Source of the DNA: a virus
Taxonomy: Duplodnaviria > Caudoviricetes
IMG/VR virus record: IMGVR_UViG_3300012667_000994
Coordinates: 1 to 52,379 of that record
Length of the DNA: 52,379 nucleotides
Direction: 5' to 3' (one strand)
Part shown: piece after piece, positions 1 through 52,379 of the stretch
Numbering within the stretch: the first letter of the stretch is position 1
Layout: every line of letters starts with the position of its first letter
The notes under the pieces: model-generated
The model's input: the letters and a program-made list of their open reading frames with translations, nothing else
The model's database searches: none
What the model was told of the DNA's origin: nothing
Translations under genes and position numbers: made by a program

Positions 1-105
1 GGATTATTTTGAGGAAATAGAAGATTCCGAAGATACAGAAAACGATATTTAAAAAGATAATTTATATTATTTAAAATATATTTTATTTTTTTAGTAAAGA
101 TTTAT

Positions 106-113
106 TATATTTG
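106..113 (+). promoter_or_regulatory. Bacteroidota sigma70-type -7 element (TATATTTG)
   Basis: Matches TAnnTTTG consensus in an AT-rich gap ~18 nt before the ATG at 132. Confidence 0.6.
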
Positions 114-131
114 TAATTAAAACATACCAAG

Positions 132-437
132 ATGGATTTAACAACAACCCCCTTTGATATTAAGTTATTAAGGAAAAAATGTGATTTTATAGAGTTTACC
201 GAGAATGGAATAGATTTAATCATGCTATCTCCGAAAAACTCCGAAATTAATTCTGGACATAGATATATGTTTGGAACTTATAAAGACAATAATTTTTATT
301 GGTTCTTTAATGGGAAGTCAATTGCCGATTCAAGACAAATGATGCGTGATATTTATTTTGAGATTAGCGAAAACATATTAGACAAAAACCAAGTTGTTTT
401 TGCTTATAAAGGAAATTTATATGGAAGTAGAATTTAA
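132..437 (+). CDS. hypothetical protein
   Basis: 101-aa ORF after promoter, overlaps next gene. Confidence 0.7.
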   Translation: MDLTTTPFDIKLLRKKCDFIEFTENGIDLIMLSPKNSEINSGHRYMFGTYKDNNFYWFFNGKSIADSRQMMRDIYFEISENILDKNQVVFAYKGNLYGSRI

Positions 438-732
438 AAAACTAAAAAGCACTTATGCGAAAGTAAAATTTTTACTGGAGCAAGTACCAGAATTATCAAC
501 CGACAATGACCGACTTATTTTTACGTTTTATTTTTACGAGTTAGGAAAGGATAAAATCAACGAAATGAGTGGTTATGATGTGTTTACCTACTTCAATAGT
601 AAATTTACCGACAAAACGGCTAAAATGGAAACTATTTCGAGAGCCAAAAGATTGGTTTTACAACTAAACCCAATTCTTAAAAAAGACAAAGCAGAAATAA
701 AAACACTTTTTAAAGTAAAAAATGTTGATTAA
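421..732 (+). CDS. hypothetical phage protein
   Basis: ORF; ATG at 421 preferred over track start 394. Confidence 0.7.
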   Translation: MEVEFKKLKSTYAKVKFLLEQVPELSTDNDRLIFTFYFYELGKDKINEMSGYDVFTYFNSKFTDKTAKMETISRAKRLVLQLNPILKKDKAEIKTLFKVKNVD

Positions 733-757
733 TTTTTGTGAAACCAAAAAACCTTTT

Positions 758-765
758 TATATTTG
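758..765 (+). promoter_or_regulatory. Bacteroidota -7 element (TATATTTG)
   Basis: Consensus match in intergenic gap before ATG 793. Confidence 0.6.
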
Positions 766-792
766 TAATGAACTTTAAAATATTTAACTAAA

Positions 793-1095
793 ATGCAAGT
801 TACCTTAATTACTACGGAAGGCGATATTAAAAAAGTAAATATCAAAACCTTTAAAGATGCAAAGCACTTTGTATCTAAAGACTTCTACGAAAGTCCAATT
901 GAAATTTTATATTTTTCAGATGGCAGACTAATTCTGTTAGACGAAGAAGGTAAGTTAAAAGGATTAGAATATAACGAAGAAGCTACCAGACGAGCAAAAG
1001 AAGATAATTTAATCTATCCAAGTGATTTTATTGTGGGTAATGTGATAATCGTTGACGATGTAGATGAGTTTGATAGTTTGGCTTATCAAGATTAA
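793..1095 (+). CDS. DUF3846-like phage protein
   Basis: LLDEEGKLKGLEYNEEAT...DFIVGNVII motif. Confidence 0.7.
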   Translation: MQVTLITTEGDIKKVNIKTFKDAKHFVSKDFYESPIEILYFSDGRLILLDEEGKLKGLEYNEEATRRAKEDNLIYPSDFIVGNVIIVDDVDEFDSLAYQD

Positions 1096-1098
1096 AAA

Positions 1099-1129
1099 AA
1101 AAGAGATAAGCGTGAACTTATCCCTTTTT
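1099..1129 (+). terminator. intrinsic terminator
   Basis: GAGATAAG/CTTATCCC stem followed by T tract right after stop. Confidence 0.55.
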
Positions 1130-1258
1130 ACCAAGAAACTTTTTTAACAACACTAATGGATAAAAGTGTAATTTAAACAAATATACAATGCTTTCAATTC
1201 TAATGGGTTTTTATAAAACACTTTATTTAAAACAAAACCTAAATTAAATAGTTTTACT

Positions 1259-1549
1259 TTGAAAACACGATTCTACAAATATTTTTTTTTAGGAGTTGAA
1301 AAGCCAATAATCATGGAAGCAGAAAATAAAACCGATGCAGACCAAATGATAGTTCAATTGCAATACAAATCCCAGACTTCGATAGATTTTAATAAGCTGG
1401 TTGATGTTCGTGTTGAAACGCCTATTGTTGGTATATCTACAAGAAAGCGAAAAGGTAAAGATTTTGTATGGGTCGGAAAGGAATACACTAGCGATGGTTG
1501 GCTAGAAAAAGACGAATACGATAGAATTAATAACTTGAACAATAAATAA
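1259..1549 (+). CDS. hypothetical protein
   Basis: 96-aa ORF (TTG start), TAATG coupling to methylase. Confidence 0.65.
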   Translation: MKTRFYKYFFLGVEKPIIMEAENKTDADQMIVQLQYKSQTSIDFNKLVDVRVETPIVGISTRKRKGKDFVWVGKEYTSDGWLEKDEYDRINNLNNK

Positions 1550-2184
1550 TGGAAATTACAGACAAAATAACAATTACTAATGAGGATAATATGCTATTGA
1601 TGGCTCGTTATCCAGACAACTACTTTGATTTGGCTATTGTTGACCCTCCTTATGGTTTAGAAAGACTACAAAAAGGTTCTTTAAGATTAGGTGGAGTAAA
1701 AGGAAACTACAAAGAAAAATTAGAGTGGGATAAAAAACCAACAGAAGAATATTTTAACGAGTTATTTAGAGTTTCAAAAAATCAAATTGTATGGGGTGCA
1801 AATAATTTTATAATGCCAACAAGTGAATATTTTTTAATTTGGAATAAAAAACAGACAGTAGATAATTTTGCTACTGCTGAATATGCTTGGGTAAGTATGG
1901 GTTTAAAAACTCCTGCCAAAATATTTGATTATGGAATACATAAACACAACCATACTGATAAAATACACCCAACACAAAAACCTATTGATTTATACAAGTT
2001 TATATTGGACAAATACGCAAAGGAAGGCGATAAAATACTCGATACGCATTTGGGTAGCGGAAGTATTGCAATAGCTTGCCACGATTACGGATTTGAATTA
2101 ACAGCTTGTGAACTTGACAAAGAGTACTTTGATAAAGCAATACAAAGAATAAAAAACCACGTTTCTCAACAAAAATTATTTTAA
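1549..2184 (+). CDS. DNA N6-adenine/N4-cytosine methyltransferase (beta class)
   Basis: IVDPPY catalytic motif, HPTQKP, ILDTHLGSGS SAM-binding motif. Confidence 0.93.
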   Translation: MEITDKITITNEDNMLLMARYPDNYFDLAIVDPPYGLERLQKGSLRLGGVKGNYKEKLEWDKKPTEEYFNELFRVSKNQIVWGANNFIMPTSEYFLIWNKKQTVDNFATAEYAWVSMGLKTPAKIFDYGIHKHNHTDKIHPTQKPIDLYKFILDKYAKEGDKILDTHLGSGSIAIACHDYGFELTACELDKEYFDKAIQRIKNHVSQQKLF

Positions 2185-2185
2185 A

Positions 2186-2674
2186 ATGAAAATATCTCAA
2201 TCATTCGTAAAAGAGTACAGTAAGTACAAGCAAAAAAAATCATGTGGTTTGCAAGTCAAAGCGAAGTATATAGACAAAATTAAATTCCCATCAAGTCCAA
2301 TAATGGAATTAGGTAACTACTTCGAGTTTATGGCTACTGGTTGTTTACCTAGAAGTGGCGAAATACCTACACCCGAAATGGTTTACAAAGGTACTGCAAA
2401 AGAGAAGTTGGCTACCGATTACGAAAGAGCAAATGCAAGTGCCGAGTTTTTTAAAAAGGTAATTGCAGAGCATAAAATTGAAATACTTGAAACTGGAAAG
2501 GTTATTACAAAAGATAACCGAACTGGTATATTGGACATAGTGGCGAAATTCCAGTTCCAGAAATGGCTTACAAAGGTACAGCAAAAGAAAGATTATCTAC
2601 GGACTACGAAAGAGCAAATGCAAGTGCCGAGTTTTTCAAGAAAGTTGCAAAAGAGCTTAACATTGAAATTTTAG
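2186..2674 (+). CDS. N-terminal fragment of PD-(D/E)XK exonuclease, frameshifted at the duplication junction
   Basis: ISQS..K.Y..C..LGNYFE start typical of phage Cas4/AddB-like nucleases; reading frame lost after about 2549. Confidence 0.65.
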   Translation: MKISQSFVKEYSKYKQKKSCGLQVKAKYIDKIKFPSSPIMELGNYFEFMATGCLPRSGEIPTPEMVYKGTAKEKLATDYERANASAEFFKKVIAEHKIEILETGKVITKDNRTGILDIVAKFQFQKWLTKVQQKKDYLRTTKEQMQVPSFSRKLQKSLTLKF

Positions 2675-2736
2675 AAACTGGAAAAATAATTACTAAAGAT
2701 AACCGAACTGGTATTTTAGATATTGTAGCCAAGTTT
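2354..2736 (+). repeat. 185-nt-period imperfect direct duplication inside the nuclease gene
   Basis: AGTGGCGAAAT at 2354 and 2539; both copies encode YKGTAKE.L.TDYERANASAEFFKKV...DNRTGILDIVAKF. Confidence 0.95.
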
Positions 2737-3153
2737 AATAATAGAATATGCGTTATTGACTTAAAGTATAGCGGACTTTTAGATGACAAATGGAACGAAA
2801 TGGGTTGGGAAACTGAATCATTACCATACAAAGATAATTTAATGGTTCAAGCGGTACACTACACTATTCTTTTAGCCGAAGTTTGCGAAGTAGACTATGA
2901 AGATATTGACTTCTACTTTTTTGTGTTCAATTCAAAAGACCCAGAGGATGCCAAAATCATAAAAGTAAATATTGACCCAGATGTTTTTGAAAGCCACTTA
3001 CAAGCAGTTGATAAAATTTACGAGGAAGTGGTTTTGAATAATCATAATTTCAAACCTTATCCAAGCTTAAAACTATGTAAAAGCTGTCCGTTAACCGATT
3101 GCAAACACAAACTAACTATTCCTACAATAGAGCAGGTTTACTACACAATATGA
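2563..3153 (+). CDS. PD-(D/E)XK exonuclease, catalytic and C-terminal part (RecT partner)
   Basis: GILDIV...VIDLKY, QAVHY, C-terminal CKSCPLTDC; upstream of RecT. Confidence 0.8.
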   Translation: MAYKGTAKERLSTDYERANASAEFFKKVAKELNIEILETGKIITKDNRTGILDIVAKFNNRICVIDLKYSGLLDDKWNEMGWETESLPYKDNLMVQAVHYTILLAEVCEVDYEDIDFYFFVFNSKDPEDAKIIKVNIDPDVFESHLQAVDKIYEEVVLNNHNFKPYPSLKLCKSCPLTDCKHKLTIPTIEQVYYTI

Positions 3154-3401
3154 TAAACGAAAAAGAAATAGATTATTTAGTTAACTTAACTCAAGCAGAT
3201 ACTCAATACTATATTCGCTACAAATCACAATTAAAAAAGTTTGCAGTAGATAATAGAGCTGAAATAACCAAAGCAAAAATGGTTAAGATTTTTTCTGAAA
3301 TAGAAACAATAACATTGCATATTCAAAAACTCAAAAACCAAGAACAAGAACTTTTAAAACTTTTAGATAACATTTATTATGGAAACAACTCAAGAGAATA
3401 A
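3150..3401 (+). CDS. hypothetical coiled-coil protein
   Basis: ATGA overlap with nuclease stop, so start at 3150. Confidence 0.65.
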   Translation: MINEKEIDYLVNLTQADTQYYIRYKSQLKKFAVDNRAEITKAKMVKIFSEIETITLHIQKLKNQEQELLKLLDNIYYGNNSRE

Positions 3402-4233
3402 CCAAACACCAGCAAAACGTGAACTATCTTTAATTGATAAATTCACTAACACCATGAGTGTTTACGAGCAAAAAAACCTTGTAGAATTACTTCAAAATTC
3501 AAGTTTTACCCCAGCTAAATTTAAGCAAGTGGTAATTACAGAAATTCAAAAAAATGTAAAGTTGCAACAAGCTTTTTTGCAAAACCCAGCGAGTTTGTTT
3601 GCCAGCATATTACATTGTGCTGAATTAGACTTATCTCCGAGCCAAATGGTAGGCGAGTTTTTCTTTATTCCTTTCAAAGATACCATAACACCAGTTTTAG
3701 GATATAAGGGTCTTATAACGCTTCTATTGAGGTCGGATAAAATTAAGAAGATTTGGACTGAAGTGGTTTATGAAGATGATGACTTTATTTACGAAATGGG
3801 TTTAGAGCCAAAATTAGTGCATATACCTAATCATGATGCCGATAGAAGCAATAGCAAGATTAAGTTTGTCTATGCGTGTGCAAAGCTAGAAGATAATGAA
3901 GTTACTTTTAAGGTTATGTCAACAAAAGAAGTAAGAGGTATTATCAATACGCTAAAAGTTTCAAATGAATTGTACTTTAATGACAAAAAAGACCCAGAGA
4001 ATTGGATGATTAAAAAAGTTGTCTTAAAACAATTAGCTAAAACCCTACCAAAGCAAGATGACCGATTGAAAAAAGCTATTTCTACCGATGATAATGTAGA
4101 AGGAGGTAGTTATTTAGTAATTGATGACAACGATAACGTTAAATTAGTACAAGGAAACATTATAGGTACAAGAAAAAATAGCCTTTACAATGCTTTAAAC
4201 GTAAAAAATGAAGCTGAACTATTGGATAGTTAA
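3379..4233 (+). CDS. recT: RecT-family single-strand annealing protein
   Basis: SLFASILHCAELDL, GEFFFIPF, LGYKGLITL, EVVYEDDDF, WMIKKVVLKQLAK motifs. Confidence 0.9.
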   Translation: METTQENNQTPAKRELSLIDKFTNTMSVYEQKNLVELLQNSSFTPAKFKQVVITEIQKNVKLQQAFLQNPASLFASILHCAELDLSPSQMVGEFFFIPFKDTITPVLGYKGLITLLLRSDKIKKIWTEVVYEDDDFIYEMGLEPKLVHIPNHDADRSNSKIKFVYACAKLEDNEVTFKVMSTKEVRGIINTLKVSNELYFNDKKDPENWMIKKVVLKQLAKTLPKQDDRLKKAISTDDNVEGGSYLVIDDNDNVKLVQGNIIGTRKNSLYNALNVKNEAELLDS

Positions 4234-4329
4234 ATATTTTTTGTAAATTTGTGTTCACACTAAAGTTTCCGACTTCTGAAAGACTGAAACACCTTTAGAT
4301 GCTTTTATATCAAATTAAACTAAAAAGTT

Positions 4330-4362
4330 AAAACCCGATTCACCAAGCGTTTCGGGTTTTTT
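4330..4362. terminator. bidirectional intrinsic terminator between convergent arms
   Basis: AAAACCCGA...TCGGGTTTT inverted repeat. Confidence 0.75.
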
Positions 4363-4363
4363 C

Positions 4364-4990
4364 TTATAAAATACGAAAAGTTGTTTTGTTTTTATGTCTG
4401 CCTAAAAGTTGGTCATTTAATGTTTTTCTATTCATTTTTAAATGTTCAGCACATTCTTTTATACATCCAAAAATTATTCCAGTTTCTTCACATATAACTT
4501 TTTTTGCTCTTGGATTTCCTCCGTTTTTCTGTTTATCCCCAACGGAAATTTTTCGTTTTAATTTTGACTCCTCTGTAAAAACTCTATGCTTTAAAGATTC
4601 AAATAGTTTGTCTTTTAATTCTTGACTTATTTTTTTTCCAAATCTATGATTTTTAGAACCCATCCTACCTAAAGACATCTTTTTTTTTGATTCTTCAGTA
4701 AAAATATATTTTTTTGAATTTATATCAGTAATCATGCAATTTAGTCCATTTTCTCCTAAAACATCAAAATATATTTGATAGAAATTCTCCCTTTTATTTA
4801 AGTTTTCAATAGAACATTCTTCTAATATTTCAAAGACGTGAGATTCTAAACCATATTTTTCAAAAGACCTATTTAACCTTATTTGAGTTTTACTATGTTT
4901 ATAATCTCTCCATCTTGTTTTTATATCTTTAGATTGTCCTATATAAACCTTATTTGATGGAGATGTTATTTTATAAATTCCACAAATCAT
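4364..4990 (-). CDS. free-standing GIY-YIG homing endonuclease with NUMOD-type DNA-binding repeats
   Basis: GIYKIT...[17 protein letters not shown] repeats, C-terminal KKVIC..TG..F..IKECA. Confidence 0.9.
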
Positions 4991-6813
4991 ATTCCCCCAT
5001 CAATAATTATCCAATTTTTTGGAGCAGAAGTCAATACTAATCTACCAGCACTTCCCCCAGCGGTATATTTAATAGTGCCGAAACTAATTGTAAGGTTTGG
5101 TTGAACTGATAACAAACTCCAACCATTGTATATTGCATCTAAATTAGCCGAACTATAATCTGAATCGGTTTTCCCTTGCATAAAATTAGTAAAGTTTGTA
5201 ACACCAGATATATCCCACGAACCAATATTTTGATTAAATGCAGTAGCATTTGCAAACATTGAACTCATATTTGTAGCACCTACAACATTCCAAGAACCTA
5301 TGTTTTGATTAAATGCACTTGCACCAGAAAACATTTGTGTCATATTAGCTACAATACTAACATTCCAAGAAGTTATATTTCCATTAAAAGACGAAGCACC
5401 ACCGAACATAGCGTTCATATTTGTAACACTACTTACATCCCAACTATTCAAGTTTTGATTAAATGCAATTGCATTTGTAAACATGGTTTGCATATTTGTA
5501 ACAGCACTAACATTCCAAGAACCTATGTTTTGATTAAACGCATTTGCACTTTGAAACATTCCAGTCATACTAGTTACACTACTAACATCCCAAGAACTTA
5601 TATTTCCATTAAATGTGGTTGCTAATAAAAACATTTGTGTCATATTTGTAACACTACTTACGTTCCAACTATTCAAGTTTTGATTAAAAGAACTTGCTTG
5701 CCTAAACATTTGTATCATGCTTGTAACACTACTTACATCCCAACTATTTAAGTTTTGATTAAATGAAGTTGCTTGTTGAAACATATTAACCATACTTGTA
5801 ACATTACCTACATTCCAAGAAGTAATATTCCCATTAAATGCAGTTGCTTGCCTAAACGTTTGTGTCATATTTGTTACGCTACTAACATCCCAGCTATTCA
5901 AGTTTTGATTAAATGCAGTTGCTAAATAAAACATAGAATCCATACTGGTAACGTTAGAAACATCCCAGCTATTTATATTTTGATTAAACAAAGAACTACG
6001 GAACATATTGTCCATGTCTGTAACATTACTTACATCCCATAAATCAATATTATTAATAGTAGAAAATTGATAACCAAAAAACATACTTTCACAACTCGTA
6101 CAATTACCAAAATTTAAAACTCCAGAAACAGAAGTTAAGTCAAGATTTGTGCAACCATAAAATTGTCCGCCAATACTTCCTATTAATTCAAAATCTCCCC
6201 AACTTGCTACTGATAAAATTTTTAATTTATCTCCAGCATCGTTAAATCTAAAACCTTTACAAACTCCATCAATAGAAATAGTATAAGTTCCAGAACTTGC
6301 GTATGTATGTGTAACTTCCGCTTGATTCCAAGCAGTTATTGTATCTAAATTTCCATCTCCCCAATTTACCACAAAATTATATACCCCTCCAGAAAATAAT
6401 GGTAAGGCTACTTGATTTGAAGCACTTGAACCGCCAGAAGTATTAGCGGTATTCCATGTAGAAACAAAAGGAAAACCTATCGTAATATTAGAATAAGTAT
6501 AGATACTTGACGAAACATAAATTGTTGTTCCAGAATAATTAAATATGCCTATGCCTAATGTATTAAGTGCTTCTACTACCCCTGCAATGCTTTGTGTTGT
6601 TACATTTGCAGTTAATGTTATTGGCGTTGGGTTTGTAGTTGAAGTATAAGTAATATTTACACTATTTATCCCAACAAAACTTTGTGTTGATAAATTAAAA
6701 GAATAAAAGTTATTTGAATCGTTTGCACTATTTGAATTAGGTATAACCCCAAGAATTGAAATATCTTGTTGAAACGAAGTATTATTTACTATTTTTAAAT
6801 TTATGCTTTTCAT
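4987..6813 (-). CDS. adhesin/spike: capsid-like N-terminus, PKD-like domain, DUF285 (BspA-like) repeats
   Basis: [20 protein letters not shown]; about 12 copies of 25-aa FNQN[LI].SW[DN]VS.VT.M..MF. Confidence 0.85.
5200..6050 (-). repeat. 75-nt (25-aa) tandem DUF285 repeats
   Basis: Periodic ttgattaaa / acattccaaga motifs; boundaries approximate. Confidence 0.9.
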
Positions 6814-7274
6814 ATCTTATTTTTTCTAATTAAGTAGGTTACTAGAACACCAATAGCAATAATAGAACCCCACTTAAACACTTGATTACTAACTAATTTT
6901 TTATCAGTAACAAAATTTACATAATGCTCACAATTAAAGTTTATAAAATCATATTTATAACCTTTCAAAGCTTCATACATTTGAGTTAAATCTTTACTCC
7001 CTAAATTACTTTTGGTAACTGAAATAATATCTTTCCCTTTAATGTATGTATCAAGTGGCTCACAAATTAAATTACCGCCATTTGAGTTTATTTTATCCGT
7101 TTGTAAGTGGTAAATATAAAGCCTATCGCCTTGTTTTTCAACTATTGCATAGTGATATAAAATCGGTAAAATATCTACTTTCAACTTTATTAAATCCCCA
7201 GTTTCAAGTTTAGATATAGTATGCTCTCTATTTTGTATTTTAATTTCGTTTAAATCGCCTAAACTATATGACAT
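6810..7274 (-). CDS. LRAT/PLAAT-like permuted NlpC/P60 (papain-like) enzyme with C-terminal TM helix
   Basis: GDLI...YHYAI...[15 protein letters not shown]; start 7274 preferred. Confidence 0.85.
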
Positions 7275-7704
7275 CGCTAAAGTTTTTGAAAAAATCATTA
7301 TCAAAAGCAGAAGTACCAGAAAGATAATCTCGCATAGTTAATTCATTAACATAAATATTCATGAAAACAACTTCGTTTGGCAAAATACTCATATCAATAG
7401 TAGTTTGTCCGTTTAAAACAACGTTTTCCCTCGCCATTTTAAAGAATACTGACTTTTGATATTGATATGGGTCGATAGTTGGTTTTTGTTCAAAAGACTT
7501 AATGTAACCATTAACATCGTATTGCTCAACTACAAAGCCGTTTAATATTTGCGAATTAGAATTAGCTTTTAAGTAAACCTCATCTACACCATATACAAAG
7601 CTACCCATTGAATTTAAAATGGATTGATAAGAAGTTCCATCAGTACTTGTTACCGAAACAACTCCATTCACAAAAGTAGTAACTGTTGGTATGTATGTTG
7701 GCAT
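7264..7704 (-). CDS. truncated paralog of the major capsid candidate (minor capsid/penton-like)
   Basis: Shares Y..[IM]L, Q[IV]L, D.NG and PTIDPYQ.Q with 30023..30724. Confidence 0.7.
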   Translation of the reverse strand: MPTYIPTVTTFVNGVVSVTSTDGTSYQSILNSMGSFVYGVDEVYLKANSNSQILNGFVVEQYDVNGYIKSFEQKPTIDPYQYQKSVFFKMARENVVLNGQTTIDMSILPNEVVFMNIYVNELTMRDYLSGTSAFDNDFFKNFSDVI

Positions 7705-7707
7705 AGT

Positions 7708-8058
7708 TTATTTTTTTTCTATTTCTTCTTCAGCAATTACGCTACCTTTTTTATTCATTGCTCGTAATAAACCAGTTTTTTTAGATATTACTACCTTAAT
7801 GCCTTGTTCTTTTAGAATCATTGCACTTAACTTGTCTAATTCAGCTTTTTTCTCTCCAGAGTTTATTGCTTCACGCATAGCTTGAAGTCCTATAACCGCA
7901 TTTTCCTTTTCCTTTTTTACATCTTCAGTAGCTTCTTTTGGTGCAGAATATTTATCGTCTAATGACTTTGTTCCATTGTCTTTTTTTGGTTTAAATATCC
8001 AAACCAAACCAAGTGCAACACCTAAAGTTACCAATAATACTTTTACTTCTTTATTCAT
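7708..8058 (-). CDS. N-terminally anchored membrane protein
   Basis: Hydrophobic residues 7-22 flanked by Lys. Confidence 0.75.
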   Translation of the reverse strand: MNKEVKVLLVTLGVALGLVWIFKPKKDNGTKSLDDKYSAPKEATEDVKKEKENAVIGLQAMREAINSGEKKAELDKLSAMILKEQGIKVVISKKTGLLRAMNKKGSVIAEEEIEKK

Positions 8059-8420
8059 CGTTTTTTCAATTTTAATAACAATAGAGCATAGATTAAAACC
8101 CCTGCTCCTAAACCAACGTACAAAATAGTTCTTTGTTTTTTACCTTCTTTTTTTAATTCATCAATTTTTTGTTTGTCAACATATTGATAAACTATTTTTT
8201 GTCTTTCTAGTTCGGTTTCAGCTTGTTGTACTTTTGCTAAAAGTTCTTCTTGCTTTTTAGCATCTAATTTAGCTATTTCTTTTTCAAACCTTTTTTGGTC
8301 TGATTTTATTGACGAAGCAAAAGCATAATTAACAATAAGACCAGTAGCAATCGAAACCGCTTCTGTCCATCCGCCTAAAGCACTACCACCGCTAGGTTTT
8401 ACATTTGTTGGAACTGGCAT
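8055..8420 (-). CDS. membrane protein with C-terminal TM
   Basis: Coiled coil plus ILYVGLGAGVLIYALLLLKLKKR. Confidence 0.75.
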   Translation of the reverse strand: MPVPTNVKPSGGSALGGWTEAVSIATGLIVNYAFASSIKSDQKRFEKEIAKLDAKKQEELLAKVQQAETELERQKIVYQYVDKQKIDELKKEGKKQRTILYVGLGAGVLIYALLLLKLKKR

Positions 8421-8422
8421 AA

Positions 8423-8767
8423 TTATCCTTTTTTATAACTTCCACCTACTAAAGCAACTCCATAAATTAATGAAATTCCTAAACCACTACCCACTACATA
8501 AATCCAAGTGTCTTTAAGTCTTTTAGTGCTTTCCTCTTGCAAAGCAACTCTATAACCTAACAAAGTACCAGCAAGAATTTTTGTTCTCTCGGTTTCTCCT
8601 AAAAGCTTTAATTCCTCGTATTTTAATTTTTCTTGAGAAGTCAAATTAGACAAAAACATTGCTTTTTGCAATTCTCTTTGTTTTTTCGCTTCTTTTTTAG
8701 CTCTTTGACCGCCTATAACACTTGTTATTATAGAACCGCCTACCGATGCCACCGCTACATAACTCAT
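8423..8767 (-). CDS. membrane protein, Gly-rich N-terminus and C-terminal TM
   Basis: Resembles pilot/entry-type virion proteins in composition. Confidence 0.7.
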   Translation of the reverse strand: MSYVAVASVGGSIITSVIGGQRAKKEAKKQRELQKAMFLSNLTSQEKLKYEELKLLGETERTKILAGTLLGYRVALQEESTKRLKDTWIYVVGSGLGISLIYGVALVGGSYKKG

Positions 8768-8773
8768 AAAAAA

Positions 8774-9256
8774 TTATTTTAATTGTTTGTATTTATTGTA
8801 ATCTTCAAATGAAGAAACAACAAATTTTTCCTCTAATTGCTCTATATCTTCCTCATTATCTGGATTAGGATGAACGTTAACGAAAATAGAATCTTCCATA
8901 GCAACTACAACTCTTTTTGTTCCTGCTGGGGATTTTCCATAAAAAGGAGCAACCATTTCTTCTACTCCGTTTTCCGTACATAACATTAATTTTCCTTTTA
9001 ATAAGAAAAAAGCGTGGTCGTGTTTATGTATTTTACCAATCGCAACTACGCCTTGTTTTAAAAATATTTCTCTTAAATAAATTCCATCACAAAAAGTGTG
9101 AGTTAAAGGCAAAGCTTCTGAATTACCTATTACTACATCTGGAGAGCCACTATTAATCATTAAGCTTTCAAGATACTCAACTTGCTGATAAAAATTTGAA
9201 CCATTTTGCTCAAAAAAAACAGCGTTTTCTTTTTGTTCTACTTCTTTTAAATCCAT
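8774..9256 (-). CDS. phage cupin-like protein
   Basis: HTF.DGIYLREI...GKIHKHDH...SPAGTKR. Confidence 0.7.
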   Translation of the reverse strand: MDLKEVEQKENAVFFEQNGSNFYQQVEYLESLMINSGSPDVVIGNSEALPLTHTFCDGIYLREIFLKQGVVAIGKIHKHDHAFFLLKGKLMLCTENGVEEMVAPFYGKSPAGTKRVVVAMEDSIFVNVHPNPDNEEDIEQLEEKFVVSSFEDYNKYKQLK

Positions 9257-9313
9257 TAGTGAAAAATATTAATAATATAGCACAATATTACGAAAAAATT
9301 ATTAATTATAATA

Positions 9314-10183
9314 TTATTTTAATTTTTCAATTATTTCGGCTACATTAAAAACCTCGTTTAAGTCATTGTAAGGTATTTTTGAAATGTCCTCAAATAAAGG
9401 TAGTCTTTGATAGTAATTGTGGCTTAAATCCAATTCTTTTGTGTATGGATTAGCGTTTATGTTAGTGTGCATATCATAGCCAAAAACCTTTTCACTTGTT
9501 CCTATCCATGCAACAACTGAAGGTAAATTTAAAGAAGTCGCAATGTGCATAGCCGAACTATCAATTAAAAGTCTTTTTTCTGACATTGTTAACATAACAG
9601 CTATACTTCTAAAACTATCTAATGCACCAATAGTATTTTCGTACATAATTTGGTCATCTCGCTTAATGTGAACAATAGCATAATCATTTTTGTATCTTTC
9701 AATGATTTGCTCCATTATTGGTACTGGAATATCCCTTGTCCAAGAATATTTTAGCGGTTGGTTTATTGCTCCCCCATGCGGTTGAATAGCCATAATTGGT
9801 TTGTCAAGTCTATAAAAAGGCTCAAAATATTGTTTTTCAGCTTTCGACAAAAACATTTCTGGCATTTCTCCATTATACTTAATACCAAACATTTCGCACC
9901 AAATTTGAATTAAGTGCTTGCTTTCGGTTATGTAGTCTGAAGTAGAGTAAGGGTCGCTTATAAATACCTTTGCATCTTTGTTTTGAATAAGGTTTTTATA
10001 AATACCAGAACTATTGGCTTGCGTTATTATTTTATTAACGTTTGGGTTGTTAATAAATACATCTGGATATGCAGTTGAAACAACTATATTTGCTTTGCTG
10101 TATTGTCTTTTAATTGCTTTTAATACAGCGGTAGCCATAACGGACTTTCCAAGTCCACCATCAATGGAAAATATTACATTCAT
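9314..10183 (-). CDS. GT9-like glycosyltransferase
   Basis: GGLGK..MAT, IDSSAMHIATSL..PSVVAW..T...FGY. Confidence 0.75.
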   Translation of the reverse strand: MNVIFSIDGGLGKSVMATAVLKAIKRQYSKANIVVSTAYPDVFINNPNVNKIITQANSSGIYKNLIQNKDAKVFISDPYSTSDYITESKHLIQIWCEMFGIKYNGEMPEMFLSKAEKQYFEPFYRLDKPIMAIQPHGGAINQPLKYSWTRDIPVPIMEQIIERYKNDYAIVHIKRDDQIMYENTIGALDSFRSIAVMLTMSEKRLLIDSSAMHIATSLNLPSVVAWIGTSEKVFGYDMHTNINANPYTKELDLSHNYYQRLPLFEDISKIPYNDLNEVFNVAEIIEKLK

Positions 10184-10184
10184 A

Positions 10185-10403
10185 CTAATCTTTTTTAATT
10201 TCTTTTACTCCAAAATTGGAAAATTTATACCATGCTCTTTCGTGTAAAAAATACATAAAAGGCTTTAATAGTATTTCAGTTGCTCCTACACTACCAGCAA
10301 TAACAAAACTTCCACTAAAGAAGTATGATATAACGCAAGTTTGAAGCGTTCCTAAAATTCGATAACTAATTGCTTTTGCAATGTGTCTTTTATAACTTAT
10401 CAT
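10185..10403 (-). CDS. DUF2061 membrane protein
   Basis: RHIAKAISYRILGT...YFLHERAW. Confidence 0.85.
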   Translation of the reverse strand: MISYKRHIAKAISYRILGTLQTCVISYFFSGSFVIAGSVGATEILLKPFMYFLHERAWYKFSNFGVKEIKKD

Positions 10404-10405
10404 GA

Positions 10406-10639
10406 CTAACGTATTATAGCTACTCCAGTATTACTCCAACTAACAGAATCAGCCTTACAGCTAATGTGGTGCTTATTTACCATTTCATTTTTTTGTGGGT
10501 CGAAAACATCATCCCTAGTGGTAAATGTAGGCACGTTAATTTCTATGTCCGAAGCCAAAAATTCAGCACCATCAATTATCAATCGCCAAAACATTTTGTC
10601 ATCGGTGCAACTATGATTGTATCTTATTTTTATGTTCAT
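10406..10639 (-). CDS. hypothetical protein
   Basis: 77-aa ORF coupled within the operon. Confidence 0.7.
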   Translation of the reverse strand: MNIKIRYNHSCTDDKMFWRLIIDGAEFLASDIEINVPTFTTRDDVFDPQKNEMVNKHHISCKADSVSWSNTGVAIIR

Positions 10640-11043
10640 TATAATTTTCCGTCTTTTCTTAATTCTTCTCTAATTTTTGTTGCCGAAATGTTACCCAAAA
10701 TAGCTGGGGGTACATGCTCAATAATATCATATCCTACACCTCTACCAAACTCTACCGAGCAAATATCTGGAATAATCATAACTTTTACTACATCGCAATT
10801 AACAAGTAGTGCATATTCCATTTCTATTACCTCTTTAACTTGTTCAGCAGTATATGGGTTTTTATCATCTATTTCGCCATCTCTGATGCAAATTAAAAGA
10901 TTTTTACCCTCGTCTATCGCTTGTTGAAACAAATGTTTATGCCCCAAGTGTAATGGTTGAAATCTTCCAATAAACATCGCATATTGATTTTGTTTTGGCT
11001 CTAAAGAAGATTTAACGTGAACAATTTTTTCCCAGTTTTCCAT
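10639..11043 (-). CDS. HxGH (cytidylyltransferase-like) nucleotidyltransferase
   Basis: FIGRFQPLHLGH, NPYT, ISATKIR. Confidence 0.85.
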   Translation of the reverse strand: MENWEKIVHVKSSLEPKQNQYAMFIGRFQPLHLGHKHLFQQAIDEGKNLLICIRDGEIDDKNPYTAEQVKEVIEMEYALLVNCDVVKVMIIPDICSVEFGRGVGYDIIEHVPPAILGNISATKIREELRKDGKL

Positions 11044-11046
11044 TTT

Positions 11047-11499
11047 TTAAAATTTTAGGTTGTTAAGAATTTCGTTTAAAGTTTCTATTTCAGAATCGTT
11101 TGTAGTGTCAACACTTACAAAGTTTTCTAAAGGCGGTTCGTAATTAGCTACATGGAAATTTTCACGACCTCTAATTTCAGTAGTGTGAATATAAAACTCT
11201 TTGCAGTCTAATTCTGATTTTAATTTTTCCCTTAAATCCCTAAACGGACTTACTAAAGAAATAATAATGTGGTTTAAAGGATTTTGTTTTTGCAAGTATT
11301 TTGCAATAGCGTGAGCAGTTTCAATGTTTTTTCTTCTGCCTTGTTCTGAATAGTCTTTATTATCTAAAATTTCTCTTAAATCATCTCCATCAATGTTATA
11401 TACTTTGCCATCAATAAAAGAAGTTTGTAAAGCGGTTTTTAGATAATTAGCAATAGTGGTTTTTCCGCTATGCGGTTGACCAGTTAATATTATTATCAT
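11047..11499 (-). CDS. cysC: adenylylsulfate (APS) kinase
   Basis: LTGQPHSGKTT, IDGDDLR, DYSEQGR..NI, SLVSPF, YEPP; start 11499 preferred. Confidence 0.85.
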   Translation of the reverse strand: MIIILTGQPHSGKTTIANYLKTALQTSFIDGKVYNIDGDDLREILDNKDYSEQGRRKNIETAHAIAKYLQKQNPLNHIIISLVSPFRDLREKLKSELDCKEFYIHTTEIRGRENFHVANYEPPLENFVSVDTTNDSEIETLNEILNNLKF

Positions 11500-11500
11500 G

Positions 11501-11555
11501 TTTCTTGGTTTTATTTTAAACAAAAATAACTATATTTGTATTACAAACCAAGAAA
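11501..11555. promoter_or_regulatory. back-to-back divergent promoters, each followed by an AACCAAGAAA leader
   Basis: Minus TATTTTTG 11521-11528 and plus TATATTTG 11531-11538; leaders at 11501-11510 (-) and 11546-11555 (+). Confidence 0.7.
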
Positions 11556-11561
11556 ATTTTT

Positions 11562-13670
11562 ATGAAAACAAAAATCCTATTTTTAGCACCCCATTTAAGT
11601 ACTGGTGGGATGCCCCAATTTCTACTTAAAAGAATTGAAAATTTAAAAGATAGCTACGAAATATTTGTTGTAGAAAACGAGTGCGTTTCAGACAAATATG
11701 TAGTTCAAAGGAATAAAATAATCAATTTAGTAGGCGAAAAAAACTTCTTTACAACTATTGGCAAAGACCTTATCAAAGTTATTAAAGACAATAAAATTGA
11801 TATTGTGCATTTGGAACATGAAGCTGAAGGTTTTGACTATGATTTGATGAAATTATTGTACGCTGACAATAGAAAATACAAAATAGTTGAAACGTGCCAT
11901 AATGTATCTTTTAATGCTCAAAACAAAGTTTTTTACCCAGATGCTTTTGCTTTTTGTTCTCCTTTTCATTTGGAAACTTTTGAGCATATAAAGGCAAAAA
12001 AGCGACTTGTAATGTACCCTATTAAAAAGCACAATGTTTATTCTGTTACAAAAAAGGCAAAAGCTTTGCAATTAGGTTTTAGAGAGAAAAAAGTAAATGT
12101 TTTATCAGTAGGTTTATGGTGCGACAATAAAAACCAAGCTAAAATTTTAGAAGTGGCTAAAAATTATCCTCATTATGATTTTCATATAGTAGGAAACCAA
12201 GCTGAAAACTTTGAAAGTTATTGGAAACCATTAATGGAAAACATACCATCAAACGTAAAAGTTTGGGGAGAAAGAGAAGATATTTCCGATTTTATGTTGG
12301 CTTCGGATATTTTTTTCTTTCCAAGCAAAAATGAATGTAACCCTATTGTACTTCGTGAAGCTATTGGTTATGGTTTGACTATCTATGCTAATAATTTATC
12401 TCAATACTGCGGTATGTTTGATGGTTTTATACAGCCAATACATTTTGAATTGAAAAAGAAACTATCTCCAAATCATCCAGATACTTCGATTCAATTTAAA
12501 AAAGACCATTTAGATTTTTACAATTCCCTTATTGAAGAAAAACCAAAAAAACAACCAAGAAAAAGAAATTTTACTATAAATCATCATTTTGTAGATGGTG
12601 CTTTTTTAGAAATTTTAGGTAATTCTCAAAATAAGTTTAAAGTGGCTTTTCATGAAGAAGGAAAGGTAGTCTATGAAAATATAATAGATTGTAATTCATG
12701 GGTAAAACTTAATAGAAAGTATTTTACTGAATATACTATTTATGTTTGGGAAATTTTAAAAAATAAACAGAAACTTGTTTTTATTGACAAATTTAAGCTA
12801 AAAAACAAAAGGGTAATGATTAGCTTTGAAAGTAGTTCATTAGGCGATACATTGGCTTGGATGCCTTATTGTGATGAGTTCCAAAAGAAACACGATTGCG
12901 TTTTATTCGTTTCTACTTTTAAAAACTTTTTATTCGAGGGTCAATATCCTAACATAAACTTTATTGAGCCAGCAGAAGTGGTTACTAATTTGTATGCTAA
13001 ATATGACTTGGGTTGGTTTTATGATAGCAACAAAGAGCCAGTATTACCAAACACTATTCCGCTACAACAAACGGCTACAAATATTTTAGGGTTAAGTTTT
13101 AGTGAAAAAAAACCAAAGTTAAACTTTGAGCCTAAAAACGTGGTCGCCAGTATTGAGCCTAAATATGTTTGTATTGCTCCAGATTCAACCGCTGGTTGTA
13201 AGGAGTGGGATGCTGTAAATTGGGAAATTTTAGTAGATATGTTGGTTGACGAGGGTTATCAAGTCGTAAATGTATCTTTAAATTCAAGATACAAACTTAA
13301 AAATGTTTATTGCCCAGAAAACTTATCGCTAGAAAGCACTATGCAAATAATACATTTTGCTAAATTTTTCGTGGGATTGAGCAGTGGTCTTTCGTGGCTT
13401 GCTTGGTCTTTAAATAAGCACGTTTATATGATTGCTAACTTTACAAAAGCCGACCATGAATTTCAAAAAAATTGCACTAGATTCACAAATGAAAACGTAT
13501 GTAATGGTTGTTGGAATAACAAAAACTTTAAGTTTGATAAAGGAGATTTTAATTGGTGTCCTATCAACAAAGGTTATGATAAACAATTTGAGTGTCAAAA
13601 AGGAATAAACCCATTTTGGGTGCTTGAGGAAATTAAGGATAATATAAATTACAAAAGGCTACATAATTAG
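11562..13670 (+). CDS. GT4 domain fused to Aah/TibC-like autotransporter O-heptosyltransferase
   Basis: N-terminal HLSTGGMPQ, ECNPIVLREA; C-terminal SSLGDTLAW.PY, FVGLSSGLSWLAW, CNGCW...WCP...FEC. Confidence 0.85.
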   Translation: MKTKILFLAPHLSTGGMPQFLLKRIENLKDSYEIFVVENECVSDKYVVQRNKIINLVGEKNFFTTIGKDLIKVIKDNKIDIVHLEHEAEGFDYDLMKLLYADNRKYKIVETCHNVSFNAQNKVFYPDAFAFCSPFHLETFEHIKAKKRLVMYPIKKHNVYSVTKKAKALQLGFREKKVNVLSVGLWCDNKNQAKILEVAKNYPHYDFHIVGNQAENFESYWKPLMENIPSNVKVWGEREDISDFMLASDIFFFPSKNECNPIVLREAIGYGLTIYANNLSQYCGMFDGFIQPIHFELKKKLSPNHPDTSIQFKKDHLDFYNSLIEEKPKKQPRKRNFTINHHFVDGAFLEILGNSQNKFKVAFHEEGKVVYENIIDCNSWVKLNRKYFTEYTIYVWEILKNKQKLVFIDKFKLKNKRVMISFESSSLGDTLAWMPYCDEFQKKHDCVLFVSTFKNFLFEGQYPNINFIEPAEVVTNLYAKYDLGWFYDSNKEPVLPNTIPLQQTATNILGLSFSEKKPKLNFEPKNVVASIEPKYVCIAPDSTAGCKEWDAVNWEILVDMLVDEGYQVVNVSLNSRYKLKNVYCPENLSLESTMQIIHFAKFFVGLSSGLSWLAWSLNKHVYMIANFTKADHEFQKNCTRFTNENVCNGCWNNKNFKFDKGDFNWCPINKGYDKQFECQKGINPFWVLEEIKDNINYKRLHN

Positions 13671-13683
13671 TAGCCTTTTTTTT
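13653..13683. terminator. bidirectional intrinsic terminator
   Basis: AAAAGGCTAC...GTAGCCTTTT between convergent genes. Confidence 0.8.
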
Positions 13684-13709
13684 ATGTAAACAAATTTGTT
13701 TATATCAAT

Positions 13710-14528
13710 TTATAAATATCCAAAATAATCATAAAACCACTTGTAATGGTTTCTTATGTTCATAGATATTTCATACCCTAAAACATCTAAATAATCGTCT
13801 GGTTTGCGTTCAAATTTTGGTCTTAACGTATGGTCGCCATAAATTCCATGAATTGTATCGTTTTCTTGGGTGTATTGCGTTACATTTTCAAAATCATGTT
13901 TATCATAGTAAGGTACGCCAAAATACTCATAAATACGCTTCATTTCGTTTTCTGGATTATCCATTAAATCTTCATAACGCACAAACAAAATGTTTTTGTC
14001 TATTCCTTGTTGAATTATGTCTTGTAATCTATCTATTGCAACCCCTACTGGTACTCCACTTGCCCAAATATCAATTCTTTTATTCAATGTAGTTCCTACT
14101 AATTGCGGTACGTTTTGAATATGGTTTTCTTTATGTGGGTTTTTACGGAAGTTTTTTTCCATTGAAGCATAAATACAACGTATATCCCTAACCATGCAAA
14201 TTATTTTTGGATTAGGAAATATCATATTCAATAAACCATGATTAACGCCCCATTCACGACTTTTATCAACAACGAAAGGCTTATCGGTCAAACCTTTAAA
14301 AAAGCCTTGCATACCGCTTCTACAAAACTCTACAAACGCATTTTCCATTTGTTTTGGGTCTTGAGATATGAAAGCTTGAGAATGGTTATAATTGTTTTTT
14401 GAAGCCATGATTAAATCTACCAAACCACTTGTAGGCGTAGAGTAAAAATCTGGATTTTGAGCAATTAAATTAGAAATCAAAGTTGAACCAGAGCGAGGTA
14501 AAGATGAGTTGTAAAAAATTTTTTTCAT
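13710..14528 (-). CDS. PAPS-dependent sulfotransferase
   Basis: SLPRSGSTL (5'-PSB loop), DKSR.W, MVRD.R...S, VRYEDL..NP. Confidence 0.9.
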   Translation of the reverse strand: MKKIFYNSSLPRSGSTLISNLIAQNPDFYSTPTSGLVDLIMASKNNYNHSQAFISQDPKQMENAFVEFCRSGMQGFFKGLTDKPFVVDKSREWGVNHGLLNMIFPNPKIICMVRDIRCIYASMEKNFRKNPHKENHIQNVPQLVGTTLNKRIDIWASGVPVGVAIDRLQDIIQQGIDKNILFVRYEDLMDNPENEMKRIYEYFGVPYYDKHDFENVTQYTQENDTIHGIYGDHTLRPKFERKPDDYLDVLGYEISMNIRNHYKWFYDYFGYL

Positions 14529-14530
14529 TG

Positions 14531-14555
14531 TTTCTTGGTTTAAAATACAAATATA
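14531..14555 (-). promoter_or_regulatory. -7 promoter element plus AACCAAGAAA leader of the sulfotransferase
   Basis: Minus strand reads TATATTTG-7nt-AACCAAGAAA-CA-ATG. Confidence 0.65.
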
Positions 14556-14558
14556 AAT

Positions 14559-14590
14559 AAAAAAGCGAGATTATTTATAAACCTCGCTAT
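14559..14590 (-). terminator. intrinsic terminator of the fibre operon
   Basis: AGCGAG/CTCGCT stem plus T tract on minus strand. Confidence 0.65.
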
Positions 14591-14604
14591 TTTTATTAAG
14601 CTTC

Positions 14605-14913
14605 TTATTTTTTAGGCAAAGCATCAAACTTTGCTTTCAATTCAACTATTAAATCATCAATAAAAGTTACTAAATCTTGTTGGTCTTTTAATTGAAAACC
14701 ATCTTTAGACATCCATCTTATATCATTATGATTAAAAATGTTTATTGCATGGTATTTTTCCTCTGCCAAACTATCTTCTGGTCTTTTGTTCCAAACCGCA
14801 TTAACTAAAGGCGTTACAGTTTGCAAAGTTGTTGTTTTTACTTTTACTGAAAACTCGTTTGAGTTGATTTGTGTTTCTCCATATCCAAAAATATGTATTG
14901 TGAAATTTTCCAT
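14605..14913 (-). CDS. hypothetical protein, possible fibre chaperone
   Basis: Directly downstream of the fibre gene; role inferred from position only. Confidence 0.65.
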   Translation of the reverse strand: MENFTIHIFGYGETQINSNEFSVKVKTTTLQTVTPLVNAVWNKRPEDSLAEEKYHAINIFNHNDIRWMSKDGFQLKDQQDLVTFIDDLIVELKAKFDALPKK

Positions 14914-14914
14914 A

Positions 14915-17900
14915 TTAATTTTTTATTTTTTTAGGTTGTAATATTTCTATACCATTCCAATTGTCAATAGCATCTTTATCTTTTCTTGTTCCGATTATAA
15001 GAACGTTATATTCTAAATCTTCGTTAGCAAATATAGTTACTTTTGTTAATTCGTCATCAACTTTACCAAATGCAATGCCAAATCCTTCTTTTGGCGTTAC
15101 CCAAATTTGAGTGTTTTCGTTCAAGAATTTAAAATAGCTTGGTAGCTCTATTTCTGCAAAACCATCAACCACTTTAACAACATATCTATAAATATTATCT
15201 CCAGCAGTAGGAGATTCAACAAACGAGTGTTGTAAATAATGTGTTTTGTTTTTAGTTGGGTCTGGATGCTTAATTCTAAAAGTTCCACTTATTTTTGATA
15301 ATGCTTCAACAAATGTAGTATTGTTTGATGATGCGGTAAGAGATGAGCCAATAATGTGTGCATTTGAATATCCAGCTATCGTATTATTTCTACCTCCTAA
15401 AATAGAATTGTAATCTGCTCCAGTACTTGATGTAGAACATATTGTATTCTGACATCCGCCACCTATAAAATTCCTTCTTACTCTTTGAGAGTTAGATTGA
15501 ATTAAATTATAACTACCTCCTACGATGGAATTATAAGCAATTAAAACATTGCAGTATCCAGAATTTTGTATAATACAGTTTTTACAACCACCTAAAATGG
15601 AGTTGTATGTTGTGTAGTTATCATAATTAACAGTACCAATAATTGTATTTCCAGAACCACCACCTATTACACTATTTCTATTATAAGATTGACGATTATT
15701 AACTCCGCCAACAATTGATGAATTACGACTTTTATACACTCCATTTTCATTTCCTCCAACAATTACGTTTTCAATACCAAAATATATATTATTTCTAGAA
15801 CCATTACCTATAAAAGAATAGTCGCCTATATTGTAATTAGTATTTCCTCCAACAATTACTGAATTATAACCAAGTGAACAGTTTTGTAAACCACTACCCA
15901 CAAAACTATGTGATGATGAAGCTACATTATAAACTCCTCCTATAATTGTTGATTGATAAGCAGATGAATTATTAAAAGCACCGCCTAAAACATTTGAATA
16001 AGTTTGACTTGCTGTATTACCTTTACCTCCTCCAATAAATGAACCAATACCACTTGCAGTATTAACACCACCACCACCAACAAATGAACAATTTCCTGAT
16101 GCAGTATTGCAATATCCTGCTCCTACAAAAGATTTTTCACAAGAAGCAGTATTATTTTGACCACCTCCAATTGTAGAATAACCTCCACTTGCAGTATTAT
16201 TTTGACCACCAACAACCGATGAAGAATAACCAGATGCAGTATTGCAATATCCTGCTCCTACAAAAGATTTTTCACAAGAAGATGTATTACGAAAACCACC
16301 AGAAATTGTTGTTCCAACTCCAATTGCACAATTGCAAAAACCACCAGAAATTGTTGAATAACTACCAGATGCAGTATTAAATTGACCACCGCTTATTGTT
16401 GAAAAATTTGAAGAACTTATATTTGATTGACCTCCACCAATTGTTGAAGAACTTCCACTTGCATTATTTGTCAAACCACCAGCAACTACTGAATAATAAC
16501 CACTTGCAGTATTCAAATAACCACCGCCAATTGTTGAATAATTTCCAGAAGCAGTATTAATTTTACCACCACTTACTATTGAATATCCTCCACCAGAAGT
16601 ATTATAATTACCACTTAAAGCACCACTATAACCACCAATAGAAGCATTACTTAAACCAGTCCTTACTGATGAACAAGTGCCAGCACCTAAAACAATAACG
16701 GCACTTGAGCCAACATCAGTTCCAGAAGTTCCACCAGAACCAGAAGTTCCATTTGTACCATTAACACCAGAAGTTCCGTTAATACCACTTGTTCCATTAA
16801 CACCAGATGACCCAGAAGTTCCATTAACACCACTTGTACCATCAGTACCAGATGTTCCGTTTGCTCCATTAACACCAGATGAACCAGAAGTTCCGTTAAC
16901 ACCACTTGTACCATCAGTACCACTTGTACCATCTATTCCGCTTGTTCCATTAATTCCACTTGAACCACTTGAACCACTTGTTCCGTTTACTCCGCTTGTT
17001 CCATTAGAACCATTAGAACCACTTGTACCATCTATTCCGCTTGTACCACTCGTTCCATTAACTCCAGAAGTTCCGCTTGTACCATTAACTCCAGAAGTTC
17101 CATCAGTACCACTTGTACCATTAACTCCAGAAGTTCCATTAGTTCCATTTACTCCACTCGTACCATCAGTACCACTCGTACCATCAATTCCGCTTGTTCC
17201 ATCAATTCCGCTTGTTCCAGCCGAACCATTTGTACCGCTTGTACCATTTGTACCGCTTGTACCATCTATTCCAGAAGTACCGCTTGTTCCATCTACTCCG
17301 CTTGTACCATTAGCACCAGAAGTACCACTTGTGCCAGTTAAACCAGAACTTCCACTTGTACCATCGACACCACTTGTACCACTTGTACCATCAACACCAG
17401 TAGTTCCGCTAGTTCCATTTGAACCATTTGAACCACTTGTTCCATCAATCCCAGAAGTACCGCTAGTTCCATCAATTCCAGTAGTTCCGCTAGTTCCATT
17501 TGAACCATTTAAACCACTTGTTCCATTTACTCCAGAAGTACCGCTTGTTCCATCAATTCCGCTTGTTCCACTTGTTCCAGTTAAACCAGAAGTTCCAGTT
17601 GTACCACTTGTACCACTTGTACTACCTACGGCAACACCAACTTGGTTAGCAACAATAATAATTGAAGGTGCTAAAGGAGATGAATAAGGAGTTGTAGTAG
17701 ATGCTTTTGCTACTAATCTTGCAGTTGCATCAGCAGAAGCAAAAACAAACTCTACATAATCGTTGGCTTGTAAATCAAAAATATAAGAAACAAAAGGTAA
17801 AGATTCGGCATTTGCTCCAATTAACTCTATATAAGATGTAGTTCTTGGCTCATCTACTCCATTAATTCTTGCCCATATTTTTACCTCATCGTTACCACTA

Positions 17901-18643
17901 CTATTTTTATCTACTTGTGCCGAATATCCAATTTCATAAATACCAGCATAAGGGAAAGTAATTTGAGAACTACTTGCAATACTAATACCATTACTTAATT
18001 CAGTTGTATCGTAAGTTATAATTGTAGGCGTATTTGACCCAGTTACAGTTTGAGTTGTTGTGTCGGAAAAACTTCCATACCAATTGGCGATACCAGCTCC
18101 ACTAGAACCATTTAAACCACTTGAACCACTTGAACCCGAAGTTCCAGTTGTACCCGAAGTTCCATTAGAACCATTAGAACCACTTGTACCATCAATACCA
18201 CTAGTACCACTAGTTCCATTGACACCACTTGTTCCGTTTACACCAGAAGTTCCACTTGTTCCATCAATAGCAGAAGTACCAGAAGTTCCAGCCGAGCCAG
18301 TAGTACCGCTTGTTCCGTTAGTACCATTAGTACCATCCGAACCACTTGTACCATTAGTTCCGCTTGTTCCGTTTACACCAGAAGTTCCCGAAGTTCCATT
18401 AACACCAGAAGTTCCATTAACTCCGCTTGTTCCGTTAACACCACTTGTACCATCAACACCACTTGTTCCGCTTGTACCCGATGAACCCGAAGTTCCACCG
18501 CTAATATAGTCTTGTAATCTTTCTACATTTCCATAGATGTCTTTTACTAACGCATCGTTAGTAACTCCATCAATGAACAAAGCCAAACTATTTCCGTTTG
18601 GCGATTGTATATTAGACTTTCCTGATTTGCTTACTTTTCCCAT
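14915..18643 (-). CDS. long fibre/spike: two collagen-like (G-T-S)n tracts, a beta-sandwich, 14-aa beta-helix repeats and a C-terminal domain
   Basis: G-X-Y periodicity; ASG.YS.IGGG..NT repeats; F.IKHPDP...YLQHSFVESP tail. Confidence 0.85.
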   Translation of the reverse strand: MGKVSKSGKSNIQSPNGNSLALFIDGVTNDALVKDIYGNVERLQDYISGGTSGSSGTSGTSGVDGTSGVNGTSGVNGTSGVNGTSGTSGVNGTSGTNGTSGSDGTNGTNGTSGTTGSAGTSGTSAIDGTSGTSGVNGTSGVNGTSGTSGIDGTSGSNGSNGTSGTTGTSGSSGSSGLNGSSGAGIANWYGSFSDTTTQTVTGSNTPTIITYDTTELSNGISIASSSQITFPYAGIYEIGYSAQVDKNSSGNDEVKIWARINGVDEPRTTSYIELIGANAESLPFVSYIFDLQANDYVEFVFASADATARLVAKASTTTPYSSPLAPSIIIVANQVGVAVGSTSGTSGTTGTSGLTGTSGTSGIDGTSGTSGVNGTSGLNGSNGTSGTTGIDGTSGTSGIDGTSGSNGSNGTSGTTGVDGTSGTSGVDGTSGSSGLTGTSGTSGANGTSGVDGTSGTSGIDGTSGTNGTSGTNGSAGTSGIDGTSGIDGTSGTDGTSGVNGTNGTSGVNGTSGTDGTSGVNGTSGTSGVNGTSGTSGIDGTSGSNGSNGTSGVNGTSGSSGSSGINGTSGIDGTSGTDGTSGVNGTSGSSGVNGANGTSGTDGTSGVNGTSGSSGVNGTSGINGTSGVNGTNGTSGSGGTSGTDVGSSAVIVLGAGTCSSVRTGLSNASIGGYSGALSGNYNTSGGGYSIVSGGKINTASGNYSTIGGGYLNTASGYYSVVAGGLTNNASGSSSTIGGGQSNISSSNFSTISGGQFNTASGSYSTISGGFCNCAIGVGTTISGGFRNTSSCEKSFVGAGYCNTASGYSSSVVGGQNNTASGGYSTIGGGQNNTASCEKSFVGAGYCNTASGNCSFVGGGGVNTASGIGSFIGGGKGNTASQTYSNVLGGAFNNSSAYQSTIIGGVYNVASSSHSFVGSGLQNCSLGYNSVIVGGNTNYNIGDYSFIGNGSRNNIYFGIENVIVGGNENGVYKSRNSSIVGGVNNRQSYNRNSVIGGGSGNTIIGTVNYDNYTTYNSILGGCKNCIIQNSGYCNVLIAYNSIVGGSYNLIQSNSQRVRRNFIGGGCQNTICSTSSTGADYNSILGGRNNTIAGYSNAHIIGSSLTASSNNTTFVEALSKISGTFRIKHPDPTKNKTHYLQHSFVESPTAGDNIYRYVVKVVDGFAEIELPSYFKFLNENTQIWVTPKEGFGIAFGKVDDELTKVTIFANEDLEYNVLIIGTRKDKDAIDNWNGIEILQPKKIKN
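16720..17620 (-). repeat. 9-nt-period collagen-like GTS/GxN repeat tract 2
   Basis: Direct reading; boundaries approximate. Confidence 0.95.
18095..18500 (-). repeat. 9-nt-period collagen-like GTS repeat tract 1
   Basis: Direct reading; boundaries approximate. Confidence 0.95.
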
Positions 18644-18658
18644 AATTTTTTGAATATT

Positions 18659-19210
18659 TTATGTTACAATACTCAAAACGCCTTTATTACTCCAAACCGC
18701 CCCTTTAGGCAAGCCTTTGTCTGAATTAGGAATATTTGTTATTGATAAATTTTCTACAAATGTAGTGTCCTCTCTATTGGCTTCTATATTAGAGCCTAAC
18801 AAGTGGGTATTTTTATATTTAGTACTATTATTAGTACCTCCAATTATAGTTGAATCATCCGAATCAATATCATTTCCTCTACCGCTACCTACGAATGAAT
18901 TTCTACCAGAAATTGTATTTGCATTACCGCCAGCTACAACTGAATTATCGCCTCTTACAACATTATATTCTCCAGATAAAACGGCACTAAATTCTGCATC
19001 TATTTTATTGGTTTCAGAAGCAGAAATAAAACTACCTTTTTCAGATTTTAAAAACACAATTTCATTGTATTTAAAAAAATCTTTTAGAGGTTGTGTATTA
19101 CCTACAACATCTTTAAGCATTACTTCTCCAGTAGCCACATCAACATAGATAACTAAACTACTTCCGTTTGAAGAAACTTGACCAGCATTTTGTTTTATAA
19201 CATTTCCCAT
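18659..19210 (-). CDS. short paralog of the fibre
   Basis: Shares N-terminal NG.SL...D..T....KD..GN...L.D and H..GS...A....TTFVE.LS with the fibre. Confidence 0.8.
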   Translation of the reverse strand: MGNVIKQNAGQVSSNGSSLVIYVDVATGEVMLKDVVGNTQPLKDFFKYNEIVFLKSEKGSFISASETNKIDAEFSAVLSGEYNVVRGDNSVVAGGNANTISGRNSFVGSGRGNDIDSDDSTIIGGTNNSTKYKNTHLLGSNIEANREDTTFVENLSITNIPNSDKGLPKGAVWSNKGVLSIVT

Positions 19211-19212
19211 AA

Positions 19213-19527
19213 TTAACTAAATATTTTATCCCAATATCTTAAAAGCACACCATAAAGAATACCTACAACAGTTGCACCACCAACTAATTTGGCTTTAAAA
19301 GACTTGTCATCTTCTATGTACTTTCTATGGTCATTAACTTGCTCTACAAGTCCTTTTTGACCATATTCTTTATTTCCAATAACTGTTTGGTTAAGCTTAA
19401 CTAAAGAAATTTCCATTTCGTTTAGCTTTCCGTTCATTTTAGTCAACATATCTTTAATAAAAGTCATGTCGCTTTCTGGAACACTTATCATTGCTTCTTT
19501 TGGTTTTCTGCTTCTAACTATTGTCAT
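19213..19527 (-). CDS. coiled-coil protein with C-terminal TM
   Basis: Hydrophobic C-terminus. Confidence 0.7.
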   Translation of the reverse strand: MTIVRSRKPKEAMISVPESDMTFIKDMLTKMNGKLNEMEISLVKLNQTVIGNKEYGQKGLVEQVNDHRKYIEDDKSFKAKLVGGATVVGILYGVLLRYWDKIFS

Positions 19528-19528
19528 T

Positions 19529-19954
19529 TTATATGCCTAATTTTTCTAAATGTTGTGCTAGCGTAACTACTTTTAATTTTGCCAAAGGTTTGTTTTCCTC
19601 TATTTTGTAAAATCCAAGACCTACGCCTTGTTTTTGGTTTTTATCTTCATATTTTAATATGAAGCAACAAACTTGGTTTACATTAGTTTCGTTTTCTTCT
19701 GCACACTCGATTAAACTTTTTTTAAGAAAAGGACTTGCCAGAGCTTCGTACCCAAACATATCCAATTTCTTATCCATAATTTCTAAAAATCTAACCTTTT
19801 CTTCCTCTACATATTTTTTACACATAACGTAAAAAACATTTCCATTCTCATCGTTCAAAACTTTTATTTGAACTTGTAAATCGGTTAATCCGTAAATTTT
19901 TGCGTATTTTTCAATACCAGTAAACATGATTTTTTTTACAATTCCTTCTACCAT
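19529..19954 (-). CDS. hypothetical protein
   Basis: 141-aa ORF with upstream AACCAAGAAA leader. Confidence 0.7.
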   Translation of the reverse strand: MVEGIVKKIMFTGIEKYAKIYGLTDLQVQIKVLNDENGNVFYVMCKKYVEEEKVRFLEIMDKKLDMFGYEALASPFLKKSLIECAEENETNVNQVCCFILKYEDKNQKQGVGLGFYKIEENKPLAKLKVVTLAQHLEKLGI

Positions 19955-19990
19955 TTTTTATTTTATTATAAGTTTCTTGGTTCAAAAATA

Positions 19991-20554
19991 CTATTTAATT
20001 CCGAAAATATTGAATATTTTTGAATATTTCTGTTTTAAGTCGTTATACTTATCTCCAAAACCATATTCACTAATCAAATCACTTGAATAAGTAAATTCTT
20101 CTTTATTGAATTGAATAGTGGAATTTACGTTCATGAAATTAATTTTCAATTGCCCTTCTACTTCAATTTTAATTGGCTTTTGTTTTAACACATCAGATAA
20201 AAATGCTGGTAAACCTGCTTTAATGTCATTTACGTTGATAACACCAACGCCAGTAATATCAAAAGAGCTATTTGGCTCAATAGTAACTGGTTTTGTAGAA
20301 ATAACATCGGCAAACTTTTTACCTTCATAGTACAAATCCAAATCAAAAGAATTTATAATTAATTTAAAACTTGACTTATTGGTAATTTGAATAGTAGCAC
20401 TAACTTTCACATCATTACCATCAATACCCAAATACTTAAAGTTTTTTATTTTGTAGTCGTATTTCATTGCTAAATCAACTTGATATTTGAAATAACGATA
20501 TAAGCCGTAACCAGCTAATCCTACACCACCTATAATTAATGCTTTTTTTATCAT
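19991..20554 (-). CDS. LEA_2/WHy-like domain protein with N-terminal TM
   Basis: IQITNKSSF.L.I....DLYYEGKKFA...IEPNSS. Confidence 0.7.
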   Translation of the reverse strand: MIKKALIIGGVGLAGYGLYRYFKYQVDLAMKYDYKIKNFKYLGIDGNDVKVSATIQITNKSSFKLIINSFDLDLYYEGKKFADVISTKPVTIEPNSSFDITGVGVINVNDIKAGLPAFLSDVLKQKPIKIEVEGQLKINFMNVNSTIQFNKEEFTYSSDLISEYGFGDKYNDLKQKYSKIFNIFGIK

Positions 20555-20560
20555 TTCTTT

Positions 20561-21124
20561 TTATTTTTTTGTAATTACATACAATCCAGTTAGTAAAACA
20601 ACTGCTCCTAAACCAATATAAAGATATTGCTCTTTATAATTTGATGGCAAAACATTTTGTTCTTGAATTGCAGACTGTTTTGTTATAATTTTAGCACTTT
20701 CATCTAATCTAATTTGCTCAATTTGGTTTCTACAATCTAAATCTACAAATTTGTTTTCTAAAGTTTTTATAACGTTTTGCAACAGATTATCTCCTAAATA
20801 TTTACCATAATAATCATTTACATTTGTGTTTTTTTTATAAAAGTCAGATGCTTTTGTATTCATGTAATTTTTGAATGAAGCAAGACTTTCTTTTATGAAT
20901 AAAGGTTGATTTGGCAAAGTCATTTTATAACCATTTAGCTTTTCTGCTTTCAAATAAGCTAAAGAATCCTTTGCTTCTTTTAAAGCTACATCTAAAGAGA
21001 TACAATCTTTTAAATTGAATTTATTGTAAGTAAAATCTCTGATAACAACTTGTCTTGGGTCATCTCCTCCAATTGGAATTTGAAGTCCAAAAATATTATC
21101 AAAACCAAAATCTAATCCTAACAT
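20561..21124 (-). CDS. membrane protein, Cys-pair helical hairpin family
   Basis: DC.SL...DCRNQIE; C-terminus nearly identical to 22328..23026. Confidence 0.75.
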   Translation of the reverse strand: MLGLDFGFDNIFGLQIPIGGDDPRQVVIRDFTYNKFNLKDCISLDVALKEAKDSLAYLKAEKLNGYKMTLPNQPLFIKESLASFKNYMNTKASDFYKKNTNVNDYYGKYLGDNLLQNVIKTLENKFVDLDCRNQIEQIRLDESAKIITKQSAIQEQNVLPSNYKEQYLYIGLGAVVLLTGLYVITKK

Positions 21125-21486
21125 TATTTCCTACTTTTAAATTCGTAAATTATTACTCCTAAAGCCAATAGTGTAGCAACACCATAAATAAGATAATCTT
21201 TATTTTTGGTTTTGCTTTCTAAATTTGATATATAGTCAACAGACTTTTCTTCTGCTTCCTTTATTATTTCTTTATTTTTTTCTTCTTGAATTTTCTCGTA
21301 ATTCAATGCTTCATTCCAACTAGCATCGCCTAAACCACTACCTACCGCAACCGAACCTACTGGTAATTGAAAATTGCCAGACATTAAGTTATTTAGGTTA
21401 TCCCAAATTTCTTTTTGTGTAGCACATGAAACACCTTTTGACACTCGTGCTTCATCACATTTAAAAGGTTCTATTATCGTTGACAT
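21124..21486 (-). CDS. membrane protein with C-terminal TM
   Basis: YLIYGVATLLALGVIIYEFKSRK. Confidence 0.7.
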   Translation of the reverse strand: MSTIIEPFKCDEARVSKGVSCATQKEIWDNLNNLMSGNFQLPVGSVAVGSGLGDASWNEALNYEKIQEEKNKEIIKEAEEKSVDYISNLESKTKNKDYLIYGVATLLALGVIIYEFKSRK

Positions 21487-21489
21487 AAT

Positions 21490-22137
21490 TTATCTTTTTA
21501 TTAATTTGTAAGCTAAATATACTAAAAACAAAGCACCAACACCCAAGCCTATTTTTTCGGCTGTTGTTAGTACTGAAATTTTACTAGCTACATAAACAAT
21601 ATCTTTATCTTTGTCTTGCTTAATTTCATCAAATAATAAATGAGATTTACCCTCATCATCTAATTTGTTTATAAAATTTACTTCGGCATCAACTAAATTA
21701 AAAGAGTTTCCTAATAAATTTTGAGAAGATGTTCCGTAATCTTCTAATTTTCTTACATATCCTAAATTCTTTAATTTATCAAAAATGACAGCAATTCCCA
21801 AACCTCTATTTTCAACTAATGCGTTTGCTACACCTTGATTTTTAATTTTATCTCCTTGAATAGAATCCCAAAACACTTTTTTAAAAATAACGTTATAAAT
21901 AGAATCTGGCATATTTTTAAAGTTTTCACAACTTGCAACATATCCTAAAGAATCTGCATTGTTTACAAACTCATCCCAAGTTATACCATAGCTTGTATTA
22001 TTTTTTTTTATACCAAAAAGACCTTTAGTGTCTGTAACGCCTAAATCACAAGGTGGCTCTAAAGCACTAAAAATGCTCCATGAAAGACCTTTGTTTTTGT
22101 TTTTAATAACAGAAACTATTTTTTTGTAATCAGCCAT
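21490..22137 (-). CDS. degenerate GH108-like lysozyme paralog with C-terminal TM
   Basis: Aligns with 35975..36655 (GITW, C.NF..MPDS, FWD.IQGDKIKNQ) but lacks the EGG motif. Confidence 0.7.
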   Translation of the reverse strand: MADYKKIVSVIKNKNKGLSWSIFSALEPPCDLGVTDTKGLFGIKKNNTSYGITWDEFVNNADSLGYVASCENFKNMPDSIYNVIFKKVFWDSIQGDKIKNQGVANALVENRGLGIAVIFDKLKNLGYVRKLEDYGTSSQNLLGNSFNLVDAEVNFINKLDDEGKSHLLFDEIKQDKDKDIVYVASKISVLTTAEKIGLGVGALFLVYLAYKLIKR

Positions 22138-22326
22138 TTATTTTTTCTTTTTGACTATTATTTTTAATAAAAGAATAGATAAAACACTTACCCCTAGAAT
22201 TATTCCAAAACGAATAATTTTTTTGTTGTCTTGTTCTTTATCAATTTCTTGAAATTGTTTTTCTTGCTTTTCAAGTAATTCGTTTATTCTGCCCAATGAT
22301 GACGAATCGTATATTAATCCAGACAT
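22138..22326 (-). CDS. small membrane protein
   Basis: C-terminal TM plus KKKK. Confidence 0.7.
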   Translation of the reverse strand: MSGLIYDSSSLGRINELLEKQEKQFQEIDKEQDNKKIIRFGIILGVSVLSILLLKIIVKKKK

Positions 22327-22327
22327 A

Positions 22328-23026
22328 TTATTTTTTTGTAATTATGTATAAACCAGTTAATAAAACTACCGAACCCAATCCAATATAAAGATATTGCTCT
22401 TTGTAATTCGATGGTAAAACATTTTGCTCTTGCTTTTCAGCTTGAGTACTCAATAAATAACCAGATTCATTTAGATTTTGTTTCTCTAAAGTATTTCTGC
22501 AATTTTTTTCCGCAAATTCGTTTTGTTTTTTAAGCAATAAAGTATTGTATTTATCCCTTAAAATTTTCATGGTGTCTTTACTATATTTTGTACTTCCAGC
22601 AGGCTTTAAAAGTTCGGCTGAATACTTTGCAATTTCATCTGAAATTTGTTTTAAATCCCCATCTAAAACTGAACATTCCGAAGAACTAAAATCTGCTATT
22701 TGCCTACATTTATTATCAAAACTTTGTTGTAATTCTAGCCTTTGTGGATTTAAAATTCGCAATTTATCGCCAAGCTCTTTCATCGTTTGTTTTTCAGAAT
22801 CGGTCAAACTTTTTTTAGAATAAAGTTTTTGATATTCTGGAGATATTAGAGCTATTTCTGAATTGACTAAATTTAATTTTATTTTTAATAAATCGCAAGC
22901 ACTTTCCTCGCCTTTACCAATTAAAATTTCTTCATTGGTCAGTTTCTTTTCTTTTTTAAAAAAGAAAGGATATGCAACCGCTGAAGCACCTAAAACTAAT
23001 AAAGAGATTCCTGCTACTTTAGACAT
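22328..23026 (-). CDS. membrane protein with two Cys-pair hairpins and TM helices at both ends
   Basis: C..L...F..KC repeated twice. Confidence 0.75.
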   Translation of the reverse strand: MSKVAGISLLVLGASAVAYPFFFKKEKKLTNEEILIGKGEESACDLLKIKLNLVNSEIALISPEYQKLYSKKSLTDSEKQTMKELGDKLRILNPQRLELQQSFDNKCRQIADFSSSECSVLDGDLKQISDEIAKYSAELLKPAGSTKYSKDTMKILRDKYNTLLLKKQNEFAEKNCRNTLEKQNLNESGYLLSTQAEKQEQNVLPSNYKEQYLYIGLGSVVLLTGLYIITKK

Positions 23027-23027
23027 A

Positions 23028-23573
23028 TTATTTTTTTCTGAAAATTAAATATCCACCAACTAAACCAGCAATTAAAATCCAATAAGGGAATGGTTTTTTT
23101 GCTTTTGGAGTTTCAGTTATTTGCTCGCTAGCACCAGCACTTGCACCGCCACTTGCACCACCAGTTAAACTGCCTAAAAAAGCACCTAGATTTGGCAAAG
23201 AAGTTCCAGTAGTACCGCTTGTAGTTCCAGTTGTAGGACTAGAAATAGGATTTGTTGGAGTAATTATTTCTGGTTCAGCAATAATACTTGAACCTAAATT
23301 TCCATTACAACTTTTCATAAATTCTTCTTTAGCTTTAAGCATCGCATCATAAGAACCCCATTTACTAATCATTGCTATTTGTTGCCATTTTTTTTCACAT
23401 TCCGTTGTTCCAATAGGCATATCTCCTAAAGGCGGAGGTGTAGGTTCTGCTAATAATGGGTCAGCTTTAACTAATCCTATTTCTTTTCGTGGTCTTGGCA
23501 AACTACCATCTAATGGTATTTGGTCTGGACTATATTCAAGACTGTTACTTGTTACATTTTTATAATAATTCAT
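23028..23573 (-). CDS. Pro/Thr-rich membrane protein
   Basis: ECEKKW...F.K.C module; C-terminal TM. Confidence 0.7.
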   Translation of the reverse strand: MNYYKNVTSNSLEYSPDQIPLDGSLPRPRKEIGLVKADPLLAEPTPPPLGDMPIGTTECEKKWQQIAMISKWGSYDAMLKAKEEFMKSCNGNLGSSIIAEPEIITPTNPISSPTTGTTSGTTGTSLPNLGAFLGSLTGGASGGASAGASEQITETPKAKKPFPYWILIAGLVGGYLIFRKK

Positions 23574-23585
23574 AACTAATTAATT

Positions 23586-24113
23586 TTATTGTTCTAAAAC
23601 AAAGCCTGCTGGCTCTACTACTTTTCTAATTTTTGTTTTTAAAGCACCATCGCCTACTCCTAGTTCATAATTTAACCATGAAATTAAGTCAAGGTTTTCA
23701 CTATTCCATAAATAAGTAAGTGGAGATGGAGTACCTCCAGTTAAGGCTGAATAACTTCTTTTACCAAAAGCATTATAAACTTTTTTAAAGTCCTCTGGGT
23801 TTAATTTTGAAAAAACACTTTCTATAACACCTTTGTCTGTTCCAAAAGTATAATTAAATGCTTGTAATAAATTTTCGGCATAGTTTTTAGCTTGAGCATC
23901 AGTAATAGTGGTTTTAGTTTCATCTACATCTTGTTCGATAAATTTACTACCTACAATAGATTCTCCAGCAATTCCACCTTTTAATCTTTTTACAACAGCA
24001 TAACCTATTACTACAACAGCAATAGCACCACCTATATAAAGTAAAGGTTTTTTATTATTTGCTATAAAATCTCCAGTTTTACCTAAAGATTTACTTAATT
24101 CAAATTTTTCCAT
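23586..24113 (-). CDS. membrane-anchored annexin-like domain protein
   Basis: A..L..AF...FGTDK..I..VF.......F.KV..AF resembles the annexin repeat (GxGTDE). Confidence 0.55.
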   Translation of the reverse strand: MEKFELSKSLGKTGDFIANNKKPLLYIGGAIAVVVIGYAVVKRLKGGIAGESIVGSKFIEQDVDETKTTITDAQAKNYAENLLQAFNYTFGTDKGVIESVFSKLNPEDFKKVYNAFGKRSYSALTGGTPSPLTYLWNSENLDLISWLNYELGVGDGALKTKIRKVVEPAGFVLEQ

Positions 24114-24120
24114 TTTAATA

Positions 24121-24396
24121 TTATTTTATTGCTTTACCGCCTTTTGTATTGTAATTTTTAAGTTTATAGGTAAAAGTGCTTTTGCCATTTTTAACTGCAT
24201 TTGCCCACTCGTTTAAATAACCTTCCTCGAATGTACTCAAAAGATTATTTGCGTTTTGGGTCATATTTGCCCCTACAATAATGTCAATGTTTTCTTGTTT
24301 GGTTCTAACTGGTTTCTTTAGTAAGTTTTTATAAATAAAATACCCACCAACACCTAATATTGCAACCGAAATCCAAATGTAAGTTTTATTTTTCAT
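24121..24396 (-). CDS. N-anchored membrane protein
   Basis: N-terminal TM. Confidence 0.7.
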   Translation of the reverse strand: MKNKTYIWISVAILGVGGYFIYKNLLKKPVRTKQENIDIIVGANMTQNANNLLSTFEEGYLNEWANAVKNGKSTFTYKLKNYNTKGGKAIK

Positions 24397-24400
24397 GTTT

Positions 24401-24886
24401 TTAAATTTTAACTAAAACGCCATCAATTTGCCCTTTATATTCATATCCCAATGTTTTTAAATCATCTTTCAGTTTTTTAATAAGAAATGGATATGGATTA
24501 TAATTACTTGATGTTTTAAAAATTTCTTTTGACTTTGTTAAATTCAATTTTTGTTTTGATGCACTTAATCTATAATAATTATTTATTTTTGCTTCAATAT
24601 CTTTAGCTGTATCTAATTTAGCTTGTTCTTCAGAATTTGAAGCTGTGGTTGTAGAAGTTACAATTGTTCCTTTAGGTAAAGGTGTTATGCCACCATCAGA
24701 AGCACCGCTTGTAGCACCAGTTGGGGTAGTTGTACTTGGAGTAGTTGTACTTGGAGTAGTTGCACTTGGCTGTGTAGCGGAAGTGCCACCTAATATTGCT
24801 TCTTGTTTTTTCTTGTTTTTTAGGTATAAATAAGCTAAACCACCTACTACTGCTAAACCACCTCCTATTAATAATACTTTTTTCAT
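24401..24886 (-). CDS. N-anchored Thr-rich membrane protein (tandem paralog A)
   Basis: First ~50 aa nearly identical to the neighbour. Confidence 0.8.
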   Translation of the reverse strand: MKKVLLIGGGLAVVGGLAYLYLKNKKKQEAILGGTSATQPSATTPSTTTPSTTTPTGATSGASDGGITPLPKGTIVTSTTTASNSEEQAKLDTAKDIEAKINNYYRLSASKQKLNLTKSKEIFKTSSNYNPYPFLIKKLKDDLKTLGYEYKGQIDGVLVKI

Positions 24887-24897
24887 TTTAATATTTT

Positions 24898-25293
24898 TTA
24901 AATTTTAACTAAAATCCCATCTTTACCACCTTTGTATTCATATCCTAATTTTAATAAATCATCATTCAACTTTTGAAATTGATTTTTAAAAAGTCCTTTA
25001 GCTGGGTACATTTTTTTTATTTTAGCTTCAATATCTCTAGCCGTATCTAATTTAGCTTGTTCTTCAGATGTTAAAACTTTTGTTGTAGGCGTTATAATCA
25101 TACCTGCTAATATTCCATCAGTAGCACCGCTTGTAGCACCAGTTGGGGTAGTTGTACTTGGAGTAGTTGCACTTGGCTGTGTAGCCGAAGCACCACCTAA
25201 TATTGCTTCTTGTTTTTTCTTATTTTTTAAGTACAAGTAAGCTAAACCGCCTACTACCGCTAAACCACCACCTATTAATAATACTTTTTTCAT
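24898..25293 (-). CDS. N-anchored Thr-rich membrane protein (tandem paralog B)
   Basis: Duplicate of 24401..24886. Confidence 0.8.
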   Translation of the reverse strand: MKKVLLIGGGLAVVGGLAYLYLKNKKKQEAILGGASATQPSATTPSTTTPTGATSGATDGILAGMIITPTTKVLTSEEQAKLDTARDIEAKIKKMYPAKGLFKNQFQKLNDDLLKLGYEYKGGKDGILVKI

Positions 25294-25294
25294 T

Positions 25295-25663
25295 TTATTC
25301 CTTGTTTGAAATTAATATAATACTCGTTGCTACCAAAAGAATACCAATACCAATATAAATTCTTTTTTTAACTTCAGATTTACTTTCGGCTTCAATTCTA
25401 ATTTTATCAATTTCTTGATACTTTGTTGCTATTTGGTTGACTTGTTCTAGCTTCTTATCTCCTATTACAATTTGACAATTTTTTTTTGCAAAAAAATCAT
25501 TTAATTCTTTAAGTCTTGCATCTAAAACACGAATCTCTTTACTATTCAATGATAAAGCATAATAAGATTTTTCATTGATAACTTTGTCTATTGTTTTTTG
25601 CAATTGGACACAATCATCTGAATATGGGAAAAGCTTTCTTATTTCGTCTATACTCCTTGCCAT
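25295..25663 (-). CDS. membrane protein, Cys-pair helical hairpin family
   Basis: DCVQLQ...FAKKNC; C-terminal TM. Confidence 0.75.
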   Translation of the reverse strand: MARSIDEIRKLFPYSDDCVQLQKTIDKVINEKSYYALSLNSKEIRVLDARLKELNDFFAKKNCQIVIGDKKLEQVNQIATKYQEIDKIRIEAESKSEVKKRIYIGIGILLVATSIILISNKE

Positions 25664-25672
25664 AAATAAAAA

Positions 25673-26107
25673 TTATTTCACAAATTTCGTAAAAAACTCT
25701 AAAGATATTTGACCATAAACAAAATTAGTACTAAAAGCATTACTAGATATATAATCATAAATAGCTTTTTGATTTGGATTTTCTTGCATATTTCTTACAG
25801 CACTTTCCGTTTTAGCACCAAAAACACCATCTGCAACTAATTTAGGACTTGCATACCCATTCTTATTTAACCAATTTTGTAACATTTGCACATTGCTACC
25901 TTTTGAACCATTTTTCAATGGATAAGAAGCTACTGGTAATACAGTTTTAACAATAGTACTTGTAGCACTTTTTACATCATCTTTTACACTTTCTGTATAA
26001 GTTAAGGCTTCTCCTTTTTTAGTTTTAGAAATATATCTATAAACTAAATAAGCACCAACTCCAATTACTGCAAAAGCACCTAAAAAAAGTTTTTTATTTT
26101 TTGTCAT
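25673..26107 (-). CDS. membrane-anchored peptidoglycan-binding domain protein
   Basis: LKNGSKGSNVQMLQ.WL...ADGVFGAKTESAV. Confidence 0.85.
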   Translation of the reverse strand: MTKNKKLFLGAFAVIGVGAYLVYRYISKTKKGEALTYTESVKDDVKSATSTIVKTVLPVASYPLKNGSKGSNVQMLQNWLNKNGYASPKLVADGVFGAKTESAVRNMQENPNQKAIYDYISSNAFSTNFVYGQISLEFFTKFVK

Positions 26108-26426
26108 TTTTAAAATCTTTTAAAGTTATTTGTTTAACTCCTTTGGCTTTAAATAAAGCGTTTTCAGTCATTGTTCCGAAGTCGCCATCAATTCCATCGC
26201 CATCAGCACCAAAAGTTCCTAAATCGTAACCCATTTCATCTTTTAAAATACGTTGCAATTCAACTACCTCTGCACCAGTTGAGCCTTTTTGTAAAAGCAA
26301 ATTTTCATCCAACATGCTTAATTGCTCGGCACTTGGTTTTCTTAATCTTTGAAATATTCTACCAACTAGGAATAATCCTGCCAATACTCCAATTCCAATA
26401 AATATGTTTTTTGTTGTTTTGTTCAT
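26094..26426 (-). CDS. membrane-anchored peptidoglycan-binding domain protein
   Basis: LQKGSTGAEVVELQ.IL...IDGDFG..TENAL. Confidence 0.85.
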   Translation of the reverse strand: MNKTTKNIFIGIGVLAGLFLVGRIFQRLRKPSAEQLSMLDENLLLQKGSTGAEVVELQRILKDEMGYDLGTFGADGDGIDGDFGTMTENALFKAKGVKQITLKDFKNDKK

Positions 26427-26432
26427 AGCTTT

Positions 26433-27221
26433 TTATCTTAATACCATATTTTTTTTCTCAAAGTCCATTACGAACTTCTCTATGATTTTCATTCTATTTA
26501 AGTTTTGTTGGCTGTCGCTTTCCTTGAATACTTCATAAAAAGCTTGCAACCCTTCAATTCTAGGATAACCTAATCCTAAATAGATTAATAATCCGTTTAT
26601 GTCGGCTTCACTTTCATTATCAATGTCATCATTAACGTAAAAGTGGCTAAATTCATGACACAATATAGCAAAACGCATAGGAACTGTATATTTGTCAAAA
26701 TATTTTTTTGCAACTTGTATTCTACCAGTTACCCTTGAAATTCTAGCTGGAGTAGTTAACTCCTTGCCAGTATTAGAGCTTTTAATAACTGGTAAATACT
26801 CAATAAGAAATTGACCATTGTCCGACTGATAAGTCTTATTAGCCGATAAATAAGGAGCATTATAACTAAACCTTTGAGCAAAATCGACAAAATTAGCAAC
26901 CACCATATTCTTAATATCAACAACATCTAATCTTTTTTCTAATGGAGTTTTATTAACTTCTAATATTTTAATGTTTTTTTCTTGAGCCTTTGGAACATTA
27001 CCTACTTTTTTATCATAAACGGAAATGATTACATTTTCTGAAGTCATAGGCAATCTTACATAAAATGTTTGTTGCCCTCTTACAGTTGCCCATCTATCCG
27101 TAAATATAATGTTTGGCTTATCTTCGGAAGCTACTTTAACAACCACTTCGCATGGTTGAGCAACAGCTACCTTAATAACCAAACACATTTCATCGTATCG
27201 AGTATTTAGTCTGTAATTCAT
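26433..27221 (-). CDS. zincin-like metallopeptidase
   Basis: AILCHEFSH followed by ESEAD. Confidence 0.7.
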   Translation of the reverse strand: MNYRLNTRYDEMCLVIKVAVAQPCEVVVKVASEDKPNIIFTDRWATVRGQQTFYVRLPMTSENVIISVYDKKVGNVPKAQEKNIKILEVNKTPLEKRLDVVDIKNMVVANFVDFAQRFSYNAPYLSANKTYQSDNGQFLIEYLPVIKSSNTGKELTTPARISRVTGRIQVAKKYFDKYTVPMRFAILCHEFSHFYVNDDIDNESEADINGLLIYLGLGYPRIEGLQAFYEVFKESDSQQNLNRMKIIEKFVMDFEKKNMVLR

Positions 27222-27541
27222 TATTTTTTTTGTTTTTGATAAATTTTAAAAGCAACCGCACCTAAAATTAAAGTTGCGGAAATTATTATTACAGCTTTAC
27301 TCAAACCTTTAGTAACATCTTTTGGATTTGAATTAGATTTATTCTTTAAAGTTTCTTGTATCAATTTTTGGCTACTACTAATTTCATCTTCTCCCTCTAC
27401 TGAATTAAATTCCATTAATTGTTTGTTAGGCAAAAATCTTCCTTTGTCCTTCTCTCTTTGTAACCAATTTTTAAAACTTAACGTGCTACCGCTTTCTTTC
27501 CAGATTTGATTAGCACTCTTTCCTAAATCTATATTTTCCAT
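27221..27541 (-). CDS. membrane protein with C-terminal TM
   Basis: Hydrophobic tail plus basic end. Confidence 0.7.
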   Translation of the reverse strand: MENIDLGKSANQIWKESGSTLSFKNWLQREKDKGRFLPNKQLMEFNSVEGEDEISSSQKLIQETLKNKSNSNPKDVTKGLSKAVIIISATLILGAVAFKIYQKQKK

Positions 27542-27547
27542 TTTATA

Positions 27548-27679
27548 TTACTTTTTTGTTTCTTGTTCCATTTCTTTAATCACTTCTTGTCTTGGTTTGT
27601 AAAAACCTAAATATAGGTAAACTAGTCCACCTATACTTAAACTTGTCAAAACAATACCAACAATTGATTTTTTTTTCAT
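27548..27679 (-). CDS. 43-aa membrane protein (not in ORF track)
   Basis: Translated by hand: MKKKSIVGIVLTSLSIGGLVYLYLGFYKPRQEVIKEMEQETKK. Confidence 0.7.
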   Translation of the reverse strand: MKKKSIVGIVLTSLSIGGLVYLYLGFYKPRQEVIKEMEQETKK

Positions 27680-27681
27680 AA

Positions 27682-27843
27682 TTAAGCTTTTTGTGATTTT
27701 TTCCACGCTCTACCTACAACCCAAACAGTTGCGAATAAAACCGCTACGCTTACACCAATTCCAACTACTTTTTTCAAATAGTCGTCTTTTTTTTCTCCAG
27801 CGAATCCTCCGCTAGTTGGATTTACATTATTTGCTACTTCCAT
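27682..27843 (-). CDS. 53-aa membrane protein (not in ORF track)
   Basis: MEVANNVNPTSGGFAGEKKDDYLKKVVGIGVSVAVLFATVWVVGRAWKKSQKA. Confidence 0.75.
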   Translation of the reverse strand: MEVANNVNPTSGGFAGEKKDDYLKKVVGIGVSVAVLFATVWVVGRAWKKSQKA

Positions 27844-27864
27844 GTTTTTTTTATTTGAAATTAA

Positions 27865-27975
27865 TTACTCTTGAGATTTTTTCCATCCTTTACCTACAAC
27901 GTAAGCATATCCGTAAACTACGGCTAAAGATAAAACTAATCCTACAACTCCCATAACTAAATTTGGTTTTTTCAT
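27865..27975 (-). CDS. 36-aa membrane protein (not in ORF track), paralog of the previous gene
   Basis: MKKPNLVMGVVGLVLSLAVVYGYAYVVGKGWKKSQE. Confidence 0.75.
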   Translation of the reverse strand: MKKPNLVMGVVGLVLSLAVVYGYAYVVGKGWKKSQE

Positions 27976-27999
27976 GATATTAAATTTTTAAAATTAAAC

Positions 28000-28194
28000 T
28001 TATTTTTTATTATACTTGGAATAATCAATAGCATATCCTATTCCACCTAAAGCAATGCTACCTATAATAGCTATTCCCCACCCTTTCCAAAAACCAGTTT
28101 TTTTACTAAAAGCATAAATTACACCAGAAGCAAATCCAATTGAAGAACCAATTCTTGAATAAGTTAAATTCATTGATTTTTCTTGTGTTTCCAT
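28000..28194 (-). CDS. two-TM glycine-rich membrane protein
   Basis: Two hydrophobic Gly-rich helices; start 28194 preferred. Confidence 0.7.
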   Translation of the reverse strand: METQEKSMNLTYSRIGSSIGFASGVIYAFSKKTGFWKGWGIAIIGSIALGGIGYAIDYSKYNKK

Positions 28195-28198
28195 AATT

Positions 28199-28414
28199 CT
28201 ATTTTTTATTAACAATCATAGCGGTTGCAACACCGCCAACAATAGCACCAGTAAGACCAGATGCGTAAATATTGTATTTCTTATAGTAACCTACCATTAG
28301 ACCAATAACAAGACCAGTAATAGCACCATTTATAGATGCTTTTGAAGTGTGCATGAACAATTCTCGTTTGTCTTTGTCCACTATGTTTTTTGCTTCTTCT
28401 AAATAATTTTGCAT
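28199..28414 (-). CDS. two-TM glycine-zipper membrane protein
   Basis: GAITGLVIGLMVG and GLTGAIVGG. Confidence 0.7.
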   Translation of the reverse strand: MQNYLEEAKNIVDKDKRELFMHTSKASINGAITGLVIGLMVGYYKKYNIYASGLTGAIVGGVATAMIVNKK

Positions 28415-28418
28415 ACTA

Positions 28419-28733
28419 CTATTTTTTTACCGCTAAAAATACAACTAAACCTAAAATAACAGCACCACCAATTCCCAAACCAACATAAAGACCAGTATTG
28501 CTTTTTGCTCCACTACCTCCGCCTTGTTGTGCTTGTAATTGTAATTGTGCCGTTTGATAAGCTAATTCTTGTGCTTTAACTTGAGCATCTGCAATTGCTT
28601 TGGCATCATTCGCCTGCCCTTTTGCGTTTTGTTTTTGTTGATTAGATAAAATAAGTCCAGTACCTAATCCTAAAATTCCAGATATAGCACTACTTCCAGC
28701 ACTACTACTTATAAAGGTTGAAAATCCACTCAT
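28419..28733 (-). CDS. Gln/Ala-rich membrane protein
   Basis: SNTGLYV.LGIGG tail shared with 28949..29539. Confidence 0.75.
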   Translation of the reverse strand: MSGFSTFISSSAGSSAISGILGLGTGLILSNQQKQNAKGQANDAKAIADAQVKAQELAYQTAQLQLQAQQGGGSGAKSNTGLYVGLGIGGAVILGLVVFLAVKK

Positions 28734-28736
28734 ATT

Positions 28737-28946
28737 TTATCTATTACGTTCTACAAAATCGCTAAATTCTTTTAAGAATGTTGGCGAACTAACTAATCCA
28801 TCAATGGTCGCATTTACTAATTGTTCCGAATCATAATTTTCGGCATCAATAGTAACTCCATTTTTATTAAGCATTTCAGCAACTTGTTTTGGAAAAAAAG
28901 CTACTGTTGTGCCTACAATTTCTGAAGTTGCTTTTACTACGTCCAT
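28737..28946 (-). CDS. hypothetical protein
   Basis: L.KNGV...L.......SP.F.KE resembles the N-terminus of 28949..29539. Confidence 0.7.
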   Translation of the reverse strand: MDVVKATSEIVGTTVAFFPKQVAEMLNKNGVTIDAENYDSEQLVNATIDGLVSSPTFLKEFSDFVERNR

Positions 28947-28948
28947 GA

Positions 28949-29539
28949 TTATTGTTTTTTAGCAATTACATAAACTAATACACCAACTAAAGCCACACCA
29001 CCTATACCTAAAGCTACATATAAACCAGTATTGCTAGTTGGAGGAGGGGTTGAACCACCTTGACTTGCTCCACCTTGTTGAGCAATAACTTGACCAGCTT
29101 GTGCTTCAACTTTTCTAACATCTAATTCTTTATTTTCTAAATACTTATTACCTAAAGTAAACAATTTATCGAAAATAGTACCAACTGTTGTGTCTGCAAA
29201 GTCTTTTTTAGGCTTTGTAGAAGTTGTTGTAGTTGTACTTGTAGTTGAAGTTCCGTTTGGAGCAAAAACATTAGGGTCAAATGTAGGTAGATTAGAAAAA
29301 TACCCACTCGCATTAGAGAAATTAACATCTCCTTTTTCAGAAGTCAAAACCCCCATAAGCAAAATAGCTTCTTTTTTGAAAGAATCTGATTTTTGCATAG
29401 CTTTTAAAATCATGTTTGTCAAATCTTCACATGAAGTATTAGTATTAACTAATACGCCATTTCTTCTTAACAAACCTAAATATTTTTCTTTATTTTTTCT
29501 TACTGAATCTAGTAAGATTAATCCAAAGTTATTTTCCAT
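28949..29539 (-). CDS. putative virion membrane protein
   Basis: FSNASG motif; C-terminal TM. Confidence 0.75.
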   Translation of the reverse strand: MENNFGLILLDSVRKNKEKYLGLLRRNGVLVNTNTSCEDLTNMILKAMQKSDSFKKEAILLMGVLTSEKGDVNFSNASGYFSNLPTFDPNVFAPNGTSTTSTTTTTSTKPKKDFADTTVGTIFDKLFTLGNKYLENKELDVRKVEAQAGQVIAQQGGASQGGSTPPPTSNTGLYVALGIGGVALVGVLVYVIAKKQ

Positions 29540-29542
29540 GTT

Positions 29543-29923
29543 TTATTTTTTTATCATTAATGCAGTAAAGATAAACAAAGCAGACACTAAAATCATAGCA
29601 TTTGTTTGTTGTGCAATCATACTTGAGCTTGAATTATCTTTTTCTTTAGAAACTTCTAATCCACTAGCATTTAAAAACCCCTCTTGTCTTTTGCTACCAC
29701 AACCACAACCACAAGTTGAAGTTTTGGTGTCAGAAAACATTTCTAAAATTATTTCTTTATCTGGGTGGTTTTCCATTACTTTTTTCAATGCAGGCTCTCC
29801 TACTTTTGCAACTACTTGAGATAATCCCATGTCTGGAGTGTTAGCGTGTTCGTAACCAAACGATTCGATAATACCTTGAGCCACTATCGGATTACTTTCT
29901 GCTACATATTTATATACATCCAT
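29543..29923 (-). CDS. putative virion membrane protein
   Basis: HPDKE.IL, CGCGCG, FLNASG, C-terminal TM; start 29923 because the track start lies in a terminator. Confidence 0.75.
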   Translation of the reverse strand: MDVYKYVAESNPIVAQGIIESFGYEHANTPDMGLSQVVAKVGEPALKKVMENHPDKEIILEMFSDTKTSTCGCGCGSKRQEGFLNASGLEVSKEKDNSSSSMIAQQTNAMILVSALFIFTALMIKK

Positions 29924-29941
29924 CTTTTTTTGTGTTTTAAG

Positions 29942-29980
29942 AAAAAAAGGACAAGACGAATTAATCAATCTTGCCCTTTT
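29942..29980 (-). terminator. terminator after the capsid candidate
   Basis: AAAGGGCAAGA/TCTTGTCCTTT stem plus T tract on minus strand. Confidence 0.7.
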
Positions 29981-30022
29981 ATATCAATTATACATTAATT
30001 CGTTGCTTAAAGCGTCATTAAA

Positions 30023-30724
30023 TTAAGCTTTTAATTTAATAGTTTGCCCATTAACAACATTTGGATTACCAAATTGTTTAGCAACAGCGTTTCCACCTAA
30101 TGCACGAGATAAGTTAATGTTATCTGCTGGGTAGAAGTATAATTTAACAGTTGCATTAGCAAGTACTTGACGAATGATAAGTTTTGTGAAACCATCAATT
30201 CTATAAGCATACTTCATTGCAATAATGTTAGTTTGTTGCTGATATGGGTCAATTGTAGGCACTAAAGTTTTTTGTGCCAAGTTACCATTTGCATCTTTAG
30301 TGTTAACCGAAATAGTTTCTAAAACTTGGTTAGCAGTTGCAGATTGGATATAAGTTAAACCAACTGAATATGGTTGATTCATAAATTGGTATAACATTTC
30401 ACGATAAGTGATGTCAGAAATTCCAGAAGAAATTGTAATTGAACCAATTACTAAATCTCCACCAGTTGTGAAACCAGCATTGTTGATGTATTGGTATGAA
30501 CCTAATACTTCAAAGTTAGACACAGCTGAACCAGATGTAGAAGTAATATCTACAATATAAGGTTGAGAAGTTGGAGCAGAAGCACCCATCATATCTCCAC
30601 CAGCGTTTCTGAAGAAATCATCTCCAGTAAATGACAAATCGTCATCGATAAAACCATCTGCATTTGCAAAACTTTCCATTGCATTTCTTTGAGCAGAAGC
30701 TAAATATTTTCTTACGTTAGACAT
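30023..30724 (-). CDS. major capsid protein candidate (beta-rich, possibly single jelly-roll)
   Basis: Soluble, beta-strand-rich, near the packaging ATPase, own promoter and terminator, has a paralog; fold is inferred. Confidence 0.6.
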   Translation of the reverse strand: MSNVRKYLASAQRNAMESFANADGFIDDDLSFTGDDFFRNAGGDMMGASAPTSQPYIVDITSTSGSAVSNFEVLGSYQYINNAGFTTGGDLVIGSITISSGISDITYREMLYQFMNQPYSVGLTYIQSATANQVLETISVNTKDANGNLAQKTLVPTIDPYQQQTNIIAMKYAYRIDGFTKLIIRQVLANATVKLYFYPADNINLSRALGGNAVAKQFGNPNVVNGQTIKLKA

Positions 30725-30769
30725 AATAATAAATTTTTATAATTTTTAAATAATTTTTTTGAAACTCGA

Positions 30770-30898
30770 TTAAGCTTCCGTTTCTACTGGAGCAAGAGTT
30801 TTAGTTGACATATACTTTTTTTCAATAGCATTAGCAATTAAAACACCAGCAACTACAACAGCAACACCTTTCAATAATGACACTAATTCTTTTTGCAT
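30770..30898 (-). CDS. 42-aa membrane protein co-transcribed with the capsid candidate
   Basis: MQKELVSLLKGVAVVVAGVLIANAIEKKY...; start 30898 preferred. Confidence 0.75.
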   Translation of the reverse strand: MQKELVSLLKGVAVVVAGVLIANAIEKKYMSTKTLAPVETEA

Positions 30899-30961
30899 TT
30901 CAGAATGTTTTTTAATTAAACTTATTTTTAATAATAATTGTTTACAGAAACAATAACAATT

Positions 30962-30969
30962 CAAAGATA
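30962..30969 (-). promoter_or_regulatory. -7 element (TATCTTTG) for the capsid operon
   Basis: Consensus match just downstream of a terminator. Confidence 0.55.
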
Positions 30970-30978
30970 TAATACAAT

Positions 30979-31005
30979 AAAAAAAGTCCGTAATAAAACG
31001 GACTT
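30979..31005 (-). terminator. terminator after the ATPase operon
   Basis: AAGTCCGT/ACGGACTT stem plus T tract. Confidence 0.7.
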
Positions 31006-31069
31006 GTTATTTATAACTAAAAACTATTAGTTTAGTTTATTTTATAGAAAAACCTTATTGTTATTGGCT

Positions 31070-31255
31070 TTATTGAGTTTTTTGTTCAATAATTTTTTTT
31101 TCAATTTTTTCTAATTTTATTTTTAATTCTTTTGTATCTTCATTTATAACACAAACAATAACGTTGGTTAGCGAAGTAATAACCAGAATAAGACATAAAA
31201 TTAATATGAAAAAATCTTGTTTTAGCTCTTTTTTCTTTACTTTATATTCCTCCAT
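31070..31255 (-). CDS. small membrane protein
   Basis: Central TM helix. Confidence 0.65.
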   Translation of the reverse strand: MEEYKVKKKELKQDFFILILCLILVITSLTNVIVCVINEDTKELKIKLEKIEKKIIEQKTQ

Positions 31256-31258
31256 GAC

Positions 31259-32077
31259 TTACAAATAGTATTTAAGGATTCTTTCTTTATGAAATTTAAC
31301 TGCATCGGCTGGAGTAAATTTTTTCTTTCCACCTATCAAATCCTTTTGTTGTAGCATAGGAGTAATTAGTTTTCTATAATTGTGAGAAATATATTCGTCA
31401 ATAATTGGCTCTAGCTTTTTTCTATCTGCACCTTTTATCTTTTCATCATCAATATCCACATATACAAATATCCTTTGATTGTCGTATTCATGGTATTCCT
31501 TATTAGTGTATAGTTCAACTATTTTGAACATTTCGTATTTATCCTCAAACTTGTTTCTATGTTTGTCAACGCTATCTGTATTTTTGTGAAAACGCATCCA
31601 ATTAAGGTTTTGCCAAATTTTTGGAGAAACCCTACCAATAGATTGAAAGTGCAAAATAATGTCAGTATCGGTATGTCTATTTGTTACAATAGCACCAACA
31701 AGGTCATTTGGTAAATAATCCGAAATATATCGGTTAATATCCTCAATAAGCAAAAGTCCATTTCTAAAGTCGAATAATATTTTGAACAATGTTTCTTGAA
31801 CATCATTAATAGTCATTCTTGTTCCGTTATCGTGGAAAGGTCTAATCCTTCTTATTTCAATTTTTGGGTGCATAGAAAACTTTTGCACATCGGATATTTT
31901 TAATGCTTTAATATCTTCATACTCATCGTTAACATCAAGTATAAGCACTCGTCTTGGAGCAACCCCTTTTGTTGGGTTGCCTTGAACATATTGTTGAAGC
32001 ATACGTTTAGTCGTATAGGTTTTACCACAACCTTTACGACCAACCGCTACTCCTAATTTTGGTTCTCTTTCTTCCAT
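31259..32077 (-). CDS. FtsK/HerA-superfamily (A32/P9-like) genome packaging ATPase
   Basis: Walker A GRKGCGKT, ILDVNDEY, Walker B LLLIED, Arg-finger NRH, ILHFQ, I.QN. Confidence 0.8.
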   Translation of the reverse strand: MEEREPKLGVAVGRKGCGKTYTTKRMLQQYVQGNPTKGVAPRRVLILDVNDEYEDIKALKISDVQKFSMHPKIEIRRIRPFHDNGTRMTINDVQETLFKILFDFRNGLLLIEDINRYISDYLPNDLVGAIVTNRHTDTDIILHFQSIGRVSPKIWQNLNWMRFHKNTDSVDKHRNKFEDKYEMFKIVELYTNKEYHEYDNQRIFVYVDIDDEKIKGADRKKLEPIIDEYISHNYRKLITPMLQQKDLIGGKKKFTPADAVKFHKERILKYYL

Positions 32078-32079
32078 GA

Positions 32080-33147
32080 TTATTTTCTAGGTTTTCTTGG
32101 AGAAGTTGCTCTCTTTGTTGTTGTTCTTTTGGTTTTACGAACTGGTTTTTCTAAATCGCTATCTTTTGCAATTTTTTCAATACCAGCTAATATATCTGGG
32201 TCGCCAAATGTAGGCATATTATCTGCTACTTTGCTTTCAGTTTTAAAACCTCCATTATCATTTAATATTGAATATACTCCGTTTTCAACTTCTTCTGGCT
32301 CAAAAAACTCAACTTGACTATCAAGGTTCGTTGCTGGTTTTTTTCTTTTTGGTGGAGCTACATATTCTTGCTCTACTGCTTCGCTTATATTATCGGTGTA
32401 TTCTGAACTTGAAGTAGTTTCTGCTTTTGGCTCGTATTTAACTTCTTGTTCTTGCGGTCTTGGTCTTGGTTGTTGTGTTTCACGAATAGCTAAAGTATTT
32501 TCTCTTAATGAATCTATAATACCATTAGCGGTTTTTCTCAACATGAAAGCTTGAACTCCTTTTGCACCAAAATCGGTTGCGAAATAATACATAAGCAATT
32601 GCTCATCGGTCATACCAATACCACGCTTTTTGAAAACTCTTTCTAAAGGTGGTTTTACTTTTTCTTTGAACTCATCGGAAACCGAAAACGCATCCTTAAT
32701 GCTATCGTTATATTCCCTTGCAAAATCTTTAACTCCTAAATTTCCGCCTTCAGTTGGAATCTCTATGTTTCCATCAATTTCGCCTTCAGCTATTAATCGG
32801 TCTAATTTACCTTCAGAAATTTCTGGTAGTTTACCTAATAATCCACAACCCTTTTCGTAAAGGTCAAGGGTCATTTCTGCCATCATTTTAGCACCCATTG
32901 TTTTTTCCTTACCATCTAATTCGCTATATGGTTGATTAAATGGTCTTTCTGGCTCGGCTTCTCCGCCTTCTTCCTCAAAGTCATTAAAACTAGGTGGTTG
33001 AAAAGTTGGTTCTTCTAAATCCCCTAACACTTGTGCATCTGCAATATGGTGCTGGGTATATGAACGTTGTTTTACTGGTGCGTCTAATGGAGAAAAATCA
33101 TCAATTATTTCTACCTCTGGTGCTGTATTAATTGTTTCTTGGCTCAT
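32080..33147 (-). CDS. acidic protein with basic tail upstream of the ATPase
   Basis: 355-aa ORF; possible packaging accessory or scaffold, by position only. Confidence 0.7.
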   Translation of the reverse strand: MSQETINTAPEVEIIDDFSPLDAPVKQRSYTQHHIADAQVLGDLEEPTFQPPSFNDFEEEGGEAEPERPFNQPYSELDGKEKTMGAKMMAEMTLDLYEKGCGLLGKLPEISEGKLDRLIAEGEIDGNIEIPTEGGNLGVKDFAREYNDSIKDAFSVSDEFKEKVKPPLERVFKKRGIGMTDEQLLMYYFATDFGAKGVQAFMLRKTANGIIDSLRENTLAIRETQQPRPRPQEQEVKYEPKAETTSSSEYTDNISEAVEQEYVAPPKRKKPATNLDSQVEFFEPEEVENGVYSILNDNGGFKTESKVADNMPTFGDPDILAGIEKIAKDSDLEKPVRKTKRTTTKRATSPRKPRK

Positions 33148-33157
33148 GTTATATTTT

Positions 33158-33589
33158 TTAATTGTTTTCTAATTTTAATAAAATGTCGTCTAATTTTGAC
33201 AAAATTTGCTTTTCAAAAGGGTGTGTTCTACTCATTTCTTTAATTTCTTTTATAAGAATTGAAATTAGGGGAAATGGTTTTTTGGTTATAAAAGATATTT
33301 TTTCATAATCGAAATCATATTTTTTATATAAAATATAAAAAACACTTCCTAAAGCATATCTCCTATTGTTTTTTCTTTTATTAGAATAAAAATCTTCTAA
33401 AGTCATTGAGTAGGTTTCGCAAACAATATTTATAATTATCATTGCTCTATCGTATTCCTCAATAGTTAAGTCTTTTGTTGATTTTTGAATATTCTTTAAA
33501 ATTTCGGTAAGTTTTGAAACGCCAACAATTTCTGCTGTTGCCCCAACCTCCATTAGCATTTTTGATATGTCGTCTTTTTCTTGGTTCAT
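33158..33589 (-). CDS. DnaA C-terminal-like HTH protein
   Basis: IINIVCETY..T.EDFYS.KRK...Y.L. Confidence 0.5.
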   Translation of the reverse strand: MNQEKDDISKMLMEVGATAEIVGVSKLTEILKNIQKSTKDLTIEEYDRAMIIINIVCETYSMTLEDFYSNKRKNNRRYALGSVFYILYKKYDFDYEKISFITKKPFPLISILIKEIKEMSRTHPFEKQILSKLDDILLKLENN

Positions 33590-33592
33590 TAA

Positions 33593-33985
33593 TTACACTT
33601 TTAAGTAGTTATCCATTATTTCTTTTGTCATGTCGAATCCCCAGCTAAAACAACAAAAGTAACCTTTTGCTTTAAGTTTCTCAATACTTTCTAACTGGTT
33701 TTTCAAATGGTCATTTGTTGATGCCTTAATTTCTCCATTCTTTTTAAATGGTGTTTCTACTTTCAGCTCAATAAATAATCCACTATATCCGTTTCTTGGC
33801 TCTAAAATTAATAAATCTGGAGTAGAAAAACCAAATTTTTGTATTTTTTTATTTCTACTAGCTTGTGCAGGTGTAAGTTTTAAACTCGCAATAGTGTCAG
33901 ATAAATACAAAACATCTGGATATTGATAACTTAAATACCTACAAATAGCTACTTGTAAATCGTATTCTGGTTGTCTTTTACTCAT
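33593..33985 (-). CDS. VRR-NUC-type nuclease / resolvase
   Basis: EYDLQ...PDLLI...GLFIELK...Q...L..KGY. Confidence 0.85.
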   Translation of the reverse strand: MSKRQPEYDLQVAICRYLSYQYPDVLYLSDTIASLKLTPAQASRNKKIQKFGFSTPDLLILEPRNGYSGLFIELKVETPFKKNGEIKASTNDHLKNQLESIEKLKAKGYFCCFSWGFDMTKEIMDNYLKV

Positions 33986-34626
33986 ATACCATATTTTTTC
34001 GCAAACTCTTTATGTTTTAATATATTCTCTCCAACTTCTTTTGCGAAATCATTATCGGATGGATAGTGTAAACCTAAATTTACTCTACTTTCTGCTACAT
34101 CTTCAATTATTGACTTGCAAAACTTATAATGTGTTGGGTACATACTACCAATTACGTTTAGCATAACGTATGATTGAACAGTATGTCCAGAAGGGAAAGA
34201 AGGGGAGCTTGCCGAAAAACTATCAAATGGGAAAAGTTTTAGCTTATAATAATTAGCTAATTGATATGGTCTTGGTCTATTGAAATGCACTTTCAATTTA
34301 GCAATTAAAGGGTTAATGTCCAAAAATATTTCCTCGCATACTTCTTGAACATCGACCCCCTTTTGCTTAAATATAGATACCAAAGTTTGTATTAAACTTC
34401 GGTCATAAGAATTATACCTTTTTAAAAACAATTCGTTTTCTGGATTTTCCAATAAGGAAATACCATCTACCACCTCGTTCAACTCCTCTTTAGTTAATTC
34501 AGAATCGTTGTAAGGCATTGGTGCATTTTTAAGTTGGTCAAAAAGGTTATCCACTAAACCCTTTTTGCTTAATAATACTTTTGTTTTTTGTGTTGGGTTA
34601 CCGTAAGTTACTTGGTTTAACTCCAT
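33982..34626 (-). CDS. PAP2-superfamily phosphatase
   Basis: K..FNRPRP, PSFPSGH, SR...GLHYPSD. Confidence 0.88.
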   Translation of the reverse strand: MELNQVTYGNPTQKTKVLLSKKGLVDNLFDQLKNAPMPYNDSELTKEELNEVVDGISLLENPENELFLKRYNSYDRSLIQTLVSIFKQKGVDVQEVCEEIFLDINPLIAKLKVHFNRPRPYQLANYYKLKLFPFDSFSASSPSFPSGHTVQSYVMLNVIGSMYPTHYKFCKSIIEDVAESRVNLGLHYPSDNDFAKEVGENILKHKEFAKKYGI

Positions 34627-34628
34627 AA

Positions 34629-34952
34629 TTATTTAGTTAACATACACTCTTTAACAAAGTTTGATTTTGAACTTTCCATTGCTTCTTGTGAAGTAAATCT
34701 TGTAAGTGAACCTATTGTGTCAACCCATTTTTTTTCACACTCTGCTTGTCTTGGATTGACTAATTCAGTTACAGCACCAGTAACAGTACTTACAGCACCG
34801 CCTACAACTTGTTCTGCTCCAGAAACAATTTCTCCAGCACCGCCAGTTAATTGTGCTAATCCAGTACCTTTTTTATTAAATAAATCTTTTTTGAAGATAA
34901 GATAACCAATTGCTACCCCACTTGCTACTAATAATAAGTCTTTTGCCCCCAT
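34629..34952 (-). CDS. N-anchored membrane protein
   Basis: ECEKKW...FVKEC module shared with 23028..23573. Confidence 0.7.
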   Translation of the reverse strand: MGAKDLLLVASGVAIGYLIFKKDLFNKKGTGLAQLTGGAGEIVSGAEQVVGGAVSTVTGAVTELVNPRQAECEKKWVDTIGSLTRFTSQEAMESSKSNFVKECMLTK

Positions 34953-34954
34953 AA

Positions 34955-35092
34955 TTATTTTGCTTTGTAAACAGTTAAACCAGTTTTTGTTTTTGAAGCT
35001 ACATAGGTTTTACCATTGTATTCAAATGAACTTGCTCCTTTTTTTTTGGCTTCCAACATTGCTTTGAAATACCCATTTTGTGCTTTTGGCAT
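34955..35092 (-). CDS. 45-aa basic protein (not in ORF track)
   Basis: MPKAQNGYFKAMLEAKKKGASSFEYNGKTYVASKTKTGLTVYKAK fills the gap exactly. Confidence 0.75.
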   Translation of the reverse strand: MPKAQNGYFKAMLEAKKKGASSFEYNGKTYVASKTKTGLTVYKAK

Positions 35093-35103
35093 AATTTTAA
35101 ATT

Positions 35104-35433
35104 TTAAGTTGTTTCGTATTTTTTACCTAATGCTTTTTTAAGGTTATATTTAACCTCGTCAATATCGCCAGTCATATTTTCATATTCTTCGGCTGTTGGT
35201 TGTTCGTCTAATTTCTTTATAGCTTTTCTATAATAGAAAATTCCGTAAACCGACAAGGTAATTAGCAAGGCACTAATAACAATGTCTTTAATGTTCATTT
35301 TGCCACTTGTAATGCTTCCCATAGCTCCTCCTTCTTCATAGCTAGTTTCTACTGTTGGAGCAGGTGTACTTGCTACTACTGGTGCTGGTGCTGGCGTACT
35401 TACTTCTGCTGGCGGTGTTGTTTGTCCTTCCAT
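35104..35433 (-). CDS. membrane protein with Pro-rich N-terminus
   Basis: YEEGG motif before a TM helix. Confidence 0.7.
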   Translation of the reverse strand: MEGQTTPPAEVSTPAPAPVVASTPAPTVETSYEEGGAMGSITSGKMNIKDIVISALLITLSVYGIFYYRKAIKKLDEQPTAEEYENMTGDIDEVKYNLKKALGKKYETT

Positions 35434-35434
35434 G

Positions 35435-35848
35435 TTATTTCTTTTTAATTGACATAAAAATTAATGCTAAACCTAATAAACCAGAAAATCCAGCATAAGC
35501 ATATTTGTTTTTTATAAAATGCTCTTTAACCTTATTTTTTTTGGTATCTTGATTTATGTTTTTTGGTTTAGAAAAATCAATTACAAGTTCTCCTAGTTCA
35601 GTTGTTGCTTCTTTTAAAGTTACTTTCTTGTTTTGTAATTCATCAGCGGTAAAAGTTTGTTTAGCGAATCCGACATAACTAACTTCAAATATATCTTTTT
35701 CAGTAAAGCTATCGCTTTCTAAACTAAAGTTACCATCGAAGTCTGCGTTTGTTCCGACCTTACCAGCCTTTGAACCGCTTTTTAGTGTAATGTTAGCACT
35801 AATTAAAGGCTCGTTATCTATATCTACTACTTTACCGCTTATTCTCAT
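35435..35848 (-). CDS. CarboxypepD_reg-like domain protein with C-terminal TM
   Basis: ISGKVVD..NEPLISANI...GT.ADFDGNFSL...VSYVGF. Confidence 0.85.
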   Translation of the reverse strand: MRISGKVVDIDNEPLISANITLKSGSKAGKVGTNADFDGNFSLESDSFTEKDIFEVSYVGFAKQTFTADELQNKKVTLKEATTELGELVIDFSKPKNINQDTKKNKVKEHFIKNKYAYAGFSGLLGLALIFMSIKKK

Positions 35849-35994
35849 TATGCTTTACCATTTAATCGTTTAATAGTGTAATAATTCACTATTGCTCCCA
35901 AAGTGAAAGACACTATACCAACTACCACAAATATTGTTGACAAATGTTTGTGTATTTGTGTATTTTTTTCTTGTTTATTTTCTTGTTCTAACAT
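35848..35994 (-). CDS. 48-aa membrane protein (not in ORF track)
   Basis: MLEQENKQEKNTQIHKHLSTIFVVVGIVSFTLGAIVNYYTIKRLNGKA, TAATG-coupled. Confidence 0.7.
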   Translation of the reverse strand: MLEQENKQEKNTQIHKHLSTIFVVVGIVSFTLGAIVNYYTIKRLNGKA

Positions 35995-36655
35995 ATATGT
36001 ATGCACCTCCTAATGCGATTAATCCTATCCCTATAACTAATGCTAATTTGTTGCCACTAGACAAAGCGTATGGTTTGTTTAAAACATAAAAAGCATCTAG
36101 CCTATTTAACCACCCTTTTAAAAAAGTTGGTTGATTTAATGCTTTATATTTATTTGCTCTAAAATCGTTTAATTTTTCAAACAATTCTGGAGTTTGACCT
36201 TCATCATCTAATTTGTTGACAAAATTTACCATTTCGGAAATTGTAGTAAGGTTTTTATTATAGTTTTTTTTGAAAAAACTATTTAGCCAACCTAATGTAC
36301 CAGTACCTTTACTAACACTTCCTAGACCACTACCCCAAATCATTTCTACAAATGTATTTGCAATTGCTTGATTTTTTATTTTATCGCCTTGTATAACATC
36401 CCAAAAGCCAACTTTATATACCTTATACCAAACTGAATCTGGCATTTTTAAGAAATTATCGCAAGTAGCGGAATATCCCCCTTTAGAAGCTAATCCTTGA
36501 AAAGTTGCCCATGTAATACCTTTATTGGTATGAATTGGATAACCATCTTTATTCCCACAAGGAGAAGAATTTTTTGATGCAGAATCTTTTGGGTTTGAAC
36601 TCAAACCTCCTTCCGATTTTCTAATATGGGGTATTAAATTTTTATAATCTGCCAT
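35975..36655 (-). CDS. GH108-family lysozyme with C-terminal TM
   Basis: SEGG.S.NPKD, TNKGIT, FLKGWLNRL. Confidence 0.85.
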   Translation of the reverse strand: MADYKNLIPHIRKSEGGLSSNPKDSASKNSSPCGNKDGYPIHTNKGITWATFQGLASKGGYSATCDNFLKMPDSVWYKVYKVGFWDVIQGDKIKNQAIANTFVEMIWGSGLGSVSKGTGTLGWLNSFFKKNYNKNLTTISEMVNFVNKLDDEGQTPELFEKLNDFRANKYKALNQPTFLKGWLNRLDAFYVLNKPYALSSGNKLALVIGIGLIALGGAYIYVRTRK

Positions 36656-36949
36656 TTACCATAAAATTTTATCAGCATAATATCCATTTGAACCAACTAT
36701 ATGTCGGTCTTTTTCATGCCTTTCTTTATACAATTTTCTACGCTTGTTTGCGTAACCTTTTTCATAATATCCTTTTTTTTCTTTTTCAAGATATGTAGGA
36801 TAATCATTCATTCCTCTAGCTCCAACACTAGCTACTTTTTTACCATTTTTGAAAACATCAATTTTCTTTAAAAGGTTAGTGGATGGTTTGATGACCACCC
36901 CTAACTCTTTTGCCTTTCTAAAGCTATATGGTAAAATTTTGTAAGCCAT
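36656..36949 (-). CDS. basic viral protein (DUF5754/Tlr6F-like)
   Basis: KKIDVF...SVGA.GM.DY...RR.LY..RH...GYYADKILW; recognised from memory. Confidence 0.6.
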   Translation of the reverse strand: MAYKILPYSFRKAKELGVVIKPSTNLLKKIDVFKNGKKVASVGARGMNDYPTYLEKEKKGYYEKGYANKRRKLYKERHEKDRHIVGSNGYYADKILW

Positions 36950-37653
36950 TATTTATCTAAAACGTTATAATATAAATCCATAAAACCATGAACTCCTAGC
37001 ATTTTTAGAATATAACCTCTTGTTTCTGATTTTAAAACATCTTTAGCGTTTGCTATTTGAGAAACAGTCATATTCTTTATTTTGTTTCTAGTTCCGTAAT
37101 AACCTGCATTATACGAAACCATTACCTTGTCTAAACCTCCAACACCAGCTTGAGCAAACGCTTCAATCATCCAACGAATAGTTGCAGTACCAACAGCAAT
37201 ATTGTATTCTACATTTGTAAGACCTGCTAATATTTGTGTTGTTTCTGCTGAAGTAGGAAGTCTGCTAGCACTCCATTTAGAAGTTGTAGAAACTTTACTA
37301 TTTAAAAAGTTTTTTGTTTGAGAAGATAAAGGAACGCTAACTTCATTATTCCATTTAGTGATAACTTCATAAGCGGTATTAGGTGTAACTTGCATTAATC
37401 CAGTTGCATTATACCTATTTTTTGGAGCATTTTTACCACCGCTTTCAGTACAAATAAAACATATAATTATACCTCTATCAATATCAAAAACATCTGCCCA
37501 TTTGTCAATTATTTTACCATAATTTTTATCTACATCTTGAATCATTTTTTTGTGAGATTCAATAATGTGAGATTTAGAGTAATCTATACCACCTTTTTGA
37601 ACATAATAATTATTCAATTGCGGAACTGTAAAGTCAAATTTCGTATATCCCAT
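36949..37653 (-). CDS. lytic transglycosylase (SLT)
   Basis: ICTESGG, ATGLMQV, YNI..GT, SYNAG, ETRGYI. Confidence 0.88.
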   Translation of the reverse strand: MGYTKFDFTVPQLNNYYVQKGGIDYSKSHIIESHKKMIQDVDKNYGKIIDKWADVFDIDRGIIICFICTESGGKNAPKNRYNATGLMQVTPNTAYEVITKWNNEVSVPLSSQTKNFLNSKVSTTSKWSASRLPTSAETTQILAGLTNVEYNIAVGTATIRWMIEAFAQAGVGGLDKVMVSYNAGYYGTRNKIKNMTVSQIANAKDVLKSETRGYILKMLGVHGFMDLYYNVLDK

Positions 37654-37655
37654 AA

Positions 37656-37826
37656 TTATTCCTCCTCAAATTCTATTGGTTTAGCTGGTTCATCAAAAGT
37701 TTGCTTTCTAATTATACCACCTTTTACTCTTTTAACATTTCTTGTAAGCCATTTGGTTAGCACAAAGCCACCCACAGCTACACTTATAAGTCCTACAATT
37801 ATAAATATTTTTTTTGCTTTACTCAT
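37656..37826 (-). CDS. 56-aa membrane protein (not in ORF track)
   Basis: MSKAKKIFIIVGLISVAVGGFVLTKWLTRNVKRVKGGIIRKQTFDEPAKPIEFEEE. Confidence 0.7.
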   Translation of the reverse strand: MSKAKKIFIIVGLISVAVGGFVLTKWLTRNVKRVKGGIIRKQTFDEPAKPIEFEEE

Positions 37827-38260
37827 TATCTATTGTTTCTAAAATAATTTATTGCTCCCAAACTTCCAACAAGCAATAAACCACCGAAAATCCAACCAGC
37901 AATATTTGTAGAAGATTCTTTTTCCTCTTTAGGTTTTTCTTCCCCTTTCGGTTTTTCTTCCTCTTTCGGTTTTTCTTCTCCTTTTGGTTTTTCTTCTCCT
38001 TTTGGTTTTTCTTCTCCTGCTTTTGCTTTTGCTTCAATTAATGATTCTAAATCCTCAATTAAATCTTCCTTATAATCTTCGATATAATCGACTATTTCTT
38101 GGTGCGATTCTTTTAATTCCTCATCATCTGGACTGGCATCTAAATCCTTTTTAGCTACCGCTAACCTAGTTTCAAGGTTATTCAATCCATCTAATCTTTT
38201 AGCAATCGTTGGCGTTACTTTGTTTTCTAATTTTTCTAATAATTCTGCAATTTTATCCAT
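37826..38260 (-). CDS. acidic membrane protein with (GEEKPK)n linker
   Basis: About five 18-nt repeats; C-terminal TM. Confidence 0.75.
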   Translation of the reverse strand: MDKIAELLEKLENKVTPTIAKRLDGLNNLETRLAVAKKDLDASPDDEELKESHQEIVDYIEDYKEDLIEDLESLIEAKAKAGEEKPKGEEKPKGEEKPKEEEKPKGEEKPKEEKESSTNIAGWIFGGLLLVGSLGAINYFRNNR

Positions 38261-38291
38261 TTTTTGTTGTTTTTTTAAGTTAATTAATTTA

Positions 38292-38299
38292 CAAATATA
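38292..38299 (-). promoter_or_regulatory. -7 element (TATATTTG)
   Basis: Consensus match in the gap upstream of 38260. Confidence 0.55.
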
Positions 38300-38325
38300 A
38301 TAAATTATTATTTACAATATATTTT

Positions 38326-38793
38326 TTAAAAAATTTTATATTCTACTACTATTCCATAACCAGATGGTTTGTTAGGCTGGACAAAGTATTGACCGCCAAC
38401 TTTTAATTTAGAATATTCAATTAGAACCCTACCATAAAGATAAGGGTCAACCATATCAAATCTTATGGTTTGAACTCCTAAATAACCATGAATTTGTGGT
38501 TTTTTCCACCAGCCAATAGCTTTGTCTTGTATCTTAATTATTTGGTCTTTTTTGTCTGATACACTATCTTTAATTTTTATTATACTTAAAAGTTCATCGT
38601 TCTGCTCTTGTAGGTTTTTAATTTCCTCATCTTTTTCTGTCAAAAGCTTTTTACAAATATCTCCTTTAACCAAATCTTTAACTACTTCTCTAGCTACTTT
38701 TTCATTCAATACTATCTTTTTGACTGTATCGGTTTGAGAAAAACTCTTGAAGCTTACTAAAAGCAATAGTGTCAATAATTTTAATCGTGTCAT
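38326..38793 (-). CDS. secreted protein, spanin-like by context
   Basis: Signal peptide, coiled coil, C-terminal beta strands ending in F; overlaps upstream gene. Confidence 0.55.
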   Translation of the reverse strand: MTRLKLLTLLLLVSFKSFSQTDTVKKIVLNEKVAREVVKDLVKGDICKKLLTEKDEEIKNLQEQNDELLSIIKIKDSVSDKKDQIIKIQDKAIGWWKKPQIHGYLGVQTIRFDMVDPYLYGRVLIEYSKLKVGGQYFVQPNKPSGYGIVVEYKIF

Positions 38794-39052
38794 GTTGTAG
38801 TTGAATTAATGTTTTTTGTTTTTCTATTATAGTGTTTCTACCTAGTTGCAAGCTTTCAAACTTATCCCAATGTAATTGTTCCTTTTCCTCTAGTGCTTCA
38901 ATTTCTTTTTCAAGTCTTTGCTTTTCTCTTTTCAATTCATTATTTTCTCCTATTCCATAAAATAGGAATAGTATAAATAATGCGATTAGTAAGCTACCTA
39001 ACCATTGTTGCTTTATGAAATTAACTATATGGAACATAACTTGTTTTTCCAC
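38702..39052 (-). CDS. inner-membrane coiled-coil protein (i-spanin-like)
   Basis: N-terminal TM plus coiled coil after the endolysin; start may be 39037. Confidence 0.55.
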   Translation of the reverse strand: MEKQVMFHIVNFIKQQWLGSLLIALFILFLFYGIGENNELKREKQRLEKEIEALEEKEQLHWDKFESLQLGRNTIIEKQKTLIQLQHDTIKIIDTIAFSKLQEFFSNRYSQKDSIE

Positions 39053-39488
39053 CTTGCTTAATTGCTTTCAAAACTTGCTTGCGTTGTTTTCCAGTTGATT
39101 CGTAAGAAACGTGAACCCAGTCTGGATTAGCATTTGTTCCAAACTCCCAAATTAATTGGTCAAAAGCCAAATGTTGCTTAATGAAGTCAAAAACTTGTTT
39201 ATTGGTTACACCACTTGCACTACCATCCATATCAATATCAATAGCTTCTCCGCTACAATGTTGAGAAGTTAAACTGCCACCAATTGCTTTATTTAGCTCT
39301 TTACTTCTATAACCACTACTTATGTGTATTGGTGCTTTAAAATGCTCTCTAATAGGCTCAAAAACCTTTTCTGCAAGCAATTTAAAATTTTCTAAATGTT
39401 CTGGAGTTGGCATATTACTAACACCCTTTCTTTTTGCTGTTTCGCTTCGTGTAACTTCGGCAAGCGATAAATGTTTACTCAATTGCAT
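39021..39488 (-). CDS. endolysin, peptidase M15A family
   Basis: ISSGYRS..LN.AIGG..TSQH..GEAIDI...WVHVSY. Confidence 0.92.
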   Translation of the reverse strand: MQLSKHLSLAEVTRSETAKRKGVSNMPTPEHLENFKLLAEKVFEPIREHFKAPIHISSGYRSKELNKAIGGSLTSQHCSGEAIDIDMDGSASGVTNKQVFDFIKQHLAFDQLIWEFGTNANPDWVHVSYESTGKQRKQVLKAIKQGGKTSYVPYS

Positions 39489-39732
39489 CTTTTTCTTCGT
39501 TTTTGTTGTTTTTATTAAAAATTTTTCCTGCGGTAGCTATTCCAAAAACTACCGATGTTAGCATTAAAAATCCATTAAAAATAAATTCCTCAATTACTAA
39601 TTTTACACCCCATATTCCAGTAACTATATCTACTAGAAATGCAAGCACCATCATAAAAAAAGAAATTACACCTACGAATGATTTTTCGTTTATGCTATTG
39701 TTGTCGCTGATTAATTCTCTCCAAAATCCCAT
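39475..39732 (-). CDS. holin candidate (2 TM)
   Basis: Two TM helices directly upstream of the endolysin. Confidence 0.6.
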   Translation of the reverse strand: MGFWRELISDNNSINEKSFVGVISFFMMVLAFLVDIVTGIWGVKLVIEEFIFNGFLMLTSVVFGIATAGKIFNKNNKNEEKDAIE

Positions 39733-39734
39733 AA

Positions 39735-40118
39735 TTATTTTATTGTGTCTATGACTGTTATTGAATCTTTATTAGTGCCTAAAACTTTGTCGAAAAAACT
39801 TCTTTTTTTAGGAACTTTATATTCTTTAATTTTTTCTTTTGCAACTTCTAAACAATCCTTGACCATAACCAATTCGTCTTTAACTAAAATCAATTCCTTA
39901 TTAAGTTTTTTGTTGTCAACTTTTAAAGTTTGTTTTTCATAAATAACTTCATCAACGGAAATTTTGAATCCATCTACCATTTCCAATAAGCTATCCACTT
40001 TTTCTGTGTCTTGGTAGTCTAAAACAACTTCTTCTTGAATTGGTTTTTGTACTACTTCTTTATCATTGCATGAAAGCAATAAAAAAGATAATGCTAATGT
40101 TATAATGTATTTTTTCAT
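39735..40118 (-). CDS. lipoprotein with coiled coil
   Basis: Lipobox LLLSC. Confidence 0.75.
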   Translation of the reverse strand: MKKYIITLALSFLLLSCNDKEVVQKPIQEEVVLDYQDTEKVDSLLEMVDGFKISVDEVIYEKQTLKVDNKKLNKELILVKDELVMVKDCLEVAKEKIKEYKVPKKRSFFDKVLGTNKDSITVIDTIK

Positions 40119-40378
40119 TATTTTAAACCTTTAATTTCGTTTAACATTTCTAATTTAGCACCAGCTCTAGCTAGAGTACTATCCGACTTTCTTAATCTTT
40201 CGTCTAACAAATCAACTTTTTTAGTCAATTGTTCTACGTTAACTCCACATTTTTCAATTTGAGAAGTATAATTCATTTTGTTATCAACATATAGATAACC
40301 TACTGCTATTAAAACTAAAAATAGCAACCCTTTTACTGGGTCTTTAGCAAAGTCCTTGAAACTTATTGGCATTTCCAT
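40118..40378 (-). CDS. membrane protein in the lysis cassette
   Basis: TM plus coiled coil. Confidence 0.65.
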   Translation of the reverse strand: MEMPISFKDFAKDPVKGLLFLVLIAVGYLYVDNKMNYTSQIEKCGVNVEQLTKKVDLLDERLRKSDSTLARAGAKLEMLNEIKGLK

Positions 40379-40395
40379 ACTTAAACTATTTTAAA

Positions 40396-42408
40396 TTATT
40401 TATTTCTTACTTGTTCGTTAGCACGCTTTAAAGCACTTTGCCAGCTTTCTCCATCTTTACGAATTTGTTTTGCTAATTGCATAGCACCACCTCTTTTGGT
40501 TTTTCCACCACCAGACATTTTACTATCGTATTTTGCTTTTTGGCTACCAGCAATTTTATTACCTACTTCTTTTGCTTCGGCTTTGTCATAAGTCTTACCA
40601 TACTCTTTTTGGTATTTTGGTTTTACCTTTTTGCCTTCAAAATTTTTGGCTATTGCCGTTGCTTTTTGCTTGAAAGTGGTTTTGCCACCATCAGAGAAAG
40701 TGTTTCTTACATTTTTTATTATTTCTGTCAATCCAATAAGAGTTTTATCCCCAAAAGAAGTTTTTATTTTTCCGTTTTTTTCATTGGGTTCAAATACAGC
40801 TTTTGATATTTCTTCTGGATAATAATTCACATTGCTTATCATTGCAAATAAGCCTTCTTTTGTTTTATCTCCAAAAGAAGTTTTTATTTTTCCATTTTTT
40901 TGATTTGGAAAAAATATTGCACTTGTAACATCTGTAATAGAACCACCATCACCAAAAGAAATACCTTTTTGTTTTAAAGCACTACGATACATTTTAGCAA
41001 TATCCAATAACATAGGGTAGCCATCAAACTCTATGTTCGATTTATTTACTACTTCTTTTTTTGTTTTACCAGAATAAGGTTCGTAATACTCAAAATACAA
41101 TCTACCATTTTTGTAAATTATTGGTTTATATTGCATAGGTTCTTGCCAAGTACCGCTTTTGTCAACTACCATTATTGGGTCGCCATCTTTATCAATTGCC
41201 TTTTCAATAAGCGAATTAACTTCATCTACTTTTTTTTGAATTTTAGAATCTAATTTACCTCCTTTTAAAAATTTAATTTCTAACTGACCACCATCGGCAT
41301 ATTCATATCCCTCTATTTGGTTTAATTCAACTCCAATAGGTCTTAATCCATAAGGTTCATTGTCTAATCCATAATCAAAAGTATATCCTACCCCTTCAAC
41401 TTCTGCTAAAAACTTTTTGCTATCTTCATAATCATAGTCATCTTCTTCAAACTTTTCCATATAAGTACTTACAATTTCAGAAAGTTCTGCTGGTTGATTT
41501 TCATAATCTTCAAACAAATCTTTATAAATCATACCTCCATCATCATATTTAGAAGTGTGAATTGGTTTTGCACCTTTTTTAATCCAATATCCGTTTGCAA
41601 CCTTTACATCTTTACCATCTCTTAATTGTACTTTAACTACATTTCTTTTTGGAACGTAAAAAGCCAATTTTTCAAGTTTTCCACCATCTTCTAACTTGTA
41701 AGCACCATTATATACATCTGACACTTTATAAGTTAATTTTTGGTCGCCTTTCTTAATTGTAATAGTATTTAATTGTTTTCTTTGGACATAGTTTTTAGTT
41801 ACGCCACCAGTTGCATAATTATCTTTATATTTTTCAAATTTATATTTGTCAATTTTTTTATAAATATCAACTACTCTTTGATGCAATTTTGGGTTTTTTC
41901 TTTTTAGAAATTCAACTTCTTTTTTGAAGTTAGCTGTTTCTGAATAATCATAACCATCGAATAAACCATACAAATAGTTGGTTAATACTTTTGGCGTGTC
42001 GCTTTCAGATAAAACATCTAAAATTTCTTCTCTGGTTTCTGAATCCATTTGTGCTTGTCGGTCAAATCTTCTAATTTCTCCACCTCCAGCAAAAAACAAA
42101 CTATTTCTACGATTATAGTTTACTTCATGTTGTTCAGATTTATTAACGTGCCTATGGTCATTTGTCCAGTTTCTTCCAGTAGAATATTCTCTATTACCTA
42201 CTTTACGAACTCCACCACCTTTTGCAAAAGGTAGTGGCGGTTCAGCACCTCTATAACCATTTGCTAAATTAACATAAACAATATCTCCAGTTTTAGTTTT
42301 CACTTTTTGAACTCCACCAGACATTGTCTTTAAGATTTGGTCGCCCTCTTTTAAACCATGATTATCAAGTGAGCCACCTTCTGCATAAAAATTATATTTT
42401 TTATTCAT
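40396..42408 (-). CDS. modular protein 3 with about 11 [FYLM]xxGG motifs
   Basis: YAEGG, FAKGG, FAGGG, YATGG, LEDGG, YDDGG, YADGG, FLKGG, FGDGG, FSDGG, MSGGG. Confidence 0.8.
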   Translation of the reverse strand: MNKKYNFYAEGGSLDNHGLKEGDQILKTMSGGVQKVKTKTGDIVYVNLANGYRGAEPPLPFAKGGGVRKVGNREYSTGRNWTNDHRHVNKSEQHEVNYNRRNSLFFAGGGEIRRFDRQAQMDSETREEILDVLSESDTPKVLTNYLYGLFDGYDYSETANFKKEVEFLKRKNPKLHQRVVDIYKKIDKYKFEKYKDNYATGGVTKNYVQRKQLNTITIKKGDQKLTYKVSDVYNGAYKLEDGGKLEKLAFYVPKRNVVKVQLRDGKDVKVANGYWIKKGAKPIHTSKYDDGGMIYKDLFEDYENQPAELSEIVSTYMEKFEEDDYDYEDSKKFLAEVEGVGYTFDYGLDNEPYGLRPIGVELNQIEGYEYADGGQLEIKFLKGGKLDSKIQKKVDEVNSLIEKAIDKDGDPIMVVDKSGTWQEPMQYKPIIYKNGRLYFEYYEPYSGKTKKEVVNKSNIEFDGYPMLLDIAKMYRSALKQKGISFGDGGSITDVTSAIFFPNQKNGKIKTSFGDKTKEGLFAMISNVNYYPEEISKAVFEPNEKNGKIKTSFGDKTLIGLTEIIKNVRNTFSDGGKTTFKQKATAIAKNFEGKKVKPKYQKEYGKTYDKAEAKEVGNKIAGSQKAKYDSKMSGGGKTKRGGAMQLAKQIRKDGESWQSALKRANEQVRNK

Positions 42409-42424
42409 ATTTTTTTAAATATAA

Positions 42425-42457
42425 AGGTTAAGGAGCATTTAACATACTCCCTAACCT
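42425..42457 (-). terminator. intergenic hairpin (terminator or processing site)
   Basis: AGGTTA.GGAG...CTCC.TAACCT imperfect inverted repeat. Confidence 0.5.
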
Positions 42458-42465
42458 AATTAATG

Positions 42466-45126
42466 TTATCCTACAATATTTATTCCTCCACCAGATATGT
42501 AATATTCAAATGAAGTTTCTGCACCTACACAAGTGTATAATGGAACATAAAATTTTCTGTATCTATTACCAGCATCATAAAACCCTCTTAATTCAAAATA
42601 TTCAAAAGTTTCAAGTGCTTCTTCTTCTCTATATCCAAAAGGATTATTAGCTCTTTCTTTACCAGTTGGAGATTTCCAAAGGTTTCTTAAATAATCAATT
42701 CCTTTTTTATTTTGGTCTGAAGTTAATTGTGGAGAATTATCCCAAATAAAATCAATTGCTTCTTGGGTAAATTCATCCACTTTATCATTGTTCATTCTCA
42801 ATTTAATCAAATTGATTTCTTTTTCAGTAATAGTATTAGTTTCCATCATATTTTTAAATGGAGAAACCCCACCACCTTTAGCGTAAATGCTACCACCATC
42901 AGCAAAACTTGTACCTCTAATTATAACTTTTCCATCGTAAGTTTCTACTGAAGGCATCCCAAATTCATTTGCTCCTTGTGTCAATTTATCTTCAACATCT
43001 TGGTCAAGACTATGGTCAAAAAAACCAGCTCCATGTCCTCCTTGTGTGTACCAAATATCCATTCCAATTGTTTCTAAATCTAATCCACTTTCTTTAATAG
43101 CTTCTTTATTTTTTGAATAATATTTAGATAGCATTTTTTTAGCACTAGCTTCGCTTTCTTTATCAAAATCATAAATTGAATAATTATTTTCAAGTGGTTC
43201 ATCTGTATCATAATCCATTTCAGCAAAAAGAATTGCAGAAGCATAACCTCTCCATAATTCATCTAAATCTGAACTGCTTACATCACCCCCATCATCAAAA
43301 CTTTTTTTACGAGTATAGTTTACTTCTCTACTATCTGCTTTGTCAATGTGTTTATGCTCGTTTGTCCAGTTTCTACCAGTTGGATATTCTCTACCTCCTA
43401 CCATACGAACTCCACCACCTTTAGCATAAATACCTTGTGCTGTACCTTCTCCTAAATAGTAATTTACAAAATGTTGTTCAGTACCAGCAGGCAAGCCAGT
43501 ATTACCACCCATTTCATAAACTCCAGCTTGGAAGTCGCCAAAGTTAGGGTCGGTTAAATAACCATCTTCGGCATATCTTTTACCTTTAAAAATTTCAGCG
43601 TACAATTTAACTTCTTCTAAATTATAAGATTGTGCTAAAATTTCATTAGAAGTATCATCATACAATCTAAAATAATCTAATCCATCTGGATTTGTAAACA
43701 TTTCTAAAGAATAGTGTCTATTGTTTGGACTTTGACCTTTAAACTTGTCTAAAACAATTCCACGACCTACTCCACCACCAGTTGCAAAATCTTTAGTAAA
43801 TTCTAATTCATTTGTTTCTGGATTAAAAATTCTTTTAGTTACACCCATTGATTTTCCATTATAATCTTTTCTTGGTGCATATATTTCATATTTACCATTT
43901 TCTAATTTTCTAACTTTAAAATCAGACATTTTTTGATTAAAAAACTTCATGGTTTTCGCATCAAAGAAATATGGAGAAGTTTCAGATGTTCTTCTTTTTA
44001 TTTCACTTATAGTTATTTGACCACCACCAGCAAACATCTCTCCACTTGACATAGCACCAGTTTCGCCAACAAGTCCAGTATAGCTAATTCCTAAATCTCT
44101 CGCTAATGGAGTTTCTGCTGTACCAATAATTGTTCCGCCAGTTTCTAAATCTCTTTTTAAACCATCGCTAACAGTTTTATTTAATGTTACGCCATATTCT
44201 CTTAATTGCCAAAGTGGACTTGTATCTTTCATTCCTTTTGGTAATTTATAGCTATCTAATAATATTTCCTTTGCAGTTTGAATGTATGATTCGTCATAAC
44301 CATAAGTCATTCTGCTTTTTCCTACATATTTATCATTTACAAAAACTTCTGCTGTATGATAAGTATTACCATTTACTCTATCAAACCATCTTCTTCCAAC
44401 AACAAATACAACATCTCCTTTTTTAAGTGTTGGTTTTTTCATTTTTCCAACTCCACCACCAGTTTCTAAATAAGCACTTTTAAATCCACCTACATCAACT
44501 CTATTGGCTCTATTTTCGTAATATACTTTACCACCATCAGATACTCCATATTGGTTTTTCCAACCTTTTGTTGAAACTCTCTTACCTCTTGGCATAGCAC
44601 GTCTTTGAGCATCTTTGCTTAAATTAGAAGTTCCAGCAAGTTTTTTATACTCTTTGTTTCTACGAACCATTGCCAATAACTTATCGGTTTCAGTTCTTGC
44701 TTTCGCTTTAGTTTCAGTAGTTTGCGAAGTCATCATTTTTCTTGCACGAAGCTTGGCATCATCCCAACTTTCGTCAGCTTTACGAATTTCTTTTGCTAAT
44801 GAAAAAACAGTTTTTTTCTTTGTTGTAGGTTTTTCCTCAACTTTTGGTTTTTTGGTTCTACTTGTTGTAGTTCTTTTTGCTCTAGTTCTAGCTGGTGCTT
44901 TAGCTTTAGCTTGCTCCTCTTTTTTGTCTGCTACCTCAAGTGCTTTTTCAACTTTTTTCTCTATTTCTTTAACTTCATCTTTTACTTCCGAAGCCGTAAT
45001 AGTTTCATCGGTTTTAATTTCCGATTCTAATTTTTGAATTTCAACACGAATTTTATCTTTCATGTTATCTGGAATAAACTTGTTATCCAATGATTTTTTT
45101 AATTTTTCTAATTTTTCTGTATTCAT
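42466..45126 (-). CDS. modular protein 2 with about 9-10 [FYLM]xxGG motifs
   Basis: LETGG x2, FAGGG, FATGG, YEMGG, YAKGG x2, FDDGG, FADGG; basic N-terminal region. Confidence 0.8.
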   Translation of the reverse strand: MNTEKLEKLKKSLDNKFIPDNMKDKIRVEIQKLESEIKTDETITASEVKDEVKEIEKKVEKALEVADKKEEQAKAKAPARTRAKRTTTSRTKKPKVEEKPTTKKKTVFSLAKEIRKADESWDDAKLRARKMMTSQTTETKAKARTETDKLLAMVRRNKEYKKLAGTSNLSKDAQRRAMPRGKRVSTKGWKNQYGVSDGGKVYYENRANRVDVGGFKSAYLETGGGVGKMKKPTLKKGDVVFVVGRRWFDRVNGNTYHTAEVFVNDKYVGKSRMTYGYDESYIQTAKEILLDSYKLPKGMKDTSPLWQLREYGVTLNKTVSDGLKRDLETGGTIIGTAETPLARDLGISYTGLVGETGAMSSGEMFAGGGQITISEIKRRTSETSPYFFDAKTMKFFNQKMSDFKVRKLENGKYEIYAPRKDYNGKSMGVTKRIFNPETNELEFTKDFATGGGVGRGIVLDKFKGQSPNNRHYSLEMFTNPDGLDYFRLYDDTSNEILAQSYNLEEVKLYAEIFKGKRYAEDGYLTDPNFGDFQAGVYEMGGNTGLPAGTEQHFVNYYLGEGTAQGIYAKGGGVRMVGGREYPTGRNWTNEHKHIDKADSREVNYTRKKSFDDGGDVSSSDLDELWRGYASAILFAEMDYDTDEPLENNYSIYDFDKESEASAKKMLSKYYSKNKEAIKESGLDLETIGMDIWYTQGGHGAGFFDHSLDQDVEDKLTQGANEFGMPSVETYDGKVIIRGTSFADGGSIYAKGGGVSPFKNMMETNTITEKEINLIKLRMNNDKVDEFTQEAIDFIWDNSPQLTSDQNKKGIDYLRNLWKSPTGKERANNPFGYREEEALETFEYFELRGFYDAGNRYRKFYVPLYTCVGAETSFEYYISGGGINIVG

Positions 45127-45129
45127 GGT

Positions 45130-48100
45130 TTAGTTATTTTCGTTTAACATTTTTATAATCTCTAACGCTTCTTTAATGTCTTTTTTGTCTTTGCCTTTTG
45201 CTGTTTGCATTAACATTTCAAGTGTTTCTATTGCTTCTTGTAGTTCATTGGATTCTAAAACTTCTTTCATATCTTCCAATTCAACAATTTGCTCTAAATC
45301 TTTTTTGCTTAACTTTTGTTGCTTTGTTTTTTCAACTGGCAAAGTCTTTTTGTAGTCTATTGCATCTATTGGAAAAACATAAGCTCTGTTTGGCTCTGTA
45401 AAATAACATTCAACTTCCGTATCGGTTATTGTTTCAAGCATAGTGTCAAAAAATTCTTTTCTAAAAGAAAAATATTGATTTTCTTTAAAGTTATCTTTTG
45501 ATGGCATAAGTAAAAACACAGATTGGTCTAAACTTAAATTGTTTTCTACTTCTTTATAATTTAAGTCAATTTTGCACAACTCTATGGTTTCAATTAAATC
45601 AGATTGAACATTATAACTTTTACTTTCTGAAACTTTAACGTTTAAAGTATCTCCTATATTGAAAAAATCAAAAAGAATATCTTTTTGCCCTTTGTATTTA
45701 GATACCAAATTGGTCATTTCTTGACTTTTTAAGCACTTATTCATAACCACATGGTCAAACACTATCGCTTTGGTGCTTTCTCTCGGTATAACAGCATCGT
45801 AATTTGGATATTTACCATCTATTACTCTGGCAATGTACTCTAAATTATCTGCTTCGATAAAAATGTTTGTCAAGTTACATTTGAAGTGCAAAGAACCATC
45901 TGCCAACTTAATAAAGTCTTTTAAATATTTAGTTGGTAATATGTATTCTAATTCTCTATCGTCTTTATCAAAATCACAGAAATCCGTAATATTAATTTTG
46001 CAAAGCGTATGAGCATTAGTAGTTACTAAAAACATTTCGTTTTGAGCCGTTTTTTTAATACAAATTCCAGACATTACTGGTCTTAAATCATCTTTACCTA
46101 CCGACAATAATAATTTATCCAAATAGAACTCGAAAACTTCACTAAAAGTTACAAACTCAAAAGCAGTTTGTCTTTTTTCTTGCCTATGCGTTTCGTATTC
46201 ATCTTTATTGAAAACCCTTTCACTTGGAAAATCCTCAATAGGTTGCATGGTAATATTTGGTGCTTTATTTACAATTTCGTAAATACCATTTGGCATATTA
46301 ACATCTTTAACCACTAAAGATATTTCCAAATCGGTTGCAGTCATTTTACCATCTTCTACTTTTGCATAGTCTAATATTGCAAGTCTATTACGTTTACTTG
46401 TTATTTTACTTAATAATGCTAAATAATCATCATCTACTGAAAGGTTGTTTTCGTATTGCATTTTAAATTCAGCAACCGAACCATCTGCATTATGAATTTC
46501 GCTATCGTTGAAATCAAAATATGCTTTTAAACTTCTATTGTAATCTGGGTCGCTAGTTCCATATCCAGTAATTGTTCCAAAAGTAGAAGTTAACATAATA
46601 GGCATAATTAATAATATTTCATCACTTCCTACTTCATAATCTTTTGTTGGACTTAAAACCATTGCTCTATTTGGTTGTGTAATGAAAGCATATAATTTTT
46701 CATGACCTAATTTTAAAGATGCAGTCAATACCTCTGACAAAAGAGAACCATTAAATCCTATTCTATCATTATCTCCAAATTTGAATGAAATACCTCTTGT
46801 TATTTTGTTAGCATAATTCATTGCAGTTTTAGTGTATTGCAATAATTTATAAACATCAACTTCATAAGGTTTAATCACATTATATTTTGGTATAATTGCT
46901 TCATAATTTGGATAATTACCATCAATTAAAATAGGTTGGTCTGCTTTTATTTTTTTTACTCGGTTTATATCATAAATACCTTCGTATTTTTCGTTTGGAT
47001 AAGGCAATGTTATTAACTTATGAAAATCAGTAGCTGTAATACCATTTTTGTCAAAATTAATACCCATTCCAACTGGTTTTAAATCATCTTTACCTAAAAA
47101 TGGAGAAATAATACTATCTAATCCTTTGTCCAATGGATTATTGGTAAAAGGTACTTTTTTTACTTTGCTTATGTTTCGGTAATTTGTAGGCACTTTATCC
47201 CACTCAAAAACTTCGGCACTTAAAGTAGCACCACCATCTTTATACATTGTATCAGCAGAATCGCCTTCCATATTAGCATCGTAAGGTTTTAAACTTCCAC
47301 CATCGCCAAACAAACCAGTTTCAGCACCAAATTGACCATCAACGCCTACATCCATTAAGTCGTTATAGTTGTTCAAATCCCTTGAAGTATGGTCGCCTTT
47401 TTTAGATTCATCAACTAAATCTAATTGACCGCCACCTTCTAAACCTACTTTATCTAAAACAGTATAGTAGTTTGGATTTTCTACCAAATGGTCTTTTGCT
47501 ATTTTTTCTTGCATATTTTTGTCGGTTGTATGTTCGCTTTCTACCTCAATTCCTTTTCTTAATTGACTTTTAATATGAGAAATAGTTACGTTGTGCATTT
47601 CTGCAATATCTTCAATTGATTTTTCTTTTGATAAACCACCACCATAATTCATTTTTAGTTCATTTGAATCTACTTTTGATGCTTTACCACCCATTACAGC
47701 ACTATAAACTCTTGCCATTGCCCATTGCTCTTTTGACTTAACATTTGGTCTTACGCTTTCTGGGTTTGTTTTATATGCACCTATACCTTTATTGTAAATT
47801 TTTTGCAAACCTTTTATGGAAACTCCAGTATCTTTTGAAATTTCTTCTAAATCATGCGAAGTACCTTTAGGATAATTGAATTTTAGATTATATTTATCTT
47901 TGTAAGACACATATCCACCATCTTTAAAAAATCCACCATAGTCATATTCATCCTCACAACTACAATCATTCATGCTTTGCATAATTTCATAATCGGTCAT
48001 AGTTTTACCACCATAATTGTACGAACTACCATTATAATAAATTTCGCCACCATTCTCTAATGAAACACCACCACCTTTTTCGTTGATTTTAGACAATATT

Positions 48101-48375
48101 TCTCTATTGGTTAACATTTCCCCTTCAAATTCTCTTTTGGTTTGGTCTGCAACGGCTGGTGCTGTAATAATTACTTCTCCACCTTGAACCTCAATTGGTT
48201 GCCCAGTAGATTTATTAATACCTTTTATTCCACCCTCTTTGTGTAATTTGCCAACAAAATAACCTCCTTGAGTTCCTTTGTCGTGAATTATTGTTTGACC
48301 TTGTCTTTTACCTACTAAAACTCCCCCTGCTGGAGATTTTTTTGCTTGTTCTTCGGTTATTGTATCTTTTTTCAT
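45130..48375 (-). CDS. modular protein 1: GxxHxxGG/GGE module, DUF5824-like, DUF5661-like and beta-clamp-like domains
   Basis: GKLHKEGGI..EVQGGEVII; QWAMARVYS; GIEVESEHT..IAKDHL.ENPNYY; GKDDL[KR]PV..G...IDG.YPNY.A.IP twice. Confidence 0.75.
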   Translation of the reverse strand: MKKDTITEEQAKKSPAGGVLVGKRQGQTIIHDKGTQGGYFVGKLHKEGGIKGINKSTGQPIEVQGGEVIITAPAVADQTKREFEGEMLTNREILSKINEKGGGVSLENGGEIYYNGSSYNYGGKTMTDYEIMQSMNDCSCEDEYDYGGFFKDGGYVSYKDKYNLKFNYPKGTSHDLEEISKDTGVSIKGLQKIYNKGIGAYKTNPESVRPNVKSKEQWAMARVYSAVMGGKASKVDSNELKMNYGGGLSKEKSIEDIAEMHNVTISHIKSQLRKGIEVESEHTTDKNMQEKIAKDHLVENPNYYTVLDKVGLEGGGQLDLVDESKKGDHTSRDLNNYNDLMDVGVDGQFGAETGLFGDGGSLKPYDANMEGDSADTMYKDGGATLSAEVFEWDKVPTNYRNISKVKKVPFTNNPLDKGLDSIISPFLGKDDLKPVGMGINFDKNGITATDFHKLITLPYPNEKYEGIYDINRVKKIKADQPILIDGNYPNYEAIIPKYNVIKPYEVDVYKLLQYTKTAMNYANKITRGISFKFGDNDRIGFNGSLLSEVLTASLKLGHEKLYAFITQPNRAMVLSPTKDYEVGSDEILLIMPIMLTSTFGTITGYGTSDPDYNRSLKAYFDFNDSEIHNADGSVAEFKMQYENNLSVDDDYLALLSKITSKRNRLAILDYAKVEDGKMTATDLEISLVVKDVNMPNGIYEIVNKAPNITMQPIEDFPSERVFNKDEYETHRQEKRQTAFEFVTFSEVFEFYLDKLLLSVGKDDLRPVMSGICIKKTAQNEMFLVTTNAHTLCKINITDFCDFDKDDRELEYILPTKYLKDFIKLADGSLHFKCNLTNIFIEADNLEYIARVIDGKYPNYDAVIPRESTKAIVFDHVVMNKCLKSQEMTNLVSKYKGQKDILFDFFNIGDTLNVKVSESKSYNVQSDLIETIELCKIDLNYKEVENNLSLDQSVFLLMPSKDNFKENQYFSFRKEFFDTMLETITDTEVECYFTEPNRAYVFPIDAIDYKKTLPVEKTKQQKLSKKDLEQIVELEDMKEVLESNELQEAIETLEMLMQTAKGKDKKDIKEALEIIKMLNENN

Positions 48376-48487
48376 ATTTTACTATAATAATTTTCAAATG
48401 TAATAAATTCTATTGAAACATAAAAATAATATTATTTATAATAAGTTTTATATTTTAAACAAAATTAGGCATTTAAAATTTTTTTGC

Positions 48488-48495
48488 TACATTTG
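48488..48495 (+). promoter_or_regulatory. -7 element (TACATTTG)
   Basis: Consensus match upstream of ATG 48533. Confidence 0.6.
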
Positions 48496-48532
48496 TTGGG
48501 ATAAATATTTATTAACTTAAAAAAAATTAATC

Positions 48533-48649
48533 ATGGGTGCAGGATTTTTTGACATCAAAAGTGCTAATTGGCTTGGTGGTGTGAATGTTCACAACACAGT
48601 AACAATTGGTTTACTTGCGTTTTTGGTTTACAAAGCAGTAAAAAAATAA
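48533..48649 (+). CDS. 38-aa membrane protein (not in ORF track)
   Basis: MGAGFFDIKSANWLGGVNVHNTVTIGLLAFLVYKAVKK; A-rich leader, own promoter and terminator. Confidence 0.75.
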   Translation: MGAGFFDIKSANWLGGVNVHNTVTIGLLAFLVYKAVKK

Positions 48650-48663
48650 TTACTCTTTTAAAC

Positions 48664-48695
48664 AAAAAAAATACCCACCTAATTGGTGGGTTTTT
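48664..48695. terminator. bidirectional intrinsic terminator
   Basis: ACCCACC-TAATT-GGTGGGT flanked by A and T tracts. Confidence 0.8.
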
Positions 48696-48698
48696 AAT

Positions 48699-49067
48699 TT
48701 ATTTTTTTCTTTTCATTGGTCTTGTTTTAAAAAAGCCACTTTGTCTTGCGTGTTTCATGTTTTCTTCATTAGTACACCATTCTAAATTTTCAACTCTATT
48801 GTCGGTTTTAATTCCGTTTTTGTGATTTACTTGAGGTTTACTAAATGGATTATCAATAAAAGCCAAAGCAACTAATCTGTGTTCCGTAAAACAATTATTT
48901 TTTCCATCTTTTGACAAAACTCTTTTTACATAACCATATCTATCAATACTTCTGCCAATTAACCTTTCCTCAAAAACCCTTTCGCTAATTAAACGCTTAA
49001 CATTTCCTAAATTTGACACTTGGTATAATCCCTCAAAACCAGCTATGTCTTTCCAAATTTCTTCCAT
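48699..49067 (-). CDS. NUMOD4-HNH homing endonuclease
   Basis: EIWKDI.GFEGLYQVSNLG; HRLVA.AF...VNHKNG.KTDNRVENLEW.T..EN. Confidence 0.93.
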   Translation of the reverse strand: MEEIWKDIAGFEGLYQVSNLGNVKRLISERVFEERLIGRSIDRYGYVKRVLSKDGKNNCFTEHRLVALAFIDNPFSKPQVNHKNGIKTDNRVENLEWCTNEENMKHARQSGFFKTRPMKRKK

Positions 49068-49074
49068 AATTTTA

Positions 49075-49184
49075 CAAAAAAGTAAAGCCCTTACAAATCC
49101 AAACGCACTCGACTTCGTTCTTCATTATAAGAGCCAATTTTTTTAAGTTACTATTTGTCGAGTGGTAACTACTCAACAAATGTA
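49075..49184 (-). promoter_or_regulatory. promoter plus structured 5' leader (two hairpins with complementary loops)
   Basis: TACATTTG at 49177-49184; loops CACTCGAC and GTCGAGTG. Confidence 0.65.
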
Positions 49185-49195
49185 GTAAAAATTTA

Positions 49196-49390
49196 TTAAT
49201 CTTCTACTACTTCTCTTTTTACAACATCAATTTTAGCTTCTTCTAATCCTTTTAATTGTTTTAGAATATCTTGTTGTGTTAACTCTAAAAGACCTAAAAG
49301 TTCTATTGCGTTAAAACCATCGTTTCTTCTAGTCATGGTTTTTTTACCATCTATATCTTCGATGGTAATTGTGTAAACTTGTTTTGACAT
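49196..49390 (-). CDS. hypothetical protein
   Basis: 64-aa ORF in operon. Confidence 0.7.
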   Translation of the reverse strand: MSKQVYTITIEDIDGKKTMTRRNDGFNAIELLGLLELTQQDILKQLKGLEEAKIDVVKREVVED

Positions 49391-49394
49391 AATT

Positions 49395-49661
49395 TTATTT
49401 TATTAATTCATACGTTTGTTCAAAAACATCTGGTTTGCAAGGATAAAATTCTCCTATAATTCCTTTAATAATAAAATCTCCTTCAGTTGCTATATGTTGA
49501 CCTTCAAGAGTAGGTATTATGCAAGTTGCTATACCATTTATTCTTCTTTCAATAGTCAAGCTATGTGCTTGAAAATCTGTAAAATCCCTTATTTCTTGAA
49601 AGTTATCTCTGGTAAATTTTACAGCTTCAATAACTACTGGTTTTTTTCTGTACTTTGGCAT
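49395..49661 (-). CDS. conserved phage protein (KYRKKPVVIEA family)
   Basis: IPTLEG...GDFIIKG..GEFYPCKPD.FE.TY. Confidence 0.8.
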   Translation of the reverse strand: MPKYRKKPVVIEAVKFTRDNFQEIRDFTDFQAHSLTIERRINGIATCIIPTLEGQHIATEGDFIIKGIIGEFYPCKPDVFEQTYELIK

Positions 49662-49665
49662 AATT

Positions 49666-49932
49666 TTATTTATTCCAAGTTATATACTTTACTAAAGACA
49701 TTTGAGCATCCACAATTTTATTGAAAGCGTTTGTTCTAAAAACGTTTGCTTCCCAACTTTGCATAGCTTTTCCGTTATCTGTTTTTTCTTCTTCAGCTTC
49801 TTTTAGCAAGTCTAATGCTTCTGCCATAATTTGTTTTGCTTTGTTTACCTTTTCATCTCCAGATGGATTAAAAGTTAAACCTACTGCTTTCTCTCCAAAA
49901 GTTAATTCTCTTTCTGTATAGTTTAAATCCAT
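49666..49932 (-). CDS. Acb2/Tad1-like helical hairpin protein (candidate signalling-nucleotide sponge)
   Basis: GEKAVG.TFNPS...V...K...A...D...A...I..AQM..VK..TW; recognised from memory. Confidence 0.5.
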   Translation of the reverse strand: MDLNYTERELTFGEKAVGLTFNPSGDEKVNKAKQIMAEALDLLKEAEEEKTDNGKAMQSWEANVFRTNAFNKIVDAQMSLVKYITWNK

Positions 49933-49974
49933 AATATTTATAGCACTTATCCTTGCAATCGGTTTCTTGGTTTT

Positions 49975-50199
49975 TTAATAATTTAATTCTTTTGGTTCTG
50001 AAATTGGCTCTGAAATACCGCAAGTTCCAAAATTCCCTTTTTCTTGTTCATTCCAATTATCAGGTGTTTCTTTATAAAAAACAAGTTTTAAATGGTATTT
50101 GATTGTCTGAACTTGATTTTCATCAAGTTCTTTTAATTCAGATTTTTTTGATAATTCAAAAAAGCCTTGTAGCCAATAACAAAAGTCTAATGAGTTCAT
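49975..50199 (-). CDS. conserved phage protein
   Basis: FCYWLQGFFEL...Q...IK.HL.LVF. Confidence 0.75.
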   Translation of the reverse strand: MNSLDFCYWLQGFFELSKKSELKELDENQVQTIKYHLKLVFYKETPDNWNEQEKGNFGTCGISEPISEPKELNY

Positions 50200-50231
50200 A
50201 ATATTTGTAGCACTTATCCTTGCAATCGGGA

Positions 50232-50420
50232 TTAATTATTATTATTTTCAGTTTCTGTAATAGGTTTTGTTGTGGTACAAAAACCGTCATAAATTAACTC
50301 TTCTTTATTTTTTTCATTGTAAAAAAAATGTTCAGTATCGGTTGCATCTGTGATTACATATCCATCATTTTGCACTGTTAGTCTAATTTTAATCGGTAAT
50401 TTTAATAATATTGTTCCCAT
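50232..50420 (-). CDS. hypothetical protein
   Basis: 62-aa ORF behind the repeated leader. Confidence 0.7.
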   Translation of the reverse strand: MGTILLKLPIKIRLTVQNDGYVITDATDTEHFFYNEKNKEELIYDGFCTTTKPITETENNNN

Positions 50421-50458
50421 AATATTTGTAGCACTTTACCTTGCAATCGGTTTCTTGG

Positions 50459-51736
50459 TTAAATTAATTTTAAAATTATTTGTTCAAACTTTTTAGCAAT
50501 ATCTTTCCACTTCCACTTTTTAACGTGGTTGTATGCGTTTTGAATAATAGTGTTGACTTGTTCTTGAACTTCTACTTCTTCATTTTGAATATTGTAAACA
50601 ATTCCACAAACTTGAGCCACTTCCTCTGGGTTTGAAATAAACCTAATTTTCTCAAAGTCATTTACGAAAACGGCTCTTTGCATGAACTTAAATAAGAAAG
50701 CATTATTACCATTATCGGTAATTTCTTGTATAGAAGTATGTCTTGGTGCGACAACTAGCTTTTTAGTCGCCATTGCCTCCACAATACTTAATCCCCAACC
50801 CTCTGCCGTAGTAGTTGTAATGAAGCAATCAAAAGTATTGTAGATTTTATTTAATTCGGATTCGGAAATACCATTATTTTCATTAAAATCTTTTGGGAAA
50901 AATATATCCGTTCCAACATCCAAACCTAGTCTTTCAGATAATCTAAAACAATCAATACCCATTCTGTCTATTGGGTTACAATGAATGTATAAAACAGCAT
51001 TGGCTTGAGTAGTGTGTTTAAACATAGCAAATCCCATCATAAGAGTTGCTAAATCCTTTCTAGCGGAATTACGATTAACGCTACCAAACACAAAAACATC
51101 ACTTTTTCCGAAAAGTTGTTCTTTGGTTTTACTTAATTCAAATTTATTGTCGATAGGGTAAAACACTTCGGTATCTATTCCATGAGGAATAACTTTTATT
51201 TTTTTCCAGATAGATTCTGAAACAAGTGGTTTTAAAGTTGCTTTACCATACTCGGTGTAGGTAATTACTTCATCAAATAAATTTAGCACCCCACAATCGC
51301 TTGGTCTTGGCTCACTATCTATTGGAGTATATAAAATGTACTTGGTTTTCTTTTTGTTGGCTTTTACACGTTCTTTTTTTACGTTTGCCAAATGCTCGGT
51401 CATGGAATTAAGCACCTCAATATCATTTAGTGCAAAAAATACATCATATTTTTCGGAATATAGAGTTTTAAGCAATTCTAGTCTTGCATAGTTATCTTTG
51501 TTCTCATCTGCTACTAAACATGGGATTACAAATACGTTTGGTTGGTAGTTGTATGGTTTTTCCGATAAGTCATTAATAGCTAATACTACAATGTTGAAGT
51601 TTTTATTTTTGCTCCAGTTATCAATTAGTTGTTTCGATACGTTACCGAAACCAGTTGTGCAATTAAAATCCCCATAAAAAAGGATATTTGCAACCTTGTC
51701 TGCTTTTTTAGTTTTTTGGCTGTGTAATACTTTCAT
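50459..51736 (-). CDS. GT4-family glycosyltransferase
   Basis: TGFGNVS, IPHGIDT, NRNSARK, EGWGLSIVEAMA. Confidence 0.9.
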   Translation of the reverse strand: MKVLHSQKTKKADKVANILFYGDFNCTTGFGNVSKQLIDNWSKNKNFNIVVLAINDLSEKPYNYQPNVFVIPCLVADENKDNYARLELLKTLYSEKYDVFFALNDIEVLNSMTEHLANVKKERVKANKKKTKYILYTPIDSEPRPSDCGVLNLFDEVITYTEYGKATLKPLVSESIWKKIKVIPHGIDTEVFYPIDNKFELSKTKEQLFGKSDVFVFGSVNRNSARKDLATLMMGFAMFKHTTQANAVLYIHCNPIDRMGIDCFRLSERLGLDVGTDIFFPKDFNENNGISESELNKIYNTFDCFITTTTAEGWGLSIVEAMATKKLVVAPRHTSIQEITDNGNNAFLFKFMQRAVFVNDFEKIRFISNPEEVAQVCGIVYNIQNEEVEVQEQVNTIIQNAYNHVKKWKWKDIAKKFEQIILKLI

Positions 51737-51741
51737 TTATT

Positions 51742-52128
51742 TTATTTTTTTCTATATTGAGTTACTGCTAATAAATAACCTTGTAACCACATTATTTTTT
51801 CTCTTGGGGATGTTTCTGCTCTTAACTTTTCTGCAACATTTTTAACGAAGGCTTCTTCTCCTAATTTCATAAAGTGAGAAGGGTCTGGTATTTCTGCTAC
51901 TTCTTTTTCTTTAGCAACATCTTCTTGATTAAGAGTGTCTTTTTTAGAAGATTGCATTTCTCTTAAAATTCCATTTTGAGCGGAATATAAAGTTCCATTG
52001 TAGTTAAATTCAAAACCACTATCTCGCATACATATAGTTAGTTCTTCTTTTTCTTCTGTTACTAATTTAATTGGATTAAAAACATTTTCCAACTCAATTG
52101 TTCTTTTTTCGTTTACTGATAGTTTCAT
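51742..52128 (-). CDS. hypothetical protein
   Basis: 128-aa ORF. Confidence 0.7.
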   Translation of the reverse strand: MKLSVNEKRTIELENVFNPIKLVTEEKEELTICMRDSGFEFNYNGTLYSAQNGILREMQSSKKDTLNQEDVAKEKEVAEIPDPSHFMKLGEEAFVKNVAEKLRAETSPREKIMWLQGYLLAVTQYRKK

Positions 52129-52131
52129 ATC

Positions 52132-52350
52132 TTATTTGTTTTTAAATTTTACATCTTTGATTACTTTTTCTATTTGATTTTGTAATGATGGGAAGCCATT
52201 ACCATTTAATTTTTTAGCAACAATTTCCAATGTTTCAAGCATTTCATTGTATTTAGCATCTTTTTGATTTTCCATTTCTTTGGCTATTTCAAGTGTTTGT
52301 GTTATTACAGTTTGATATTCATAACTATTTTTATCAAACATATTTTCCAT
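52132..52350 (-). CDS. hypothetical protein
   Basis: 72-aa ORF. Confidence 0.65.
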   Translation of the reverse strand: MENMFDKNSYEYQTVITQTLEIAKEMENQKDAKYNEMLETLEIVAKKLNGNGFPSLQNQIEKVIKDVKFKNK

Positions 52351-52379
52351 TCTTTTTAATTCTTGAAATAACCATTCAA

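What the first reader, a model, noticed from the sequence alone, without database searches (positions are those of the whole stretch)
40396..48375. Three consecutive large proteins punctuated by ~30 [FYLM]xxGG motifs: candidate processed polyproteins
Seen: an aromatic/hydrophobic-x-x-Gly-Gly motif recurs about 11, 9-10 and 8 times in the 670, 886 and 1081-aa ORFs. It falls at the borders of apparently unrelated small modules and is absent from the long clamp-like region. Known: adenovirus protease, the ASFV polyprotein protease and SUMO/ubiquitin proteases cleave after di-glycine, releasing core proteins in viruses of the jelly-roll lineage. Inference: these are virion core or cargo polyproteins cut after GG into many small DNA-binding or host-takeover proteins. 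Alternatively the motif is a repeated packaging/docking tag.
Basis: partly seen in the sequence, partly recalled or inferred. Interest (0 to 1): 0.85.

Follow-up and report, generated by a model that had tools for sequence, protein, structure and literature searches.

The report
Motif-punctuated modular phage cargo proteins
Three neighbouring large genes of an uncultured bacterial virus encode strings of small protein modules joined by one short, repeated hydrophobic-Ala-x-Gly-Gly motif, most likely a cutting (or docking) signal used to deliver many small host-takeover proteins at once.

Summary
The three minus-strand ORFs (670, 886 and 1081 aa) carry 12, 12 and 8 [FYLM]xxGG motifs. No shuffle of 2000 reaches the [FY]xxGG counts, and 24 of the 31 [FY]xxGG in the 83-ORF genome lie in these three proteins. 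The clamp-like residues 401-1081 of the third protein have no GG at all.

In 1154 unique contexts from 120 homologs the motif is a 7-residue word, [YFL]-A-[DK]-G-G-x-[VIL]. It sits in low-confidence linkers between folded modules (13 of 14 GG runs in the AF2 model of the 886-aa protein). Homology breakpoints fall at it: 79-89% lie within 10 aa, against 27-58% expected. Modules match whole standalone phage protein families, and ArdA occurs in 12 of 52 homologs.

These are polyvalent, polyprotein-like cargo proteins of an uncultured virus lineage. Complete relatives are 70-85 kb with inverted terminal repeats, a HerA-type ATPase is present, and no tailed-phage hallmark was found. The host is probably Bacteroidota.

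Cleavage is not shown. No adenain/Ulp1, C39 or M23 protease was found in the genomes searched. A conserved 262-aa HExxH protein is a weak candidate protease. The motif also recurs in a small membrane protein in every ortholog examined.

Best reading: a processing site (about 0.45). Rivals are a docking or "sticker" tag and a passive hinge.

The parts
47176..48375 (-). N-terminal 400 aa of the 1081-aa protein: small modules (including DUF5824 at residues 159-235 and DUF5661 at 255-309) separated by GG motifs. There are 14 GG runs, about 8 of them canonical.
   Evidence: Homology breakpoints: 49 of 55 lie within 10 aa of a GG run, against 58% expected.
45130..47175 (-). Motif-free, tandem beta-sliding-clamp-like unit with a C-terminal coiled coil (residues 401-1081). 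In relatives it is either a standalone 640-700 aa gene or the anchor of much larger fusion proteins.
   Evidence: Pfam DNA_pol3_beta_2 at 4.6e-11. PDB beta clamp 8dt6 at 1.8e-17 with the single sequence and 2.3e-37 with a profile, which matches both halves of the unit. 2137 homologs at E<=1e-3, fused forms up to 2495 aa. 0 GG runs.
42466..45126 (-). 886-aa polyvalent protein: a conserved N-terminal ~200 aa followed by a variable array of modules. 14 GG runs, 12 [FYLM]..GG.
   Evidence: The AF2 model places 13 of 14 GG runs in pLDDT<50 linkers. 440 of 558 breakpoints lie within 10 aa of a GG run, against 27% expected.
40396..42408 (-). 670-aa polyvalent protein: 13 GG runs, 12 [FYLM]..GG. One motif lies at residues 7-12 and tandem motifs lie at 369-384.
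   Evidence: 266 of 319 breakpoints lie within 10 aa of a GG run, against 35% expected.
35104..35433 (-). 109-aa small membrane protein. It has a variable Pro/Ala/Thr-rich leader, then a conserved motif (YEEGG-AM, nt 35326-35340), then a TM helix. This is an instance of the motif outside the three large proteins.
   Evidence: The hydrophobic/Thr-x-x-GG-x-hydrophobic pattern is kept in all 11 orthologous sequences read: window, G002, eight IMG/VR loci (one from the same record as L001, some identical to each other) and G003. The flanks vary. G003 has two copies.
26433..27221 (-). 262-aa conserved protein with HEFSH (nt 26643-26657) and a downstream E-x-E-A-D. It is a candidate zincin-like metallopeptidase and a speculative processing enzyme.
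   Evidence: HEFSH and E-x-E-A-D are invariant in 4 of 4 orthologs read. Sub-threshold Pfam SprT-like matches at E 0.11-0.23 in 3 of 3 C-terminal domains, and Peptidase_M48 at E 0.18 in 1 of 3. Atlas feature leads to metallopeptidase clusters at 0.85 and 0.81. Against.

Best explanation
The three genes encode polyvalent, polyprotein-like proteins. Each is a string of small, independently folding modules (anti-restriction and other host-takeover or DNA-associated functions, plus a beta-clamp-like anchor). The modules are joined by a conserved 7-residue linear motif, hydrophobic(Y/F/L/M)-Ala-x-Gly-Gly-x-hydrophobic, which lies in flexible linkers. The genes sit in the late or structural gene block of an uncultured virus, probably non-tailed and with inverted terminal repeats, whose host is probably a member of the Bacteroidota. 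The proteins are probably loaded into the virion and delivered with the DNA. The motif is most likely the recognition site of a virus-encoded protease that cuts the strings, and trims a small membrane protein, into many small proteins, in the particle or after entry. A conserved 262-aa HExxH protein (26433-27221) is a candidate for that protease. Shown: motif enrichment, linker position, module shuffling at the motif, conservation across hundreds of homologs, and identities of some modules. Inferred: virion loading, cleavage, the identity of the protease and the exact scissile bond.
For: Enrichment: 0 of 2000 shuffles reach the observed counts, and 24 of 31 genome-wide [FY]..GG lie in these ORFs. 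Family-wide conservation: 1110 [FY]..GG in 113,166 aa of 120 proteins, about 1 per 100 aa. The 1154 unique contexts show information only at -3 to +3: Y32/F29/L12%, A43%, D22/K18%, G, G, G34/S13%, V27/I16/L12%. That is the size of a protease or SLiM site. Codons encoding the motif vary, so selection acts on the protein. Linker position: 13 of 14 GG runs lie in pLDDT<50 segments between confident modules. Modules match nearly whole standalone families: phrog_6246 positions 10-107 of 113, phrog_1915 4-129 of 141, DUF5661 2-61 of 65. This suggests the units work as separate proteins elsewhere. Shuffling at the motif: 440 of 558, 266 of 319 and 49 of 55 breakpoints lie within 10 aa of GG, against 27%, 35% and 58% expected. 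Cargo character: ArdA occurs in 12 of 52 homologs. DUF5824 sits N-terminal to the capsid protein in a Roseobacter phage, and DUF5661 sits in a Vibrio phage DUF2213 head protein. A second substrate class fits a maturation protease: the motif is kept at the leader/body junction of a small membrane protein in all 11 orthologous sequences read. The lineage-specific -3 preference (M in G003, Y/F in the window and G001) is shared by the polyvalent proteins and this membrane protein in 3 of 4 genomes. Some distant clamp fusions end with a last motif followed by a conserved short tail (..F.PI.TPL), which looks like a propeptide. Candidate protease: see parts. Published precedent: polyvalent proteins are predicted to be processed by peptidases (PMC5512222, passages read), and ASFV and adenovirus cut precursors at GG-containing sites (PMC10308890 and PMC4246237, passages read).
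Against: There is no direct evidence of cleavage. No known GG-specific protease family was found: PF00770, PF02902, PF03412 and PF01551 all gave 0 matches. MPTase-PolyVal (PF18818) is absent from the window. The HExxH candidate is weak. It is below every curated threshold, has no PDB, NCBIfam or PHROG support, and the HExxH pattern count in the window is at chance (2 observed, 1.62 expected). Zincins are not known for Gly-Gly specificity (recalled). Tandem motifs 7-10 aa apart would release tiny peptides. Distant clamp-fusion relatives of 1400-1900 aa have no motif at all, so the architecture does not require it. Low pLDDT at the motifs may partly reflect patchy alignment depth over shuffled modules. 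Virion loading is inferred only from gene position and from fusions seen in other phages.
Confidence: 0.45

Rival explanations
1. The motif is not cut. It is a multivalent docking or 'sticker' peptide. Each copy binds a virion component (capsid interior, internal membrane protein, or the clamp-like ring), or copies bind each other. Cargo strings and the small membrane protein would then co-assemble or condense and be packaged and delivered together.
For: The motif lies in disordered linkers and has two hydrophobic anchors flanking GG. Valency is high, with tandem copies 7-10 aa apart, which raises avidity but makes little sense for cutting. The motif occurs in a membrane protein next to its TM helix. 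A motif lies near the N-terminus of the 670-aa protein and 6 residues from the C-terminus of the 886-aa protein and 24 of 120 homologs. The motif-free clamp-like unit is always adjacent or fused. No convincing protease was found.
Against: No receptor is identified. In 96 of 120 homologs the last motif lies 13 or more residues from the C-terminus, so many terminal modules carry no motif of their own. The roughly one-motif-per-module rule and the match of modules to standalone proteins elsewhere are explained more simply by release. An apparent C-terminal 'tag' on the M15 peptidase proved not to be conserved.
Confidence: 0.25
2. The motif is a passive inter-module hinge or cassette boundary. It would be a flexible GG turn capped by hydrophobic residues that insulates the folding of neighbouring modules or eases threading through a narrow delivery channel, and it would persist because modules are exchanged as cassettes that carry their boundaries.
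For: Breakpoints of homology coincide with the motif. GGT is somewhat favoured in GG runs (60 of 94 Gly codons, against 66 of 138 elsewhere), which could help recombination. Distant relatives manage without the motif.
Against: Passive linkers rarely keep an aromatic residue, an Ala and a hydrophobic residue at fixed positions over 1154 contexts. The other codons of the motif vary. The motif is conserved in a single-domain membrane protein where nothing is shuffled. The lineage-specific shift from Y/F to M at -3 suggests a co-evolving partner.
Confidence: 0.2
3. The sites are cut after GG by an adenain/Ulp1-like (clan CE) cysteine protease, homologous to the maturation system of adenoviruses, ASFV and other jelly-roll-lineage viruses.
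For: The motif resembles (M/I/L)xGG-X and GG-X sites (PMC4246237 and PMC10308890, passages read). The virus has a HerA/FtsK-type ATPase, and relatives have inverted terminal repeats.
Against: PF00770 and PF02902 gave 0 matches at E<=1-10 in the window and five relatives, four of them rated 100% complete. The hydrophobic residue sits at P5, not P4. The capsid fold is undetermined, and PF09018 is absent.
Confidence: 0.05

Closest known systems
Polyvalent proteins of phages and conjugative elements (Iyer, Burroughs, Anand, de Souza, Aravind 2017, PMC5512222; abstract and passages read)
   Same: Many unrelated effector or DNA-binding domains in one polypeptide of a mobile element. Anti-restriction content (ArdA in homologs). 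Predicted packaging with the DNA and predicted proteolytic release.
   Different: There is no MuF, portal or terminase context, and no MPTase-PolyVal domain. Modules are unusually small (about 30-130 aa). They are separated by one conserved linear motif, which that paper's main text does not mention: 0 hits for 'glycine', 'diglycine', 'GG motif', 'linker' and 'clamp'. Its supplementary files were not seen. A beta-clamp-like anchor is used.
ASFV polyproteins pp220/pp62 cut at Gly-Gly-X by pS273R, and adenovirus precursors cut by AVP at (M/I/L)xGG-X (PMC10308890 and PMC4246237; passages read)
   Same: Virion-associated precursors with repeated GG-containing sites preceded by a hydrophobic residue. 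Termini of other virion proteins are also trimmed.
   Different: No clan-CE protease was found. The hydrophobic residue is one position further from GG. There are far more sites (about 10 per protein). The products would be small accessory modules, not core-shell proteins. The host is prokaryotic.
T4 internal proteins and Alt with a cleavable capsid-targeting sequence, and the phage P1 Dar/DdrB system (partly from PMC5512222 passages; T4 CTS details recalled)
   Same: Anti-restriction or host-modifying proteins are loaded into the capsid, processed by a head protease and injected with the DNA.
   Different: Those are single proteins with one N-terminal signal in tailed phages. Here there are arrays of modules with an internal repeated motif, in a virus without tailed-phage hallmarks.
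Encapsulin cargo-loading peptides and FG-type sticker motifs (recalled, not tested)
   Same: Short Gly-containing hydrophobic peptides in disordered regions that dock cargo to a shell or drive multivalent assembly.
   Different: No shell-binding partner was identified here. The consensus sequence is different. The copy number per protein is much higher.

Membership tests
Polyvalent proteins (Iyer et al. 2017) | Several (2-15) unrelated domains in one polypeptide encoded by a phage or conjugative element | tested here: met
   The record is a virus record. Distinct Pfam/PHROG modules lie in each ORF. Folded modules are separated by linkers. Modules are shuffled among 120 homologs.
Polyvalent proteins (Iyer et al. 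2017) | Conflict or early-function domains such as anti-restriction proteins | tested here: inconclusive
   ArdA (PF07275) occurs in 12 of 52 homologs scanned but not in the window's own three proteins. Most modules have unknown function.
Polyvalent proteins (Iyer et al. 2017) | Associated processing peptidase (MPTase-PolyVal or similar) and/or MuF-portal-terminase packaging context | tested here: not met
   PF18818 gave 0 matches in the window. No peptidase Pfam family occurs in 52 homologs. No portal, terminase or MuF family appears among the Pfam/PHROG results (one search printed only 25 of 51 families).
Clan-CE (adenain / Ulp1 / pS273R) maturation system | Virus-encoded clan-CE cysteine protease | tested here: not met
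   PF00770 and PF02902 gave 0 matches in the window and in 5 related records.
Clan-CE (adenain / Ulp1 / pS273R) maturation system | Precursor proteins actually cut after Gly-Gly | not testable with these tools
   This needs proteomics or in-vitro cleavage.
Double-glycine leader / C39 peptidase systems | C39 peptidase domain | tested here: not met
   PF03412 gave 0 matches in 5 records including the window.
Bacterial beta sliding clamp (DnaN) | Three clamp domains in a ~370-aa protein that dimerises into a ring | tested here: inconclusive
   The sequence match to clamp domains is significant. However, the unit is 681 aa, both halves match clamp domains, and there is an added coiled coil. No structure was predicted for it.
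Zincin metallopeptidases (for the 262-aa candidate) | HExxH plus a downstream third ligand, and a significant profile match | tested here: inconclusive
   HEFSH and E-x-E-A-D are invariant in 4 of 4 orthologs. The SprT-like and M48 matches reach only about 12 bits, against cut-offs of 25.6 and 20.3. There were no PDB or NCBIfam hits.

The most novel reading that the evidence does not exclude
This would be a widespread, uncultured, non-tailed virus lineage of Bacteroidota with inverted terminal repeats, complete genomes of 70-85 kb and an undetermined capsid fold. It would mature its virion cargo by polyprotein processing. Dozens of small host-takeover proteins would be made as three strings, tethered to the genome through a single-chain clamp-like ring, and released at hydrophobic-Ala-x-Gly-Gly sites by a previously unrecognised HExxH protease. 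That would be a prokaryotic, convergent counterpart of adenovirus and ASFV maturation.
Probability: 0.2. Interest if true: 0.85.

Novelty: new variant of a known kind. Interest (0 to 1): 0.65.

Why it matters
Phage polyvalent proteins are known, but how their domains are loaded and released is mostly conjecture. This family offers a simple, sequence-readable punctuation mark, at about one per module across more than a thousand instances. That makes the question directly testable: terminomics on particles, or a two-module reporter with the candidate protease. If the motif is a cleavage site, it defines module boundaries for dozens of unknown small phage proteins, which are candidate anti-defence factors. 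It would also reveal polyprotein maturation in a prokaryotic virus that lacks tailed-phage hallmarks. If the motif is a docking tag, it is a compact cargo-loading signal. Either way the viral lineage itself is essentially undescribed: 2009 homologs of its most conserved protein, and no cultured relative in 50,697 phage records.

Tried and rejected
Cultured relatives. Megablast of the region and tblastn of the 670-aa protein, the 355-aa protein, the ATPase and the 262-aa protein against 50,697 phage records gave no match. The 886-aa protein hit only one module in a Bacteroides phage.

The 355-aa ORF beside the ATPase as capsid protein. Rejected: its family consensus is helical and charged with a basic tail.

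The 233-aa candidate capsid protein. AF2 gave a mean pLDDT of 44.7, and Foldseek against the PDB gave 0 matches at E<=0.001. The capsid lineage is therefore undetermined. HK97 capsid PF05065 and PRD1 P3 PF09018 both gave 0 matches in 5 records, and protein-primed polymerase PF03175 gave 0 in 5.

The M15 peptidase C-terminal '..KQGG..' as a motif or tag. Rejected: in 78 orthologs the GG is often NG, AG or GK, and position -3 is V, I or K.

A purely DNA-level recombination signal. Unlikely, because the codons of the motif vary.

Complex prediction of the clamp-like unit (alignment A5) with residues 352-397 of the 670-aa protein gave no verdict (score 0.26, mark 0.32). This is no evidence either way.

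Literature. Searches for six pentapeptide forms of the motif, for phage polyprotein / Gly-Gly / maturation protease, for sliding clamp / polyvalent protein, and for large jelly-roll or tailless ITR viruses of Bacteroidetes found no description of this motif or lineage. Only listings were seen, except for the three papers cited by passages. The supplements of PMC5512222 were not seen and may list related proteins.

The listing of cluster members gave no names or accessions. The atlas search of the 355-aa protein was uninformative.

The Pfam tally over the 64 other ORFs printed only 25 of 51 families, so a weak protease hit could be hidden.

Not done, because the machines failed: a phyletic co-occurrence test of the HExxH gene with motif-rich proteins across IMG/VR, and a statistical test of co-variation at position -3.
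Full report
OBSERVATION. The window is a complete IMG/VR virus record of 52,379 bp, linear, with a CheckV completeness estimate of about 75% and about 30% G+C. Three adjacent minus-strand ORFs lie at 45130-48375 (1081 aa), 42466-45126 (886 aa) and 40396-42408 (670 aa). They hold 14, 14 and 13 runs of two or more glycines. [FYLM]..GG occurs 8, 12 and 12 times, and [FY]..GG occurs 5, 9 and 10 times. Shuffles of each protein give means of 0.53, 0.81 and 0.72 for [FY]..GG, and 0 of 2000 shuffles reach the observed count in any protein. Of the 31 [FY]..GG in my 83 called ORFs, 24 are in these three proteins, and four of the remaining seven are in a collagen-like fibre that is 21% glycine. Residues 401-1081 of the largest protein contain 26 Gly but no GG.

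THE MOTIF. A search with the 886-aa protein found 299 proteins at E<=0.001, of which the best 120 (including the query) were analysed. Together they carry 1766 GG runs and 1110 [FY]..GG in 113,166 residues, about one per 100 aa. In 1154 unique 21-residue contexts, information is confined to seven positions. Position -3 is Y 32%, F 29%, L 12%. Position -2 is A 43%. Position -1 is D 22%, K 18%. Then come G and G. The next position is G 34%, S 13%. The one after that is V 27%, I 16%, L 12%, M 9%. In a more distant lineage (records G003 and G005) the same word is used with M or F at -3, as in MADGG, MAKGG and FAKGG. The codons that encode the word vary (TAT/TAC/TTT/TTC; GCA/GCT/GCC; GGT/GGA/GGC), so selection acts on the peptide. 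GGT is only mildly favoured: 60 of 94 Gly codons in GG runs, against 66 of 138 elsewhere.

WHERE IT SITS. An AlphaFold2 model of the 886-aa protein was built with a 52-row alignment and has a mean pLDDT of 57. It shows confident modules at about 231-322, 404-513, 656-740 and 755-870, separated by low-confidence stretches. Thirteen of the 14 GG runs fall in segments with pLDDT<50, which cover 389 of 886 residues. The fourteenth GG run is 8 residues from the C-terminus. One caveat is that patchy alignment depth over shuffled modules may also lower pLDDT. The modules correspond to nearly full-length standalone families: phrog_6246 positions 10-107 of 113, phrog_1915 4-129 of 141, DUF5661 2-61 of 65, and DUF5824 42-118 of 127. 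Local-alignment breakpoints between the window proteins and their homologs coincide with the motif. For the 886-aa protein, 440 of 558 breakpoints lie within 10 aa of a GG run (79% against 27% expected), and on the subject side the figures are 81% against 30%. For the 670-aa protein, 266 of 319 do so (83% against 35%). For residues 1-400 of the 1081-aa protein, 49 of 55 do so (89% against 58%). So the motif marks the junctions at which modules are exchanged.

WHAT THE PROTEINS ARE. Pfam recognises little. In the 1081-aa protein it finds DUF5824, DUF5661 and a beta-clamp central domain, and in the 886-aa protein a weak DUF7447. Among 52 homologs of the 886-aa protein, 12 carry the anti-restriction domain ArdA and none carries a peptidase family. 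In other phages the DUF5824 module lies near the N-terminus of an 874-aa ORF annotated 'major capsid protein' that directly follows the portal gene (Roseobacter phage CRP-701). The DUF5661 module lies inside a DUF2213 head-gene-cluster protein (Vibrio phage VPs20). Neither protein shows the motif. These fusions, together with the position of the three genes in the long same-strand block that also holds the lytic enzymes, membrane proteins and packaging ATPase, suggest virion cargo. This is inference. The architecture fits the 'polyvalent proteins' of Iyer et al. 2017 (PMC5512222; abstract and passages read), which are predicted to be packaged and proteolytically released. That paper's main text does not mention glycine motifs, linkers or clamps, and its supplements were not seen.

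THE CLAMP-LIKE UNIT. Residues 401-1081 match beta sliding clamps: PDB 8dt6 at 1.8e-17 with the single sequence and 2.3e-37 with a 33-row profile. The C-terminal half matches clamp domains II-III, and the N-terminal half matches a further clamp domain. In the representative library the unit has 2137 homologs at E<=0.001. Among the best 150, many are standalone proteins of about 640-700 aa with essentially no motif. Others are fusions of up to 2495 aa whose extensions carry the motif in close relatives but not in some distant ones, for example proteins of 1411, 1572 and 1928 aa with 0 motifs. In relatives the clamp-like gene lies immediately upstream of the motif-rich genes. I read it as a DNA-tethering anchor for the cargo. 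This is inference.

THE VIRUS. A collinear relative (G002, 72,545 bp) has a perfect 123-bp inverted terminal repeat, and two of five related records are classed as ITR-bearing. The window encodes a 272-aa HerA/FtsK-type ATPase (Pfam DUF87 1.1e-5), a PAP2 membrane protein, many small transmembrane proteins and several wall-lytic enzymes. No portal, terminase, HK97 capsid (PF05065) or PRD1 P3 (PF09018) family was detected. The most conserved protein is a beta-rich 233-aa ORF (30023-30724), 86% identical to its G002 ortholog and with 2009 homologs. Its fold could not be established. One relative lies in a 132-kb contig of a Sediminibacterium MAG, which hints at a Bacteroidota host. The claim that this is a jelly-roll-lineage virus is therefore plausible but unproven.

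CUTTING SITE OR NOT. Several points favour cutting:
- The motif has the size and make-up of a protease site.
- There is about one motif per module.
- The modules are standalone proteins elsewhere.
- The motif also occurs in a different class of protein. A 109-aa membrane protein (35104-35433) keeps the pattern (Y/M/T)-x-x-G-G-x-(M/V) at the junction between a variable Pro/Ala/Thr-rich leader and its conserved body in all 11 orthologous sequences read. The G003 form has two copies.
- The preference at -3 in this protein follows that of the polyvalent proteins in 3 of 4 genomes. This is anecdotal.
- Some distant clamp fusions end with a last motif followed by a conserved short tail..F.PI.TPL, in about 16 of 150.

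Trimming of several kinds of virion precursor at one consensus is what maturation proteases do. AVP cleaves sequences such as M-R-G-G and IVGL|G, and ASFV pS273R cleaves after Gly-Gly-X (passages in PMC4246237 and PMC10308890).

Several points count against cutting. No cleavage is shown. No adenain (PF00770), Ulp1 (PF02902), C39 (PF03412) or M23 (PF01551) family is present in the window or in the related records searched, and MPTase-PolyVal is absent from the window.

The only candidate enzyme is a 262-aa core protein (26433-27221). Its most conserved block holds HEFSH and a downstream E-x-E-A-D, invariant in 4 of 4 orthologs including the distant G003. Its C-terminal domain gives sub-threshold matches to SprT-like (E 0.11-0.23 in 3 of 3) and Peptidase_M48 (E 0.18 in 1 of 3). 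The atlas lists metallopeptidase clusters as leads, at 0.85 and 0.81. It has no PDB, NCBIfam or PHROG support, and the HExxH pattern alone is at chance in the window. I rate it about 0.6 as a zincin and about 0.25-0.3 as the enzyme acting on the motif.

RIVALS. A multivalent docking or sticker motif explains the tandem copies, the terminal copies and the membrane-protein copy equally well. A passive hinge or cassette boundary explains the shuffling, but not the fixed hydrophobic and Ala positions, nor the conservation in a protein that is not shuffled.

NOVELTY. Polyvalent proteins and GG-directed viral maturation are each known. I did not find in print a conserved linear motif punctuating phage polyvalent proteins, coupled to a clamp-like anchor, in a virus lineage with inverted terminal repeats and no tailed-phage hallmarks. 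I therefore file it as a new variant of a known kind, with a robust observation and an open mechanism.

The phyletic co-occurrence and co-variation tests were therefore not run, and counts from translations after one search were read by eye.

Noticed in passing
whole window; relatives G001-G005 (L001, L007, L008, L012-L015): The virus belongs to an abundant uncultured lineage. Complete relatives are 70-85 kb, and G002 has a perfect 123-bp inverted terminal repeat. The window has a HerA/FtsK-type ATPase (31259-32077), a PAP2 protein and many small membrane proteins. No portal, terminase, HK97 capsid, PRD1 P3 or protein-primed polymerase family was found, and there is no relative among 50,697 phage records. 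It may be a large membrane-containing tailless virus, loosely sphaerolipovirus- or tectivirus-like, but the capsid fold is undetermined.
   Followed up: partly
window 30023-30724 (-): This 233-aa beta-rich protein is the most conserved long ORF (86% identical to its G002 ortholog; 2009 homologs, the top 120 all at least 84% identical). It is the candidate major capsid protein. A conserved 'DDFF.NAGG' follows an N-terminal helix. AF2 gave pLDDT 44.7 and there was no Foldseek match.
   Followed up: partly
window 32080-33147 (-): This 355-aa protein lies next to the ATPase and has 492 homologs. It is helical and acidic with a Pro-rich centre and a strongly basic C-terminal tail. It does not look like a capsid protein and may be a terminal, genome-associated or packaging accessory protein.
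   Followed up: partly
window 45130-47175 (-); P0361-P0510: The 681-aa clamp-like unit appears to contain clamp domains in both halves, so it may be a single-chain ring. It forms a large family of 2137 hits, which are either standalone or fused to extensions of up to about 1800 aa.
   Followed up: partly
P0361-P0510: About 16 of 150 clamp-family proteins end with a last GG motif followed by a conserved C-terminal tail '..[FY].PI.TPL(N)'. This may be a propeptide, a docking peptide or a cofactor-like peptide.
   Followed up: no
L104 (Sediminibacterium sp. MAG contig, 132 kb): A related virus segment (ATPase, 362-aa protein, 233-aa protein, HExxH protein) lies in the middle of a 132-kb contig of a Bacteroidota MAG. 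This could be a provirus, an episome binned with its host, or a chimeric assembly. It hints at the host.
   Followed up: no
window 14915-18643 (-): A 1242-aa collagen-like fibre protein with 262 Gly. G002 has three such genes in tandem.
   Followed up: no
window 24401-24886 and 24898-25293 (-): Two adjacent paralogous small membrane proteins have nearly identical first 45 residues, differing at one position. This points to a recent tandem duplication.
   Followed up: no
window 4364-4990 (-), 48699-49067 (-): Homing-endonuclease-like genes (GIY-YIG-type PHROG hits; NUMOD4/HNH_3). G002 carries three copies related to the second. In the window this gene sits just upstream of the three large genes.
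   Followed up: no
window 9314-14528 and 50459-51736: A cluster of glycan-modifying genes (Pfam tally, not mapped to individual ORFs): glycosyltransferases GT1, GT4 and GT9, sulfotransferase, APS-kinase-like and cytidylyltransferase-like. It suggests glycosylated or sulfated virion or host surface structures.
   Followed up: no
L001 2194-2763 and 2765-3391: In relative G001, two paralogous small proteins upstream of the clamp fusion both end with '..YNKGG' followed by an identical 15-residue tail. Their N-termini recall ADP-ribosyltransferase-type polyvalent domains. That resemblance is recalled, not tested.
   Followed up: no
window 39021-39488 (-): An M15 (VanY-like) wall peptidase. Its C-terminal '..KQGGKTSYVPYS' looked like a motif-bearing tail, but in 78 orthologs the GG is often NG, AG or GK, so it is a chance match.
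   Followed up: yes
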